DNA of 64,000 nt from a candidate division WOR-3 bacterium (GTDB lineage Bacteria; Hydrothermota; 32-111): positions 64,001 to 128,000 of the forward strand of contig JBBFKX010000003.1 in assembly GCA_037481815.1 (NCBI GenBank), given 5' to 3'. Shown piece after piece: positions 1 to 64,000 of the stretch. A program made the translations under genes and the position numbers. Every line of letters begins with the position of its first letter. The first letter of the stretch is position 1. The notes below the pieces were generated by a model that was given only the letters and a program-made list of their open reading frames with translations, made no database searches and had not been told where the DNA came from.

Positions 1-281
1 ACGAGTATATCGCCGAGTCTTTTTTTCGATTTTATTTCTTCCTGATATTCGAGAGCTTTTTCCAACTGTTCTTTTGTGATGTCGTTTGATTTTAACAGAA
101 GATTCCCGATCCTTTCCTCTCTGTTGACTATAGAACAATAAATTATTTTTCCATCCTTGAAAAATATATCACCAAAATTTTTCTTATCCGAAACACTCAA
201 AACTCCAGTTTTTCTTCCAAGAGAAAGTAACTGGATTATATCCGGCAAAGATGCTTCCTGTAAATTTCCCCTTATGGCCAT
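1..281 (-). CDS. DUF4388-domain protein with MshEN-like motif (runs off the window edge, 3' part missing)
   Basis: Not in the ORF track; translated by hand from ATG 281: MAIRGNLQEASLPDIIQLLSLGRKTGVLSVSDKKNFGDIFFKDGKIIYCSIVNREERIGNLLLKSNDITKEQLEKALEYQEEIKSKKRLGDIL. 'G.L....L.DIIQLL....KTG.L' is typical of DUF4388; 'RIG..LL....IT..QL..AL..Q......RLG' resembles MshEN. Confidence 0.75.
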   Translation of the reverse strand, partial: MAIRGNLQEASLPDIIQLLSLGRKTGVLSVSDKKNFGDIFFKDGKIIYCSIVNREERIGNLLLKSNDITKEQLEKALEYQEEIKSKKRLGDIL

Positions 282-283
282 TT

Positions 284-1942
284 TCAAACCTCAAACTCTA
301 CATACAACCTATCGGTATCATTTATCCACTCTTTAATCAATTTTGAAGAATCGAATCCACCTTTTTTAACAAACTCTCTCTTTTTGATCGTTCCAGATGG
401 GAAAATTTTCTTTATCAGTTCTTCGGTTATATTCGTTTCATATTTTTTCAATTCAAGAAAATATCTTTCTATCTCTGACAGCGGAGTAGTAACATAATCA
501 AGAAGGAAATTGAAAAGAAAATCGTTTATCTTGATTCCATATTTTAAAAGTAAATTTTTATACACATTCTTTTTTATAAAAAGTGATGTTGGCTGAATAT
601 TGTAAGAGGTGTATTTGTTGAACATATCGAGGATCTCTCTATCATCGATACTGAATTTTCTTTGTAGAGTTATTACTTTCACAACATTGTTTGATAAAAT
701 ATTCTTTATCACTGGAACGTTTTCTCTTTTTTCGTAGATCTTATCCAGATCATCGATCAAAACAAGATCCACCTCGTTTATAAATTTCATAACATAAAAA
801 TTGTTTGCAGCCTGCTGTATATTATTTCTGTTTATGAAGATAACCCTTTTATCAACCAAACTGTTAAAGAGTCCATTCAGAATATGCGTTTTTCCTGTTC
901 CAGGACTACCGGTTATCAAAACTATTTTATCAGTATTAACTCCATTGATTATTTCACCGATCTTATTTATAACCGATCTGTTAGAAGAATCTATAACAAA
1001 ATTGTTCAAATTCATCAGAATACTTGTTTCCTTTTCAAAAAAAGTAAAATAGTTTATTTTTTCTTTTAAAAGATCAATTTTTTCTTTCAAGATCTCGACA
1101 CGATCTGGATCAAAAAGCATCGATTCAATCTCTTGTGCTTCAGTTTTAAACTTTTTCACATTAAGAAGTCCAAACTCCTTATGTAATTCCATAAGTTTTT
1201 TTACATTCTCGGTAAACTTCTCAAACTCTTTTCTGATATAGCCGGTATCTTTTGAATTAATAACATTTTTAAGATGTTCAACGTTGAAGCCTTTCATCTC
1301 CCAGACATAAAGTTTTTCTATAAATTCCTCTTTACTTTCCTGCTCATCGAGTTTTTCTTCTACTCCTGCCTCCTGTTTTACCTGGGTTATGAAATCAACA
1401 AAGTTTATAAAATTGTTATTGATTTTCTTTTCCTTTATAAGGTTATATATTTTAAACTGTAATAAAAACTCCCTTATCCTCTCAATATTTTTTATTTCTT
1501 CAACTTTTTTTGATGATGTAATCAAAAGAAAAGTGTTCGACTTTAAACCCAAAAAAAGTTCCTCAACAAATTTTGAAAGTTCAGGATGTTTTTCTATATG
1601 ATCAAAATTTTTTACAAGGAGAATGTTTGCATAGGGAAAAATGTTTTTGTATTTGAGAAGGGTATCAGTTTTTTTTAGTTCAAAAATTTCTTTAAAATCA
1701 AGAACAAAAAGATAAAGTTCCCGAAACTTTCTTGAAAGATCAAAAAAAAGTTTATCAACAAATTCGTTTCCCGTTCCATCGTTAGAGTAAACTATTTCAA
1801 ATCTGCTTGTAAGATACCCAGTTGATAATGAATAGGAATACTCAGATTTTAAAAATGGATCTTCAGGTAAATTTTCTTTTACCGACTTGATACTAAAAAC
1901 TGTAAAATTTTCTTGAAATTCCTTTATATCATTTTGGTTCAT
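284..1942 (-). CDS. DnaA/Hda-family AAA+ protein with two ATPase-like modules and no DnaA DNA-binding domain IV
   Basis: C-terminal half: 'LNNFVIDSSNR', Walker A GSPGTGKTH, Walker B LVLIDDL. N-terminal half has a degenerate DnaA-like segment (ILLVKNFD...LLITSSKKVEEI). Confidence 0.65.
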   Translation of the reverse strand: MNQNDIKEFQENFTVFSIKSVKENLPEDPFLKSEYSYSLSTGYLTSRFEIVYSNDGTGNEFVDKLFFDLSRKFRELYLFVLDFKEIFELKKTDTLLKYKNIFPYANILLVKNFDHIEKHPELSKFVEELFLGLKSNTFLLITSSKKVEEIKNIERIREFLLQFKIYNLIKEKKINNNFINFVDFITQVKQEAGVEEKLDEQESKEEFIEKLYVWEMKGFNVEHLKNVINSKDTGYIRKEFEKFTENVKKLMELHKEFGLLNVKKFKTEAQEIESMLFDPDRVEILKEKIDLLKEKINYFTFFEKETSILMNLNNFVIDSSNRSVINKIGEIINGVNTDKIVLITGSPGTGKTHILNGLFNSLVDKRVIFINRNNIQQAANNFYVMKFINEVDLVLIDDLDKIYEKRENVPVIKNILSNNVVKVITLQRKFSIDDREILDMFNKYTSYNIQPTSLFIKKNVYKNLLLKYGIKINDFLFNFLLDYVTTPLSEIERYFLELKKYETNITEELIKKIFPSGTIKKREFVKKGGFDSSKLIKEWINDTDRLYVEFEV

Positions 1943-2544
1943 CTTTTATTTTTTTCAAATCTAGTTGTAAGATTCTTTATAACAGAAAACATCGACTCTT
2001 TGAGTGTTTCTAAAACACCTACTCCCTTCGTTGCAACCGACTCAAAACTCTTCCATTCGTTTTTAAGTTGAAGAGTCGTTTTTATGGTTTCAATATCAAG
2101 AGCTGTTGGAAGATCCCTTTTATTGTACTGAATAATGAGAGGAATATTTTCTATCGATAGATTGTTTTCCTTTAGGTTTATTACAAGATTTTCAAAAGAT
2201 TCTATATTATCTTCCATCCTATCAGCCTGTGAATCGATAACAAAGACAACTCCATCGGCACCCTGTAAAACGAGTTTTCTCGTTGAATCGTAATAAACCT
2301 GACCGGGAACAGTATAGAGCTGGAATTTTGCATTGAAGTTACCAATTTTGCCAACATCAAAAGGTAGAAAATCGAAAAATAAAGTTCTATCCATTTCGGT
2401 TGCAAGTGATGTCATCTCTCCCCTTTTGTCAGGTGGAATTTTACTGAATATGTATTGAAGGTTTGTTGTCTTCCCTGACCTTCCAGGACCATAATAAACT
2501 ATCTTACAGATTATCTCTTTTTTTGCATAATTTACAAGTGACAT
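1939..2544 (-). CDS. mglA: MglA-family small GTPase (motility/polarity)
   Basis: KIVYYGPGRSGKTTNL, DRTLFFDFLP, LYTVPGQV, NKRD motifs. Start moved to ATG 2544 (MSLVNY), which follows a GAGGT SD. Confidence 0.93.
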   Translation of the reverse strand: MSLVNYAKKEIICKIVYYGPGRSGKTTNLQYIFSKIPPDKRGEMTSLATEMDRTLFFDFLPFDVGKIGNFNAKFQLYTVPGQVYYDSTRKLVLQGADGVVFVIDSQADRMEDNIESFENLVINLKENNLSIENIPLIIQYNKRDLPTALDIETIKTTLQLKNEWKSFESVATKGVGVLETLKESMFSVIKNLTTRFEKNKR

Positions 2545-2551
2545 AATTACC

Positions 2552-3655
2552 TCAATCACCTTTTATCGTGTTGAAAACATCCGCATCGGTTGATTCTATT
2601 CCCCTTAACTTTAATTTGAACTCATCAACATTTGTAACCGATTGTATAGCGTCTTCATACGAAATGATTCCACTTTTGTACAATCTCATGATCGACTGAT
2701 CGAATGTATGCATCTGATACATCGAACCTTCTTCTATAGCTGTTGGGATAAGAAGTGTTTTTATCGGATCAAGGAGGTATTCTTTTATCGTTGGTGTATT
2801 TATCATAACTTCCGTTGCAGGAACTCTTCCCTTTCCATCGATTCTTGGAAGTAATCTTAAAGAGATAACCCCAACAAGTGTTGTTGCAAGTAGAACCCTT
2901 ATGTGTTGCTGCTGGTGTGGTGGATAGAATGATAAGATTCTGTTTATAGTTTCTGAAGCGTTCAGAGTATGCAGGGTTGAAAGAACAAGATGTCCAGTAT
3001 CTGCTGCTTTGATAGCGACATCCATAGTATCAACATCTCTTATCTCTCCCATAAGTATTATATCTGGATCCTGTCTTAGAACATGTTTCAAAGCACTCTC
3101 GTAAGAGTTCGTATCGTTACCAACTTCTCTTTGAGAGATAACGGACTTTTTATCTCTGAAAAGATACTCTATGGGATCCTCTATTGTGATGATATTTTTT
3201 GAATGGTTCTCATTTATGTATTCTATCATCGCAGCGAGTGTTGTCGATTTTCCTGAACCTGTCGTTCCAGTTGTAAGAATGAGCCCCCTCGGCTTTTCTG
3301 CCATCTCTTTTAAAACAGGTGGAAGGTTCAGTTCATCTATAGATTTTGCAGATATCGGTATCGTTCTCATCGCTATAGCAACACTTCCCCTCTGAAGGTA
3401 AACGTTTACCCTGAATCTTGATAAGCCAGCAACTCCTATCGCAAAATCGATCTCTTTTTTTGTTGCGAATTCTTCCTGTTGAGATTTTGTCATTATTTTT
3501 AAGGCAATATTTCTCAACTCATCCGGGCTCATCGGTTCTTCTTTTAAAATTTGCAATTTTCCATCTATCCTTAAAATCGGTGGAGTTCCCGCCTTCAGAT
3601 GAAGGTCTGATGCTCCGTCCTTTACCATTTTTTCAAGTAAAGCTTTCAATTCCAT
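2552..3655 (-). CDS. pilT: PilT/PilU-family type IV pilus retraction ATPase
   Basis: ASDLHL, Walker A GTTGSGKSTT, TIEDPIE, LRQDPD.ILMGEIRD, TGHLVLSTLH. The AIRNLIRE motif is absent, so it may be PilU-like. Confidence 0.88.
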   Translation of the reverse strand: MELKALLEKMVKDGASDLHLKAGTPPILRIDGKLQILKEEPMSPDELRNIALKIMTKSQQEEFATKKEIDFAIGVAGLSRFRVNVYLQRGSVAIAMRTIPISAKSIDELNLPPVLKEMAEKPRGLILTTGTTGSGKSTTLAAMIEYINENHSKNIITIEDPIEYLFRDKKSVISQREVGNDTNSYESALKHVLRQDPDIILMGEIRDVDTMDVAIKAADTGHLVLSTLHTLNASETINRILSFYPPHQQQHIRVLLATTLVGVISLRLLPRIDGKGRVPATEVMINTPTIKEYLLDPIKTLLIPTAIEEGSMYQMHTFDQSIMRLYKSGIISYEDAIQSVTNVDEFKLKLRGIESTDADVFNTIKGD

Positions 3656-3667
3656 ATTCTCTCCTTA

Positions 3668-4225
3668 TTATACTCTTTCAACATACTCGCCGGTTCTTGT
3701 ATCTATTTTTATTTTATCTCCAACATTCAAAAAAAGTGGAACTGTAACTCTAAGCCCTGTATCACAAACAGCAGGTTTACTACCACCAGATACAGTGTTC
3801 CCCCTAACTCCTGGCTCAGTTTCCACTATCTCAAGTTCAACAAAGATTGGTACTTCAATATCAATAACTCTATCACCAACAGAGAGTAAAGTAACATCCA
3901 TATTTTCTTTTAAATAGAATCTTTTTTCCTGCAATATATCTTCTGTCAAACTTATCTGCTCATATGTCTCATTGTTCATAAAAATATATTCTCCTCCATC
4001 TCTGTATAAAAATTGAAACGGATTCCTTTCAAGTTTTATCTCGTTCAAACTTTTTCCGGAATCAAAGGTCATATCGATGATATTACCATTTTCAAGATTC
4101 CGCAACTTCGTTCTCACGAATGCACCACCTTTACCCGGTTTAACATGCTGGAAATCGACAACGAGATAAATTTTACCTTCATATTCAAAAGCAAAACCTT
4201 TTCTAATATCAGCTGTTGTAGCCAT
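3668..4225 (-). CDS. efp: Translation elongation factor P
   Basis: HVKPGKGGAFVRTKL, PGVRGNT, VPLF...GD.IKIDTRTGEY. Confidence 0.97.
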   Translation of the reverse strand: MATTADIRKGFAFEYEGKIYLVVDFQHVKPGKGGAFVRTKLRNLENGNIIDMTFDSGKSLNEIKLERNPFQFLYRDGGEYIFMNNETYEQISLTEDILQEKRFYLKENMDVTLLSVGDRVIDIEVPIFVELEIVETEPGVRGNTVSGGSKPAVCDTGLRVTVPLFLNVGDKIKIDTRTGEYVERV

Positions 4226-4235
4226 TAAACCTCCA

Positions 4236-5648
4236 TCATTTTTTCTTTTGGTTTATAAATTTTATCCATTCTTGAAAATTCCCATCAAAAGAAGATTTTT
4301 CCTGTTTTTTTTCTTCAGTTTTGTTTTCATCATCCTGTTTCTTGATCTCGTAATCAACTTCTTTTTTTTCTTCTATTTTTTCTTCAGATTCCTTTTTCTC
4401 TGTTTCTTCTACAACGGTTTTATTTCCCATCTGTTCAACATTTTTTGTTTCAAATGCGACATTCTCTTCAAGGTTACCAAATTTTTTTTCGAAATCAACT
4501 TTTTCCTCTTCAGAAACATTTTCGAAAGATAAAGATCTGTTCAATTTTTCAATAAACTCGGCTCTATTTTCTTTTTTCTCACCCTCATCACTTTTGAACA
4601 TTTCTTCGTCAACTTCCTCTTTTATCATGAGTTCTCTAAGGGTTCTTATCTTTTCTGCATATCTTTCCTCATCGGGATTCTGACGAAGAAGAGTTTGGTA
4701 AATATCTATCGCTTTTTCATACTTTTTCTGTTCAACATATATGTTGGCCATCTCTTCTGAAAAGTACAGAAACCTTTTTGTTCCACTCAACTCATAAGGA
4801 ATAATCTTTTCCTCTTTCTTATCTTCCTTTTTTATGAACGGATCAACATCCTTTTTAATGAATTTTTCTTCATCGATTATTCCAACACCTTTTTTTTCTG
4901 TGGTTTCATCTTTCTCTGTATTATCAGTGTTAATTTTTTCCTCTTTTGTAAAAGTGAAAGAAGTTTTTGAATGTTCTAAAACCATTTCCTTGTCTTCTTT
5001 TGTTTCAACCTTTTTCTCTTTTTCCACTTGTTTTTCATTTTTAGTTTGTTCTTTTTTCTCTTCCTTTTTTTCTTCCTCGTCAAAACTTATCACATTTGAG
5101 GAATGCTGGATGATAAAGTCATCAACTATTTTTTTCTCTTCGAAAGCATCTTTTTGAACAACTTCTTTCTTTTCTTCCTCTTTTTTCTTTAAAAGTTTTT
5201 CTTTTTCTTCTTTTATACGATTTTCCTCCTCAATTTTTCCTCTGATTATCTTCAACTCCCTTTTCGCATCTTCGTTAAGAGGATCAAGGAAAAGAATCGT
5301 ATCGTAAAGTTTTAAGGCCTCCTGTAAGTTACCTTCCCTTTTTTTTATTTCAGCGAGTTCAGAAAAAGCAACTATGTTCTGAGGATCAAGTTTGATAACC
5401 TTTTCAAAATTTTTTGAAGCGTTAACAAAATCTTTTTTTTCTTTCAGAGCTTTTCCATAAAGAATAAGTGCTGAAACATTGTCAACATTGTATCTCAGCC
5501 CCTCTTTTAAAACGGCAAGAGATTCATCAACCATATTTACTTTTAAATAAATGTTTGCAAGTTTAATAAAAGATTTAGATTTAGGATTCCTGGAAATATC
5601 TTCAAGTAATTCTTTTATCTCTTTTTCATACATACTGTAAGAGTTCAA
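4236..5648 (-). CDS. TPR-repeat protein with long charged (E/K-rich) linkers
   Basis: N-terminal TPRs (A..LYGKAL...DFVNASKNFEKVIKLDPQN) and a further TPR (MANIYVEQKKYEKAIDIYQTLLRQNPD). Start set at TTG 5648 after GGAGG; the track start at 5711 lies upstream of the promoter. Confidence 0.75.
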   Translation of the reverse strand: MNSYSMYEKEIKELLEDISRNPKSKSFIKLANIYLKVNMVDESLAVLKEGLRYNVDNVSALILYGKALKEKKDFVNASKNFEKVIKLDPQNIVAFSELAEIKKREGNLQEALKLYDTILFLDPLNEDAKRELKIIRGKIEEENRIKEEKEKLLKKKEEEKKEVVQKDAFEEKKIVDDFIIQHSSNVISFDEEEKKEEKKEQTKNEKQVEKEKKVETKEDKEMVLEHSKTSFTFTKEEKINTDNTEKDETTEKKGVGIIDEEKFIKKDVDPFIKKEDKKEEKIIPYELSGTKRFLYFSEEMANIYVEQKKYEKAIDIYQTLLRQNPDEERYAEKIRTLRELMIKEEVDEEMFKSDEGEKKENRAEFIEKLNRSLSFENVSEEEKVDFEKKFGNLEENVAFETKNVEQMGNKTVVEETEKKESEEKIEEKKEVDYEIKKQDDENKTEEKKQEKSSFDGNFQEWIKFINQKKK

Positions 5649-5679
5649 AGTTCCTCCGTTGAGATTCTTTAAAATAAAA

Positions 5680-5708
5680 ATTATAATTAAAATATATAAA
5701 AGTGTCAA
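5680..5708 (-). promoter_or_regulatory. Consensus sigma70 promoter of the TPR-efp-pilT-mglA operon
   Basis: TTGACA(5708-5703)-17 nt-TATAAT(5685-5680). Confidence 0.8.
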
Positions 5709-5721
5709 CAACTCTTTTTCA

Positions 5722-5750
5722 TTGATTTTTTGTTTATAATTTAATATAAT
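5722..5750 (+). promoter_or_regulatory. sigma70 promoter, probably giving a leaderless mRNA
   Basis: TTGATT(5722)-17 nt-TATAAT(5745-5750); 6 nt separate it from ATG 5757; no SD. Confidence 0.6.
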
Positions 5751-5756
5751 TTAATA

Positions 5757-6101
5757 ATGAAAAGAATCATTCTTGTTGAAGACGATCTCGACATAATTGA
5801 ACTTTTACTCGATGTTCTTTCAGACAAATATCAGATCTTTTATGAAACAAATGTTGAGAACTTTTTTAAACGTACAGATATAGAAACTTTTGACCTTATC
5901 ATTACCGACTATCTTCTCGACAAATATTCAGCGAAAGATATATTAGAAAAGTATGTTCATAAAAAAATTCTAATAATTTCTGCATTATCCATTACATCAC
6001 AGGAGATTTCAAGATTTGTTGACAATAAAAGAGTTTTCTATCTACAAAAACCTTTTCTTATCGATACTCTTATTTCAACGGTTGATAAAATTATAACTTG
6101 A
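5757..6101 (+). CDS. Single-domain response regulator (CheY-like receiver)
   Basis: ILVEDD, DLIITDY (phosphoacceptor Asp), ISA, LQKPF. Confidence 0.85.
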   Translation: MKRIILVEDDLDIIELLLDVLSDKYQIFYETNVENFFKRTDIETFDLIITDYLLDKYSAKDILEKYVHKKILIISALSITSQEISRFVDNKRVFYLQKPFLIDTLISTVDKIIT

Positions 6102-6729
6102 ATTTTTCAAAACTTTTTAAAGTTTCAAGATATTCTTCACCTTTTAACATACTTTTAAAATGGTCAAGTGATAAAAAGAGATAAATCAATGCAAAAATTA
6201 TAGCCATCCCAACATATACTGTAGGGTACTTTTGAAAATAAAGGATCAAAGGAAAGAGTGTAAAAAGTATTAAACCCAAAAGAGCAGGCCTTTTCATTAT
6301 TGGTGTTAAGATCAAAAAGATGAAAAGGTATGAAATCAGGATTTCCGGAAATAACGCAAGAAGTACTCCTAATGTTGTTGCAAGCCCTTTTCCTCCCTTA
6401 AAATTTAAAAATATAGGAAAAATATGTCCCAAAACAGATATTACTCCTGCAAAAATCAGTAGGAGATCTTTTTGTGAAAAATTTTCCGGAAGAATTTTTT
6501 TTACTACGATAACAGATATAGCACCTTTGGAAATATCGAAAATCAAAGTTAAAACACCGATAAATGTTCCTCCCTCGATTAAAACATTTGTCGCTCCTAT
6601 ATTTTTTCTTTTTCCCTCTTTTCTTATATCTCTTCCTGTTTTCAACTTATAGAATACATATCCAGACGGAAAAGAACCAATAAGGTAAGAAAGAATCAAA
6701 AATAAGATAAGATAGAGATACACTTGCAT
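6091..6729 (-). CDS. plsY: Glycerol-3-phosphate acyltransferase PlsY
   Basis: YLIGSFPSG, NIGATNV, DISKG, GHIFPIFLNFKGGKGLAT. Confidence 0.92.
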   Translation of the reverse strand: MQVYLYLILFLILSYLIGSFPSGYVFYKLKTGRDIRKEGKRKNIGATNVLIEGGTFIGVLTLIFDISKGAISVIVVKKILPENFSQKDLLLIFAGVISVLGHIFPIFLNFKGGKGLATTLGVLLALFPEILISYLFIFLILTPIMKRPALLGLILFTLFPLILYFQKYPTVYVGMAIIFALIYLFLSLDHFKSMLKGEEYLETLKSFEKFKL

Positions 6730-6744
6730 TTATTCTCTTATTGT

Positions 6745-6777
6745 AAAAAAAGAGGGCTTTTTTAAAAGCCCTCTTTT
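6745..6777 (-). terminator. Intrinsic terminator after pilQ
   Basis: Hairpin AAAAGAGGGCTTTT/AAAAGCCCTCTTTT followed by a T tract on the minus strand. Confidence 0.8.
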
Positions 6778-6783
6778 ATCTTT

Positions 6784-8385
6784 TTATTTTATATCCCTTA
6801 TTATGTGTGGAGTGATGAAGATCAAAACTTCTTTGTTATTTTTTGTAGATATATCCCTTTTGAAAAGATTACCCAAAATCGGTATAGCCCTTAAAATTGG
6901 TATTCCACTTTCAGATCTCTGATCCTCTGTAAGGATGAAACCACCCATCACAACAGTTTCACCATCTGAAACCATCTGAACAGTTTTTGCCTGTGTCTTA
7001 TTTATTATTGGCTGTCCACCAGCATCAGCGGTAACAGTCGAAAGTTCCGCTTCTATTTCAAGAGTTATATCCTCTGCTGAGTTTACATGTGGTATCACAT
7101 TCAAAATTGTTCCCACTGTATATTTTGTATAATTAACTGTTCCATCAGTGTTTATAGTCGTTAGGAAAAATTCCTTTCCACCAAGAATATTCGCCTGTGT
7201 ATTGTTGGTTGTGGTTATCCTTGGATTTGAAACAGTTTTTGATTTTCCAACGACCTCAAGTGCATCGAGACGTGCGCTCAACTGTCCAAAATCTCTTGTT
7301 GTTCCTATTGTCACGGTTCCGGCTGTCATACTTGAAGGATCAACCCCTGGAATTCCTCCACCTATCGTCACCTGATTTATTCCCACATTGTTCAATGTCC
7401 ATGATATTCCAAGTTCTTTTGAATCGTTCAACTGGATCTCAACAACTTTTACAACGATTTCTACCTGGAGGTTTTTCTTATCCAGATCCTCTATAATACC
7501 CTGTATTCTGTTCTGAACATCCTGAATATCTTTCACGATTATCGAGTTTGTTCTTTCATCTATCGTTATGATACCTCTTTTCGATAGAACAGGTCTTAAA
7601 GAATTCTGTAAAATTTTTGGATTCGCAAATTCAAGTTTATATACCGTTGTTATCAAAGGTAACGCATCCTGCATCGCTGTTTGTTCGGATGAGAACTCTT
7701 TGTATGTTCCCACCCTTATCATATTTGGATACTCCTGATAGGTTAGTCCTGCTAACCTTGTTACCATATCAAAAATGTCTTTCCATGGAACATCTTTTAC
7801 ATGGATCGTGACTCTTCCGGTCACAGAACTTGATATTACAAGGTTTACTCCAACATAATCAGCGATTCCTCTTAACAGCGTCACAACATCAGCGTTTTCA
7901 ACATCGAGTGAGATCAAGAAATCTGAATTCTTTGATGTTACACCACCAGATTGTTCTTTGGATGTTGGTTTAGCGTTTGACGCTTTCCATACAGGGATAT
8001 CAGTGTTTACATTTTTATTCAGTTGAATAACGATATCGTTACCTTTATACTCCTTTGAATAAGCATACTTATCATCAGTTTCAATCATAACCCTTAAAAA
8101 GTTGGTCTCATAGTCCTTTATGATCTCAAACGAAATAATCCCTGAACCGTTGTTAACCTTATAGTATCCTCCATTTAATCCATTGTCTATACCTATAAGA
8201 TCGATAACGATCATGTTTGGTGAAGTTATCGAAAAATCTGTAAAATTGGCAACTTTATCAAGTGAAAATCTTATCTCCGTTTTTCCATTTTCAGTGTTAA
8301 CCGTTATATCGTTGAGAAGCCCAAGGGAAAAAGCTGAGATGGAGAGAAGAAAGACAAAGGACAAAATAAAAATTCTCTTAACCAT
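6784..8385 (-). CDS. pilQ: Type IV pilus secretin PilQ
   Basis: Signal peptide, AMIN-like N-terminus, N0/N3 domains (ISLDVENADV, IDERTNSIIV), secretin motif GIPILRAIPILGNLFK...LIFITPHII; last gene of pilMNOP. Confidence 0.92.
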   Translation of the reverse strand: MVKRIFILSFVFLLSISAFSLGLLNDITVNTENGKTEIRFSLDKVANFTDFSITSPNMIVIDLIGIDNGLNGGYYKVNNGSGIISFEIIKDYETNFLRVMIETDDKYAYSKEYKGNDIVIQLNKNVNTDIPVWKASNAKPTSKEQSGGVTSKNSDFLISLDVENADVVTLLRGIADYVGVNLVISSSVTGRVTIHVKDVPWKDIFDMVTRLAGLTYQEYPNMIRVGTYKEFSSEQTAMQDALPLITTVYKLEFANPKILQNSLRPVLSKRGIITIDERTNSIIVKDIQDVQNRIQGIIEDLDKKNLQVEIVVKVVEIQLNDSKELGISWTLNNVGINQVTIGGGIPGVDPSSMTAGTVTIGTTRDFGQLSARLDALEVVGKSKTVSNPRITTTNNTQANILGGKEFFLTTINTDGTVNYTKYTVGTILNVIPHVNSAEDITLEIEAELSTVTADAGGQPIINKTQAKTVQMVSDGETVVMGGFILTEDQRSESGIPILRAIPILGNLFKRDISTKNNKEVLIFITPHIIRDIK

Positions 8386-8393
8386 TTATTACC

Positions 8394-8972
8394 TCACTTT
8401 TTTTTCTTTGTATCAACAGTTTTAACCAATTTGATCACTTTATTTCTGACGACTCCATATTCATCCAACTTAAAGATCACAGAGTCCTGTTCTATTTTTA
8501 AAAGAATACCATTTTTTATCTTCTGTCCCTCATAAAATATGAACCCAAGCCCAGAAGCATCTTTCAACAAAGCAAGTTTTCCGTTTTTTCCTTTGATCAT
8601 TCCATAATACATTGCACTTTCAATATCGATCTGTACTTTTCCATCCCTCTGCTGTTCAAGTATTGAGACGAAAGGATCATTCTTTGTCTTTGTTTTGAAT
8701 GTGTATGTTTCAATAGTAAAAGGAAGTGCTGAGGTAGTATCGTATGGTAAAGAATCAATAACTTGCTCTTCTATATCAGTTTTTACAACATTCGTGTCAG
8801 TTGTTGAAACGATATTCTCTGTTGCTTTCACATCCTTTTTAGAGGTCAGGGCATTCGATGATTTTTCAATCGCTGAATTCACAGGATTGCCTCTTGAACA
8901 GGAGATCAAGAAAAATAGAACGATCATAATTGAAAAAAGAAGGGTTGATTTACTATTTTTTCTTTTTAACAT
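8394..8972 (-). CDS. pilP: PilP-like lipoprotein
   Basis: Lipobox LISC, 'NDPF' motif, G.I..I....V beta domain; lies between pilO and pilQ. Confidence 0.7.
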   Translation of the reverse strand: MLKRKNSKSTLLFSIMIVLFFLISCSRGNPVNSAIEKSSNALTSKKDVKATENIVSTTDTNVVKTDIEEQVIDSLPYDTTSALPFTIETYTFKTKTKNDPFVSILEQQRDGKVQIDIESAMYYGMIKGKNGKLALLKDASGLGFIFYEGQKIKNGILLKIEQDSVIFKLDEYGVVRNKVIKLVKTVDTKKKK

Positions 8973-9546
8973 TTTTACCTTCCTCTGTTTTTGTTTGGGC
9001 TCCTGGACCTTTATAGTAAGTTGACAAAGTTAGCACAGTTTGAATCGTACTGAGATTTTCATCAGGATTTTTTAAAGGTTTAATCGAAATACTGTTAACC
9101 TTCGTTATCCTTTTCTGGTTTCCCATATCCGTTAAAAACAATCCAAGAGAAGAAAAATTTGAGTTGAGTGTTATTTCATGGTTGATACTTGCATACTCGT
9201 TTGTCACTGATACATTCAAAGGTTTTATGTTCATTATTTTTACATTATTTTTGTTGGCATAAACGGTTAAACTGTCAAGAGCATCTTCAAGTAGTTGTGA
9301 ATCTGGAAGCATTTTGTTTGCGATTTTCAACTGATTTTCAAGTACCTTTAACCTTTTCGTGTACTCAACCAAACTTGCTGCAACCTTTCTTGCTTCATTA
9401 ACCTGAGTGTTCAGTTTATCGTTTTCAGCTTTAAGTTGAGAAATGGTTTTTGAATTTTTTGAATAATCAAATTTCCAGTATAGAAAGAGGATCGCTATCA
9501 GAACAACGACGGTTATTATAGTTTTTATTAAATTATTTTTTTCCAT
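8953..9546 (-). CDS. pilO: Type IV pilus alignment protein PilO
   Basis: TM helix plus coiled coil, 'MLP', 'F..LG.FL..M.N..RI..V'; synteny. Confidence 0.88.
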   Translation of the reverse strand: MEKNNLIKTIITVVVLIAILFLYWKFDYSKNSKTISQLKAENDKLNTQVNEARKVAASLVEYTKRLKVLENQLKIANKMLPDSQLLEDALDSLTVYANKNNVKIMNIKPLNVSVTNEYASINHEITLNSNFSSLGLFLTDMGNQKRITKVNSISIKPLKNPDENLSTIQTVLTLSTYYKGPGAQTKTEEGKNVKKKK

Positions 9547-9555
9547 CTGCCACCC

Positions 9556-10134
9556 CTATTTTTTGTAGGTACAATTTATTTCAAAAGAGATTATATCGTA
9601 GCCACCCTCTGGTTTGTTAACAATATCCTTTAAAGTGAAGTTATCAAAATATTCTGTTTCTTTTTTCAGATTTGTTAAAAGATCGGTTATCATAAGGTTT
9701 GAAAAAGTTTTTCCTTTCAAAATTAACCTTTTATCTTTTACGGTCAATTCTTCGAGCCAGACATATTCAGGTAAAAGTTGGTTTATTTTATCAAGAAGTT
9801 GAGCATAAGCAAATTTTCCAGATATAAGATTTTTTATTGTTTCCATTTTGGCATTTATTTCACTCTCTTTCTGTTTCATCTTTTCAACCTTCGCAACCTC
9901 TTCCTGTAATTTTTTAAGTTCATTCTGTTTTTCAGTTATTTTCTTCTTTAACTGGTTTATCTGCCCAACCTGAGAGAAATGTATTATAAAAATAATGATG
10001 AAGAGGAGAACCGCAACACCAATTGAAACAAAAAATCCGAGATTAGTCGGGATCTTGATACCGATTTTTGGTATTCCACCCTCACTCTTCTTTCGCTTTC
10101 TTTCCTCTTCTGGTAGTAAATTTATCTCTATCAT
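9556..10134 (-). CDS. pilN: Type IV pilus alignment protein PilN
   Basis: N-terminal INLLP PilM-binding motif, TM helix, LPEYVWL. Confidence 0.92.
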   Translation of the reverse strand: MIEINLLPEEERKRKKSEGGIPKIGIKIPTNLGFFVSIGVAVLLFIIIFIIHFSQVGQINQLKKKITEKQNELKKLQEEVAKVEKMKQKESEINAKMETIKNLISGKFAYAQLLDKINQLLPEYVWLEELTVKDKRLILKGKTFSNLMITDLLTNLKKETEYFDNFTLKDIVNKPEGGYDIISFEINCTYKK

Positions 10135-10147
10135 CTTTACCTCTCTT

Positions 10148-11176
10148 TTAAGGATTTCTTAAACTCAAACCTATTGAGGGAACAAGTAACGGTGATATTT
10201 TTTCAACTTCTTCAAGAGTCAGAAGACCTTCTTTGATTTTTACTTTTCTGAAAGGATCAAGTTTTTCGACATTGATTTCAAACCTGTTTTTAAAATAATC
10301 GAGAATTTCAGGTCCATTCGCTCCACCGCCTGATATAAAAATTTTATCTATCTTCTCCCTGTTTGTGAATGGGATAGCCCTTTCTATATGGGTACAGAGT
10401 TCATCGTAGAACGACTCAAGACCTTCTTTAATCTTATCCTCAGAAATCTCGTTTAAAGTTTCTCCTTTGAAAACTTTATCGAGTTGGTCTTTTGTTATTC
10501 CGGGAATCTTCTGCAATAACGACTTTATCGCAGTTGTAACATCTCTTGTGAAAAGATTGTTTGTTCCATCAATAAAACTCAATATTGTGTTCTCATAACC
10601 GATATGAACGAGAGTAACTATCTCATTTGGAACTGGATCATAGTTCGCTTCAAAGCAATTCTGGATTGTGAACGCTGGTACATCGATAACACAGGGGTTA
10701 AGTTCCATATCCTTAATGAGTGTAACAAATGGATAGAGTATCTCTTTTTTCGCAGCTACGAGCAAAACATCGACTTTTCCCTGTTCTTCAGAAGGTCCTA
10801 AAACTTTGTAATCAAGTTGAACATCCTCAATACTGTATGGAATATTCGTTTCTGCTTCCTGTCTTACCATAATCGAGAGTTCACTATCCTTCATCTGATC
10901 CATTTTTAACTTTTTAACTATAACACCTCTTCCGATCAAAGCACACGAAACATCCTTTTCTTTCACATCCCTTGATACCAAAAGATTTTTTACAGTGTCG
11001 ACCAATTGCAACCTATCCATTATTTCACCATCGGCGATTGCAATATCGGAAAGTTCTGAGAAACCAAAATCCTTCAATACCGGTTCACCTGAAGAAAGAT
11101 CAATGATTGAGTATTTTATAAACGAACTTCCAATGTCGAGACCAAGATAAGTTTTTTTTCTTTTTTTAAAAGCCAT
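10148..11176 (-). CDS. pilM: Type IV pilus assembly protein PilM (actin-like)
   Basis: LGLDIGSSFIK, IPY...V.LDY, VLLVAAKKE, ISGGGA, IGLSLR. Confidence 0.92.
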   Translation of the reverse strand: MAFKKRKKTYLGLDIGSSFIKYSIIDLSSGEPVLKDFGFSELSDIAIADGEIMDRLQLVDTVKNLLVSRDVKEKDVSCALIGRGVIVKKLKMDQMKDSELSIMVRQEAETNIPYSIEDVQLDYKVLGPSEEQGKVDVLLVAAKKEILYPFVTLIKDMELNPCVIDVPAFTIQNCFEANYDPVPNEIVTLVHIGYENTILSFIDGTNNLFTRDVTTAIKSLLQKIPGITKDQLDKVFKGETLNEISEDKIKEGLESFYDELCTHIERAIPFTNREKIDKIFISGGGANGPEILDYFKNRFEINVEKLDPFRKVKIKEGLLTLEEVEKISPLLVPSIGLSLRNP

Positions 11177-11188
11177 AAAACCACCTTT

Positions 11189-11374
11189 TTATCCTTCAAT
11201 AAATTTTTTTATTTCCCTTCCTTCTATGTACCACTTTTTCCCTATCTTTTTTCCTTTCAGAAGTTTCATCTTTAAATGTTTTCGAACCGTCTGTTCGGTA
11301 ACATTTAAAATCTCAGCAACCTCTGATACTGTATACAATTTGTTTTCATCTATCTGTGATGGAATGACTGCCAT
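11189..11374 (-). CDS. Small Xis/MerR-like (HTH_17, BldC-like) DNA-binding protein
   Basis: 61 aa, LYTVSEVAEILNVTEQTVRK...G.L.G.KIGKKWYI; GAGGG SD; ends 12 nt before the pilM start. Confidence 0.85.
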   Translation of the reverse strand: MAVIPSQIDENKLYTVSEVAEILNVTEQTVRKHLKMKLLKGKKIGKKWYIEGREIKKFIEG

Positions 11375-11423
11375 ATATCCCTCTTTTTGTATTTTTTTGT
11401 GTTTTTATACATACTTGTATATA

Positions 11424-11451
11424 TTTATACACATTTTATCCACAATGTCAA
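11424..11451 (-). promoter_or_regulatory. sigma70 promoter of the HTH-pilMNOPQ operon, overlapped by DnaA boxes and 10-bp repeats
   Basis: TTGACA(11451-11446)-16 nt-TATAAA(11429-11424); TTATCCACA at 11436-11444 and TTATACACA at 11425-11433. Confidence 0.6.
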
Positions 11452-11602
11452 TAGGTTAAAACCATTTTTAAGATTTTTTTGTAAGTGTCAATTTGTTTAT
11501 AATTTTAACAAATAACTTTTATTCGAAAACACTTTTCAATAAAAGACCCTAAAAGATTATAAAAATTTTTATAAAGATCTAAAAAATTTGTTTCTGCTAA
11601 AA

Positions 11603-11611
11603 TGTGGATAA
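11603..11611 (-). promoter_or_regulatory. Consensus DnaA box
   Basis: TGTGGATAA on +, i.e. TTATCCACA on -. Confidence 0.5.
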
Positions 11612-11666
11612 CTTTTTTCTTGATATTTTTTCAATTTTTTCTAAAATGTTAAAAAGGGGTAATTTT

Positions 11667-12119
11667 ATGGAAAAAGAAAAAATCTATGTAGAGGTAATTG
11701 AAAAGATAAAAAGAATAGAAGGAAAAGATAAAAGAACAGTTTTGAAAAAAATAACAGAGATCCTTCAGGAGAGTTTCAAAGATTTTGATTGGGTTGGATT
11801 TTATCTCGTTGAGGATGGAAAACTCATACTTTCTGAGTTTGTCGGTGAACCAACAGTACATACAAAAATAAATTTTGGAGAAGGGATATGTGGACAGGCA
11901 GCTGAAAGTCAAAAAACCTTTATAGTGCAGGATGTTTCAAAAGAAAAGAATTATCTTTCATGTTCTCCAAAAGTGAAATCTGAAATCGTTGTACCAATTT
12001 TTAAAGATCAAAAAATCGTAGGAGAACTTGATATAGATTCACACACGCTAAACGCTTTCGATGAAATCGATAAAGAAAATCTTGAAAAGATATGTAAATA
12101 TCTTGAAAAACTTTTTTAA
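11667..12119 (+). CDS. msrC: GAF-domain protein, free methionine-(R)-sulfoxide reductase (MsrC/YebR) family
   Basis: DWVGFYL, G.GICGQAA, YLSCS...KSEIVVPI, GELDIDS. Start ATG 11667 after AGGGG. Confidence 0.75.
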   Translation: MEKEKIYVEVIEKIKRIEGKDKRTVLKKITEILQESFKDFDWVGFYLVEDGKLILSEFVGEPTVHTKINFGEGICGQAAESQKTFIVQDVSKEKNYLSCSPKVKSEIVVPIFKDQKIVGELDIDSHTLNAFDEIDKENLEKICKYLEKLF

Positions 12120-12697
12120 TAGATCACAGAATCAAGGTAAAAAAATCTTTCATCTTTTTTGAATCCAACTATTCCATTTTCAAAGTTTAAAATGAAACTA
12201 TAAACTAAGGTTGTTTCTTTCTGTTCAAGGTTCATAACAATTTTTATCGTAACAAAGTATGATGAATCATACTTTTTGTTTTTATACTCAAAAGTTTTTA
12301 CAGAATCGACCCTACAAAGGTATTTATATTTAAAATCGTTATTTTCATAAGTTTCATAAGTTTTTTGATCCTTTAATAGATATGTTGGAAAAAATGGTAT
12401 ATCAAAATAGAATCCTTCGAAAAAAATCCTTTTATACTCAAAATCTCCAAAATGGTAGAAAAAATTTTCTTTCTCATCAAAATTGTATCTTTTATATTTA
12501 AGTCCCTCTATTATCGTATCACCCGTAAACTGGATGGTTGAGATGTTGTTCTGTTGATCTGAATAGTATCTTATGGTATATTTTGTCTCCTCCATTAAAA
12601 AACTTCCACCTGTTTTCTCCACTATATCATAATCAAGATTACAGTTAGAATTGAGTAAACAAAATACTAAGATCAAAAGTAAAACTATCTTTTCCAT
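12116..12697 (-). CDS. Hypothetical exported protein / lipoprotein
   Basis: 193-aa ORF with a hydrophobic signal ending in Cys (LLNSNC) and a beta-rich body. Confidence 0.55.
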   Translation of the reverse strand: MEKIVLLLILVFCLLNSNCNLDYDIVEKTGGSFLMEETKYTIRYYSDQQNNISTIQFTGDTIIEGLKYKRYNFDEKENFFYHFGDFEYKRIFFEGFYFDIPFFPTYLLKDQKTYETYENNDFKYKYLCRVDSVKTFEYKNKKYDSSYFVTIKIVMNLEQKETTLVYSFILNFENGIVGFKKDERFFYLDSVIY

Positions 12698-13208
12698 TTA
12701 TAATTTTCTCCCTTGAATATCCAAAAGAAATTCCCCAGAAAGATTCAAAAAAGTTATAAAAAAATTTTATTGAAGGTGATAAGAATTCACAAAAACCCCT
12801 TTCAACATAATCGTAATCTCTTTTCTCTATTAAAGAGATACCGATATTCGTAAAAAAATCAATTCTATAACTATTTCTGCTAACGAGATGAAAAGTGTAT
12901 CCTGTTCCAAGATTTAAAAAATTAACACGATATGTTTCTTTATAAGTTTTAAAGGAAAAGAGTTCTCCGTTTAAAGAAAAAGAAAAATTTTTAAAGTTTA
13001 GTGTTTGATAATCTATTTTTAAACCGTTACCATTTCTCAAATAGTATGACCACTCACCGAAAGGAATTTTTGTTGTAAAAGAAATTTCAAGATCTTTCGA
13101 AAAAACTTTTGTATCAGCAAAGAAAAAGAATAAAAAAACAAGTAAAAAAATTTGGGCGAAACAGGATTCGAACCTGTGACCTCCTGCTTGTAAGGCAGGC
13201 GCTCTCAC
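12645..13208 (-). CDS. Putative small outer-membrane beta-barrel protein; start uncertain, overlaps tRNA-Val
   Basis: Hydrophobic signal-like stretch IFLLVFLFFFFA, amphipathic beta strands, C-terminal Phe. The only ATG/GTG/TTG in frame between the tRNA promoter and the signal stretch are TTG 13211 and GTG 13208. Confidence 0.45.
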   Translation of the reverse strand: MRAPALQAGGHRFESCFAQIFLLVFLFFFFADTKVFSKDLEISFTTKIPFGEWSYYLRNGNGLKIDYQTLNFKNFSFSLNGELFSFKTYKETYRVNFLNLGTGYTFHLVSRNSYRIDFFTNIGISLIEKRDYDYVERGFCEFLSPSIKFFYNFFESFWGISFGYSREKIINGKDSFTFDLSILFTQF

Positions 13209-13226
13209 CAACTGAGCTATCCGCCC
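13153..13226 (-). tRNA. tRNA-Val(UAC), CCA not encoded
   Basis: GGGCGGATAGCTCAGTTGGTGAGAGCGCCTGCCT-TAC-AAGCAGGAGGTCACAGGTTCGAATCCTGTTTCGCCCA folds into a full cloverleaf. Confidence 0.97.
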
Positions 13227-13242
13227 TTTTTTAAAGAAAGGT

Positions 13243-13271
13243 ATTATATTTATTTTTTTTGATTCAGTCAA
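13243..13271 (-). promoter_or_regulatory. sigma70 promoter of tRNA-Val
   Basis: TTGACT(13271-13266)-17 nt-TATAAT(13248-13243). Confidence 0.8.
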
Positions 13272-13280
13272 CATAAATCT

Positions 13281-14591
13281 TTACCTCAGATCAGTAAAAT
13301 CACCTTTACAAACTTCAACTGTGCCCTCTTTTATAATTTTTTCAATCCTGTATGCACCCATCGTCGGAGCTCTCATATAACCATCCCATGCTGCTTCTGC
13401 ATATCTTCCACTTTCAAGAACATAGAAGAGCCAGTCGTTAACATATTCAGGTTCATCCTGAGCAAAACCTGATCCTATGTGTGTTAACCATCTCTGGTTG
13501 AAATGTTCATGTGCCCCAACTGGAGGTGCTATGATTACTGGAAGGCCCAATGCAGTATAAAAAGATAACTCTGAAGGTTTTGTCCATATGATATCAACAT
13601 TTCTTAGTTCTCTGTTGAAAGTTTCAAAATATGACATTTTTGATCTTTCAAAAATTATTTTTACATTCTCGTTTTTGTTTAAAAAAATTTTTTCAAGTTC
13701 AATTTCAAAATAATTTTTTACATCCTCTCTTATCCCCGCCACAAGAATCACCTTAACTTTTCCATCTTTTATTTTATCTCTCAAGGAATTCACTATCTTA
13801 ATGCCAATATCTTTTTGAGCACCAGCACCTCCAACCATATAACATATAGTTAAAGGTCTTTCAACTTTAGAAGGTATTTGCCCAAGATATTTTTCGATAA
13901 TATCTTTATAAACACTTATAAACCTTTCTTTAGGATCAAGCACTTTTATTCTTTTTAAAAGATCCTCTTTCAAGATTTCCTGATTTTCACCTATATTCTC
14001 TTTTGGTAACGGAAAACCTGTGATAAAGATATTACAACTATCAACACCATATTTCAAAAGTCTCATCGAAGCGTGCCTTGTCGGAGTTAAAAATTTAATT
14101 TTAGATTTTTTTGGATCATCTGCAACCCACACTCGGTTGATATCAGTATCGGTTATGATTGAAAAAATTTTTTCAAAACCATTGTAATCTGCAGCAAGAG
14201 ATGGAATGAAATGTGTTGTTATTATAGGTATATCTTTTTCTTTTAGATGTTCAAGCAATTCTTTACAAAGCCCCATCTTCACGAGTGTCTTTAAAAAATA
14301 AACATTTCCATTTGGATTTTCCAGTTTGTTAAAAGGATAAAAAGGTGAAATAGATTGCAACTTATCATAAATATTGAATATAGAACTTCCAATAAAAGGA
14401 ATGTTTTTGGCTCTTGAGACAGCTTCATAACCGGATTGTGATGCTCTCCAAAGAAATCGTTCTTTCCAATTTGAAACATAATCAGTGTTTGCCGTCAATA
14501 TTTTTTCTTCCGCAATATCCTTTAAGGGATAAGCGGCCCTCTGATGCCCATACCCCATATCAACAGATAGAACCCATGCTTTTTTTTCCAT
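13281..14591 (-). CDS. GT-B fold glycosyltransferase-like protein (MGDG synthase/UgtP-like)
   Basis: SVDMGYGHQRAA, IITTHF, ITGFP, VGGAG, D.IWTKP, P.GAHE..N. Confidence 0.6.
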   Translation of the reverse strand: MEKKAWVLSVDMGYGHQRAAYPLKDIAEEKILTANTDYVSNWKERFLWRASQSGYEAVSRAKNIPFIGSSIFNIYDKLQSISPFYPFNKLENPNGNVYFLKTLVKMGLCKELLEHLKEKDIPIITTHFIPSLAADYNGFEKIFSIITDTDINRVWVADDPKKSKIKFLTPTRHASMRLLKYGVDSCNIFITGFPLPKENIGENQEILKEDLLKRIKVLDPKERFISVYKDIIEKYLGQIPSKVERPLTICYMVGGAGAQKDIGIKIVNSLRDKIKDGKVKVILVAGIREDVKNYFEIELEKIFLNKNENVKIIFERSKMSYFETFNRELRNVDIIWTKPSELSFYTALGLPVIIAPPVGAHEHFNQRWLTHIGSGFAQDEPEYVNDWLFYVLESGRYAEAAWDGYMRAPTMGAYRIEKIIKEGTVEVCKGDFTDLR

Positions 14592-14593
14592 AC

Positions 14594-14881
14594 TTATTGC
14601 CTTTTTAAAATTTTTTCATCCTTTCCTATCATGTTCAAATTCTCTCTTACAATCTTTTCAATATAATTCTTATCATTTTTTAAAAGATATATCTTTCTTC
14701 TCAAAAGAATGTTTTCAACCTGAGTTTTTTTTAACTGATACTTAAGATTTCTTTCATCAATTTTAGATTTCAAAAGATAGACGATACCCATTTTTGGTTG
14801 AAAGAATAAAAAAAGCAAAGAGATGGTAAAGAGCATCAAAAAAAATTTAATAAAACTTTTATTGGTTTTTCTGTTTAACAT
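14594..14881 (-). CDS. ftsB: Septum formation initiator FtsB/DivIC family
   Basis: TM helix plus coiled coil, YIEKIVRENLNMIGKDE; directly after eno, a common synteny. Confidence 0.75.
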   Translation of the reverse strand: MLNRKTNKSFIKFFLMLFTISLLFLFFQPKMGIVYLLKSKIDERNLKYQLKKTQVENILLRRKIYLLKNDKNYIEKIVRENLNMIGKDEKILKRQ

Positions 14882-17580
<2,699 letters not shown>

Positions 17581-17588
<8 letters not shown>

Positions 17589-18969
17589 TCTTTTTTATCT
17601 CCTGTTCAATGATTTGTGCCCATTCAAGAAGGTTGTCATCATCATTTCTTTTTACAACAAATTGAATCCCGATGGGAAGTTTTTGATAGTATCCACAGTT
17701 TATGTTTATCGCTGGAACATTTGCGAGATTTGCGAATGCTGTTAAAGAATCTGAAAGGTGCATCCTCACCGGGTCATCCACCCTCTCTCCGATTTTAAAA
17801 GGTAAAGAGAGTGAGGTTGGTAAGACCATCATATCATATTTTTCAAATATCCTGTCAACACTGTTTGAAATGTAATCTCTGAGTTTGAAAGATAAAGAGT
17901 AATACTTCCCATTTTCATACATTAAAAGATATGTCCCGGTCATTATCCTTCTTTTAACCTCTTTTCCAAAGCCCTCTCCCCTTACCTTTGAATATACATC
18001 GAAAAGATCCTGTCCTGAAACTTTTTGCAAACCATACTTTATTCCATCATATCTTGCAAGGTTTGAAGATGCTTCACACATAGTTTGTATTTTATATGCT
18101 GCCATCGATAGATCTATAAAATCAAGTGTAACAGGTTCCACTAAAAAACCCATAGTTTCAAGTTTTGAACAAACTTGTTCATAAAGTTCCGTAACTTTTG
18201 GATCAGCATGTGGAATCTGTTTCACATAACATATTTTCTTTAAATCTCTTTTCTCACATTTAAAATCATCAACAGTACTATCATGCTCGTCAACACCTCT
18301 TATAACATTGAAAACCTTTTTACAATCTGAAACATTTTTTGTTAATATTCCAACAGTATCGAGTGATGAAGAGAACGCAACAAGTCCATACCTTGATATT
18401 TTCCCATAGGTTGGTTTAAAACCTACAACACCACAGAATGAAGCCGGTTGTCTGACAGATCCTCCGGTATCTGATCCTATAGAGAAAGAAGAATGGTCCG
18501 AAGCCACAGATGCAGCACTCCCACCACTTGACCCACCAGGAACAAAATCTTTTTCACAGGGATTTTTTACAACTCCAAAATAGGATGTTTCATTCGAAGA
18601 ACCCATTGCAAACTCGTCAAGATTGTTTTTTCCTATAAGAATCGCTCCCGCTTTTTTCAACCTTTTGTAAACTGTTGAATCGTATGGGCTTACAAAATCT
18701 GATAAAATTTTCGAACCACATGTCATTCTGAGTCCCTTTACTGCAAAGTTATCTTTAAGTGAAAATGGTATTCCATCAAGATCTGAAAGTGTTTCTCCTT
18801 TTTCATATCTTTTCTCTGAAAGATACGCCTGCTCGTATGCAATATTTTTAGATAGAGTTATAAAATCGTTGAGTTGATCCCTTTCAATTTTTTCATAGAC
18901 AAGATCAACCATTTTTACAGGAGAATCCTCTTTGGTTTCAAAAGATTTTTTCAAACGGTCGATATTCAT
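17581..18969 (-). CDS. gatA: Asp/Glu-tRNA amidotransferase subunit A
   Basis: Amidase signature PGGSSGGSAA, GSDTGGSVRQPA, SSNLARYDG, EVKRRIMTG. Confidence 0.97.
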
Positions 18970-19259
18970 TCTTTCTCCTTAATTATTTTCGGTAGAATTA
19001 TGTAATTGTTCTTCACATTTTTTGAATTCATGAGCAAATCCTCTGTGGTGAATTCTTTCTCAGGTTCATCATGGTTGAAGAGAGTTAAATATTTTTTATA
19101 ATAATCTCCATCCGTAATGTCTTTAAGATTGACTTCTTTTAATATCCTTTCGATATCAAAAAAAATATTATTTATCTGATCAAGAAATTTTATTTTCTCC
19201 TCTTCTTCCAGTTCTATAAAAGAGTGTCTTGCGAGTTCTTCCAAAAGTTTTTTATCCAT
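18966..19259 (-). CDS. gatC: Asp/Glu-tRNA amidotransferase subunit C
   Basis: 97 aa, divergent; LA....I.L.EEE start, N......YI.LPKII end; position upstream of gatA. Confidence 0.8.
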   Translation of the reverse strand: MDKKLLEELARHSFIELEEEEKIKFLDQINNIFFDIERILKEVNLKDITDGDYYKKYLTLFNHDEPEKEFTTEDLLMNSKNVKNNYIILPKIIKEKE

Positions 19260-19260
19260 A

Positions 19261-21414
19261 TCACTTCCTTGTTAGATTCGCATATTCTGCAAATATTTTT
19301 TTTACCTCTCCATTTAAAAACTGAATTATGAGTATCTCATCTTCTCCTGAACCCTTTTTCCCCTTTATGATTCCCTCTCCAAAGATTGGATGGATCACTC
19401 TTTCGTTTATGTTAAATCTGCTTTTTTCTATTCTAATATTTTCCGTACTTTTTAAAATGTATTCCTTTTCAAATCTGCTACCAGAAGTTGTTCTATCGTA
19501 AAAGGAAATCAAATCGTTTTGAAATCCTATCTCTTTCAAAAATCTTGAAGGAAATCTCAGAGATGATTCACCATAATAGAATCTTTCTGTGGTATAAGTC
19601 AGATAGAGGTCCTTTTTTGCTCTTGTTAACGCAACATAAAGTAATCTTCTTTCCTCCTCACAGTTCAGATCATCCTCAAAAGAGTTTCTATGCGGAAAGA
19701 GTTCTTCTTCAAGTCCTGCGATAAAAACCGTTTCAAACTCAAGACCTTTTGCGTTATGAACAGTCATAAGTAAAACAGAATCATCATCTTTATACTCATC
19801 TATATCAGTATAAAGTGATATCATATCAAGATACGATGATACAGATTTATCCTCATTTTTCAAAACAAACTCTTTTGCAGAGTTCAGAAGTTCCTGGATG
19901 TTTTCGAGTCTTGAATATTTTTCGTTTTTATCCATCTTTTCAAAAACGGTTTCGAAATCGATAGAATCAACCAAAATTTCGAGAGCATTATATACATTAT
20001 CTTTACTTTTTTCAACTCTTTCGATAAGATCCAAAAATTCTTTTATATTATTTTTTGATTTTTTTGTTGTTGAGTTTTCCCGTTCAAAATCTTTTAAACT
20101 TTCCCATAAGGTTATATTTTTCATTTTTGAACTGTCAGTGATATGTTTTAAAGTAACATCACCAATTCCCCTTTTTGGAAAGTTAATGATCCTTTTTAAC
20201 GAGATCTCATCATTCTTGTTTACAGTAAAAGAAAGGTATGAAAGTAGATCTTTTATCTCCTTTCTTTCAAAAAATCTAATATTACCTATAAGTGTATACC
20301 TTATATTATTTTTTCTGAGTATCTCTTCAAATGGTCTCGATTGAGCATTGGTTCTATAAAGCACCGCAAAATCTTTAAATTTATTACCTGTTTTGTTTTT
20401 CATCTCCAAAATCTTATCAACGATAAAAATAGCTTCATCTCTTTCGTCTCTACATTTAACTATTTTAACCTTTTCCCCATCTTCAAAAGATGACCATAAA
20501 AACTTATCTTTTCTTTGAATATTGTTTTTTATAACCTTATTTGCAACATTTAATATATTTTTCGTGGAACGATAATTCTGTTCAAGTTTTATTATCTTTG
20601 TATCTGGAAAATATTTTTCAAATTCAAGAATGTTTTTTAATTCCGCTCCCCTGAAACCATAGATCGATTGATCATCGTCTCCAACAACGGTTATATGGTT
20701 ATTTCCATTGAATATATTTTTCAAAATCAAAAATTGTGCATAGTTAGTATCCTGATATTCGTCAACAAGTATGAATCTTATTCTTTCAGAAAATTTTCTC
20801 TTAAAATTCTCATTCTCTTTAAAAATGTTCAAGGTTTCAACAAGCAGATCATCAAAATCAAACGCATTATTTTTTCTTAATGTCTGCTGATATTCAGAAT
20901 ATATATCCTTCAATTTCACGATTTGCTCTTCATCTTCATCAAGATCATCGGGTAAGATCATCCTATTTTTAAAAGTTGATATCAACCTTTGAACACTTCT
21001 GGGATCTAAATTCCCTTCCTTTTTTTCCTTGAGGATATTTTTAATAACCATTTTTGAATCATCAACATCGTATATTGTAAAATCTGGATCCTTCATTCTT
21101 TCCCTTCTAAACATTTTTATGATTCTGACACACATCGAATGGAATGTTCCGATCATCATACTTCTAACCGGATATCCTAACAGTTTTTCCACCCGTTCTT
21201 TCATCTCATCAGCAGCTTTGTTGGTAAAGGTAACAGCAAAAATATTTTCTGGATACGATAAATTACTTTTAATGAGATAAAAAATTTTGTAAGTTAAAAC
21301 TCTGGTTTTCCCCGATCCTGCACCGGCAAGAATAAGTAAAGGAGAATCGAGGTATAAAACCGATTCTTTCTGTTTGTCATTTAAATCTTTTAAAATGGTG
21401 TTTTCAAGATCCAT
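19261..21414 (-). CDS. pcrA: ATP-dependent DNA helicase PcrA/UvrD
   Basis: LAGAGSGKTRVL, VDEYQDTN, VGDDDQSIYGFRGA, LEQNYRST, TVHNAKGLEF, EEERRLLYVALTRA, C-terminal HP.FG.G. Start moved to ATG 21414. Confidence 0.95.
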   Translation of the reverse strand: MDLENTILKDLNDKQKESVLYLDSPLLILAGAGSGKTRVLTYKIFYLIKSNLSYPENIFAVTFTNKAADEMKERVEKLLGYPVRSMMIGTFHSMCVRIIKMFRRERMKDPDFTIYDVDDSKMVIKNILKEKKEGNLDPRSVQRLISTFKNRMILPDDLDEDEEQIVKLKDIYSEYQQTLRKNNAFDFDDLLVETLNIFKENENFKRKFSERIRFILVDEYQDTNYAQFLILKNIFNGNNHITVVGDDDQSIYGFRGAELKNILEFEKYFPDTKIIKLEQNYRSTKNILNVANKVIKNNIQRKDKFLWSSFEDGEKVKIVKCRDERDEAIFIVDKILEMKNKTGNKFKDFAVLYRTNAQSRPFEEILRKNNIRYTLIGNIRFFERKEIKDLLSYLSFTVNKNDEISLKRIINFPKRGIGDVTLKHITDSSKMKNITLWESLKDFERENSTTKKSKNNIKEFLDLIERVEKSKDNVYNALEILVDSIDFETVFEKMDKNEKYSRLENIQELLNSAKEFVLKNEDKSVSSYLDMISLYTDIDEYKDDDSVLLMTVHNAKGLEFETVFIAGLEEELFPHRNSFEDDLNCEEERRLLYVALTRAKKDLYLTYTTERFYYGESSLRFPSRFLKEIGFQNDLISFYDRTTSGSRFEKEYILKSTENIRIEKSRFNINERVIHPIFGEGIIKGKKGSGEDEILIIQFLNGEVKKIFAEYANLTRK

Positions 21415-21415
21415 A

Positions 21416-22381
21416 TTAAACCTTATAATATTCTTTAAACCATCTATAAAATCTTTCGATACCTTCTTCGATCCCGATCTTCGGCTCATAGTTTAAAATT
21501 CTTTTACTCTTTTCCATATCAGCGTATGTTTTTTTCATATCAAAACTTTTTCTCTTTTCTTCCACATATTTAAAATCTGGGATCAATCTTTTTATTATCC
21601 TTAAAACATCTTCAATTTTAACAGGTTTTGAAGCACCTATATTCAAAATGTCAAACCCCTTCAGATTTTCAACATAATCTATACTTCTTCTTATCATCTC
21701 AACACCATCATCAATATAGGTAAAATCCCTTTCTGTTTGTGAAAACACAACGGAAATTTTTCGAGCAAAATGGTTCAAAAAAAATTTATGTAACATAAGA
21801 TCGGGTCTCTGTGATGGGCCATAAAAGGTGAACAATCTTAAAACAAGAACATCCATACCAAAATTTTTTGAAAAGAATTTGGCGAGATTCTCTCCTTCAA
21901 CTTTGGTGAATCCATAAAACGAGATGGGAGAAGGGGAAAAACTCTCTTTAAAAGGTATTTTTCTGGTATTTCCATACACTGATGAAGAAGATATGAATAT
22001 CATCTTTTTGATGTTGAACTTTCTTGCACATTCAAAGATATTAAAACTACCAACGATATTGTTCTCAAAATAATCTTTCGTCTTAAGATTTGATTGATGG
22101 ACACCAGGAAGAGCAGCGAAATGAATTATCAGATCAATATCTTTTTCGTTAAAAAAAAATTCAAGATTTTTTTTATCCCTGATATCTATGTTGAAAACAT
22201 TTTTGTATTTTCTGTTTTTTTCAATCTTTTTAGATAGACACAGATTGTAAAGTTTCTGTTTTATATCATAAAAATCTGAAAAATTGTCAATTATCGCAAT
22301 ATTGAACCTGTTATGATCAAGTTTTTTATAGAGAGAACTCCCTATAAAACCTGCACCGCCAGTTATAAGAATATTTTTCAT
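21416..22381 (-). CDS. NAD-dependent nucleotide-sugar epimerase (UDP-glucuronate 4-epimerase-like)
   Basis: ITGGAGFIGS, SSSSVYG, YxxxK (YGFTK), FTFYGP.QRPDL, RDFTYIDD. Confidence 0.85.
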   Translation of the reverse strand: MKNILITGGAGFIGSSLYKKLDHNRFNIAIIDNFSDFYDIKQKLYNLCLSKKIEKNRKYKNVFNIDIRDKKNLEFFFNEKDIDLIIHFAALPGVHQSNLKTKDYFENNIVGSFNIFECARKFNIKKMIFISSSSVYGNTRKIPFKESFSPSPISFYGFTKVEGENLAKFFSKNFGMDVLVLRLFTFYGPSQRPDLMLHKFFLNHFARKISVVFSQTERDFTYIDDGVEMIRRSIDYVENLKGFDILNIGASKPVKIEDVLRIIKRLIPDFKYVEEKRKSFDMKKTYADMEKSKRILNYEPKIGIEEGIERFYRWFKEYYKV

Positions 22382-22387
22382 ATTTTT

Positions 22388-22415
22388 ATGATAACAGAAT
22401 AAAAACCATTGTCAA
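22388..22415 (-). promoter_or_regulatory. sigma70 / extended -10 promoter, probably leaderless
   Basis: TTGACA-16 nt (ending TGT)-TATCAT, 6 nt before ATG 22381; no SD. Confidence 0.6.
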
Positions 22416-22427
22416 TCTTTGAAAAAT

Positions 22428-24479
22428 CTATTTAATGTACTGCAACTTGTACAGTTCATAATAATAGTTCCTTCTCGATATCAACTCTCTATGGTTGCCT
22501 TCTTCTACTATTCTTCCCTTATTCAAAACATAAATTTTATCCGCATCCTGAATCGTTGATAATCTATGGGCAATGGCAATTGTTGTTCTGTTTTTCATTA
22601 TTTTTGATATAGCATCCTGAATAAGATGTTCGGTTTCAGAATCTATGTTGGATGTTGCTTCGTCGAGTATCAAAATCTTTGGTTCTCCAACAAGCGCCCG
22701 TGCAAAAGCTATCAACTGTCTTTGTCCTGTTGACAGATTTGTTCCCCTTTCGTTCAAAATAGTATCATACTTTTTCGGTAATTTATCTATGAATGTATCC
22801 GCGTTAACATATTTTGAATATTTTTCCATCTTTTCAAGAGGAATGTTTCTTGAAAGCAAAATGTTATATTTTATATCGCCTGAGAAAATGACAACATCCT
22901 GTAATACCAGTCCAAAAAAATCTCTCAGTTCTTTAAGGGATATTTCTTTTATGTTAACTCCATCTATTAAAATTTCTCCCTCAGTTGGATCATAGAATCT
23001 AAGAAGAAGATTTATGATCGTCGTTTTTCCCGCTCCAGTTGCTCCAACAAAAGCAGCAGAACTGTTAGGTGTTATTTTAAATGAAACATTTCTTAAAACA
23101 GGTTCACCCTTTTTGTATTCAAACGATACATTTCTGAACTCAACTTCGCCTTTAAAGTCCTTTAAAACTTTTGGATTTTCTTTTTCAACTATTGATGATC
23201 TTTCATCAAGAAGTATAAATATTTTTTCTGATGCTGCCATCGCTCCCTGATATATGTTATATTTTTCTGAAAAATCAAAGATCGGTCTAAAGAAAAGTTC
23301 GATGTAGGAGAAAAATGCAAAAAGGATTCCTATAGTGTATTCTCCTCTAAATATACCCTGACTGCCAAAATATATAAGAATCGATAATGTCAAAAAGGAT
23401 ATAACGTCAATCAAAGGTCTGAAGATTGAAAAAACAAAAAGCTGGTTCATGTTAGCGTTATAGAACTCTTTTCCTATCCTGTTGAAATCATCAAAGGATT
23501 CTTTCTCTTTATGAAACGATTGTATCAATGAAACACCACTTATAGATTCGGAGATGAAAGCGTTCAATTTCGCAACAGCGACCCTCACTCTTCTATATGA
23601 TATCCTTGCAAATTTTTGAAAGAACAACAAAATCAGAAATACGAAAGGCAAAGTCAAAAGTATTATCATACTGAGTTTTACAGACATTCTAAGCATCATT
23701 ACTATGATTCCTATGATAGTTAAAATATCTTTTGCTGAATAAACAAACACATCCGTAAAAAGTTCCCTTAAAGCTGCAACATCGTTGGTTGCTCTCGTAA
23801 CCAGTTTTCCTATAGGATTTTTATTGAAAAAGTCGATCGAAAGATTAAGCATATGTTTTAGAATATCTTCTCTCATGTCATACATTATCTTTTCGGAAAC
23901 AACCGAAAGTATCAAAACTTGAACATAATTAAAAACAAAAAGCAATATCAGAACAAAAACATAGAGCAAAGCGAATTTTTTTACATTGAAGATATCTTCT
24001 TTTCTTATCTGATACAAAGTTTTTCTGTCAAGTTTTAAAATTTCCATCTCAGGAACGAAAATATTTTTTGCTCCTTCAAAATATTCTAACCCTTTTGCTT
24101 GAATTTCCTTTAAAAATCTTTTCTCAATCGGGAAATATTTTGTACCATCAACAAGAGAATCTTTTTCAAGAATTACAAGATCCGCTTTTGTAAGTAGTTT
24201 AGACGGTATAAGGAAAAATGAATCGATTTGTTCCACATAAGATATATTTTTTTTGAAAAGATGTTCAGTTTTTTCATTTAAAAAAATTTTTGAATAATTT
24301 TTTCTTATATAACCATCTATCGCCCTTCTTGAAATCTGTGGCAGAACCACCTGTAATCCACTTATGAATAAAAGTAGAATAAATGTGAAAACTATCTGCA
24401 AGAAATATTTTTTTGAGTAATCCCAGATACCTTTCAGAATCCTTTTGTCTGACAGTTTATAACTTCTTTCCTCTTCCAT
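22428..24479 (-). CDS. ABC exporter half-transporter (permease + ATPase), YheH/MdlB-like
   Basis: Transmembrane domain, GATGAGKTT, LSTGQRQL, ILDEATS, IAHRLST. Confidence 0.9.
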   Translation of the reverse strand: MEEERSYKLSDKRILKGIWDYSKKYFLQIVFTFILLLFISGLQVVLPQISRRAIDGYIRKNYSKIFLNEKTEHLFKKNISYVEQIDSFFLIPSKLLTKADLVILEKDSLVDGTKYFPIEKRFLKEIQAKGLEYFEGAKNIFVPEMEILKLDRKTLYQIRKEDIFNVKKFALLYVFVLILLFVFNYVQVLILSVVSEKIMYDMREDILKHMLNLSIDFFNKNPIGKLVTRATNDVAALRELFTDVFVYSAKDILTIIGIIVMMLRMSVKLSMIILLTLPFVFLILLFFQKFARISYRRVRVAVAKLNAFISESISGVSLIQSFHKEKESFDDFNRIGKEFYNANMNQLFVFSIFRPLIDVISFLTLSILIYFGSQGIFRGEYTIGILFAFFSYIELFFRPIFDFSEKYNIYQGAMAASEKIFILLDERSSIVEKENPKVLKDFKGEVEFRNVSFEYKKGEPVLRNVSFKITPNSSAAFVGATGAGKTTIINLLLRFYDPTEGEILIDGVNIKEISLKELRDFFGLVLQDVVIFSGDIKYNILLSRNIPLEKMEKYSKYVNADTFIDKLPKKYDTILNERGTNLSTGQRQLIAFARALVGEPKILILDEATSNIDSETEHLIQDAISKIMKNRTTIAIAHRLSTIQDADKIYVLNKGRIVEEGNHRELISRRNYYYELYKLQYIK

Positions 24480-24486
24480 CGATTTC

Positions 24487-26208
24487 TCACTCTTCCAGTT
24501 TTTGTATTCTATAAAACTCCCTGTAGACGGGAGATTCGAGTATCAACTCATCATGCTTCCCTGAACTTTCAATCTTCCCATCTTTTAGAACGAATATCTT
24601 ATCAGCGTTTATAAAAGATGATATCCTGTGGGAGATAACTATTGTTGTTATGTTTTTAGAGTATGTGTAGAGATTTTTTAAAATCTCCTTCTCAGTATTT
24701 GTGTCAACAGCACTCAAAGCATCATCAAGTATTAAAATCCTTGGTTTCCTCACAAGAGCCCTTGCAATACATAATCTCTGTTTTTGACCACCCGAAAGTG
24801 TGACTCCCTTTTCTCCAACGAGAGTATCAAGCCCATCTTTAAAATCCTTAAGATCTTTATCGAAAGCGGAGATCTTTATCACTTCATCTATCAATCTATC
24901 ATCAGCATCCCTGTTGGCAAACTTTATGTTTTCCTTTATGGTCATCGAAAAGAGAAAAGAGTCCTGTGGAACATAACCGATACTATCCCTTATACTCTCT
25001 ATTCTTATGTCGTTCGCGTCGATTCCATCAAAAAATATTTTACCCTCTTTTTCTATGAGAATTCTTAAAATAAGCTTTATAAGAGTCGTTTTACCCGTTC
25101 CAATTTTACCAATTATCCCAATGTATTCTCCCTTGTTTATTTGAAGAGAAATTTTATCAAGAACATAGTTGTTTTCATCATAATAGAAAGAAACATCCCT
25201 AAACTCAATATTACCTTCAAGAAGGATGTCCTTTGCTTTCTCACGATTTTTGATCTTTGGTTCCTCTTTTAAAAATTCGTAAACCCTTTTGAAAGAAGCG
25301 TTGCCTCTTTGAAAAATATTCGACGCAAAACCAACCGCCATCATCGGCCATGTTATGATTCCGAGATAGACAAAAAATGCTATAAACTCTCCAGTTGAAA
25401 TCTCTCCGAGCATCGTCTGTTGTCCTCCAAAAAATAAAACTATCGCTGCTCCAAGGTCAGAAAAGAAGAAAATCAAGGGAAACATTATTCCCCATATTTT
25501 TATAAGAATAATATTTTTATCAACATAATCTTTACTTATAATGTTAAACCTTTCAACCTCTTCTTCCTGTTGGTTGAAAGATTGAACTATTTTGATCCCG
25601 GAAATCAGTTCCTGAACTTTATCAGTCATATTCGAAAAAGATTCCTGAACCTTTTTAAAGTATTTAAAATTCAACTTCATTGAAACGAGTGTAATTATAG
25701 AGACAAAAGGTAGAGGGAGAAGAGCAAGAAGTGTCAATTTTACATTCATCTTCAGCATAAACACAAGTGTTGCTAAAAACAGAAAAACAGAATCAAAAGC
25801 GGAAATAATACCAAACGCTGTTGACATCCTTATCGCCTGCATATCGTTTGTCATATGTGCCATGAGATCACCGGTTTTAACCCTATTGAAAAATGATGAG
25901 TCGAGTTTTAAAAGATGATCATACAACTTGTTTTTAAAATCATATTCTATGAAATGTGACATTCCAAGAATTATCATTCTCCATGAGAATCTTAAAATAC
26001 CTATACTTAAAGCAAGACCTCCTATAATAATTGTTAGAAAAACGATTTTATCAAAATAATCTTTTCCAAGAATTATATAATCTATAGCTTTCTGTGAAAC
26101 ACGTGGGATTATGAGTTGAACAATATCAACAAGAATTAGCATGATAAAACCAAAGATTATCTTAAACGGTGCTTTTCTATAATATGAGAGTATGAATTTT
26201 ATAAGCAT
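24487..26208 (-). CDS. ABC exporter half-transporter (permease + ATPase), YheI/MdlA-like
   Basis: TGDLMAH.TND, GKIGTGKTT, LSGGQKQRL, ILDDALSAVD (degenerate site, as in heterodimeric exporters). Confidence 0.9.
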   Translation of the reverse strand: MLIKFILSYYRKAPFKIIFGFIMLILVDIVQLIIPRVSQKAIDYIILGKDYFDKIVFLTIIIGGLALSIGILRFSWRMIILGMSHFIEYDFKNKLYDHLLKLDSSFFNRVKTGDLMAHMTNDMQAIRMSTAFGIISAFDSVFLFLATLVFMLKMNVKLTLLALLPLPFVSIITLVSMKLNFKYFKKVQESFSNMTDKVQELISGIKIVQSFNQQEEEVERFNIISKDYVDKNIILIKIWGIMFPLIFFFSDLGAAIVLFFGGQQTMLGEISTGEFIAFFVYLGIITWPMMAVGFASNIFQRGNASFKRVYEFLKEEPKIKNREKAKDILLEGNIEFRDVSFYYDENNYVLDKISLQINKGEYIGIIGKIGTGKTTLIKLILRILIEKEGKIFFDGIDANDIRIESIRDSIGYVPQDSFLFSMTIKENIKFANRDADDRLIDEVIKISAFDKDLKDFKDGLDTLVGEKGVTLSGGQKQRLCIARALVRKPRILILDDALSAVDTNTEKEILKNLYTYSKNITTIVISHRISSFINADKIFVLKDGKIESSGKHDELILESPVYREFYRIQKLEE

Positions 26209-26253
26209 AGAAAGATATATTAATCCAAAAAATCAGTTAGTCAACATCAACGA

Positions 26254-27237
26254 TCAGGTGTTCCATAAATCTTTTATTTTCAAAAATGAGAACAAGCCAA
26301 GGAATGCAGGAATGTAGGTTGAAATCAACCTGAAAATAAAAATATACAGGAGTATGTTTTCTTTTCCAACGATCTGAGAGAAAAAGAGAGCCATTCCACC
26401 TTCAGCAACTCCGCTTGATCCAGGTGTTGGAACAAAAGCTGATAGATATGTCAATAAAAATTGTAGAGAGAACGCTTTAAAAAAATCCACTTTTACATTG
26501 AAAAGTTTTATAACAAAAAACGATAGAGCAAAATAAGAGTAAAGCGAAACAAAGGTTGAAACCAAAGAAAGAAAATTTTCTCTTATTCCTTGTGTAAAAA
26601 TGGTATTTAAACCATCGGTAAAGTTTGAAAAAAAGGTTATCGTTTTTATCAAAATTCTTTTTACACGATTCTCTTTCATTTTCTTTTCAACAAAATTCTT
26701 TATTCTTTTGTTAAATAGTATAGTCATCACAAGAATAAAAAACATTAAAGAATAAAATACAATAAAATATCTTATAAGGTTTTTGAAATATTCTGTATAA
26801 ATTACACTCTGAATATAGAACAGAATGAAAGGGATTGTCAATATCAGAACTATCAAAGATTGGACACCTCTTGTGATGATGACAGATGTTGCGTTACCTA
26901 AATTTATCCCTTTTTTAGAAAGAAGAAAAAGTTGAAAGGGAACTCCACCTGATTGAAATGGAGTTATCAAAGCGAGCAACACCCCTCCAAGAGTAAAAGT
27001 GTAACTATCAGAAAAACTAAAATTTTTGTTAAAAATTTTTCCTAAAAAAAAGATCCTTAAAATGTTAAAAAAGTTTGATAAAATAAAAAGTAAAAATATA
27101 AAAAAAAGGATCTTAAAATCAAAGTTAACCTTTAAATTTTTTGGGATATCTTTAACATAAAGAAAAAAGATCAAAACATAAGAAGTTAGAGTAAAAATAA
27201 AAAAAAGAAAAATTCCCGTTTTTACTCTACTTTTCAA
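26254..27237 (-). CDS. Lysylphosphatidylglycerol synthase TM-domain (UPF0104, flippase-like) membrane protein
   Basis: ITPFQSGG.P, PTPGSSGVAEG, FRLIS.Y. Confidence 0.8.
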   Translation of the reverse strand: MKSRVKTGIFLFFIFTLTSYVLIFFLYVKDIPKNLKVNFDFKILFFIFLLFILSNFFNILRIFFLGKIFNKNFSFSDSYTFTLGGVLLALITPFQSGGVPFQLFLLSKKGINLGNATSVIITRGVQSLIVLILTIPFILFYIQSVIYTEYFKNLIRYFIVFYSLMFFILVMTILFNKRIKNFVEKKMKENRVKRILIKTITFFSNFTDGLNTIFTQGIRENFLSLVSTFVSLYSYFALSFFVIKLFNVKVDFFKAFSLQFLLTYLSAFVPTPGSSGVAEGGMALFFSQIVGKENILLYIFIFRLISTYIPAFLGLFSFLKIKDLWNT

Positions 27238-28285
27238 AATTTTCCTCTTTTGGGGATTCTTTGATGATCTGTTCTAAACTCTTTCCGGTCTTTTGAACGA
27301 TTTTTAAGGTTAAAATTCCACCGAGAAAAGCTCCTATTGTAAAGGTGAAAAATCTCCAGATTATAGCGTAAACTCCAAGGATCTCTTTCGGGCATATATC
27401 TTTAAAAAGTATAGCAAAAACTGTTTCAGCGATTCCACTCGCTCCTGGAGTTGGCATAAAGTACACTAAAAAATTATGAAGGAACTGAAGATTTGCAACA
27501 GCTAACGGATGCTCTACTGCAACACCAAGACCCCAGAGTATCAGAACAGCAATCGAAAAGAAAACTATGTAAGAAAAAAAGGTTAAAAAAAGTAAAACAA
27601 GTAGAAGCGTTTTCCTTCTGTTGAAATAATGTTTTAAACCATCTTTGAAATAATCTATCTCTCTTTCTATAAAATTTGAAAACCTTTTTATCGGACTTTT
27701 TTCACTTTTCTTTTTGTTAAAAAATCTATCATCCAATTTTTCAAGAAAATTTAAAAACTTTTCAGGCAAAAAATAGATCAAAACAGAAACTATCAACATC
27801 AGAGGATAAAGTATCATAATGTATTTTATTATCCATTCAACTATACTGTTTTTTAAAAGATAAGAGTATGTTAAAAAAATAAATGGAAGCGCAAAAACGT
27901 GAAAAATTATCGCAAGAACACCTCTCATAAAGAGAATGAGTGTTCCCTCTCCATAAGGTATCCCGTTCTTTTTAAGATAGTAAACCTGAACAGGAAACCC
28001 TCCAGTTTGAAAAGGTGTGACGGCAGCAAGAAAGATTCCTGAAACAACAACCTCTATACCTGTAAAAACCGAGATTTCGTATCCAAGGCCTTTTGCAAGA
28101 TATTTTACCCTTACACCATCAAGATAGTAATAAAAAATCAAAGCAAGTAGAGTAAAAAGAAAATAGAGTGGTCTTATACTTTTCAAATATTTCCATGTTT
28201 CCTCTGATACTGTTAGAATAAGTATAAGTGTGCTTATGACAATCGTTATAAAAAGAAATATTTTAATACCTTTTTTTATGTTCAT
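27227..28285 (-). CDS. Lysylphosphatidylglycerol synthase TM-domain (UPF0104, flippase-like) membrane protein, paralogue
   Basis: VTPFQTGG.P, PTPGASGIAE, IWRFFTF. Confidence 0.8.
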   Translation of the reverse strand: MNIKKGIKIFLFITIVISTLILILTVSEETWKYLKSIRPLYFLFTLLALIFYYYLDGVRVKYLAKGLGYEISVFTGIEVVVSGIFLAAVTPFQTGGFPVQVYYLKKNGIPYGEGTLILFMRGVLAIIFHVFALPFIFLTYSYLLKNSIVEWIIKYIMILYPLMLIVSVLIYFLPEKFLNFLEKLDDRFFNKKKSEKSPIKRFSNFIEREIDYFKDGLKHYFNRRKTLLLVLLFLTFFSYIVFFSIAVLILWGLGVAVEHPLAVANLQFLHNFLVYFMPTPGASGIAETVFAILFKDICPKEILGVYAIIWRFFTFTIGAFLGGILTLKIVQKTGKSLEQIIKESPKEENFEK

Positions 28286-30837
28286 TTTAGTCCTTCTAAA
28301 ATTTCCCCTACCCTTTCAAGTTTCAATCTGAATTCTTCTATCTTCAGTTTTGTTTCTTCTATCACTTCATTATCCGCTTTATTCAAAAAGTTTTCATTCT
28401 TTAAAAGTTTCTCATTTTTTTCGATCTCTTTTTCAAGTTCTTCTTTCTCCTTTTCAAGTTTTTTAATAAATGACCAAATATCTGATATATCTTTCGATTC
28501 AATATAAACTATTCCCTCTTCAAAAGGTTTTGCAACAACATTTTTTGGTATATTATCCTTGAATTCTATATTCTCGATTTTTGAAAGTTTTTTTATCAGT
28601 TCAACATTCTCCTTCAAAAAATTGAAATCTTTTCCATCATACCTGACAAAAATATTTTTTACTCCAGTTTCCTGAACAAGGTTTCTGATTGAAACTATCA
28701 AAGATTTCAACATTTCTACGAGTTCAAAACTCGTTTGATCAAAAAATTCAAAAAATTCATCCTCTTCCTGATGTATCATTTTTTTTGAACCTAAAAGGGA
28801 ATTTATCTCTTCAGAAATGTAGGGCATATAGGGATTGAGATCTCTTATAAATCTTTTTAAAACGAATAGAGCGTTTCTGTTTGATTTCGTTTTTATTTTC
28901 ATTATCTCAAGGTACCAATCACAGAACTCTTTCCAGAAAAAATTATACAACGACTCAGCACCATCAGATAATCTATAATTTTCAATTGAATTTTGAAAAT
29001 CTTTTTCAAATTTTGAAAGCAAATGTAAAATCCATCTATCAAATTCATCTTTCGTTTCTTTTTCTATGATTATTTCATTTTCATTATGACTTAAAATCAA
29101 CCTTGTCGCATTCCAGATTTTGTTAGCGAAATTTCTTCCAAGTTCAAAAGATTTTTCAGATATTTTCGGATCAGTTCCCTGTCCGGAAAGAAAAACGAGA
29201 GTGAATCTCAACGAGTCGGCACCAAACTTGTTTATAATAATCAAAGGATCTATTCCATTTCCCAGAGATTTTGACATTTTTATTCCACGGCTGTCTCGAA
29301 TAGTGCCATGGATGTAAATGTCTTCAAAAGGTAATTTTCCTGTAAATTCAATTCCAGCCATTATCATCCTTGCGATCCAGAAAAACAAAATTTCAGATGC
29401 TGAAACTATAACTCTTGTTGGATAGAAATATTTAAAGTCCTCTTTACCATCGATCCAACCGAGTGTAGCAAAAGGCCAGAGCCAGGACGAAAACCATGTA
29501 TCAAGCACATTTTCATCCTGATGAACATTTCCACCACAATCTGGACATTTTTCTATCCTATCAACTGAAACAATCTCCCTTTTACATTTTTCGCAGTAAA
29601 AAACAGGTATTCTGTGTCCCCACCACAACTGTCTTGATATACACCAAGGTTTTATGTTTGAGAGCCAGTGATTGTAAACTCCCTGCCATCTTTGAGGAAA
29701 GAATTTTAACTCTTTTTCAAAAGAAGCTTTTAATGCTGGTTTTGCGAGTTCATCCATTTTAACAAACCATTGTTCTGAAAGGTATGGTTCAACAACAGTT
29801 TTACACCTATAGCATTCTCCAACAGAGTGCTCATACTCCTCTATCTTTTCCAATAGATTTAAACTTTCAAGATCCTTTATTATCTCTTCACGGGCTTTGT
29901 ATCTATCAAGACCTTTATATTTACCACCATTTTCATTAACAAAACCTTTCGTATCGAGAACAACTATTTTTTCAAGAGAATGTTTTTCTCCCATAACAAA
30001 ATCGTTGGGATCATGTGCTGGAGTAACCTTTACAAATCCGGTTCCAAAATTAACATCAACAAACTCATCCCCGATGATTTTAACCTCTCTGTTTATAAGT
30101 GGAACTATAACGGTTTCACCTATGAGTTTACTCTTCGTTTCATCTGAAGGGTTAACCGCAACAGCAGTATCACCAAGCATCGTTTCGGGTCTTGTTGTTG
30201 CTACAACGACATATCCATCCCTATTTTTAAAAGGATATCTTATATAATAAAGTTTTCCTTTTTTTGGATTGTAATCTACCTCTTCGTCAGATAAAGCTGT
30301 ATGACATCTTGGACACCAGTTAACTATATAGTTCCCTTTATAGATGTATCCTTTTTCATAAAGTTTTTTAAACACGAACGAGACCGTTCTTGACATATCC
30401 TCATCAAGAGTGAATTTTGTCCTATCCCAATCACATGTTGCACCAAGAGCTTTCAGTTGGTTGAGAATGATGTTCTTATGTTCATCAGCCCATTTCCATA
30501 CCTCTTTTTCAAAACCCTCCCTTCCAAGATCCTCTTTCTTTTTTCCTTCTTTTTTCAATTTTCTTTCAACAACAACCTGAGTTGCTATTCCCGCATGATC
30601 CGTTCCCGGCACCCATAATGAGTTGTACCCTTTGTTTCTATGATACCTGATAAGTATATCCTGTATGGTGTTGTTGAACGCATGTCCAAGATGCAAAACA
30701 TCTGTAACATTTGGAGGTGGGATAACTATGGTGTAAGGTTTTTTTGTGTAATCGATATTCGCTTTAAAAGGTTTTTTTTCTTCGTAAATTGAATTCCATT
30801 TTCTTTCACACTCTTTAAAATCGTAAATCTTTTCCAT
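28282..30837 (-). CDS. valS: Valyl-tRNA synthetase
   Basis: IPPPNVT..LHLGHA, PGTDHAGIATQ, TTRPET, WCISRQLWWGH, KMSKS, C-terminal coiled coil. Start moved to ATG 30837. Confidence 0.98.
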   Translation of the reverse strand: MEKIYDFKECERKWNSIYEEKKPFKANIDYTKKPYTIVIPPPNVTDVLHLGHAFNNTIQDILIRYHRNKGYNSLWVPGTDHAGIATQVVVERKLKKEGKKKEDLGREGFEKEVWKWADEHKNIILNQLKALGATCDWDRTKFTLDEDMSRTVSFVFKKLYEKGYIYKGNYIVNWCPRCHTALSDEEVDYNPKKGKLYYIRYPFKNRDGYVVVATTRPETMLGDTAVAVNPSDETKSKLIGETVIVPLINREVKIIGDEFVDVNFGTGFVKVTPAHDPNDFVMGEKHSLEKIVVLDTKGFVNENGGKYKGLDRYKAREEIIKDLESLNLLEKIEEYEHSVGECYRCKTVVEPYLSEQWFVKMDELAKPALKASFEKELKFFPQRWQGVYNHWLSNIKPWCISRQLWWGHRIPVFYCEKCKREIVSVDRIEKCPDCGGNVHQDENVLDTWFSSWLWPFATLGWIDGKEDFKYFYPTRVIVSASEILFFWIARMIMAGIEFTGKLPFEDIYIHGTIRDSRGIKMSKSLGNGIDPLIIINKFGADSLRFTLVFLSGQGTDPKISEKSFELGRNFANKIWNATRLILSHNENEIIIEKETKDEFDRWILHLLSKFEKDFQNSIENYRLSDGAESLYNFFWKEFCDWYLEIMKIKTKSNRNALFVLKRFIRDLNPYMPYISEEINSLLGSKKMIHQEEDEFFEFFDQTSFELVEMLKSLIVSIRNLVQETGVKNIFVRYDGKDFNFLKENVELIKKLSKIENIEFKDNIPKNVVAKPFEEGIVYIESKDISDIWSFIKKLEKEKEELEKEIEKNEKLLKNENFLNKADNEVIEETKLKIEEFRLKLERVGEILEGLK

Positions 30838-30900
30838 AAAAACTCCAAAATAGTTTTTATTATACAAAAATATCAAAAAAAGTAAATAAAAATGTTAATA

Positions 30901-30929
30901 TTGACTCATTAGAAAAATATGTATAAAAT
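30901..30929 (+). promoter_or_regulatory. sigma70 promoter
   Basis: TTGACT(30901)-17 nt-TAAAAT(30924). Confidence 0.6.
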
Positions 30930-30954
30930 TTTTTTTAAGGGAAAAGGAGATTTT

Positions 30955-32919
30955 ATGAAAAAAATCAATATTTTTTCTACAATTCTTTTGATATTGATAC
31001 TATTTTTGCCTTATAGTTCTTTCTCTCAAACTTTTAAAAACATAAAACTTTACTTATGGGATAATGATTATGGAGCAACTTTTGAAAACCCCGATCGACC
31101 TGGACAGTATATTGGTTATGAATACAATGTTGCAAAAGCTTTAAACTTTTTAGGTTATACGACAAATGTGAACCTTTTTATAGCAGATACACTCCCTTCA
31201 AGATTTGAACAACTAAGAAATTATCAAGCACTGTTCATAATAACAGGACATTATCCAGTACTTTCCAGAGATCAGATGTTTACATCACAGGAAGTTGGAC
31301 TTATGGCAGCATATCTTGATAGTGGTGGTTGTATCTATTTTGAGGGAAACAATTTTTTGGAATATCTGCAACACTATTTTAGATCTTTTGTTTACGCATA
31401 TTTCAACGATACAACAATAACATCAATCGTCGCAAGAGGAATAGATACTTTAAAAACTGATCCAACATCAAGTTTCACAAGAGATTATACTTTCACATAT
31501 CCTGCCTACTCTGTTTCAGATTCTGGAGTTGATTTTCTTTTCACAAACAATACTGGTTTAACAGAACCGAATTATTACAAAGTTTTATATTTTAACTCTT
31601 CCAACAAACTCTATAGATCAACAGCAACCGCATACACGCCACCTGAATCAAAAAGATATTACAGAGGAAGAATATTCTTACAATCAGTTGATCTTGGAGC
31701 GTTCTCATATTTTTCAACAAGAACATCAAGAAACCTTCCAGATTCAACAAAAAATCAATTGGTAAGAGCAGCATATTTAAGAGATATTTTAAGGTTTTTT
31801 GGATTTGCAAAGACATTACTTGTTGTCGATGATAAAACTGATACGATAGCAACACCAATTCAAAGAGTTATGAGTAGGTTGATAGATTTTGATACAGTAT
31901 TTGTTTCAACAAACGGCCCCTCATATAGAACACTGTCTAAATACAATTCTGTATTCTGGTACACAGACACAGTTGATTATCCTATAACAACAACTGACAC
32001 TGTAAACATTTCCACTTATCTCGATTTTGGTGGAAATCTTTTTATGTCATCTCTTAACCTTGCAGAACAGTATGGGACAGGGAATCTTTTTTTAAAAAAA
32101 TACCTTGGAATAGAATTATATAGTGACTCACAACCGTATTACACTTTCTATGGGTCATTAAACTCTTTCTGGGGAACGAATCCTGTTCTTGACACTTTTA
32201 ATATTATAAGGCCATCAACAGGTTACGAACCAGATGTTGTATCGATAGTCGATTCTTTTACAGATACAGCATTCTATATGAGAACATCAAAGATAGCCGG
32301 CACACATTTGGACAACAAACTTTTCAGAACAACATTTTTAACTTTTCCATTCCAGAGAGCCCAGACCCAGATAAAGGCCGGTTATCCGACAGATTCAATA
32401 ATAAAGATTGCTCTTGTTGACGGTTTTAAATATGACCTATCAATAACTCCTATAACTTCAAGAATATCAGAGTACTTTTTCACATCTTCTTTTAAGAGAG
32501 AAGGAGATAAAATCCTGTTGACACTTGTTTCAAACACAGATTTTGAAGGTTCTCTCACCATTTTAAAAAATTCAAACAAAATGGAACAGAAACAACTCAA
32601 GGGGACATTTTTCAAATTTTATCTGAAATATGAACCTGGTGAATATTTAATTTTGGTAAATGATCTTAAAGGAGATACAGTTTATAAAAAGAGTTTCAAT
32701 CTTGAAAATACAGGTTCAAATTTTGATTACTCTCTTAATGGGTTTATAAAAATAAACAGTTCACAAAAAACCGTTATCGAAGTTTTTGATATTTCAGGAA
32801 AAATACGTAAAAGTATAAGGTTGGATGAGGGAGAAAATTTTGTTGATTTTTCAGATCTATGTTCTGGATATTATTTTATTAAATATGGTGGAAAAATTCA
32901 AAAAGTACTAAAACTATAA
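30955..32919 (+). CDS. Secreted protein with T9SS type-A-like C-terminal sorting tail
   Basis: Signal peptide after AGGAG; two internal 'YLD.GG' alpha/beta modules; C-terminus IEVFDISGKI...DFSDLCSGYYFIK...KVLKL. Confidence 0.7.
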   Translation: MKKINIFSTILLILILFLPYSSFSQTFKNIKLYLWDNDYGATFENPDRPGQYIGYEYNVAKALNFLGYTTNVNLFIADTLPSRFEQLRNYQALFIITGHYPVLSRDQMFTSQEVGLMAAYLDSGGCIYFEGNNFLEYLQHYFRSFVYAYFNDTTITSIVARGIDTLKTDPTSSFTRDYTFTYPAYSVSDSGVDFLFTNNTGLTEPNYYKVLYFNSSNKLYRSTATAYTPPESKRYYRGRIFLQSVDLGAFSYFSTRTSRNLPDSTKNQLVRAAYLRDILRFFGFAKTLLVVDDKTDTIATPIQRVMSRLIDFDTVFVSTNGPSYRTLSKYNSVFWYTDTVDYPITTTDTVNISTYLDFGGNLFMSSLNLAEQYGTGNLFLKKYLGIELYSDSQPYYTFYGSLNSFWGTNPVLDTFNIIRPSTGYEPDVVSIVDSFTDTAFYMRTSKIAGTHLDNKLFRTTFLTFPFQRAQTQIKAGYPTDSIIKIALVDGFKYDLSITPITSRISEYFFTSSFKREGDKILLTLVSNTDFEGSLTILKNSNKMEQKQLKGTFFKFYLKYEPGEYLILVNDLKGDTVYKKSFNLENTGSNFDYSLNGFIKINSSQKTVIEVFDISGKIRKSIRLDEGENFVDFSDLCSGYYFIKYGGKIQKVLKL

Positions 32920-32920
32920 A

Positions 32921-32957
32921 TGTAAATTTTCTTTTACATTGTAATAAATTTATTACA
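32921..32957. promoter_or_regulatory. Two tandem 18-bp TGT-N12-ACA palindromes (enhancer / TyrR-like boxes)
   Basis: TGTAAATTTTCTTTTACA (32921-32938) and TGTAATAAATTTATTACA (32940-32957). Confidence 0.55.
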
Positions 32958-33008
32958 CATTTCCTCCTTATTCCTTTTTTATTTATCATTTAAATAACAA
33001 TTTAAGTT

Positions 33009-33024
33009 TAGCACAGAATTTGCT
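33009..33024 (+). promoter_or_regulatory. sigma54-like -24/-12 promoter with one mismatch
   Basis: TAGCAC-AGAAT-TTGCT versus consensus TGGCAC-N5-TTGCW. Confidence 0.4.
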
Positions 33025-33047
33025 TTCATCTATTCAAAGGAGGTTTT

Positions 33048-34082
33048 ATGAATTTTAACGATGAGATTTCAAATTTTATTGAAAAAAATATGGATGAACT
33101 GTCTGAACAAATTTTGAACAACCATCTTTTGATTGAAAATATTCAAAATTTCGATGAAAATAAAAAGGTTAAATCACTTGAAGATATAAAATACCATCTT
33201 CAATTTTTATCAAATTCAATAAAACTGGAAAGTAAAAAAAATTTTATTTCATATATTCTCTGGTGTGATAAACTTTTCAGTTCAATAAATCTATCAAGAA
33301 AGGACTTAATTGTAAATTTAAAAGCGATTAAAAACACTTTTAAATCATCTTTGAGCGAAGAAAATTTTAAAATTGTAAGCGAGTATATAGATGATGCTCT
33401 ATTCTATTTAAACGAAAGAACAATTTTTTCAAAAATCAACGAAAACGAAGAGTCCGAAAAATATTTATCCCTGGTACTTGAAGGTAAAAAGAAAGATGCT
33501 GAAAAATATATAGAAGAAAAAATAAAAAATGGATATCCTTTGGAGGATATATACATAAACATCCTCCAAAATGCACAACATAAAATCGGCTATCTCTGGC
33601 AAACAAACAAAATCAGTGTTGCACAGGAACATCTCGCAACATCCATCACAGAATACATAATGTCAAACCTTTATGAGTATATTTTCAAATCAAAAAAAAA
33701 CGGTTTGAAACTAATTTCATCCTGTGTTACAAAAGAACTTCATCAGATAGGTTTGAGGATGATCACAGATATACTTGAGTACCAAGGTTGGGATACCACA
33801 TATCTGGGAGCAAACACTCCAGACAATAGTATAATAGATATGTTGATAAAAAAAGATACTGACCTTCTGGCGATTTCTGTAACAATGTTTTTCAATATAA
33901 AAAGTGCGGAAAAATTGATAGAAAGGATCAGAAACGAAAAACAACTTTCTAAATTAAAAATACTTGTTGGGGGCTATCCTTTTAACACTGATCCAACTCT
34001 ATATAAAAAGATAGGAGCAGATTTTTACGCTAAAGATTGTAAAGATTGTTTAAAAGTAGTGAGGGAAAATTTTTATGTTTAA
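33048..34082 (+). CDS. Globin-like domain plus CarH-type cobalamin-binding protein (photocobilin-like sensor)
   Basis: Helical N-domain (EDIKYHLQFL...F.SYILW); W-x9-EH (WQTNKISVAQEH); ExHxxG (ELHQIG); YLGANTP, ISVT, ILVGG, IGAD. AGGAGG SD. Confidence 0.8.
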   Translation: MNFNDEISNFIEKNMDELSEQILNNHLLIENIQNFDENKKVKSLEDIKYHLQFLSNSIKLESKKNFISYILWCDKLFSSINLSRKDLIVNLKAIKNTFKSSLSEENFKIVSEYIDDALFYLNERTIFSKINENEESEKYLSLVLEGKKKDAEKYIEEKIKNGYPLEDIYINILQNAQHKIGYLWQTNKISVAQEHLATSITEYIMSNLYEYIFKSKKNGLKLISSCVTKELHQIGLRMITDILEYQGWDTTYLGANTPDNSIIDMLIKKDTDLLAISVTMFFNIKSAEKLIERIRNEKQLSKLKILVGGYPFNTDPTLYKKIGADFYAKDCKDCLKVVRENFYV

Positions 34083-35664
34083 ACAACCGTTCAACAGAGA
34101 AGGATACTTTTTCATCAAGAAGGTTAAAGAAAATTATTTTTATATTCTTGATGAACCATACATCGAGATTGGCCCCTTTAATATATACGATCTGATATTG
34201 AAAGATGAAGGTATGAGGTTTGAGAGATTTATAGAAAATATAGAAAAAAATGGTTTTTCTGCAAATCTTGAAATCAACTGTTTGCTTGATGGTTTAAAAA
34301 CCTTGAAATTTTCAGGAATCAAAAATAAAGATGAGACATTAATCTTGGTTCACTCCACTTTTGAATCTTTCTGTTCGGGAATCAAAAAAATAAAAATGTT
34401 TTTAACAGATTCTTTTGAACAAAAAAATTTTTTACAAAATATTAAAAATAATGTAAAAAAAGAAAACGAGTATACAAAAAATCTCTTGGATGAAATAAAA
34501 GATCTAAACAACCAACTTCTCGATTCAAAAAGGGAGTTAATCAAAACGAATATAAAACTCGAAACAATAAACGAACAAAAAAATATTCTTCTTGGAACTG
34601 TAGCTCATGATTTAAGAAATCCTCTTAACTGTATAATTAACTTTTCTAAATTTCTTTTAGAAAATTTTAACGGTCCAGAAGAACAAAAAGAGATGATAAA
34701 TGAAATTCACACAGCGAGTTCTTTCATGGTATCCCTTGTGAATGGACTTTTAGACTTTTCTTCAATAGAATCCGGTAAGGTTGATTTAAAACTTGAGAAA
34801 AAGGACTTATTTGAACTCGTTTCACACTCAGTAAAAATTTTAAAAAACATCGCCGATAGAAAAGAAATAAAAATAAGTTTAAGTAAAACACAAGAAAATT
34901 TTTACAGTTCGATAGATATTTACAAGATGGTTTCGGTAATCGAAAACCTTTTGTCGAATGCTATAAAGTATACACCAAAAGGTGGGCAAATTTTTATATC
35001 TCTGTATTCTAAAGATTCTTACAACTATATAGAAATTCAGGATACAGGAATAGGAATCGATAAAGATGATCTTGAAAAGATTTTTGACAAGTTTCAAACA
35101 ACAAAATCAAAACCAACAGATGGGGAAAATTCAACAGGCCTTGGGCTGTACATAGTAAAAAAAATAGTTACCTCACATAATGGAGATATAAAAATAGAAA
35201 GTCAAAAGAACAAAGGAACTCTTGTCAAAATCCGTTTACAAAAGTTAATCGATTTTGAAGAGACGAAAACAAGATTCGATATACCAGATGAAAACAAAAA
35301 AGTGCTTATCGCTGATGATGTTGAAACCAACTGTAAAATCCTAAAAAAACTTCTTGAAAAATATAATTTTTTTGTTGATTTTACTTTAAATGGAACAGAG
35401 ACGATTCAAAAGATAAAAGAAAATAAGTATTCGATTCTTTTTCTTGATATAGAACTCAACGATATCAGTGGGTTAAAGATCGCTGAAAAATATAAAAATG
35501 AATTCAATCTGTACATTGTTGGTATAAGCGGCTCAACAAATATAAAATCTGAGTATTTTGACGATTACCTTGAAAAACCTTTCGATGAAAATAAACTGGA
35601 AAGAGTTGTTGAAAGATTTTTCAAACATATTCAGAGTGTTAATTCAAAAATATCCATTGGATAG
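34075..35664 (+). CDS. Hybrid sensor histidine kinase / receiver
   Basis: H-box AHDLRNPL, NLLSNAIKYT, DTGIGI, TGLGL; receiver LIADD, FLDI, KPF; no TM helix. Confidence 0.9.
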   Translation: MFKQPFNREGYFFIKKVKENYFYILDEPYIEIGPFNIYDLILKDEGMRFERFIENIEKNGFSANLEINCLLDGLKTLKFSGIKNKDETLILVHSTFESFCSGIKKIKMFLTDSFEQKNFLQNIKNNVKKENEYTKNLLDEIKDLNNQLLDSKRELIKTNIKLETINEQKNILLGTVAHDLRNPLNCIINFSKFLLENFNGPEEQKEMINEIHTASSFMVSLVNGLLDFSSIESGKVDLKLEKKDLFELVSHSVKILKNIADRKEIKISLSKTQENFYSSIDIYKMVSVIENLLSNAIKYTPKGGQIFISLYSKDSYNYIEIQDTGIGIDKDDLEKIFDKFQTTKSKPTDGENSTGLGLYIVKKIVTSHNGDIKIESQKNKGTLVKIRLQKLIDFEETKTRFDIPDENKKVLIADDVETNCKILKKLLEKYNFFVDFTLNGTETIQKIKENKYSILFLDIELNDISGLKIAEKYKNEFNLYIVGISGSTNIKSEYFDDYLEKPFDENKLERVVERFFKHIQSVNSKISIG

Positions 35665-35674
35665 TTTTTAAAGA

Positions 35675-36484
35675 TCATTTCCTTGCTATAAAAACTACAA
35701 GAGGACTAAAATTTTTTGAATCAAAATTCAAAGAGTCAGGTTTCATCCTGTAAAAAATGTAGAGGATTTTTTGTATTTTCATCATAAGATCAAAAATTTT
35801 CTTTTTGTTTTTTGAAGGGTTGAACTGATAAATATCAAAAATACCTGCGTAACCTAAAAAGCAAATTTTTATATGATTTTTTTTAGCAAAATCTTCAAAA
35901 AAAGATAGTTTCATCGTTTCAAGATTGTGACCTTCAAGAGATTTTTCATTCAAAAATCTTGTTATTATTTTATTGAAACCTGTTTTGTTTGGAACCGTTA
36001 CAACAAGATATCCATCCTTCTTTAAAATCTTTAAATGTCTTTTTAAAACTTGTTCTGGATCATCAAAATGTTCTATAAAACCTCTCGATACAACAAGATC
36101 AAAAAAACCTTCATATCTATCGATCGTTTGAGAAAAAAAATCGGCAAAAATAACGTTTGTTTCATCATATCCTTTCATTTGAAAGACCTTTTTGTTCATC
36201 TCATATCCTGTTGAAGAGATTTCGATACCGAACGGAATTGATTTCAACTCTTTTGCAACCTCACATATAAAATAACCTGGTGCTGAACCTATTTCTACAA
36301 TCTTGTTAATTTTTTTACCTTTTAACCTATCATAGATAATTTTTAAAATTATCTCGTTCACATAGGGAGATAACAATCTTGAAAATTTAGAAAATTTAGA
36401 AAATTTTGATATGTACATCTGATCATCAATTTTTTCTTTGTTATATTTTTCATCCCAAAATTTTTTTGATAACAAATTTTTCAT
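35675..36484 (-). CDS. Class I SAM-dependent methyltransferase
   Basis: VEIGSAPG, GIEIS, FDLVVS.GFIEH, LK..G.LVVTVPN. Confidence 0.85.
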   Translation of the reverse strand: MKNLLSKKFWDEKYNKEKIDDQMYISKFSKFSKFSRLLSPYVNEIILKIIYDRLKGKKINKIVEIGSAPGYFICEVAKELKSIPFGIEISSTGYEMNKKVFQMKGYDETNVIFADFFSQTIDRYEGFFDLVVSRGFIEHFDDPEQVLKRHLKILKKDGYLVVTVPNKTGFNKIITRFLNEKSLEGHNLETMKLSFFEDFAKKNHIKICFLGYAGIFDIYQFNPSKNKKKIFDLMMKIQKILYIFYRMKPDSLNFDSKNFSPLVVFIARK

Positions 36485-36488
36485 AATT

Positions 36489-37607
36489 TCACTTTAAAAA
36501 CTTATGGTAACATCTCCTTCTTTTGTGTTGTCTATGTTCAAAATGTTTCCAGAAAGATTGGATCTTAAAATTGTTTTCAAGTTCTCCACTCGTTTCCGCA
36601 GAAATTATTTTGTTTTTTATACATGACTTTGCTATTTCAGTTATCAGAAGTGCATTAACTCCCAAATCCTGATACTCTTTTTTTACAGCTACAAGATAAA
36701 GATCTATTTTTTCTGGAAACTTGAGAGCCCATAGAATATGTATGAATCCAAATGGGAATATTTTTCCATTAGATCTTTGTAACGCTTTTGACAAAGAAGG
36801 CATCGCTATCCCAAATCCAACAGGATTCTTATCTTTATCAACAACTATCTTAACATAATCCGGGTTTATGAATCCAAAATATTGATTGGTATACATTTCC
36901 ATCTGTTCTCTATCAAGTGGAACAAAACCGTACAAATTTGAATACGATTCATTCAATATTTCAAAAATATTTATCGCATACTTTTTAAGTTCTTTTGCAC
37001 TTTTTGTTTCCAAAACTGATACTCGCAACTTTTCTTTTACTATCTCGTTGACTCTTAAAATTTTTTCGGGAATATTCTTTGGGACCTTAACCTCAAACTC
37101 TACCCAATCGATATCCTTTTCATAACCAAGTTTTTTCATATGTTGTTGATAGTACTCATAATTGTAAATCATCGGAAGTGTTCCAAGTTCATTGAAACCT
37201 TCGATCAACATTCCTTCAGGATCAAGATCTGTAAACCCCATAGGCCCATGACTTTCAAAAATACCGTTACTTCTCAACCAATCCTCGTATGTTGAAAAGA
37301 GTAAGGAGGAAACATCAAAATCATCAACAAAATCAACCCACCCAAACCTTCTAATATTTTTCTTCCATATCTCTATTTCTTTTTTATTGATTATTCCAAC
37401 TATTCTTCCCAAAACTCTATTTCCATCTTCAACTATCCATATTTTAACATCTGAATATTTGAATGCGGGATTCTTTTCTTCTTTTAAAGTGTTCAGTAGA
37501 TCATCTCTCAAAGGTGGGACAAAAAATTTACAATCTTTATATAAAAAATATTGAAAATCTATAAACCTTTTTAAATCCTTTTTACTTTTAACCTCTACGA
37601 TTCTCAC
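36489..37607 (-). CDS. GNAT-fold YghO / bacterial ceramide-synthase-like protein
   Basis: F..F...LY....FVPPL, KNPAF, GRI, FGWVDF.DD, GPMGFTDLDPEGMLIEGF, YN..YY, ELENN. Confidence 0.65.
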   Translation of the reverse strand: MRIVEVKSKKDLKRFIDFQYFLYKDCKFFVPPLRDDLLNTLKEEKNPAFKYSDVKIWIVEDGNRVLGRIVGIINKKEIEIWKKNIRRFGWVDFVDDFDVSSLLFSTYEDWLRSNGIFESHGPMGFTDLDPEGMLIEGFNELGTLPMIYNYEYYQQHMKKLGYEKDIDWVEFEVKVPKNIPEKILRVNEIVKEKLRVSVLETKSAKELKKYAINIFEILNESYSNLYGFVPLDREQMEMYTNQYFGFINPDYVKIVVDKDKNPVGFGIAMPSLSKALQRSNGKIFPFGFIHILWALKFPEKIDLYLVAVKKEYQDLGVNALLITEIAKSCIKNKIISAETSGELENNFKIQSFWKHFEHRQHKRRRCYHKFLK

Positions 37608-38518
37608 CTTATCTCCAGCATCCTTTCTATCGCTTTGTATGCTTTAATTCTCACATCTTCTTCAACATAAATACTTTCTCCTCCTTCTCCTTTCAGAGAA
37701 AAAAGTATCTCTTTGAGTGTGGTTTTTTTCATATTTTTACACAAGGCCTTTGGTTTTTCTCTTAGAGGATAGAAGATTTTTTCTGGATAGATTTTTTTCA
37801 ACCTGTATATCAACCCTTCTTCTGTTCCAACAACAAATTCTTTTTTCTTACTTTCTTTAGGATAATTTATCATACCTCCGGTTGAAAGGATAACATCACT
37901 CAAAAGTTGAACCTCTTCGGGAGCTTCAGGATGTATCATAATTACAGCATCTGGATATTTTTCCCTCGCTCTTTTGATATCAAAAATGTTGAACTGGTTA
38001 TGAACATAACAAAAACCTTCATAGGTTATAATTTTTTTGTCTGTGTTTCTTCTAACATAGGATGCAAGATTTTTATCAGGTAAAAAAATTATCTCTTTTA
38101 CATCGAGCGAGTTCACAATTTTGATAGCGTTTGCTGATGTACAACAGATATCTGATATCGATTTGATAAGTGCAGTTGTGTTAACATATGAGACGGTTTT
38201 TGCAAAAGGATTTTCTTTTTGAATTTTTTGAACCTTTTCGATATCAACCATATCAGCCATCTCGCAACCTGCAGAAGGAACAGGAAGTATTATATTTTTT
38301 TCCGGTGAAAGGATTTTTGCTGTTTCAGCCATAAATCTTACACCTGCAAAGATCACATTTTTTTTGTCTATATCTTTTATGATTCTACTGAGTTCGAGAG
38401 AATCCCCTATAAAATCTGCAACATCCTGAACATCACCGATCTGATAGTTGTGTGCTATTATGGTAAAATTTTTCTCTTTCTTTAACCTTATAATCTCTTC
38501 TTTTATATTATTTCTCAC
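37604..38518 (-). CDS. nadA: Quinolinate synthase
   Basis: AHNYQ, GDSLEL, GVRFMAET, AGC.MA, YVNT, FLPD.NL, CYVH, HPE, VGTE, C.NMK. GTG start. Confidence 0.95.
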   Translation of the reverse strand: MRNNIKEEIIRLKKEKNFTIIAHNYQIGDVQDVADFIGDSLELSRIIKDIDKKNVIFAGVRFMAETAKILSPEKNIILPVPSAGCEMADMVDIEKVQKIQKENPFAKTVSYVNTTALIKSISDICCTSANAIKIVNSLDVKEIIFLPDKNLASYVRRNTDKKIITYEGFCYVHNQFNIFDIKRAREKYPDAVIMIHPEAPEEVQLLSDVILSTGGMINYPKESKKKEFVVGTEEGLIYRLKKIYPEKIFYPLREKPKALCKNMKKTTLKEILFSLKGEGGESIYVEEDVRIKAYKAIERMLEIR

Positions 38519-39083
38519 TGTAGATCTCCATCAAAATTTTTCCAGCTTTCAAATACACAAACTTTTTATCAACCAACTTTATTATTATGCTGTTTTTTTC
38601 ATCTTTCCAGTATATTGTATCATTAAACATGGTTTTGTTCAATTCAAAATCTCCATGTATCATGGAACAGTTGTAAATATCTTTTTCATAGTATTTAAAA
38701 AAAAATGGAAGTATAAGCCAATCGTTTGGTTCATACTTCAATCCATAATAAACTTTTTTCTTCTCTCCAGTTAGAAATGTTTCTATGGAATTTTCAAGAA
38801 ACTTTACTGTCCCTTCGCTTTTCACTCCCGCCCTTTTGTATTTTGAAATTATTTCTATTGCTTTTTTTTCTTTGATGTTTATCTTTCCTAAATTTTCTAT
38901 TTTTACTAAACCAAAAGCGATATTCGTTTTTATGTCAACATATAGAGTATCTCCCAACACATAATCTTTTATAACACTTGTTCCTGAAAATGAATCCATT
39001 TTGACTCTGTAACTTTTCTGTTCAGAAAATATCGGGATAAAAAGAAGTAAAACTATGAATATAGAATTAATCGATTTTTGCAA
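38508..39083 (-). CDS. Hypothetical exported protein
   Basis: Signal-like IFIVLLLFIPIFS; start set at TTG 39083, overlapping the tyrS 3' end. Confidence 0.55.
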   Translation of the reverse strand: MQKSINSIFIVLLLFIPIFSEQKSYRVKMDSFSGTSVIKDYVLGDTLYVDIKTNIAFGLVKIENLGKINIKEKKAIEIISKYKRAGVKSEGTVKFLENSIETFLTGEKKKVYYGLKYEPNDWLILPFFFKYYEKDIYNCSMIHGDFELNKTMFNDTIYWKDEKNSIIIKLVDKKFVYLKAGKILMEIYSEK

Positions 39084-40272
39084 ATTTTTTCTTTCCAACC
39101 TGAATGATATCACCTTTTTGTGGGGTATAGATATAGTTGAAATCATCTATTACTGTATTGTTGATTTTCAAACCTTTTCCTTTTATGATTCTGCTCGCTT
39201 CTGAAGTTGAATCTGTAAGATTGTACTTCTTTAAAAAACTTGTTATTTTTATCTCTTTATCATCCTCTGAAACCTTTATCAAAGGTATCTGATCTGGAAC
39301 ACCTTTTTCTCGAAAAACTCTGTTGAACTCTTCTTCACACCTTTCACTCTCATCTTTTGAGTAATACATTTCAACAATTTTTTTTGCAAGAATCACTTTA
39401 TAATCTCTTGGGTTTTTCCCTTCCTTCATTTCATTTTCGTACTGTTTAATTTTATCTTCTGAAATATCGGTTGTAAGCAACATGTATTTGGTTATCAGGT
39501 TATCAGGTATTGACATCAATTTCCCGAAAATTTGAGTCGGAGTTTCAGTTATCCCGACATAGTTATCGTACGACTTTGACATTTTTCTTGTTCCATCAAT
39601 ACCTTCAAGAAGTGGCAAAGTCATTATCACCTGACCAGGTAATCCATACTCTTCCTGGATCTCCCTTCCCAACAGGAGATTAAATTTTTGATCTGTCCCA
39701 CCAAGTTCAATATCCGCCCTGACAGCAACCGAATCGTATGCCTGAAACAAAGGATACAGAAATTCGTGAAGGGAAATTGGAATACCATTCTTATATCTCT
39801 GATCAAAATAATCACGTTCAAGCATTCTTGCTACAGTCATCTTTGAAGATAATTTGATTATTTCCTGTGGTGAAAGTTTATCAGACCATTCTCCGTTCAA
39901 CCTAATCTCTGTCTTTTCTGGATCAAGTATTTTGAAAACCTGCTCCTTATAATTTTTTAGATTTTCTTTAATCTCATCATCTGAAAGTTGAGGTCTCGTT
40001 TTGTTTTTGCCTGTAGGATCTCCTATTTTACCGGTGAAATCACCGAAAATCAAAACTGCTGTATGGCCAAACTCCTGAAATTTTCTTAATTTTCTTAAAG
40101 GTATTGTAAAACCAAGATGTATATATGGCCCAGAAGCGTCTATTCCAAGTTTTACTCTTAAAGGTCTATTCTCTTTTTTGGAAATGATAAGTTTTTTTTC
40201 AAGTTCACCTTCTGGGAGTATATCGACACAACCTCTTGAAAGTTCAGATAAAATTTCTTTTAAATTTTCCAT
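39067..40272 (-). CDS. tyrS: Tyrosyl-tRNA synthetase
   Basis: KLGID.S...IHLG, IGDPTGKNKTR, EFLYPL.QAYDS, ELGGTDQKFN, KMSKS, S4-like C-terminus (QVGKKKF). Confidence 0.97.
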   Translation of the reverse strand: MENLKEILSELSRGCVDILPEGELEKKLIISKKENRPLRVKLGIDASGPYIHLGFTIPLRKLRKFQEFGHTAVLIFGDFTGKIGDPTGKNKTRPQLSDDEIKENLKNYKEQVFKILDPEKTEIRLNGEWSDKLSPQEIIKLSSKMTVARMLERDYFDQRYKNGIPISLHEFLYPLFQAYDSVAVRADIELGGTDQKFNLLLGREIQEEYGLPGQVIMTLPLLEGIDGTRKMSKSYDNYVGITETPTQIFGKLMSIPDNLITKYMLLTTDISEDKIKQYENEMKEGKNPRDYKVILAKKIVEMYYSKDESERCEEEFNRVFREKGVPDQIPLIKVSEDDKEIKITSFLKKYNLTDSTSEASRIIKGKGLKINNTVIDDFNYIYTPQKGDIIQVGKKKFAKID

Positions 40273-40283
40273 AATTTAAAAAA

Positions 40284-40356
40284 TGACGGCACAGGGACTC
40301 GAACCCCGGACACGAGGATTATGATTCCTCTGCTCTACCGACTGAGCTATGCCGCC
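40284..40356 (-). tRNA. tRNA with CAU anticodon, most likely elongator tRNA-Met; CCA not encoded
   Basis: GGCGGCATAGCTCAGTCGGTAGAGCAGAGGAAT-CAT-AATCCTCGTGTCCGGGGTTCGAGTCCCTGTGCCGTCA. G1-C72 is paired and there is no GGG/CCC anticodon stem, so it is not the initiator; Ile2 is not fully excluded. Confidence 0.92.
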
Positions 40357-40363
40357 ATAGTTT

Positions 40364-42139
40364 TTATCTATAATCTATTACATTATATTTTTTTCTTAAC
40401 TGGTTCATCCAATCGTTTATAACAGATTGTTGTTTTGCCTGATGTAGTGCCTGAAAATATTTTGTATAATATTCCTGTATTTTTTCCTTACCTGGTTCTT
40501 CAATTTTCAAAACTCTAAAAATATATCCGTAATTTTCACCAGTAAGATAATAAACTTTTTGGACCTCTGATGCAAAAGCGGCACCAAAGAATTGATACTG
40601 GTTGTCAACATCAGGCAACTTTTCAGAGATCGTCTGCTCTTTTGTTTTATGATAAATAAGTTTATTCTTTTTTGCAAAATTTTCAAGTGATAAATTTTCA
40701 CTCTTGATCTGATCAACATGCTGTGACAATTTTAATGCTGACATGATCTTTCTCTTTTTCCCAATCATATAATTTTTTACCTGTTCCTTTACATCCTCAA
40801 AATTTACCTCTTTTGAAACAATTTTGTTATCAATTCTTGCTATTATAAACCTATCGGGAAGTTCAATCACTTTAACATCGTTTTCATTTGAACTCTTCAC
40901 AAAGTTTATTATCCTTTGAGGGTTATCAAAACCTGCAAGATACCCATCCTCAGGGTTAAAAGATTTTGTGGTATATACTTTTAGAGATTCTTTTTCTGCA
41001 ATTTTTTCCAGTCCTTCTTCTTTTATTCTGTTTAACAGATTATCACATCTCTGTTTTATTGAGGATACGGTTTCATAAGATGGTAGAGTTCTGATAAGTA
41101 TATGACTTGCTTTGATTGAATCTTTTTTGACATCATCAACCTTGATCAGATGCCATCCATAAACAGTTTTAACAGGTTTTGAAATCTCTCCAACTTTTAA
41201 GCCGAACGCTGCATCTTCAAACTCTTTGACCATTTGACCTTTTTTAAAATATCCAAGAGATCCTCCATTTGGTGCTGAACCATAATCATCAGAATAGAGT
41301 TGCGCTGCCTTCTCAAATGTAAGATTCCCATTCAAAATGTCATTTCTAAGTCCTTCGATATTTTCTTTTGCGTTCAAAACATCTTCACTGGAAGGAGTTT
41401 TTGGTATTTCTACATATGAAATAACAACTTCTTGATCTTTCTGGAAAACATATTTCTTTCTTTCAAAATATTCTTTTGCTTCCTGATCAGAAACTGTTGG
41501 TGGAACATCTATAACAGTTGGAACAACAACATATTCAACCTGAATTTTTGTCTCATTCAGTTTTATCAATCTTCCAATTTCATCGTTCTGTATTTTTATT
41601 CCAGAAACGAGGTCAGATTGTATCTTAACCTTTGGAAGATTTTCCATTATCTGATTGTAATAAGAAATTTTGAATTCACTGTTATTTGGATCATCTATGA
41701 TCTGTCTATAAAGTTGATAATCAAATTTCCCATCCTTGTAAAACCTTTCATCATTTTTGATCTCCTGTGGTGGGACATTGTAAAGTATATCCAAAATCTC
41801 CTGCTGATCAAAAGTATAGTCGTACTTCCTTATTACATCATCAAAAATGATCTTCGTTACAACCTGGTTAAACGCCTGATCAAGAAGTTCATTTTCTGTC
41901 TGTTGATCGAGGTTTGTTCTGTTTGTGTTTGCAAGATAAGTTTTTCTTAACTTCAGGAATTCATCGTTTAACTGATTATAGGTTATTTTGGTCTTGTTAA
42001 CTTTTCCGACAAAGTTTCCTCTTTCAGGATTGTTTGAGGATGCAAGGTTCATACCCCAATCAAGAAAAATGAATAAAACAAATGAGAGTATAACTATAAC
42101 AAACACTATGGTCATATTTTTTCTCAATTTTGACATCAT
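40364..42139 (-). CDS. PpiD/SurA-family parvulin peptidyl-prolyl isomerase
   Basis: N-terminal TM anchor, SurA_N-like region, rotamase motif F...A..YSDD.GSA.NGG.LG.F....MV.EFE.AAF...G.IS.PVKT.YGWHLIKV. Confidence 0.88.
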   Translation of the reverse strand: MMSKLRKNMTIVFVIVILSFVLFIFLDWGMNLASSNNPERGNFVGKVNKTKITYNQLNDEFLKLRKTYLANTNRTNLDQQTENELLDQAFNQVVTKIIFDDVIRKYDYTFDQQEILDILYNVPPQEIKNDERFYKDGKFDYQLYRQIIDDPNNSEFKISYYNQIMENLPKVKIQSDLVSGIKIQNDEIGRLIKLNETKIQVEYVVVPTVIDVPPTVSDQEAKEYFERKKYVFQKDQEVVISYVEIPKTPSSEDVLNAKENIEGLRNDILNGNLTFEKAAQLYSDDYGSAPNGGSLGYFKKGQMVKEFEDAAFGLKVGEISKPVKTVYGWHLIKVDDVKKDSIKASHILIRTLPSYETVSSIKQRCDNLLNRIKEEGLEKIAEKESLKVYTTKSFNPEDGYLAGFDNPQRIINFVKSSNENDVKVIELPDRFIIARIDNKIVSKEVNFEDVKEQVKNYMIGKKRKIMSALKLSQHVDQIKSENLSLENFAKKNKLIYHKTKEQTISEKLPDVDNQYQFFGAAFASEVQKVYYLTGENYGYIFRVLKIEEPGKEKIQEYYTKYFQALHQAKQQSVINDWMNQLRKKYNVIDYR

Positions 42140-42191
42140 AAAAAATCTCCTTTTTAGAAGGTAAATATATCATATATAAAAAATTTTTCAA

Positions 42192-45100
42192 CTATGTTTC
42201 TTTTAACTCCTCTAACCTTAAGAAGTTTAAATAGTTTTTAAATCTTTCATACAACTTGTTATATATTTCAAACGCTCTGGCTCTAAAATCTTCTCTTCCA
42301 GTTTTTTTGAACAAAGCAAAATATATTTCACCTTTTATGTTTTCTTCATCATATTTCACAAGCAAGTTGTTACATTGTTTAACAAAATCGTTTTCATCTT
42401 CACAGGTATATGTAAGTTTTAAAAGATAATACTTTACATAATTTTCTGCATACTCTTTTCTATCCTTAAAGAAGTTAAGTCCCTCATCTAAAAGTTTCAA
42501 ACCATTTTCTATCTCGTCTTTTTTAACAAAAATTTCTCCTTTTAAAAGTATAGCACTATAGTAATATTGAGTTAATTTTATTTCATTCAAAATTTCAATA
42601 GATTTTTCAATATGTTTCAAAGATTCTTCAAGAAGATTCCGGAGGAGAAAACTATGTGAAATATAAAAATGGTTCAAGGCAATTCCTTTTTTTTCGTTAA
42701 TCTTTTCAGATATTCTCAAACTCTCTTCAAGATAAGAATGCGCAACATCAAAATCTCCAAGTAAAGCGTATAATTGACCAAGATTCGATAATACAGTTCT
42801 TTTCCCTAATCTATCGTTCAACTGATCTGCTAACTGCAAGGATTCCTTATAGAACTCACTTTCAGAAGCATAATCACCTTTTATATTTGCGATTCCTCCA
42901 AGATTGTTTAAAACTATTCTTATACTTTTTCGATCGTTCAACTCTCTTGAAATTTTAAGTTGTTTCAGAAAAAAATCTTCCGCCTTATGATATTCCTTCA
43001 TAGAATAATATAAAGCTCCAAGATTACCATAAAGATAAGATAGAGAAGATTTCGAATTCACATTTTTTAATATCTTTTCTGATTCAAGATATTTTGAAAG
43101 TGCAATATCAAATTCTCCTTTCATCCAGTAGATCAAACCAAGATTTCCATAGACAGAACTTAAAGTCAAAAGAATGTTATTCTCTTGTGCTATTTCTATA
43201 ACATGTTCATAATTTTTTATTGCTTCATCATAATCTCCCATATCTTTCGCAATATTCCCTTTTGTTAAAAAAATGTTAGCATAGGTTTCAGGATCATTCT
43301 CCTTGTCGACAAACTCTCTTGTTTTCTCACAATACTCGATTGCCTTTTTAAATTCATTCTTTCTCCAGCATATCTGAGCTTTTATACTTAAAATATCAGC
43401 AAGTTCATTTTTGTTGTTAAACCTCTCAAAAACTTCATAGGATCTATCAAGATATTCCTGACATTCATCATAGAATCCCATCTGAAAAAGAAGATCACCA
43501 TAATCTTTTAGAATTTTAGATTTTAACTCATCATCAGGATATTCTACGATTTCGCTTAAGAGTTGTTCATAATCATTTTTCACCTCCTGCCACATTCCCA
43601 GTATAAATTTTACTCTATAAAGGTTTGATTTTATAAAAATTTTTTCTGATGATTTCTGAGCATAGTTTAAAGATTTTTCAAAAAATTTTAAACTATCCAG
43701 CAACCGAAATTTTTTGTGGGCGTAATTTCCCGATTTTATAAAAAATTCTTTTGCTTTTTCATAGTTTTCACCTCTTTCATAATGAAACGCTATATCACTA
43801 AATCTTTCCTCATCTTTAAAAAAGAGTTGTTCCATCACCATAGCAACCAGATTGTGATACTCTTTAAGTTTTTTCTTAAGAATCATGTTATAAACCGAAT
43901 CCCTTATAAGAGAATGTTTGAATATCAATTTTAGTTCATTAAGTTTTAAAAGAATATTTTCTCTTTCAATCTCTTTTATTTTATTTTCGAATTTGAAACT
44001 CTTTTTAGAATCTCATTTTCGATTTCATAACCTATTACAGATGATTTTTCTATCAAACTTTTCAATTCTTGATTCAATCTATCGATCCTCGCTATGATTA
44101 TTGAACTTATGGTTGATGGAATATTTTTCACCTCTCCAGTTAAAACATTTTTACCATTCCCATTTTTTATATAATCGTTTTCAAGAAGATAGATTGAAAA
44201 CTGTTCAACGAAGAAGGGATTACCTTCTGTTCTTTCAAAAATAAATTTGACTGTTTCTTCAGAAGGTGAAAATATCAATTGATTCTCTATATAATTTTTG
44301 CAACTCTCATAATCGAAATTTTTGAGTTCTATGATTTCAAGTGAAAAGTGCTGATCGAAATTTAACAATTTTTTGCTTCCATCAGACAGATATCTTGATG
44401 ATAATATTATAGAAAAAGGATAGTTCGAAACCTCTCTTGAAAGGATCTCAAAGAATTGATCACTTCTCTCATCCTGAAACTGCAAATCATCAACAAGGAT
44501 GACCACAGGTTTAATATCGCCCAGAAATATTATAAACTCCTTCAGTGAAAAGAATATACTCTCCTCGATCTGTTTTTTGTTGAATCTATAAAGTGGAGAA
44601 TCTTCGCTGGCAATGTTCAACAAAAATTTAAAAATTTCTTTAGAACTCTCTTTTAAAATCCCATTAAAATCTTTTCTTCTGTACTCTTCGAAGATCACAT
44701 CAAAATTTTTTAAATTCTCTTCCCTTGAGAGAGATCCGTCCTGTTTAAAAAAATCAAACAAAAATTTTTTTACAGATGAAAATTCTTCATTATCAAGGTT
44801 CTCATTTTTAAAAACTAAAAACTGAAAAAGATCTTTATTCCTTGAGATGATCTCAAAAATGATTCTTGTTTTTCCAACTCCAGCATCCCCAAAGATATAT
44901 ATCCCACCACCATTCTTTCCATCAATAAGTTTTTTCAATATATTTTCAATAATCTTTATTTCATTTTCTCTTCCAACAATTTCATTTTCGAAATAGATTT
45001 TTTCTTCAAAAATTTTTTCATTTAAAACTTTAAAAATTTTTTCCTGTTGACTTTTACCTTTCAGAAGTTTTTCCTTTTTAAATACGGTTTTAAATTTTGT

Positions 45101-46192
45101 TCCAATAAGTTTTTCAGTTAACTCATCAATACAGAGTTCCCCAAGATCGCTCTCAACCATGATTCTCGCTGAAACATTTACTCTATCGCCCAATACAGTG
45201 TATGTCGACCTCAGTTTAGAACCGACGTACCCAGCATAAACTTTTCCATAAGTCAATCCACATTTGATCTGGTTTCTATAAGGATCAAGTTTTTTGTCAT
45301 AAAAAAGATTTATCCCTCTTAAAAGGTCATTTTCAAAACTTTTTGGTGCTCCAAATATTATAAAAACTTTACCTCCCTTATCCCCAAAATCGATTAAATT
45401 AAAATAACCTCTATACTGCATGGTGAGTTCAAAAAGAGTGAGAAAAAATTCTTCATAATCCTTCTCTTCAAGTTTATCGAATGATACGAATAAAGATGCT
45501 ACATCCCTGAATTCTCCGATAAATTCTGTTGGGAGTTCTACAGTTGAGAATCTTTTCATCTCTTTTTCATCAAAATTTTTTCTTTCAAAATCCATGTTAG
45601 AGTTTAAAATTTTTTCTCTGTTTAAATACCTGTAACCATTCTCAAAATGTATAAAAAGATTTTCATCAAAAAATTTTTTTGCTTCATATGAAAAATACGA
45701 ATCGTTTTCTCCACAAAGTTTTTCCATCTGTGCAGCAACATTGATTGGATTTCCTTTAAAAAAGTAAATTTTTTTATCCTTTCCCAAAATCGACCATTCA
45801 ACATCTCCAAATGAGACTCCTATTTTTACTGATAAAATGAAATCTCCGTTCAATGTTTGTATTTTACCGTTATCGTTTGAAAATTTTAAAATCGAACCTA
45901 TAATCAGAAGTAAATTTTCTTTTTTATCTTTTTTTAATATTCCAGTAAATGCGTCCCCAGCAAAATTTAAAACATCTCCACCATATTGGTAAACAATTTT
46001 AATCAGTTCACCAAAGAAAAAATTTATTATGTCTGAAAGTGTTTCACTCCCTTTAACATCGTCTCTCATGAGATTTTCTGTCAGTCCTGTAAAACCTTTT
46101 ATATCTACAAAAAAAACAAAAAATTCATCACTCCCTTTAAAACTCTGTTTTTCTATTTTTTCAAGGACTATATCAGGTACTACTTTAAACAT
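42192..46192 (-). pseudogene. Class III adenylate/guanylate cyclase + STAND NTPase + TPR protein, split by a -1 frameshift near 44012-43976 (ORFs 43976-46192 and 42192-43928)
   Basis: ORF1: FVDIKGFT, FAGDA, DFGDKG, YTVLGDRVNVSAR, GDAGVGKTR, VDDLQ, GNPFFVEQ, ARIDRL. The ORF2 frame is open from 44012 and continues the domain (LIFKHSLIRDSVY, then TPRs). Could be an assembly error. Confidence 0.75.
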
Positions 46193-46195
46193 ATG

Positions 46196-46225
46196 AAAAA
46201 AAAAGGGGTATCAAACGATACCCCT
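46196..46225 (-). terminator. Intrinsic terminator after the Lys-rich peptide gene
   Basis: AGGGGTATC-GTTT-GATACCCC followed by T9 on the minus strand. Confidence 0.85.
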
Positions 46226-46247
46226 CAAAACTTTCAACTGAAGCAAA

Positions 46248-46325
46248 CTATTTTTTCTTCGTTGATTTTTTTGGTGCTTCTTTTTTCGTTGTTTTTTTTG
46301 CACAACCTGCTTTTTTTGTTGCCAC
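46248..46325 (-). CDS. 25-aa Lys-rich (histone H1-like) small protein
   Basis: GTG...TAG = MATKKAGCAKKTTKKEAPKKSTKKK; AGGAGG SD 4 nt upstream; own promoter and terminator; below the ORF-track size cutoff. Confidence 0.75.
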   Translation of the reverse strand: MATKKAGCAKKTTKKEAPKKSTKKK

Positions 46326-46453
46326 TTTTCCTCCTTTTGTGACTTTTGGTTTCTCTTTAACAAGAATTTGATCAAAAAAATCAAACATACAAAAACCTTT
46401 CAACTCTATAAAATTTTAACTGATGGGAATTTTTTTTAGATTCCATTGATTTT

Positions 46454-46482
46454 ATTATATACAATCAAGATACAAAAGTCAA
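46454..46482 (-). promoter_or_regulatory. sigma70 promoter upstream of the Lys-rich peptide gene
   Basis: TTGACT(46482-46477)-17 nt-TATAAT(46459-46454). Confidence 0.75.
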
Positions 46483-47813
46483 GAGTTTAAATTATATTTT
46501 TTCATTTTATATCTTATAACCCTTTCAGATGTCTTCAAAACCTTTGCAGCTTCTTTCACAGAGTTGTTGCTTTTTTTAAGAGCATCGAGAATGATATTTT
46601 TTTCAAAATTTGACACCATCTCGTCGAATGAACCATAAAATTCAAGATTTTTTTTGGTTTCCATATTTTCAATAACAATATCACTTTCCTGAATTTTTTC
46701 ACCTGTTCCCAAAATTACAGCTCTCTGGATAATGTTCTGCAACTCTCTTACATTTCCAGGATATGAATAGTTAAAAAGTTTTTCCAGAGCACTTTTTGAA
46801 AAATCTTTAAACTTTTTATTATTCTCCTTTGAATATTTTTGTAAAAAAAAGTAAGATAACTTCTCTATATCCTCTTTTCTTTCCCTTAAAGGCGGAATCT
46901 TTAATGTGATCACATTCAATCTGAAAAAAAGATCCTCTCTAAACTTCTTTTCTTCTATCAATTTTACAAGGTCTCTATTTGTTGCGGAAATAACTCTGAC
47001 ATCAACTTTAATCTTTTCATTTCCTCCAACCCTTTCAAACTCTCTTTCCTGCAAAACTCTCAAAAGTTTTACCTGCATATTGAGAGAGATATCACCGACC
47101 TCATCAAGGAATACTGTTCCCTTATGTGCAATTTCAAACCTTCCCTTTCTCCTTTCATAAGCACCGGTAAAGGCGCCTTTTTCATAACCAAAAAGTTCTG
47201 ATTCAAGTAGATTCTCATTTAACGCACCACAGTTTACAGCCACAAACAGTTTATTTTTTCTACTACTGAAAGAGTGTATCATTTTTGCGATCTGCTCTTT
47301 TCCAGTCCCACTTTCACCTATTATAAGGATATTCGCATTTGAGTTTGCTACCTTTTTTACATTCTCGATCAACTCCCTCATTTTTTCCGATTCATAAACG
47401 AATTCAAAAATTTCTTCCTTTTCTTTAAGAATTTTGTTTTCGTCCTCAACATCGATTATCCGTTCAATTTTTTTAATCTTTATCTGAAGATCATCCAGAT
47501 TTATAGGTTTTTGAATGTAATCGTAACCACCATTCTTTAGAATGTAAACCGAATCCTCGATCGACGAATATGCTGTAATAAGGATAAAAAATGTTTTTAT
47601 TTTATTCTCATTTATAAAATCGAGTATCTCCTTTCCATTTCCATCCCCAAGTTTCATATCTGACATGACTATATCATAACTTTTCCTGTTAAGAAGTTCT
47701 TTAGCATTTTTAACAGATTCAGTTTCGCTTACACTGTAACCAAGACCTTTCAAAAAATCAGATAAATTTTTTCTCTGAATCTTTTCATCTTCTATGAGTA
47801 ATATTTCAACCAT
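46479..47813 (-). CDS. NtrC-family sigma54-dependent response regulator
   Basis: Receiver domain, GESGTGKE, LLESELFGYEKGAFTGA, FLDEV, FREDLFFRLNV, PGNVRELQN, Fis-type HTH. Confidence 0.95.
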   Translation of the reverse strand: MVEILLIEDEKIQRKNLSDFLKGLGYSVSETESVKNAKELLNRKSYDIVMSDMKLGDGNGKEILDFINENKIKTFFILITAYSSIEDSVYILKNGGYDYIQKPINLDDLQIKIKKIERIIDVEDENKILKEKEEIFEFVYESEKMRELIENVKKVANSNANILIIGESGTGKEQIAKMIHSFSSRKNKLFVAVNCGALNENLLESELFGYEKGAFTGAYERRKGRFEIAHKGTVFLDEVGDISLNMQVKLLRVLQEREFERVGGNEKIKVDVRVISATNRDLVKLIEEKKFREDLFFRLNVITLKIPPLRERKEDIEKLSYFFLQKYSKENNKKFKDFSKSALEKLFNYSYPGNVRELQNIIQRAVILGTGEKIQESDIVIENMETKKNLEFYGSFDEMVSNFEKNIILDALKKSNNSVKEAAKVLKTSERVIRYKMKKYNLNS

Positions 47814-49608
47814 TTTTAATTTCCTCCATCACTATTTTAACATTTGTTCCTTCTCCTTTTTTTGATTCAACAATTATATTTCCATTGTGATCTTCTATTA
47901 TTCTTTTTGCAGTTGATAATCCAATACCTGAACCATTTTCCTTTGTGGTATAAAAAAGATCAAAAATTTTTTTACTTTCCTGTTCATCCATTCCTTTTCC
48001 ATAATCTTTAATCTGAACCCAAATTTTCCCTTCAAATGAATCAACTATTATATCCAATTTTCCATACTCAAAAGATGCTTCTATTCCATTAAGAATTATG
48101 TTTTTAAATGCTATGTTAAGCATCTCTTTATCACCTGATAAAAATTTATCACCGTCGTTCAAAAAAATTTTTGCTTCAATCTTTTTTTCATCCAAAAAAA
48201 TTTTCAACGATTTTACAACATCTTCTAAAATCTCCTTTAACGAAACTTTTTCAAATTTATAGTTATAAGGTTTTGAAAACCTTGTGAACTCAATTATTTT
48301 TTTATTCATCCGTTCAACCTCATCGAAAGCATCCTTTAACATACTCTTCTCTTCAACATCTAAAAAATCTCTTTTCATCATCCTTTGCAAAATTATTGAG
48401 ATCCCATTTAAAGGATTTTTCAACTCGTGGGAAATACTATATGAAAGTTCTCCGAGTTTGGATTGGAACTCCATTCTCTTTTTATCCTCCTTCAACTTTT
48501 CAAATTCTGTTATATCCCTTATATATAAAACGAGTTTTTTGTTATCCGATGTTTTTGTTGAGGAAATAAGAAATTTATAATCCTCATAAGAAACCTGAAA
48601 ATTCTTAACCTCTTTAAAATTTTCAACTATGTTCTTTATCTGTTGAATTTCAAGCGGTGAAAATTTATAAACCTTTTCAAACTTTCCATCAAAATCTTCA
48701 AGAATATTTTTTTCAGGATTTTCAATAAAAATGAACTCGTCAAGTAAAGATAAAATTTTAATTTTTTCACTACTCTCTTCTATCAGTTTTTGTGAAAGGA
48801 TAATGTTCTTCGTATAGATTGAAAGAATGAGAATCACTAAAAAATACAGCGAAATTGTAAATAAAAGAATTGTCAAAAAGTTTGTTAAACTGCTTTTTTT
48901 CGATTTTTCTAAATCATCCATTCCAAATCCAATCCTCATGATCAAATTTTCATCAACAGATGGTTTTATGATTTCAAAAATTTTTTTTCCTTTAAAAGCG
49001 GTTACCCTGAAAGTATCAACCTTTTCCATGAAGGAATACATTATCAAGGAATCAAAAAAAATACTCTTAAACTCCTTAACGTTGGATGAGGCATAAAAAA
49101 TCCCAAAGTTATCCTGAAAGACGATATACTCTATTTCCGGTAGGGCAGAAAGATCATCAAGATATTTTTTTAGTCCACCTTTTTTGGAAAGGGTTTTAAA
49201 ACTTTCTTTAGATTTTGCGATTCTAACAATATTTTTCCCATCTTTATATATTACAACAAACGAATCTCTGTTCGCTCTTTCAGAAAAAGAAAAACCTTCA
49301 CTTTCAACCTTTTCGTCAAGATCTATATCAGCACTATTTTGTGAAAAATAGATTGTATATTTTTTATCGATTTCTGAAAACATTTCATTATAAATAAATC
49401 TTTCTATCTCAACCATGTTTGAAGAAACATTTTTATATGTCCCATCGATTATTTTGGCAATCACTTGTGATCTATTCAAAAACTCTTTTTCAAAAGATCT
49501 TTTTTTCGATATATATTCATAATATTGCATCGATAAGATTAAAACAAATATCAGAAAGGTTAAAAGTGATTGAAGTTTACCTCTTTTTACAAAACTTTTT
49601 AAATTCAT
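47806..49608 (-). CDS. Membrane sensor histidine kinase (NtrB/ZraS-like)
   Basis: Two TM helices, SHELKNPL, NIILNGIEA, DYGKGM, FYTTKENGSGIGL. Confidence 0.9.
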   Translation of the reverse strand: MNLKSFVKRGKLQSLLTFLIFVLILSMQYYEYISKKRSFEKEFLNRSQVIAKIIDGTYKNVSSNMVEIERFIYNEMFSEIDKKYTIYFSQNSADIDLDEKVESEGFSFSERANRDSFVVIYKDGKNIVRIAKSKESFKTLSKKGGLKKYLDDLSALPEIEYIVFQDNFGIFYASSNVKEFKSIFFDSLIMYSFMEKVDTFRVTAFKGKKIFEIIKPSVDENLIMRIGFGMDDLEKSKKSSLTNFLTILLFTISLYFLVILILSIYTKNIILSQKLIEESSEKIKILSLLDEFIFIENPEKNILEDFDGKFEKVYKFSPLEIQQIKNIVENFKEVKNFQVSYEDYKFLISSTKTSDNKKLVLYIRDITEFEKLKEDKKRMEFQSKLGELSYSISHELKNPLNGISIILQRMMKRDFLDVEEKSMLKDAFDEVERMNKKIIEFTRFSKPYNYKFEKVSLKEILEDVVKSLKIFLDEKKIEAKIFLNDGDKFLSGDKEMLNIAFKNIILNGIEASFEYGKLDIIVDSFEGKIWVQIKDYGKGMDEQESKKIFDLFYTTKENGSGIGLSTAKRIIEDHNGNIIVESKKGEGTNVKIVMEEIKNG

Positions 49609-49617
49609 AATTGTTGA

Positions 49618-49646
49618 TTGACTTAAAGCGTTATTTTATATACAAT
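49618..49646 (+). promoter_or_regulatory. sigma70 promoter of the fba operon
   Basis: TTGACT(49618)-17 nt-TACAAT(49641). Confidence 0.65.
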
Positions 49647-49690
49647 ATTATAATGTGAAAAAAAAATAAATCAAATAGAAAGGAGTTGGT

Positions 49691-50743
49691 ATGGATTTCT
49701 CAAAATACAAAAATGATATCATCATAAAAAAATTGGGGAGTAGATCCAACATTAACCTTATTTCAAGCAAAGAAATGTTTTCGAAAATCAAAGATATTCC
49801 AGTAATAATTATGGCGTGTAATATCAGAATAAAACATGTGGTTCCAGGTATTATGAAAGCAAGTGAGGAGTTGAACTCGATAATGGGTTTTGAACTTGCA
49901 AAATCTGAAGGCGATCTTTCCGGTGGATACACAGGTCAAACTCCTGAAGATTTCGTTAACATGATCCTTGATTATGCAGACAAATATAAATATTCGATGC
50001 CTTTTTTCATTCACGCTGATCATATAACAGTTAAAGATACGAGTGAAAAAAGCATAGAGGGAGCAAAAAAACTTATAGATGCTCAGATAAAAGCAGGTTT
50101 TACTTCATTTGCAATTGACGCTTCATTCAATGAGATTCCAGACAACATTAAGATAACAACATACCTTGCAAAACAGATTATCGAAAATGGTTTTGGACTT
50201 GAAACTGAAGTTGGAGAAGTAAAGTCAACAGGTCAGGAAGCTGAAATCACGACAGTTGAAGAGGCGGTTGAATACATTGAAGGACTATTGAAGAACAATG
50301 TTTTTCCACAACTACTTGCAATAAACAATGGATCAAAGCATGGAAACTATAAACCCGGGGAAGAGGTACATATAGATTTAAAAAGAACTCTCGATATTTA
50401 CAATGCGATAAAAAAACATAATGTCTGTATTGCACAGCATGGAATAACGGGAACACCTTTGAACATAATCGGTCAGTTCGCTGATTGTGGAATAAGAAAA
50501 GGTAATGTTGGAACAGAATGGCAAAATATAGCACATAGAAACCTTCCATCAGACCTTATGGATAAAATGAAAAACTGGGCTGAAAACAATGGTAAAGATA
50601 TAAAATTTGCAACAAAAGAGTTCAAAAATGAAATCGATTCCATTTCTTCAGAATATTCACAGAAGATAATGGACGAGGCATATTTAAAAGCAAAAGAGTT
50701 CATCATCGCATTTAGAAGTAAAGACAGCGCAAACCTGTTATAA
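49691..50743 (+). CDS. fba: Class II fructose-bisphosphate aldolase family protein
   Basis: IHADH, AGFTS..IDAS, ETEVG, LAINNGSKHGNY, AQHGITG, KGNVGT. Confidence 0.82.
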   Translation: MDFSKYKNDIIIKKLGSRSNINLISSKEMFSKIKDIPVIIMACNIRIKHVVPGIMKASEELNSIMGFELAKSEGDLSGGYTGQTPEDFVNMILDYADKYKYSMPFFIHADHITVKDTSEKSIEGAKKLIDAQIKAGFTSFAIDASFNEIPDNIKITTYLAKQIIENGFGLETEVGEVKSTGQEAEITTVEEAVEYIEGLLKNNVFPQLLAINNGSKHGNYKPGEEVHIDLKRTLDIYNAIKKHNVCIAQHGITGTPLNIIGQFADCGIRKGNVGTEWQNIAHRNLPSDLMDKMKNWAENNGKDIKFATKEFKNEIDSISSEYSQKIMDEAYLKAKEFIIAFRSKDSANLL

Positions 50744-50750
50744 AAAAACT

Positions 50751-51902
50751 ATGAAAACGGTTGATCAATTACTCGCAGAAGAAAAACAGATACTGGCTCC
50801 CTATGCTGTTCTATCATCGGAATCAAAAGGAAGAAAGTATGATATTGGGCAATCAAGACATAGAACGCCTTTCCAAAGAGACAGGGATAGGATCATACAT
50901 TCTCAAGCGTTCAGACGCCTTGAATACAAAACTCAGGTATTCGTAAACCATGAAGGTGATTATTATCGAACAAGGTTAACACATACGATCGAGGTTGCCC
51001 AGATCGCAAAATCGATCGCAAAATCTTTAAGGTTAAATGAGGACCTTGCTGAAGCCATATCTCTTGCACACGATATAGGTCATACTCCCTTCGGTCATGC
51101 TGGAGAAAAAGCACTACATGAAATAATGGAAGATTTTGGTGGTTTTGAACACAATTCCCAATCCTTAAGGGTTGTTGATTTTCTTGAGGAGAGATATAAC
51201 GATTACAGAGGTTTGAATTTGACATGGGAAGTGAGAGAGGGAATAATAAAACATCATACAAGTTATGACAATCCGAATTCATCACTACTAAAAGAATTTC
51301 TTCCTGATAAAACAAGTTCTCTTGAAGCACAGATAGTGAATGTTGCCGATGAGATAGCTTACAACAACCATGATATTGACGATGGGCTCGAATCCGAACT
51401 CATAAGTGTAAAAGATCTTCTCGATATACAACTTTTCAGAGAATGTTATAACAAGTTTTATAAAAAGATAAAAAATGAAAAGATTCTAAGATACGAAATC
51501 GTAAGAGAACTTATCGGAGAACAGATCAACGATGTTATAACTACATCTCTTGAAAACATAAAAAAAAGAAACATAAAAACACTTGAAGATGTTCGAAACT
51601 CTCCAATACTGATAGATTATTCTGAAGAGATGAAAAGAAAAAACAGAGAGTTAAAGACCTTTCTCTATGAAAATCTTTACAAACATTATAAGGTTCTAAA
51701 GATGCAACATAAAGCGGAAAGGTATGTGAAAAAGCTTTTTGAGGCGTATATTGAGGATGTAAAACAACTACCTCCAAAATTTGTTGAACAGATCGAAACT
51801 GAAGGAAAAGAAAGGGTTATCTGCGATTACATCGCTGGTATGACTGACAGATACGCACAGGATGAATTTGCGAGATTATTCCTTCCATATGAAAGAATGT
51901 GA
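50751..51902 (+). CDS. dgt: Deoxyguanosinetriphosphate triphosphohydrolase
   Basis: FQRDRDRIIHS.AFRRL.YKTQV, RTRLTHTIEV, HDIGHTPFGHAGE, ADEIAY..HD.DDG, DYIAGMTDRYA. Confidence 0.95.
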   Translation: MKTVDQLLAEEKQILAPYAVLSSESKGRKYDIGQSRHRTPFQRDRDRIIHSQAFRRLEYKTQVFVNHEGDYYRTRLTHTIEVAQIAKSIAKSLRLNEDLAEAISLAHDIGHTPFGHAGEKALHEIMEDFGGFEHNSQSLRVVDFLEERYNDYRGLNLTWEVREGIIKHHTSYDNPNSSLLKEFLPDKTSSLEAQIVNVADEIAYNNHDIDDGLESELISVKDLLDIQLFRECYNKFYKKIKNEKILRYEIVRELIGEQINDVITTSLENIKKRNIKTLEDVRNSPILIDYSEEMKRKNRELKTFLYENLYKHYKVLKMQHKAERYVKKLFEAYIEDVKQLPPKFVEQIETEGKERVICDYIAGMTDRYAQDEFARLFLPYERM

Positions 51903-52327
51903 TGTTGCGAAAAATTAAAAATGAAATAAGAAATCTAATTTACTCAAACCTTTCCGCAGATGAGATTGCCAACGGTTTTGCCATCGGTGTTTTTATAGGT
52001 TTTTTACCACTTTATGGATTTCAGACATTGCTTTCACTTCTTGCGGCTTTTCTGTTCAAAAATGTAAATAAACTTGCACTCATCATAGCTACACAACTGT
52101 TTTTGCCTCCAGTGATTCCAGTTGTCATTTTTTTAAACTATCTGATCGGCTCTTTAATACTTTACAGAAAAATTTTTTTTCTGAAAGTAGCATCACTTGA
52201 GGATATAATAACCTATATAAAACCGATCTTTCTCGGATCAATATTTGTAGGATTATTTTTTGCGTTTTTATCAAAATACATTTTAAAGTTTTTAATAGTC
52301 AATCTCAGGAGAAAAAATGAAAAATGA
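51899..52327 (+). CDS. DUF2062-family membrane protein
   Basis: IA.GFAIGVFIGFLP.YG.QT, P.FLGS. Confidence 0.75.
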   Translation: MMLRKIKNEIRNLIYSNLSADEIANGFAIGVFIGFLPLYGFQTLLSLLAAFLFKNVNKLALIIATQLFLPPVIPVVIFLNYLIGSLILYRKIFFLKVASLEDIITYIKPIFLGSIFVGLFFAFLSKYILKFLIVNLRRKNEK

Positions 52328-52961
52328 TAACAGAGAGGAAATCTTTAAATTGATCGATCAGGAAAAGAAAAAGGAAAATTATTTAAAAGTCCTGTCACTC
52401 TATGGAGAACTTTTAAAAGACAATGTTTACGATTTTAACCTGTACGCTTCTATGGCAAAAATATATTATCTTCTTGGGGATTATGATGCGAGTGTAAGGT
52501 TTAACCTGATCGCAGTCCATCTTTCATTACTTGAGTCAGAGGATATTTTAAAAACCGATTCAACTGTTGCAAAAGAGATGGTTGAGATGATCAAGAATTT
52601 AAAGGAGTTAACTGACGACTTAAAAAAAATTGATAAAATTTTAAAAAATCTTATTTTCTGTGAACCAACGGTTACACATCTTGGGCATTCCCTTTTAGAT
52701 TCTGGAATTGATAATGAATACAAACTTCTCTATACAAAACTTCTTAAAGGTGAAGCAATCGATTTGAACGAAAAATATAAAAAAAGTGAAATGGAATTAT
52801 ACTATCCGTTTGGAATACTTTTTTCAGCTATCATTCTTGAAACCCGACTGAAAAAAGAAGAAATCGTTGAATACTATCTATCCTACGATTCCTCAACGAT
52901 GAGAACGGTTTATGAAAAAGTTTTAGAACTTTATGAAAATTACAAATTTGATCAAACTTGA
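52317..52961 (+). CDS. Hypothetical protein with an N-terminal TPR
   Basis: LYASMAKIYYLLGDYDAS TPR-like helix pair. Confidence 0.55.
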   Translation: MKNDNREEIFKLIDQEKKKENYLKVLSLYGELLKDNVYDFNLYASMAKIYYLLGDYDASVRFNLIAVHLSLLESEDILKTDSTVAKEMVEMIKNLKELTDDLKKIDKILKNLIFCEPTVTHLGHSLLDSGIDNEYKLLYTKLLKGEAIDLNEKYKKSEMELYYPFGILFSAIILETRLKKEEIVEYYLSYDSSTMRTVYEKVLELYENYKFDQT

Positions 52962-54162
52962 TAAAAGGGAAAAGCACACATTTTATCTGCTCTTAATAGG
53001 TTCAATCTTCAACGGAATATCGTTGGGAGTTTTACTGTTACAGGAGTTCATACTCAGAAAAACATTGTTTGGTAATCTTGTTGAGATAACGATCCTTGTG
53101 ATGATCCAGCCGGTTTCCAATCTTTTCTCGATCTTCTTCTATTTTTTAAGTAGATATTTTAAAAGAAAAAACGATTTTTTTCTTATCATAGCTTTCTTTG
53201 GAAAACTTATATTACTTTTTATGGTGATCACAAAAAGTTCGATTCTTTTTCTTTTAGTAATCTCCGTTTTTTATATATTCAACACTTTTATGAATCCATT
53301 GTTCTCAAACATTATGCAGTTAAACTTTTCCAAAAAAAACAGAGGCCTTGTTTATGGAATCGTTTCATCGGTATCCGTTCTATCCACACTCATAGTTTCA
53401 AACATTTCTGGAAAACTGTTGGATATCAATGATAATCTATACAAACTTCTATTTTCAATTTCAGCGATTTCGGGCTTTCTGTGTTGTTTCTTTTATTCAA
53501 GGATAAAGATAAGAAAAACAAAACAGAAAAAAATCGAAGAAAGAATATCTTTCTTACAACCTTTTAAAATAATCCTGAAGATCTTAAAAGAGAATAAAGA
53601 TTTTAAAAACTATGAGATATTTTTTTTCATATACGGAATAGGTTATTTGATAATACTACCGGCGATACCGATATATTTTGTTGATGTGCTGAAACTCGAT
53701 TATTCAAAAATCTCATTTATAAGAGGTTTTCTTGGACAACTCGGATATATAATATTCTTCCCTTTAGTTGGATTTTTCCTTGATAGAATCAATCTTTTCA
53801 TCTATTCATCCTTAACATTTTTTTTGCTTTCTCTCTACCCTCTTTTTCTTTTATTTTCAAGCATTTTTCCAGATCCTTTAATTTTTGTTTATATCTCTTT
53901 TCTATTTTTTTCAATAAGTATGTCAGCTGTTTCTGTAATATGGGATCTATCTTCAATATATTTTGCAAAAGAAAACGATTCCTCACAATTTCAAAATGTG
54001 CATATCTTTTTAACCGGGGTCAGGGGGATGATAATTCCATCTTTAGGGTATCTGATATTAAAATTTTCATCACCAAAACTATTATTTTTTTTATCTACCA
54101 TCTTTTTCATCTCTTCATCTTTGGGAATGGGATATTTGTTCTATAAATCTAAATCTTCTTGA
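52933..54162 (+). CDS. MFS transporter
   Basis: About 12 TM segments, 'NRGLVYG', central hydrophilic loop. Confidence 0.8.
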   Translation: MKITNLIKLDKREKHTFYLLLIGSIFNGISLGVLLLQEFILRKTLFGNLVEITILVMIQPVSNLFSIFFYFLSRYFKRKNDFFLIIAFFGKLILLFMVITKSSILFLLVISVFYIFNTFMNPLFSNIMQLNFSKKNRGLVYGIVSSVSVLSTLIVSNISGKLLDINDNLYKLLFSISAISGFLCCFFYSRIKIRKTKQKKIEERISFLQPFKIILKILKENKDFKNYEIFFFIYGIGYLIILPAIPIYFVDVLKLDYSKISFIRGFLGQLGYIIFFPLVGFFLDRINLFIYSSLTFFLLSLYPLFLLFSSIFPDPLIFVYISFLFFSISMSAVSVIWDLSSIYFAKENDSSQFQNVHIFLTGVRGMIIPSLGYLILKFSSPKLLFFLSTIFFISSSLGMGYLFYKSKSS

Positions 54163-54204
54163 CTTTTAATAATAAAATAGTATTATAAAAAATTAAGGTG
54201 CTTT

Positions 54205-55218
54205 ATGAAAGGGATAATTTTATCAGGTTTTAGACCAACAGGTAAAGTTCATATAGGAAATTTAAAAGGTGCTCTTGAAAACTGGGTAAAATTGCAGGAT
54301 GATTACACATGTTTTTTCGAAATTGCAGATTGGCATCTTTTAACTACATCCTATGATGATGTAAGTTCTATACAGGAGAATATTTTTCAGATGGTAGTCG
54401 ATTGGCTCGCTGCAGGGATCGATCCCCAAAAATCAACGATTTTTGTTCAATCATCGGTTAAAGAACATTCAGAACTTTATCTACTTTTTTCGATGATAAC
54501 ACCTTTATCCTGGTTATACAGAAATCCAACATTAAAAGAACAGATAAGGGATCTTGAGATGACATCAGAAAACAACTATGGGCTTTTAGGTTATCCTGTT
54601 TTACAGGCAGCTGATATTCTATGTTATAAAGCAACAGCCGTTCCCGTTGGTGAGGATCAACTTCCACATCTTGAACTCACAAGAGAGATAGCAAGAAGGT
54701 TCAACAACCTTTACAAAGAAATCTTTCCTGAACCAAAATCTCTGATAACACAGTTTCCAAGAGTTTTAGGTATAGATGGCAAAAAAATGTCAAAATCTTT
54801 AAACAATGCCATATACATTGCTGATTCGGAAGAGGAGATAAAAAGGAAAGTGAAACTTTCGATTACAGATACAGCAAAGATAAGAAAAAACGATCCAGGA
54901 CACCCAGACATATGTAACATATTTTCCTACCATAAAATTTTTAATGCAGAAGAAACAGAGCATATCAAAAACTCCTGCGAAAAAGGAGATCTCGGTTGTG
55001 TTGATTGTAAAAACAGATGTGCTGAAAAGATAATTGAGTATTTAAAACCTTTGCAGGAAAAAAGAAAAATCTTTGAAAATGACCCCGATACAATTTACGA
55101 TATACTGGACAGTGGAAACAAAAAAGCTGAAACGATAGCAAAAAAAACTTTAAATGAGGTCAACGAAAGTATGAATTTAATAATAAACAGGAGGTTTTAT
55201 GATAAAACTTCACTATAA
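54205..55218 (+). CDS. trpS: Tryptophanyl-tRNA synthetase
   Basis: SGFRPTGKVHIGN, IADWH, YPVLQAADIL, VPVGEDQ.PH.EL.R, KMSKS. Confidence 0.97.
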   Translation: MKGIILSGFRPTGKVHIGNLKGALENWVKLQDDYTCFFEIADWHLLTTSYDDVSSIQENIFQMVVDWLAAGIDPQKSTIFVQSSVKEHSELYLLFSMITPLSWLYRNPTLKEQIRDLEMTSENNYGLLGYPVLQAADILCYKATAVPVGEDQLPHLELTREIARRFNNLYKEIFPEPKSLITQFPRVLGIDGKKMSKSLNNAIYIADSEEEIKRKVKLSITDTAKIRKNDPGHPDICNIFSYHKIFNAEETEHIKNSCEKGDLGCVDCKNRCAEKIIEYLKPLQEKRKIFENDPDTIYDILDSGNKKAETIAKKTLNEVNESMNLIINRRFYDKTSL

Positions 55219-56332
55219 TTACAAAGATCTCTTCAGATGCACAAGATTGGGACTATCGATCAAAAAGATGTTCGTTATGTTGTCAGCGATTTCTCTTGGT
55301 GCTTTGGTTTATACAATTTTTAGTTATCTTGCATTCTTAACAAACGGAACATCTTTTAAAACAATATGGGAAACATACAAATTTATCCCTGTACCGGTAA
55401 TCGGTGTGACAACACTTACCTGGTATTCCTGGTTAATCTGGTTAATCGGAGTTGTTTTGTATTTTATATTCTTCATCTATGCACAAACAGCTGTGACAAA
55501 GATCACATTTGAGCAACTTAAAGGAAATGAGTTCTATGAGATGAAAAAATCTTTAAAATACGCTTCAAAATTCTGGAAATCATCTTTTCTTGCTCCCGTA
55601 ACACTTTTGATACTTATCGTGTTCATGTTCATCGGTGCTTTCATTTTTGGTTTGATTGGAAGGATTCCATATTTTGGACCACTTTTTATAATACTTTTAA
55701 TAATTCCTATAATTTTTGGAGCGGTTTTCACAGTTTATCTGATAATAATCTTCTTCGTTTCACTTTTCATATCACCAGCAGTAGCCGGAACATCGAAATC
55801 AGACACTTTTGATACATTATTTGAAATATTCTCTCTTGTTTGGGATCATCCATGGAGACTTGTTGTTTGGGGTGGTTTAGTTGGTGCAATGTCAACACTC
55901 GGGGGAGTTATACTTGGAATAATTTTAAAATATTCACTTGAACTCACAAGATGGGCATTATCTGTCTGGAACAATGGTTCATGGCTTAAGATTTGGTCAA
56001 ACGGTTTTTATTTCCTTCCTCCAGTCCCCGCATACGATCTTGTTGAAAAAATCGCTTCATACGCAACACCTTTCCTTTTCTCAGTTCACAATTTCATTCC
56101 AGGCAACTGGGCGATAAATATTTCTTCATTCCTTTTCGGTATTCTACTCTACATAGCAGGTTTTACTGTTATTTCTTACATACTCGTCTGCTGGACTGCA
56201 GGACTAACGATAATGTATGTTAACCTTGTAAAAATGAAAGATGATGTTAACCTTCTTGAAGAAAAAGATGAAGAGTTTGACGAAATAGAAGAAGAGGAAA
56301 AAGAGGAAAACAAAGAGGAAAAGAAAGAATAA
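55199..56332 (+). CDS. Hypothetical polytopic membrane protein with an acidic tail
   Basis: About 6-7 hydrophobic segments, GGAGG SD, E-rich C-terminus. Confidence 0.65.
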   Translation: MIKLHYNYKDLFRCTRLGLSIKKMFVMLSAISLGALVYTIFSYLAFLTNGTSFKTIWETYKFIPVPVIGVTTLTWYSWLIWLIGVVLYFIFFIYAQTAVTKITFEQLKGNEFYEMKKSLKYASKFWKSSFLAPVTLLILIVFMFIGAFIFGLIGRIPYFGPLFIILLIIPIIFGAVFTVYLIIIFFVSLFISPAVAGTSKSDTFDTLFEIFSLVWDHPWRLVVWGGLVGAMSTLGGVILGIILKYSLELTRWALSVWNNGSWLKIWSNGFYFLPPVPAYDLVEKIASYATPFLFSVHNFIPGNWAINISSFLFGILLYIAGFTVISYILVCWTAGLTIMYVNLVKMKDDVNLLEEKDEEFDEIEEEEKEENKEEKKE

Positions 56333-56358
56333 AGGGAGTTTTTATACTCCCTTTTTTT
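56331..56358 (+). terminator. Intrinsic terminator
   Basis: AAAGGGAGT-TTTTAT-ACTCCC followed by T7. Confidence 0.75.
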
Positions 56359-56372
56359 AAAAGGTGGTGAAT

Positions 56373-57068
56373 ATGGGTCTTTTAATCTTTTTGATAATCG
56401 TAGGGGGATTGGGATTCACAGGATGGGCTATCTATACAAACAAAAAAAATGAAACCCTTTCAGTTCCAGAGACATTCGTTATTAATAAAAAACCAACCAT
56501 GCCTCTTGGAACCGATACTTCTTTCTTTCTGACAAAAACAAAGGAACTCACAAACAAAAAAATCGAAAAGATTGGAGAGTTTTCTCTCGATAATTTTCCT
56601 TTTAAAAATTATTATTCAGGATTCTTTTCACCTGAAAAAAATGTGTTTATCATTCTTGGGCAGCATATACCCGATAATATCCAAAAACTTTTCGGTATAT
56701 CAGAAAAACCTTTTATGAGTGTCATATCGATTTTTACAGATGGATCAGATCTTGAAACCACAACAAGGGAAAACGGTGATAAAGAGATCAAAAGTGAGTT
56801 CAGAAGGGTTGTAAAAATTGAAAATGTTCCTCTTGAACTTATGATAAACAAACACAAAGAGAATGTTGATAAGATCGAAGTCAAAGGGATTCGAGAAGTT
56901 GCACTTGTTAAGGATGATTTCTTCAAGTATTTTGAAAGAGGATTAAGAATAGATATAGTTCACAAATCAACAAGAGGTTTTGTTACAAAAGCGGATGTGG
57001 AAGAGATCTTAAAAAAACTTGACCTCAAACTTAAGGAGGTCGGGAAAAAGGAGGAAGAACAACCTTAA
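56373..57068 (+). CDS. Hypothetical membrane-anchored protein
   Basis: N-terminal TM helix; ATG 56373 after GGTGG (track start 56364). Confidence 0.6.
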   Translation: MGLLIFLIIVGGLGFTGWAIYTNKKNETLSVPETFVINKKPTMPLGTDTSFFLTKTKELTNKKIEKIGEFSLDNFPFKNYYSGFFSPEKNVFIILGQHIPDNIQKLFGISEKPFMSVISIFTDGSDLETTTRENGDKEIKSEFRRVVKIENVPLELMINKHKENVDKIEVKGIREVALVKDDFFKYFERGLRIDIVHKSTRGFVTKADVEEILKKLDLKLKEVGKKEEEQP

Positions 57069-57421
57069 TTTTCCTCTTTCATCCTCTTCCAGTTATCGAA
57101 CAACCTTCTGATATGAGGGATTGTAATCGATCCACCGATTATCAACGCTATATCAACCGCTTCAACGAGTTCCTCATCGGTAACATTTTCTTCAAAACAC
57201 CTTATAAGATGATAGAGAATGCAATCATCACACCTTAAAACGATCGATCCAACAAGACCCATCATCTCTTTGTATTTTGAAGGAATTTTTCCTTCATAGT
57301 AAACTTGAGAATCAAGAGCAAAAAACCTTTTCGTTGATGTTGTTGAAAAATCCATTATTATTTTGTTTAACCTTTCCCTCTCCTTCCTGAACTCTTCAAC
57401 ATTTTTTTTCTTTTCATCCAT
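57065..57421 (-). CDS. AhpD / carboxymuconolactone decarboxylase family protein
   Basis: KEMMGLV.S.VLRCDDCI.YH, IGGSITIPH.R. Start ATG 57421 after GAGG. Confidence 0.88.
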   Translation of the reverse strand: MDEKKKNVEEFRKERERLNKIIMDFSTTSTKRFFALDSQVYYEGKIPSKYKEMMGLVGSIVLRCDDCILYHLIRCFEENVTDEELVEAVDIALIIGGSITIPHIRRLFDNWKRMKEEN

Positions 57422-57428
57422 AAACACC

Positions 57429-59183
57429 TCACTTGATTTTTTTAAAAGTAAAAGTTCCATTTGGCTGTATTATATCAACATTTATAATTTTTTCATTTTT
57501 TTCATTGAATCTGACGAAGAAACCTTTAAGTTCTTTGAACTCAAAATAGTTTTTACTTTTGGGAACTATTTTCATCGACTGCTGTCCCTTTAAATTCAAG
57601 GTTAAAAATTGATCTTTTGTTAACAATATTTCAAGTGTATCATTTTCTAATATGTATTTGCCTTCAAATTTTTTTAAATAGGATATCGAAAAAAGATCAT
57701 CTTCTATCACTTTCTCAAAAACTATATCATCCGTTAACGGTTCTATCGGGAAATAAAGTTTTGTTATATTTCCATCTTTATCTGTTTCAAACGAAATTTT
57801 AGTATCCATTTCGATCATTCCATCCGATTTTGCTGTAAAAACATCATAATGAAAATGGGTCAATTTCATTTCCAGTTCATTGAATTTTAAAATCAGTTTA
57901 CTATTTTCGTATTCAATCTTTAATTTACCGTAACCTTTATTTTCATAAACTCCTGCGTAATCTTTTAAAGGATGTGAAGGTTTTGTTTTCTTATTTCCAA
58001 TTTCCTCTTTTTTTAATTTATTCACATTTAGATTTTCAACATCTTTTAAACGGTCACTCCATGGTGTTGGATCAAGTCCAAGCATCAATTCTGAAACAAA
58101 CATTTCAACAAGAAAAGGAATAGCACTGTTGTTCATGTTTGAAAGAACTACCACACCGAAAGAATCATCCGGAAATATTCCCATGTGCGCTGAAAAACCA
58201 TCTATATTCCCACCATGGAATATATGATATTTTCCCCTGTAATATTCTATAAACCATCCCATTCCATAGGTTCTAAAACTCCTTTCAGGATAATTTGATC
58301 TTTCAGAAACTATCATTTTCGGTGTTATCATGTTGTCTATATAATCTGATGATAATATATCATATCCTTTCCCTTTATTTAAAATAAAGATCAACCATTT
58401 TGCCATATCAATAACATTCGAATTTATCGTTCCTGCAGGTCCCATCGCGGGAAACTCTCTGAAATTCATTTTAACAATTTTTTTACCATCAAAATAGTAT
58501 GGGTAAGCAAAATCGTTTTGATTTTTCATAACCTCTGTTGAAAAATTCGTTTTTTCCATCTTTAGAGGTTTCAAAATCCTTTCATTAACAAAATTTTCCC
58601 AGCTTTCGCCTGAAACCTTTTCAACAAGATAACCTGCAACAAGATACATATGATTCTGGTATTGGAATTTTGTTCTTATCGAATAGTTTGGTTTTAAATA
58701 CTTTAACCTTTTATAAATATCCTCTCTTGAAAATGTTGAACCATACCACATAAAATCATGCCTTGGAAGACCTATCCTGTGGGTTAAAATGTCAAGTGGT
58801 GTCGCAAGTTTTTCTGAAACTTCATCGTAGAGTTGAAAATCTGGAAGATAATCTTTTAGAGGTTTATCAAACTCCATTTTTCCATCTTGAACAAGTATCG
58901 ACAATGCTGTTGCTGTGAAAGATTTTGTGCAGGAACCTATTGCAAAAAGTGTATTTACTGTTACTCCTTTTTTATTCTCATAATCAGAATAACCATACCC
59001 TTTAGCGTATATCAAAGAGTCCCTGTAAACTATTCCTATTGAAAGACCCACCCCATTATGCACCTTTAACATAGAATCTACAAAAAGATCTATCTTTTCA
59101 AACTTTTTAGTAAAATCTTCTGGATAAAAGTTTAGAAAAAATATTATAGTTGATACAAATATAAATTGTTTTAAAAACTTCAT
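57429..59183 (-). CDS. Serine hydrolase (beta-lactamase/AmpC-like) with DUF3471-like C-terminal domains
   Basis: SxxK (GSCTK), LTHRIGLPRHD, YxN (YQN), HGGNIDGF, Y.G.Y...GYG. Start ATG 59183 after AGGAG. Confidence 0.88.
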   Translation of the reverse strand: MKFLKQFIFVSTIIFFLNFYPEDFTKKFEKIDLFVDSMLKVHNGVGLSIGIVYRDSLIYAKGYGYSDYENKKGVTVNTLFAIGSCTKSFTATALSILVQDGKMEFDKPLKDYLPDFQLYDEVSEKLATPLDILTHRIGLPRHDFMWYGSTFSREDIYKRLKYLKPNYSIRTKFQYQNHMYLVAGYLVEKVSGESWENFVNERILKPLKMEKTNFSTEVMKNQNDFAYPYYFDGKKIVKMNFREFPAMGPAGTINSNVIDMAKWLIFILNKGKGYDILSSDYIDNMITPKMIVSERSNYPERSFRTYGMGWFIEYYRGKYHIFHGGNIDGFSAHMGIFPDDSFGVVVLSNMNNSAIPFLVEMFVSELMLGLDPTPWSDRLKDVENLNVNKLKKEEIGNKKTKPSHPLKDYAGVYENKGYGKLKIEYENSKLILKFNELEMKLTHFHYDVFTAKSDGMIEMDTKISFETDKDGNITKLYFPIEPLTDDIVFEKVIEDDLFSISYLKKFEGKYILENDTLEILLTKDQFLTLNLKGQQSMKIVPKSKNYFEFKELKGFFVRFNEKNEKIINVDIIQPNGTFTFKKIK

Positions 59184-59279
59184 AACACTCCTTGATAATT
59201 TTATAGATAATAGATTAACCAATTATAAAGTCAATAAATATGTAGTTGAAAATGGTTTTATTTGTTATATAATTTTTTT

Positions 59280-59966
59280 ATGGAAAAATTCAAAATTGTG
59301 ATTCTTGAAGATGAACAGGATATAAACGATCTAATCTCTATCCATCTGAAACAGAATAACTTTGACTTTATTCAATTTTTTTCCGGAAAAGATTTTTTAA
59401 AATTTCTATCAAACAACAACACTTTCCATCTACTTATTCTTGACCTCATGTTACCGGAAGTGGATGGAATCGAAATTTTGAAAAGATTAAAAAATGATCC
59501 TTTGTACAAAAATATTCCGGTTATAATTCTTACAGCAAAATCTGAAGAGAGCGATAAACTCGTTGGACTCGAACTTGGAAGTGACGATTATTTAACAAAA
59601 CCTTTTTCAGTAAAAGAACTGATTGCAAGAATCAAGGTTATACTAAAAAGATATTATTCTGAAAAAGATGAAAATGTTATCAGAATTGGAAAGGACATAG
59701 TTATAGATATAAATAGAGGAGAATGTTTATATAAAAACAAACCAGTTAATTTAACATCAACAGAGTTTAGAATTTTAACAACACTTGCGAAAAGAAAGGG
59801 CTGGATCTTTTCAAGAGAAAAGATTTTAATGGCGATCTGGGGCAACGATAAAATAGTTACGAAAAGGAGTGTTGATGTGCACATAAAAAGTATCAGAGAC
59901 AAAATCGATAAAGAAGGTAAATATATAAAAAATATAAGAGGAATGGGATACAAAATTGAGGATTAA
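59280..59966 (+). CDS. phoB: OmpR/PhoB-family response regulator
   Basis: LDLMLP..DG, PVIILTAKSEE.DK..GLELG.DDY.TKPFS, LT.TEF, R.VDVHI..IR. ATG 59280 lies 6 nt after TATAAT. The phoB symbol is inferred from the PhoR-like partner. Confidence 0.8.
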   Translation: MEKFKIVILEDEQDINDLISIHLKQNNFDFIQFFSGKDFLKFLSNNNTFHLLILDLMLPEVDGIEILKRLKNDPLYKNIPVIILTAKSEESDKLVGLELGSDDYLTKPFSVKELIARIKVILKRYYSEKDENVIRIGKDIVIDINRGECLYKNKPVNLTSTEFRILTTLAKRKGWIFSREKILMAIWGNDKIVTKRSVDVHIKSIRDKIDKEGKYIKNIRGMGYKIED

Positions 59967-61665
59967 ACCATTTTCAAAGGTCAAAGCGATAATTTATTTT
60001 CTTATTTTCATTCTACTGATCATAAATTCATTTTCATTCTATTTCACAAGCAGAATGGTTAAAAAAACTTACATCTATTCAAATTCAAAAAATTTAGAAT
60101 CAATCTCAAAATTACTTCTTGAAAACTTTAACGACTCCTTTAACGATTTACCAATTTTGAACCAGAGAGTGAAAGAAAAAAGTCAAGAAACTGGACTGAG
60201 GATAACTCTTGTTGATAAAACTGGAAAGGTCATAGCAGATTCCCATCAGGACTATAGATTGATGGAAAACCATAAGGGAAGAAAAGATATATATGAAGCA
60301 CTCGAAGGGAAAAGTATAACGGTTGAAAGGTACAGTAAAACTTTAAAAAATAAAATGATTTATTTTTCTATGCCGATATATAAAGAGAGTGAAATTATCG
60401 GTGTCATAAGATTGAGTTCTTTTTCAAAAGATATAGACAGGATTCTTTTTAACATTTTCAGAGATTACATCTTCGTTTTCATTTTAAATCTTTTGATAAT
60501 CTTTTCTATCTTCTACTTTTTAAACAAAAAAATAAATTATCCTTTAAACCTTATTTTAAAAAATCTTGAAAAATTTGGAAGTGGAGAATTCGATACTAAA
60601 ATAATTTTAAAGGATGAGGATGAATTCAAAAAAATAGGAAAAACTTTTAACGATATGGTTGATAGTATCAAGAATTTGATCATAAATACTGAACAAAAGA
60701 ACAGAGAATTCGAAACACTTTTGAAAACTATCGATGAGGGAATAATCATAGTTGATGATGAGTTCAACATCATCTATTCAAACAAAAAGATTGAAAATCT
60801 TTTCTCATCAGACAAGCAAAATATCAAAAGAATAACCGATATTTTCTTAAACTACGATTTCATAAAAGCGTTGAAGGACTCTCAGAATGGTACAATAAAA
60901 ATTGAAAGTGAAATAAAATCAAAAATTTTTCTCATAAACATATCCTTCATAAAAGAAGACAACAAATACATTTTAACATTTTTTGATATCTCCGATTTAA
61001 AAAATGTTGATCGCATGAGAAAAGATTTTATTTCAAATATATCACACGAGTTGAAAACTCCTTTAACTGCAATATATGGATATCTCGAAACTATAGAGAT
61101 GGAATATAATGACATCAAATATGTTCCTATAATAAAAAAACATGTTGAAAATATGAACAAACTCGTTGAAGAGATTTTAACATTATCATATCTTGAAACA
61201 TCACCAAAAATAAAAATTGAAAACTTCATTTTAAACGATTCTATAAAAAATGTTATTAACACTTTTTATGAAGATATAAACAAGAAAAAACTACAATTTG
61301 ATTTTATCCATGATCAGAATATCTCTTTTTCTGGAGATAGAGAAAAAATCGAAAGGATGATAAAAAATCTTTTAGAAAATTCTATAAAGTATACAGATGA
61401 AGGTTATATAAAAGTTTATTTACAAAAAAAAGATCAAAAAATAATAATCGTGGTTGAGGATACAGGAATCGGTATTCCAGAAAAGGAGAGGGAACGAATA
61501 TTTGAAAGATTTTATACTGTTGATAAATCAAGATCAAAAAAATATGGGGGATTTGGACTTGGCTTATCGATCGTAAAACATATAGTTAAACTACACAATG
61601 GAAAAATCGAAGTTGAAAGCGAAGAGGGAAAAGGAACAAAAATAATCGTAACCTTTGAAGGTTAA
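59956..61665 (+). CDS. phoR: PhoR-like sensor histidine kinase (sensor-HAMP-PAS-HisKA-HATPase)
   Basis: RITLVD..G.VIADS...MENH..R, MRKDFISNISHELKTPLT, IFERFY.VDKSRS...GG.GLGLSIVKH. Confidence 0.82.
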   Translation: MRIKPFSKVKAIIYFLIFILLIINSFSFYFTSRMVKKTYIYSNSKNLESISKLLLENFNDSFNDLPILNQRVKEKSQETGLRITLVDKTGKVIADSHQDYRLMENHKGRKDIYEALEGKSITVERYSKTLKNKMIYFSMPIYKESEIIGVIRLSSFSKDIDRILFNIFRDYIFVFILNLLIIFSIFYFLNKKINYPLNLILKNLEKFGSGEFDTKIILKDEDEFKKIGKTFNDMVDSIKNLIINTEQKNREFETLLKTIDEGIIIVDDEFNIIYSNKKIENLFSSDKQNIKRITDIFLNYDFIKALKDSQNGTIKIESEIKSKIFLINISFIKEDNKYILTFFDISDLKNVDRMRKDFISNISHELKTPLTAIYGYLETIEMEYNDIKYVPIIKKHVENMNKLVEEILTLSYLETSPKIKIENFILNDSIKNVINTFYEDINKKKLQFDFIHDQNISFSGDREKIERMIKNLLENSIKYTDEGYIKVYLQKKDQKIIIVVEDTGIGIPEKERERIFERFYTVDKSRSKKYGGFGLGLSIVKHIVKLHNGKIEVESEEGKGTKIIVTFEG

Positions 61666-62519
61666 ATCTTCAATTTTCTAATAGCGTTAGAAAAAATTTT
61701 TTTATCAGTTTTTGGAATCTTATTTTTTTGAGGGAATTTACCCTTTTTTACATCTTCAGCATACCTGTTTAAGGCATCAGAAATTCTTTTTGAAATATTT
61801 TCATACCTTTTTATAAACCTTGGAGTGAACCTTGAATACAATCCAATTATATCGTTTATAACAACTATCTGTCCATCACTATCAACACCCGAACCAATAG
61901 AATACACAGGAATTTTTAAATTTTCCTTTAAAAACTTTACAACAAGATCTGTTGTGTTTTCAACAATAACCATCAACACACCTGCTTTTTGGAGTTCAAA
62001 ACCATCCTCTATTATTTTGGTTATCTCTTCTTCATCGTTTCCAAGAATCGGATAACCTCCATATTTTTTATAACTCTGTGGTTTCATTCCGATATGTCCA
62101 CAAACAGGTATTCCAGCATCAACAACAGCCTTTATTCTATCGATTATCTCCTTTCCTCCTTCCATTTTAACAGCATCAGATCTTGTTTCCTTTAATGCTC
62201 TTCCACAATTTCTTATCGCTTCACTTTTTGAAACCTGATATGTTAAAAAAGGCATATCGAATATTAGGTACTGTTTTTTTATGGCTCTTCTAACAGATTT
62301 TCCAAAAACGATCATTTCATCTAAACTTATGTCGAGTGTTGATGTGTTTCCCATCATCACCATCGATGCTGAATCTCCAACAAGTACAATATCAACATTA
62401 GAATCGTTTACTACAGAAGCGATCGAATAATCATAGGCAGTCACAAGGACTGCCTTTTCATTGTTTTTCTTTTTTCTTAAAAGTTCTTTATAGGTTATCT
62501 TTTCGAGTTTACTCTTCAA
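61662..62519 (-). CDS. panB: 3-methyl-2-oxobutanoate hydroxymethyltransferase
   Basis: TAYD, LVGDS, DMPF, AVKMEGG, GHIG..PQ, IGSG...DGQ. Confidence 0.95.
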   Translation of the reverse strand: MKSKLEKITYKELLRKKKNNEKAVLVTAYDYSIASVVNDSNVDIVLVGDSASMVMMGNTSTLDISLDEMIVFGKSVRRAIKKQYLIFDMPFLTYQVSKSEAIRNCGRALKETRSDAVKMEGGKEIIDRIKAVVDAGIPVCGHIGMKPQSYKKYGGYPILGNDEEEITKIIEDGFELQKAGVLMVIVENTTDLVVKFLKENLKIPVYSIGSGVDSDGQIVVINDIIGLYSRFTPRFIKRYENISKRISDALNRYAEDVKKGKFPQKNKIPKTDKKIFSNAIRKLKI

Positions 62520-63960
62520 TTATTATTATCTCCTCTTCTCCTTTTACAGTATCTTTAGGAGTTGTATCTTTCTTTTCCTCTTCAATTATAAATGTCCCCT
62601 CTTCCTTCTTCTCTTCAGTTGGGATTTGTTGTTTTGGAGTTTCAACTTTGTTTTCAACTACTGGTTTTTCTTCCTTCACAACAGGTTGAGGTGTTGTCTG
62701 TTTCTCTTCAACAACAGGCACAACCTCTTCCTTTTTTACCTCTTCTATAACCGGTTCAGGTGTTACAACCTGTTCTTTTACTTCCTCTTTTATAACATTG
62801 GTTTCACCTGTTATATTCATGAGTTCACCATATTTTTTCATAAGATATTCTGTTTTGTTTCTATAGGAAAGCTTTATCTCTTCGTATGGTTTTATGTCCA
62901 TATTTCCTTTGATCGAAATAATCGTTGCTGTTGAATATTTCTCATAGGGAACAAGAACCTGCAAAGCACCTGCTGCAAAATATTCTCCCGTTTTGTCTTT
63001 TCTAACTATTGTGAAAACATCCCCTGTATTTATTCCATCATTTTTACCAAGGTTTATAAAAACGATTGTGAACTCGTTTGTTCTCAGTTTTGGATTTTCT
63101 GTTCCTATTAGTGATCCATAGATTTCTTCTGAAACTTTCAAATATGAAGAATTAGGATTAATCTGTGGTTCTTCATATGTTGAAACAAAATCACCTTTGT
63201 TGATCTCATCGTACGCTGCTGTTATCGTTCCATAAGCAAAATTGTTTTCATAACCATCTATTCTGACTTTTCCTATTATTCTTACATGTTTTCCAAGATT
63301 TTCACCACTTTTGTTATCTTTTACTTTGTTGTTCCAATTGAATATGATCAACTCTTTTCCTATCAAATTTTTATCTTCTGAATTTAACTTTATATAAACT
63401 TTTTCATTTGTAACCATCTGATAAGAATTTTTATATAAACCATCTATCTTTCCAATCTGTGGGTTCTGTAAAGAAAGGTAGCCTGCTTTGAATGCCAATT
63501 TTTTTGCAACAGCATATTCAACAGCATTTTTTATCGTATAACTTTTTGTTCTTTCAATTTTTTTGATATCTTCTCTTATCTGTTTCACTTTACCGATCTG
63601 TTCATCCATTCCTGTTGAAGTTGTATACTCCATCTCTTGTTCCTGAACCTCTTTTTCAAAACCTATTTCTTCTTCTGTCTTTGTCATCTCTTTTTCTTCA
63701 ACTTGTTGAACATTCTCCTGCAAAGTTGCATCAGCAGCGACATCAGGTATGATAAATTCCTGTCCTGGATATATCCAGTGAGGGTCTTTAATCTTTTCTA
63801 TATTTGCATTGTAAATATTTCTCCAGATAAATGGATTATTGTAATAATAACCGGCAAGATCCCATAAAGTATCTCCCTTTTTAACAACATGCACTTTTTG
63901 TCCAAAAATTGCAAGAGATAACATTATGGCTATCAATAAGAGGAATAACCACTTCTTCAC
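62509..63960 (-). CDS. LysM-domain periplasmic protein (TsaP-like)
   Basis: Signal peptide; LysM HVVKKGDTLWDLA..Y..NP..W..IY.AN...IKDPHWIYPGQ; beta-rich middle domains (VFINLG..DG...GD.F); E/P/K/V-rich tail; GGAGGAG SD. Confidence 0.8.
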   Translation of the reverse strand: MKKWLFLLLIAIMLSLAIFGQKVHVVKKGDTLWDLAGYYYNNPFIWRNIYNANIEKIKDPHWIYPGQEFIIPDVAADATLQENVQQVEEKEMTKTEEEIGFEKEVQEQEMEYTTSTGMDEQIGKVKQIREDIKKIERTKSYTIKNAVEYAVAKKLAFKAGYLSLQNPQIGKIDGLYKNSYQMVTNEKVYIKLNSEDKNLIGKELIIFNWNNKVKDNKSGENLGKHVRIIGKVRIDGYENNFAYGTITAAYDEINKGDFVSTYEEPQINPNSSYLKVSEEIYGSLIGTENPKLRTNEFTIVFINLGKNDGINTGDVFTIVRKDKTGEYFAAGALQVLVPYEKYSTATIISIKGNMDIKPYEEIKLSYRNKTEYLMKKYGELMNITGETNVIKEEVKEQVVTPEPVIEEVKKEEVVPVVEEKQTTPQPVVKEEKPVVENKVETPKQQIPTEEKKEEGTFIIEEEKKDTTPKDTVKGEEEIIIIEE

Positions 63961-64000
63961 TTCTCCTCCTTTTTAGATTGATTTTTAACCTGAATGAACT

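Follow-up and report, generated by a model that had tools for sequence, protein, structure and literature searches.

A conserved gene string joining MglA, a tandem DnaA-derived ATPase and a PATAN protein to chemosensory genes in candidate division WOR-3

Genes at the locus

The window, a 64,000-nucleotide stretch of a candidate division WOR-3 contig, begins with six open reading frames on the minus strand, which a first-pass annotation had read as genes for a TPR protein, elongation factor P (EF-P), a PilT/PilU ATPase, MglA, a DnaA-like AAA+ protein and a DUF4388 (PATAN) protein. ORF translation recovered all six, and Pfam, TIGR and chain matches bore the identities out. The close spacing proposed for them (gaps of 12 nucleotides or less, or overlaps) was confirmed, with intergenic gaps of 10, 12 and 7 nucleotides followed by two 4-nucleotide ATGA overlaps. 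The consensus promoter placed ahead of the genes also held: the sigma-70 sequence TTGACA-17-TATAAT (5680..5708, minus strand) is the single 12/12 match in positions 1–12000, and it recurs 5' of the TPR gene in a relative of the same genus (L036) and in one from another genus of the same family (L037). Promoter-like sites as a class were not above chance (47 versus 42.2 ± 6.7 in shuffles), and terminator-like sites were at chance level.

The type IVa pilus alignment and secretin genes pilM–pilN–pilO–pilP–pilQ (6784..11176, minus strand) were recognized by Pfam matches to PilM_2, PilN, PilO and Secretin/AMIN; pilP, which has no family match, is labelled from its position only. Their reported distance of about 1 kb was accurate, with the end of pilQ at 6784 lying some 1.1 kb upstream. 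Between pilQ and the promoter lie a 13-bp palindromic hairpin with T/A runs (6748..6777, no strand), detected in the terminator-like scan between pilQ and plsY, then plsY itself, and a divergently transcribed gene for a stand-alone receiver-like protein of 114 amino acids (5757..6101, plus strand), whose PF00072 score of 26.9 bits is below the cut-off of 30.2 and which adjoins the locus only in same-genus relatives.

The six genes stand at the upstream end of a string that comprises more than 20 co-directional genes and continues left of the window as cheR–cheD–cheB–TPR–cheW and then housekeeping genes. Because the string includes unrelated housekeeping genes (efp, pgpA, cinA, ligT and recA), co-direction alone means little. 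The six-gene operon originally proposed had to be given up as a unit: the window edge truncates the DUF4388 gene, and the conserved core includes cheR–cheD–cheB–TPR, which lie out of sight of the window.

The first of the six genes encodes a TPR protein of about 470 amino acids (4236..5648, minus strand; Pfam TPR_2, TPR_19 and others), with N-terminal TPRs, a Lys/Glu-rich low-complexity stretch and one more TPR. The TTG start of the listed ORF (4236–5711) overlaps the promoter and was rejected as an artefact; the first residue of homologs corresponds instead to the TTG at 5648, preceded by a GGAGG, and this codon is therefore the most likely true start. Among 20 loci of the phylum, tblastn found this gene only in the window's own family, f1 (L036–L038 and L040). 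The efp gene (3668..4225, minus strand) encodes an EF-P with all three domains (EFP_N, EFP and Elong-fact-P_C; TIGR00038, 244.6 bits, cut-off 185.8). It adjoins the module in 4 of the 20 loci, all from the same family, and elsewhere accB and accC stand in its place, on either side of pilT; efp is a housekeeping passenger rather than a module member.

The PilT/PilU-family ATPase (2552..3655, minus strand; TIGR01420, 462.4 bits, cut-off 319.1) is a second paralog, as a separate pilB–pilT–pilC cluster is present on another contig, C2. PilT proper, the retraction ATPase, is marked by an AIRNLIRE-type helix near the C terminus; at that place the window protein has TIKEYLLD and the C2 paralog AIKALIRD, in a comparison of these two sequences by eye. 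Housekeeping genes fill the space between pilT and the module in 8 of the 11 phylum loci with pilT: accC and a thiE-like gene precede mglA in six, accC alone precedes mglA in L054, and in L051, which has no mglA, accC lies between pilT and the AAA+ gene. The picture of one module uniting a GTPase, a pilT motor, a DnaA-type ATPase and a possible c-di-GMP receptor was kept for the linked mglA, AAA+ and PATAN genes, and relaxed for pilT, which is only loosely linked.

MglA2, the tandem AAA+ protein and the PATAN protein

MglA2 (1939..2544, minus strand; ORF listed as 1939–2559, likely start 2544) is a Group-1-type MglA GTPase, matching Myxococcus xanthus MglA chains with E = 1.7e-67 and Thermus thermophilus MglA with E = 2.3e-66. 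In alignment to M. xanthus MglA, its P-loop GPGRSGKT fits GxxxxGK[ST] and its DRT coincides with the DRT that holds the intrinsic arginine next to the G2 threonine; G3 (TVPGQ) and G4 (NKRD, fitting [NT]KxD) are present and invariant in 28 aligned homologs. The accessible text of Wuichet and Sogaard-Andersen 2014 gives this arginine as a Group 1 criterion, and describes mglB within four genes of a Group 1 MglA gene as typical, not obligatory. No Roadblock/mglB gene was found in the string, searched across the window and its left continuation. A paralog 61% identical to MglA2, MglA1, is encoded on C2 beside mglB, and the mglA1–mglB pair adjoins an MCP gene.

The start of the next gene overlaps the mglA2 stop codon as ATGA. 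Its product is a tandem DnaA-derived AAA+ protein of 552 amino acids (284..1942, minus strand), the family profile of which matches DnaA domain III with E = 5e-43; the window gene itself matches the DnaA AAA+ domain III (PF00308) at 25.2 bits (cut-off 23). A degenerate N-terminal AAA+ module (residues 1–170; 1433–1942, minus strand) is followed by a helical middle domain (residues 176–312; 1007–1417, minus strand), a C-terminal AAA+ module with the Walker A sequence GSPGTGKT (residues about 320–500; 443–985, minus strand) and a conserved C-terminal tail (AF2 model, pLDDT 82). The N-terminal Walker A and box VII have been lost in the window's family (0/13 by motif counts), and a box-VII-like SRxxGG is retained in the N-terminal module of homologs outside it. 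A tie to the DnaA/Hda clade is that DnaA domain III is matched by each of the family's two AAA+ modules; unlike DnaA and Hda, the protein has a duplicated module with a helical domain between the copies, and its genomic context is motility and chemosensory rather than replicative. It has no match to DnaA domain IV (PF08299), its profile matches spanning domain III only, and the Hda model TIGR03420 reached 47.2 bits, against a cut-off of 194.8, over just 97 residues. The middle domain has no Pfam match and is found elsewhere as a tandem repeat in large proteins.

The PATAN protein is represented in the window by its first 95 residues (3..287, minus strand; PF14332, 73.4 bits). Complete, it has 534 residues, with the remainder left of the window (L004:12683–14287), a PF14332 score of 128 bits (cut-off 25) and a PATAN domain carrying an MshEN-type insert, followed by C-terminal TPRs; Response_reg had no match in the full protein, which in its C-terminal TPR repeats differs from PatA-type regulators. 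Residues 56–113 match the MshEN-type domains of PilF (9e-9), PilB (1.8e-6) and MshE (4e-4) in the PDB. Within this stretch a 24-residue motif resembling the published MshEN motif occurs twice, each copy fitting 8/11 strict positions, and 9/11 and 10/11 under a relaxed motif, all read by eye. The domain differs from that of MshE, PilF and PilB in being inserted in PATAN rather than placed at an ATPase N terminus, in a spacer of 7 rather than 5 residues and in Asn in place of Gly10 in both copies. For the suggested possible c-di-GMP receptor, the MshEN-type matches stand beside three strict positions missed in each copy and a score for NF053729 that on the cut piece fell just below its cut-off (36.1 versus 38 bits); judged from its sequence, the protein is a candidate c-di-GMP-sensing adaptor.

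Conservation of the neighbourhood

We compared 20 phylum loci from 16 families, hand-picked from the best matches among 113 genomes with a match (these are related genomes, not independent samples), and mapped 46 loci from a public genome collection. A conserved core emerged, running from mglA or mglB through the tandem DnaA-like AAA+ gene and the PATAN/MshEN/TPR gene to cheR–cheD–cheB–TPR. The AAA+ gene is directly followed by the PATAN gene in all 20 phylum loci, cheR comes next in 18 and cheR–cheD–cheB in 17; directly upstream of the AAA+ gene stands MglA in 11 and MglB in 7, together 18 of 20. In the collection, 39 of the 46 loci have the PATAN gene after the AAA+ gene (four others end at a contig edge and three have no PATAN gene), and 39 have MglA and/or MglB upstream. 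Five of the 46 lie outside the phylum's 272 genomes, and four of these five have the full core; AAA+ homologs without the module were also seen (L104, L115 and L116). Outside the window's family the core continues into cheW, an MCP gene and another cheW. The linkage of mglA, the DnaA-like gene and DUF4388, for which a neighbourhood survey had been the proposed check, was thereby substantiated.

By family tallies, the AAA+-positive families are a subset of the MglA-positive ones. Families f9, f18, f28, f29 and f30 have neither an MglA nor an AAA+ match (0/29 genomes), and many MglA-bearing families of the phylum (f7, f12, f13, f16, f19 and others) have no AAA+ gene, so that MglA function in itself does not depend on the AAA+ protein.

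The genome encodes a complete Che set. CheR, CheD, CheB (labels confirmed against Pfam) and CheW belong to the string; cheA and cheY lie away from it, with CheA, CheY, CheC, CheW and an MCP encoded on C2 in the cluster MCP–cheW–cheY–cheA–cheC–TPR–PATAN–(TPR+Roadblock)–Roadblock–Roadblock–TPR. In all there are one CheA, three CheW domains, four MCP genes and five GGDEF genes, and no FliG_C was found in the genome at 95% completeness.

A candidate polarity module acting on type IV pili

We favour, as the more probable reading, a module for type IV pilus control in which chemosensory genes and MglA polarity are combined with a c-di-GMP input, and which probably steers pilus-driven movement in a bacterium that appears to have no flagellum. 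We infer each protein contact, the ligand binding and the output of the module in what follows. Chemoreceptor arrays would signal via the genome's single CheA and be adapted by CheR, CheB and CheD of the string; the signal would pass through PATAN, Roadblock and TPR proteins to an MglA/MglB polarity switch rather than to a flagellar motor. MglA-GTP and the PATAN adaptor may then set the place and time of type IV pilus motor action, with the MshEN insert supplying the c-di-GMP input. By analogy with cyanobacterial PATAN, which contacts PilB1 and PilC, the PATAN domain would be predicted to make contact with the pilus motor. The AAA+ protein could serve as an ATP-dependent oligomeric scaffold or switch of the complex, its helical middle domain and conserved tail offering docking surfaces. 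The idea of a polarity/motility switch outside the deltaproteobacterial models is supported in part, by a linkage conserved in WOR-3, and its unit is redrawn to take in the che genes.

Known systems share several of these features. As in the accessible descriptions of M. xanthus (MglA/MglB, RomR–RomX, Frz, and SgmX with FrzS and SopA), there is a Group-1 MglA that carries TVPGQ and the intrinsic Arg finger, an MglB Roadblock partner is encoded at another site in the genome, a Che-type pathway is linked to the GTPase, the locus contains TPR proteins, and the type IV pilus is the likely output; the window TPR proteins match generic TPR models only. Unlike M. xanthus, the lineage is WOR-3, not Myxococcota, the che genes share one string with mglA, and no counterpart of the AAA+ protein is described for that system. 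[quoted passage not shown] T. thermophilus and Bdellovibrio, in the accessible accounts, are cases beyond Myxococcus in which MglA acts on type IV pili, and Bdellovibrio MglA, like MglA2, is an orphan with respect to mglB; those accounts, in the parts available, describe no DnaA-like ATPase or che genes in the same string. MglA genes have been noted occasionally near PATAN genes, so that the MglA–PATAN link is already in print according to the accessible text. For the whole combination a literature search found no functional description, in keeping with the first-pass annotation.

A real module with another output is unlikely; this could be a further pilus function (DNA uptake, adhesion or biofilm entry) or a polarity process independent of pili, for example at the division site or in development. 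Such a reading would draw on the motility link being deduced here from genes. The cinA–recA pair that follows in the same string speaks for it, but is a frequent housekeeping pair. Input by c-di-GMP is characteristic of decisions to attach, and PATAN was first described, in the accessible account, in a developmental regulator. Against these stand pilMNOPQ, 1.1 kb away, and MglA, PilT and Che-type adaptation enzymes, a set best known, in the descriptions available, from surface motility.

That the arrangement has no functional meaning, the genes of a compact genome with long same-strand strings being neighbours by descent only, we consider quite improbable. The interleaved housekeeping genes, the chance-level terminator-like and promoter-like sites and the shared ancestry of the relatives would all be accommodated; yet the flanks vary by family (efp versus accB/accC around pilT, mglA versus mglB, MCP present or moved) while the core order stays constant, including in four genomes outside the phylum, and the 4-nucleotide start/stop overlaps suggest coupled translation.

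A replication role for the AAA+ protein, as a paralog of DnaA or Hda that merely lies beside motility genes, is very improbable: its homologs are publicly named 'DnaA/Hda family protein' or 'chromosomal replication initiation ATPase DnaA', its family profile matches DnaA domain III and PF08299 has no match anywhere in this 95%-complete assembly, but the protein itself has no domain IV, scores far under the Hda cut-off and keeps a fixed position next to mglA/mglB and the PATAN gene, and, since the canonical DnaA_C is found in 244/272 phylum genomes and in 13/13 other genomes of the family, all of which also have the AAA+ gene, its absence here is most likely an assembly gap.

Returning to the polarity module, we put forward a bolder version only tentatively and regard it as doubtful: the tandem ATPase may be a new MglA/MglB partner, an oligomeric scaffold or polar landmark powered by nucleotides that couples the Che adaptation enzymes and a c-di-GMP-sensing PATAN adaptor to type IV pilus motors. 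A replication-initiator ATPase would then have been repurposed for polarity, and its middle domain would establish a new family of repeats that very large proteins of archaea also contain.

MglA polarity has been studied almost solely in Myxococcus, Bdellovibrio and Thermus, and chemosensory signalling to type IV pili is little known outside Pseudomonas and cyanobacteria. One gene string here offers a candidate answer, combining a GTPase or its GAP, a c-di-GMP-type adaptor and Che adaptation enzymes with an unexpected component, a DnaA-derived double ATPase publicly labelled as a replication protein. The survey flags a systematic mis-annotation of the AAA+ homologs and an undescribed helical repeat domain, and the module, which is kept throughout an uncultured phylum and also extends beyond it, offers specific, testable partners.

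Genes, spacing and promoter of the window string

The window is positions 64001-128000 of contig C3 in an assembly (G000) of 1.58 Mb in 20 contigs that is 95% complete; the source given for close homologs is 'candidate division WOR-3'. Family scans and alignments bore out the first-pass annotation's labels for six genes, all on the minus strand. EF-P scored 244.6 bits against TIGR00038 (cut-off 185.8) and the PilT/PilU family ATPase 462 bits against TIGR01420 (cut-off 319). The small GTPase MglA2 (1939-2544, minus strand) aligned to MglA of M. xanthus (E 1.7e-67) and T. thermophilus (E 2.3e-66), with the motifs GPGRSGKT, DRT, TVPGQ and NKRD in place. The AAA+ gene encodes a 552-aa P-loop protein whose sole named match in family scans was a sub-threshold Hda, and the DUF4388 gene is truncated at the window edge. 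The tight spacing described for these genes was also found (gaps of 10, 12 and 7 nt, then two ATGA overlaps), as was their proximity to pilMNOPQ, whose end lies 1.1 kb upstream, beyond a divergent receiver-like gene, plsY and a 13-bp hairpin.

The proposed consensus promoter (5708-5680) held up: it is the sole 12/12 match within 12 kb, and TTGACA-17-TATAAT recurs 5' of the TPR gene in a locus from the same genus (L036) and in one from another genus of the same family (L037). Promoter-like sites overall occurred at chance level (47 versus 42.2 +/- 6.7). TPR homologs start at the residue matching TTG 5648, after GGAGG; a start at TTG 5711, with its hydrophobic 'N-terminus', was therefore rejected as promoter region translated into protein.

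The six genes had been taken as one unit and, although all are present, the boundary of that unit was misplaced, as the string runs on beyond the window. The full DUF4388 protein, which extends left of the window, has 534 aa: a PATAN (DUF4388) domain that is interrupted by an MshEN-type segment, and TPR repeats after it. Downstream on this strand come, for the most part with overlaps, cheR, cheD, cheB, a TPR gene (281 aa), a cheW-domain gene (245 aa), pgpA, cinA, ligT, recA and recX, the last labelled by position only; a terminator scan along the string revealed no convincing terminator between genes. In the PATAN protein, residues 56-113 align with N-terminal domains that bind c-di-GMP in three proteins: PilF of T. 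thermophilus (9e-9), PilB of Geobacter (1.8e-6) and MshE of V. cholerae (4e-4). Read by eye, two MshEN-type motif copies each agree with the published 24-residue motif at 8/11 strict positions, with Asn at the conserved Gly and a spacer of 7 residues. A Synechocystis preprint describes binding of PATAN domains to the PilB1 N-terminal domain and to PilC; according to it, pilus and T2SS ATPases carry the PATAN helical insert at their N-terminus as well.

Elsewhere in the window, a 738-aa protein (43976-46192, minus strand) combines an adenylate/guanylate cyclase domain with an AAA_16 (STAND-like) ATPase; its gene adjoins that of a 578-aa TPR_12 protein (42192-43928, minus strand) and precedes a pair formed by a sigma-54 activator and a kinase. 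On the plus strand (33048-35664), the gene for a B12-binding-domain protein precedes that for a hybrid histidine kinase bearing a receiver domain, and the two may form a cobalamin- or light-linked sensor pair.

The tandem AAA+ protein and its middle domain

A profile built from 30 homologs (A1) matched DnaA domain III in its N-terminal half (E 5e-43 to 1e-32) and again in its C-terminal half (2hcb), together with DnaC, DnaI and Hda-type chains; it gave no match to DnaA domain IV. Walker A is present in the C-terminal module of 28/30 family members, a strict Walker A in the N-terminal module of 7/30 and a box-VII-like SRxxGG in 10/30. Both N-terminal Walker A and SRxxGG are absent from all 13 members of the 552-559-aa type, the window protein included, yet the N-terminal module of the window protein is still predicted as an alpha/beta fold (pLDDT 82). 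In one family, a shorter form of 384 aa lacks the C-terminal module. Foldseek with the full predicted model matched only p97/Cdc48-type tandem AAA+ proteins, and at the level of this model two AAA+-like folds are confirmed. A word-indexed database search with A1 returned no new relatives beyond ordinary DnaA, and complex prediction with MglA2 (alignments A1 and A3; score 0.00, mark 0.32) gave no answer for or against binding.

Neither a canonical DnaA C-terminal domain nor a strong Bac_DnaA hit was found in assembly G000. Because such a domain occurs in 13/13 other genomes of the window's family and in 244/272 phylum genomes, its absence probably means that sequence at or close to the origin is missing from the assembly. 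We considered the AAA+ protein as the organism's own DnaA and dropped this candidate, given the canonical domain in all 13 of those relatives; we read it as an extra paralog. The canonical domain is found in 0/12 genomes of another family, f14. Homologs are deposited as 'DnaA/Hda family protein', 'chromosomal replication initiation ATPase DnaA', 'DUF815 domain-containing protein' and 'EcfA2', names likely to mislead automated annotation.

The best-conserved part of the protein is its middle 110-130 residues (window 1007-1417, minus strand; alignment A2), where W, K, L, E, L and P are invariant. Pfam searches with the 18 segments of this helical domain gave chance-level hits only, and Foldseek against the PDB gave nothing at E <= 0.001. 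The best Z values in a wide VIA-align search (7.2 for a helix-antibody construct, 7.0 for Embp and 6.7 for EbhA) lie below the meaningful level for helical proteins. Leads in the ESM Atlas, all to archaeal hypothetical proteins, stayed below threshold (best score 0.89). A middle-domain profile run against 1.84 billion representatives matched 375 proteins at E <= 0.001; tightening the threshold to 1e-10 left 176, and to 1e-30 left 75. Large proteins are frequent among them, the copies standing in tandem and numbering up to 25 (3090 aa), and these join the domain to DUF835, to KaiC-like or DnaA-type ATPases and to zinc ribbons; their taxonomy rests on a single protein named as from a Thermoplasmata archaeon. 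By profile similarity, the middle domain belongs to a repeat family without a Pfam model.

The C-terminus of most family members consists of a variable, acidic linker that leads into a short conserved tail (window 284-330, minus strand). In the window's family this tail reads ..DRLYVEF..; other families have ..ELIEENY, ..EVWEEY or ..RIFEDY. Some chemoreceptors carry C-terminal tethers for CheR and CheB, which this aromatic-acidic tail on a flexible linker resembles. Downstream of the AAA+ gene with the conserved tail, cheR and cheB follow at a distance of two to four genes.

Conservation of the gene order

Matches to the AAA+ protein were found in 113/272 phylum genomes (E <= 1e-5), the weakest few spanning the generic P-loop region only. 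We mapped 20 loci, picked to span 16 families, with the window's proteins. The AAA+ gene was followed by the PATAN gene in 20/20, with cheR next in 18/20 and cheR-cheD-cheB in 17/20. Its immediate upstream neighbour encoded MglA in 11/20 loci and MglB in 7/20 (with mglA directly before mglB or close by); neither lay upstream in 2/20. The order in other families is accB, pilT, accC, thiE-like, mglA, AAA+, PATAN, cheR-cheD-cheB, TPR, ExeA-like AAA_22 ATPase, cheW, MCP, cheW, pgpA, cinA. In contrast to the core genes, efp stands beside the module in only 4/20 loci, every one in the window's family, and is a housekeeping neighbour; the order efp-accB-accC is familiar from other bacteria. The first TPR gene, on the EF-P side, is likewise specific to the window's family. 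The linkage claimed for pilT was upheld in part: it lies near the module in 11/20 loci, but in 8 of these 11 housekeeping genes intervene before the next module gene (accC and the thiE-like gene before mglA in six, accC alone in L054 and L051). The ExeA/GspA-like AAA_22 ATPase (~270 aa), encoded between the module's TPR gene and cheW (L042:12945-13778; equivalents in L041, L044, L049 and L055), is missing in the window's family.

A pattern scan with the middle-domain alignment, limited to one genome per species, gave 46 loci that partly overlap the 20; the survey covers one phylum and these 46 loci. The PATAN gene followed the AAA+ gene in 39/46 (four loci were cut by contig ends and three had no PATAN gene), and MglA and/or MglB lay upstream in 39/46. 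The linkage of mglA/mglB, AAA+ and DUF4388 genes was retained in most loci of the survey. Five of the 46 loci presumably lie outside the phylum, because their genomes are not among its 272; four of these five carry mglB-mglA, AAA+, PATAN, cheR-cheD-cheB and TPR genes, with an MCP gene too in three. In family tallies, the AAA+-positive families are a subset of the MglA-positive ones: the families without an MglA match (f9, f18, f28, f29 and f30) gave an AAA+ match in 0/29 genomes, and the AAA+ gene is absent from many MglA-bearing families. Most AAA+-bearing genomes have two MglA matches.

Among 31 distinct sequences of MglA encoded near the AAA+ gene (loci L036-L118 and the window), the fourth P-loop position is Arg in 22 (GPGR or GAGR). 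GTGLCGKT stands in the remaining nine, of which at least seven have, in the locus maps, an mglB hit that separates mglA from the AAA+ gene. In some GTPases, Arg at this position is an internal catalytic finger.

Chemosensory context and interpretation

G000 encodes one CheA, three CheW domains, four MCP genes and five GGDEF genes; no FliG_C was found in this 95% complete assembly. The only CheA cluster (L067, G000:C2:170001-190000, positions 874-14044, minus strand) reads MCP-cheW-cheY-cheA-cheC-TPR(902 aa)-PATAN(371 aa)-(TPR+Roadblock)-Roadblock-Roadblock-TPR and ends directly before rplM-rpsI. MglA1, 61% identical to MglA2, is encoded with MglB beside another MCP gene on the same contig. Thus, at all three che/MCP-bearing places of the genome, the window string being the third, MglA, Roadblock or PATAN genes are present. 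Since C2 also has a separate pilB-pilT-pilC cluster, the window's pilT is a second paralog.

Systems of this kind are already known: Myxococcus has Frz with MglA/MglB and SgmX, cyanobacteria have Tax/Pix with PATAN-REC regulators, and Pseudomonas has Pil-Chp. Published work also reports that MglA genes occasionally lie near PATAN genes and that PATAN proteins co-occur with SgmX. Two features were absent from the literature searched, which covered MglA/MglB with DnaA or AAA+ and WOR-3/Stahlbacteria with MglA, pili or chemotaxis, subscription journals being largely outside the search: a DnaA-derived tandem ATPase with this middle domain as a fixed member, and fusion of the MglA-AAA+-PATAN set with cheR-cheD-cheB across a phylum. 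None of the papers listed for the second topic mentions WOR-3 or Stahlbacteria; the supplement of a 2014 survey (PMC4316618), outside the search, may list relevant MglA neighbours.

The module might instead serve another pilus function or another polarity process, a reading we consider unlikely. Less likely still is mere co-location. A replication role for the ATPase, whose N-terminal half matches DnaA domain III and whose profile finds no domain IV, is very improbable.

The identities, architecture, linkage and phyletic nesting of the module genes are established by these data. Of the polarity and motility switch first proposed, the association of mglA, AAA+ and DUF4388 genes survives the survey, whereas the six-gene unit with efp and a tightly linked pilT does not. 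The best-supported reading, which we favour with some reserve, is a chemosensory and MglA polarity module with c-di-GMP input that would control type IV pili, its every contact, ligand and output being what we infer; within it, the AAA+ protein would serve as a scaffold or switch that depends on ATP.
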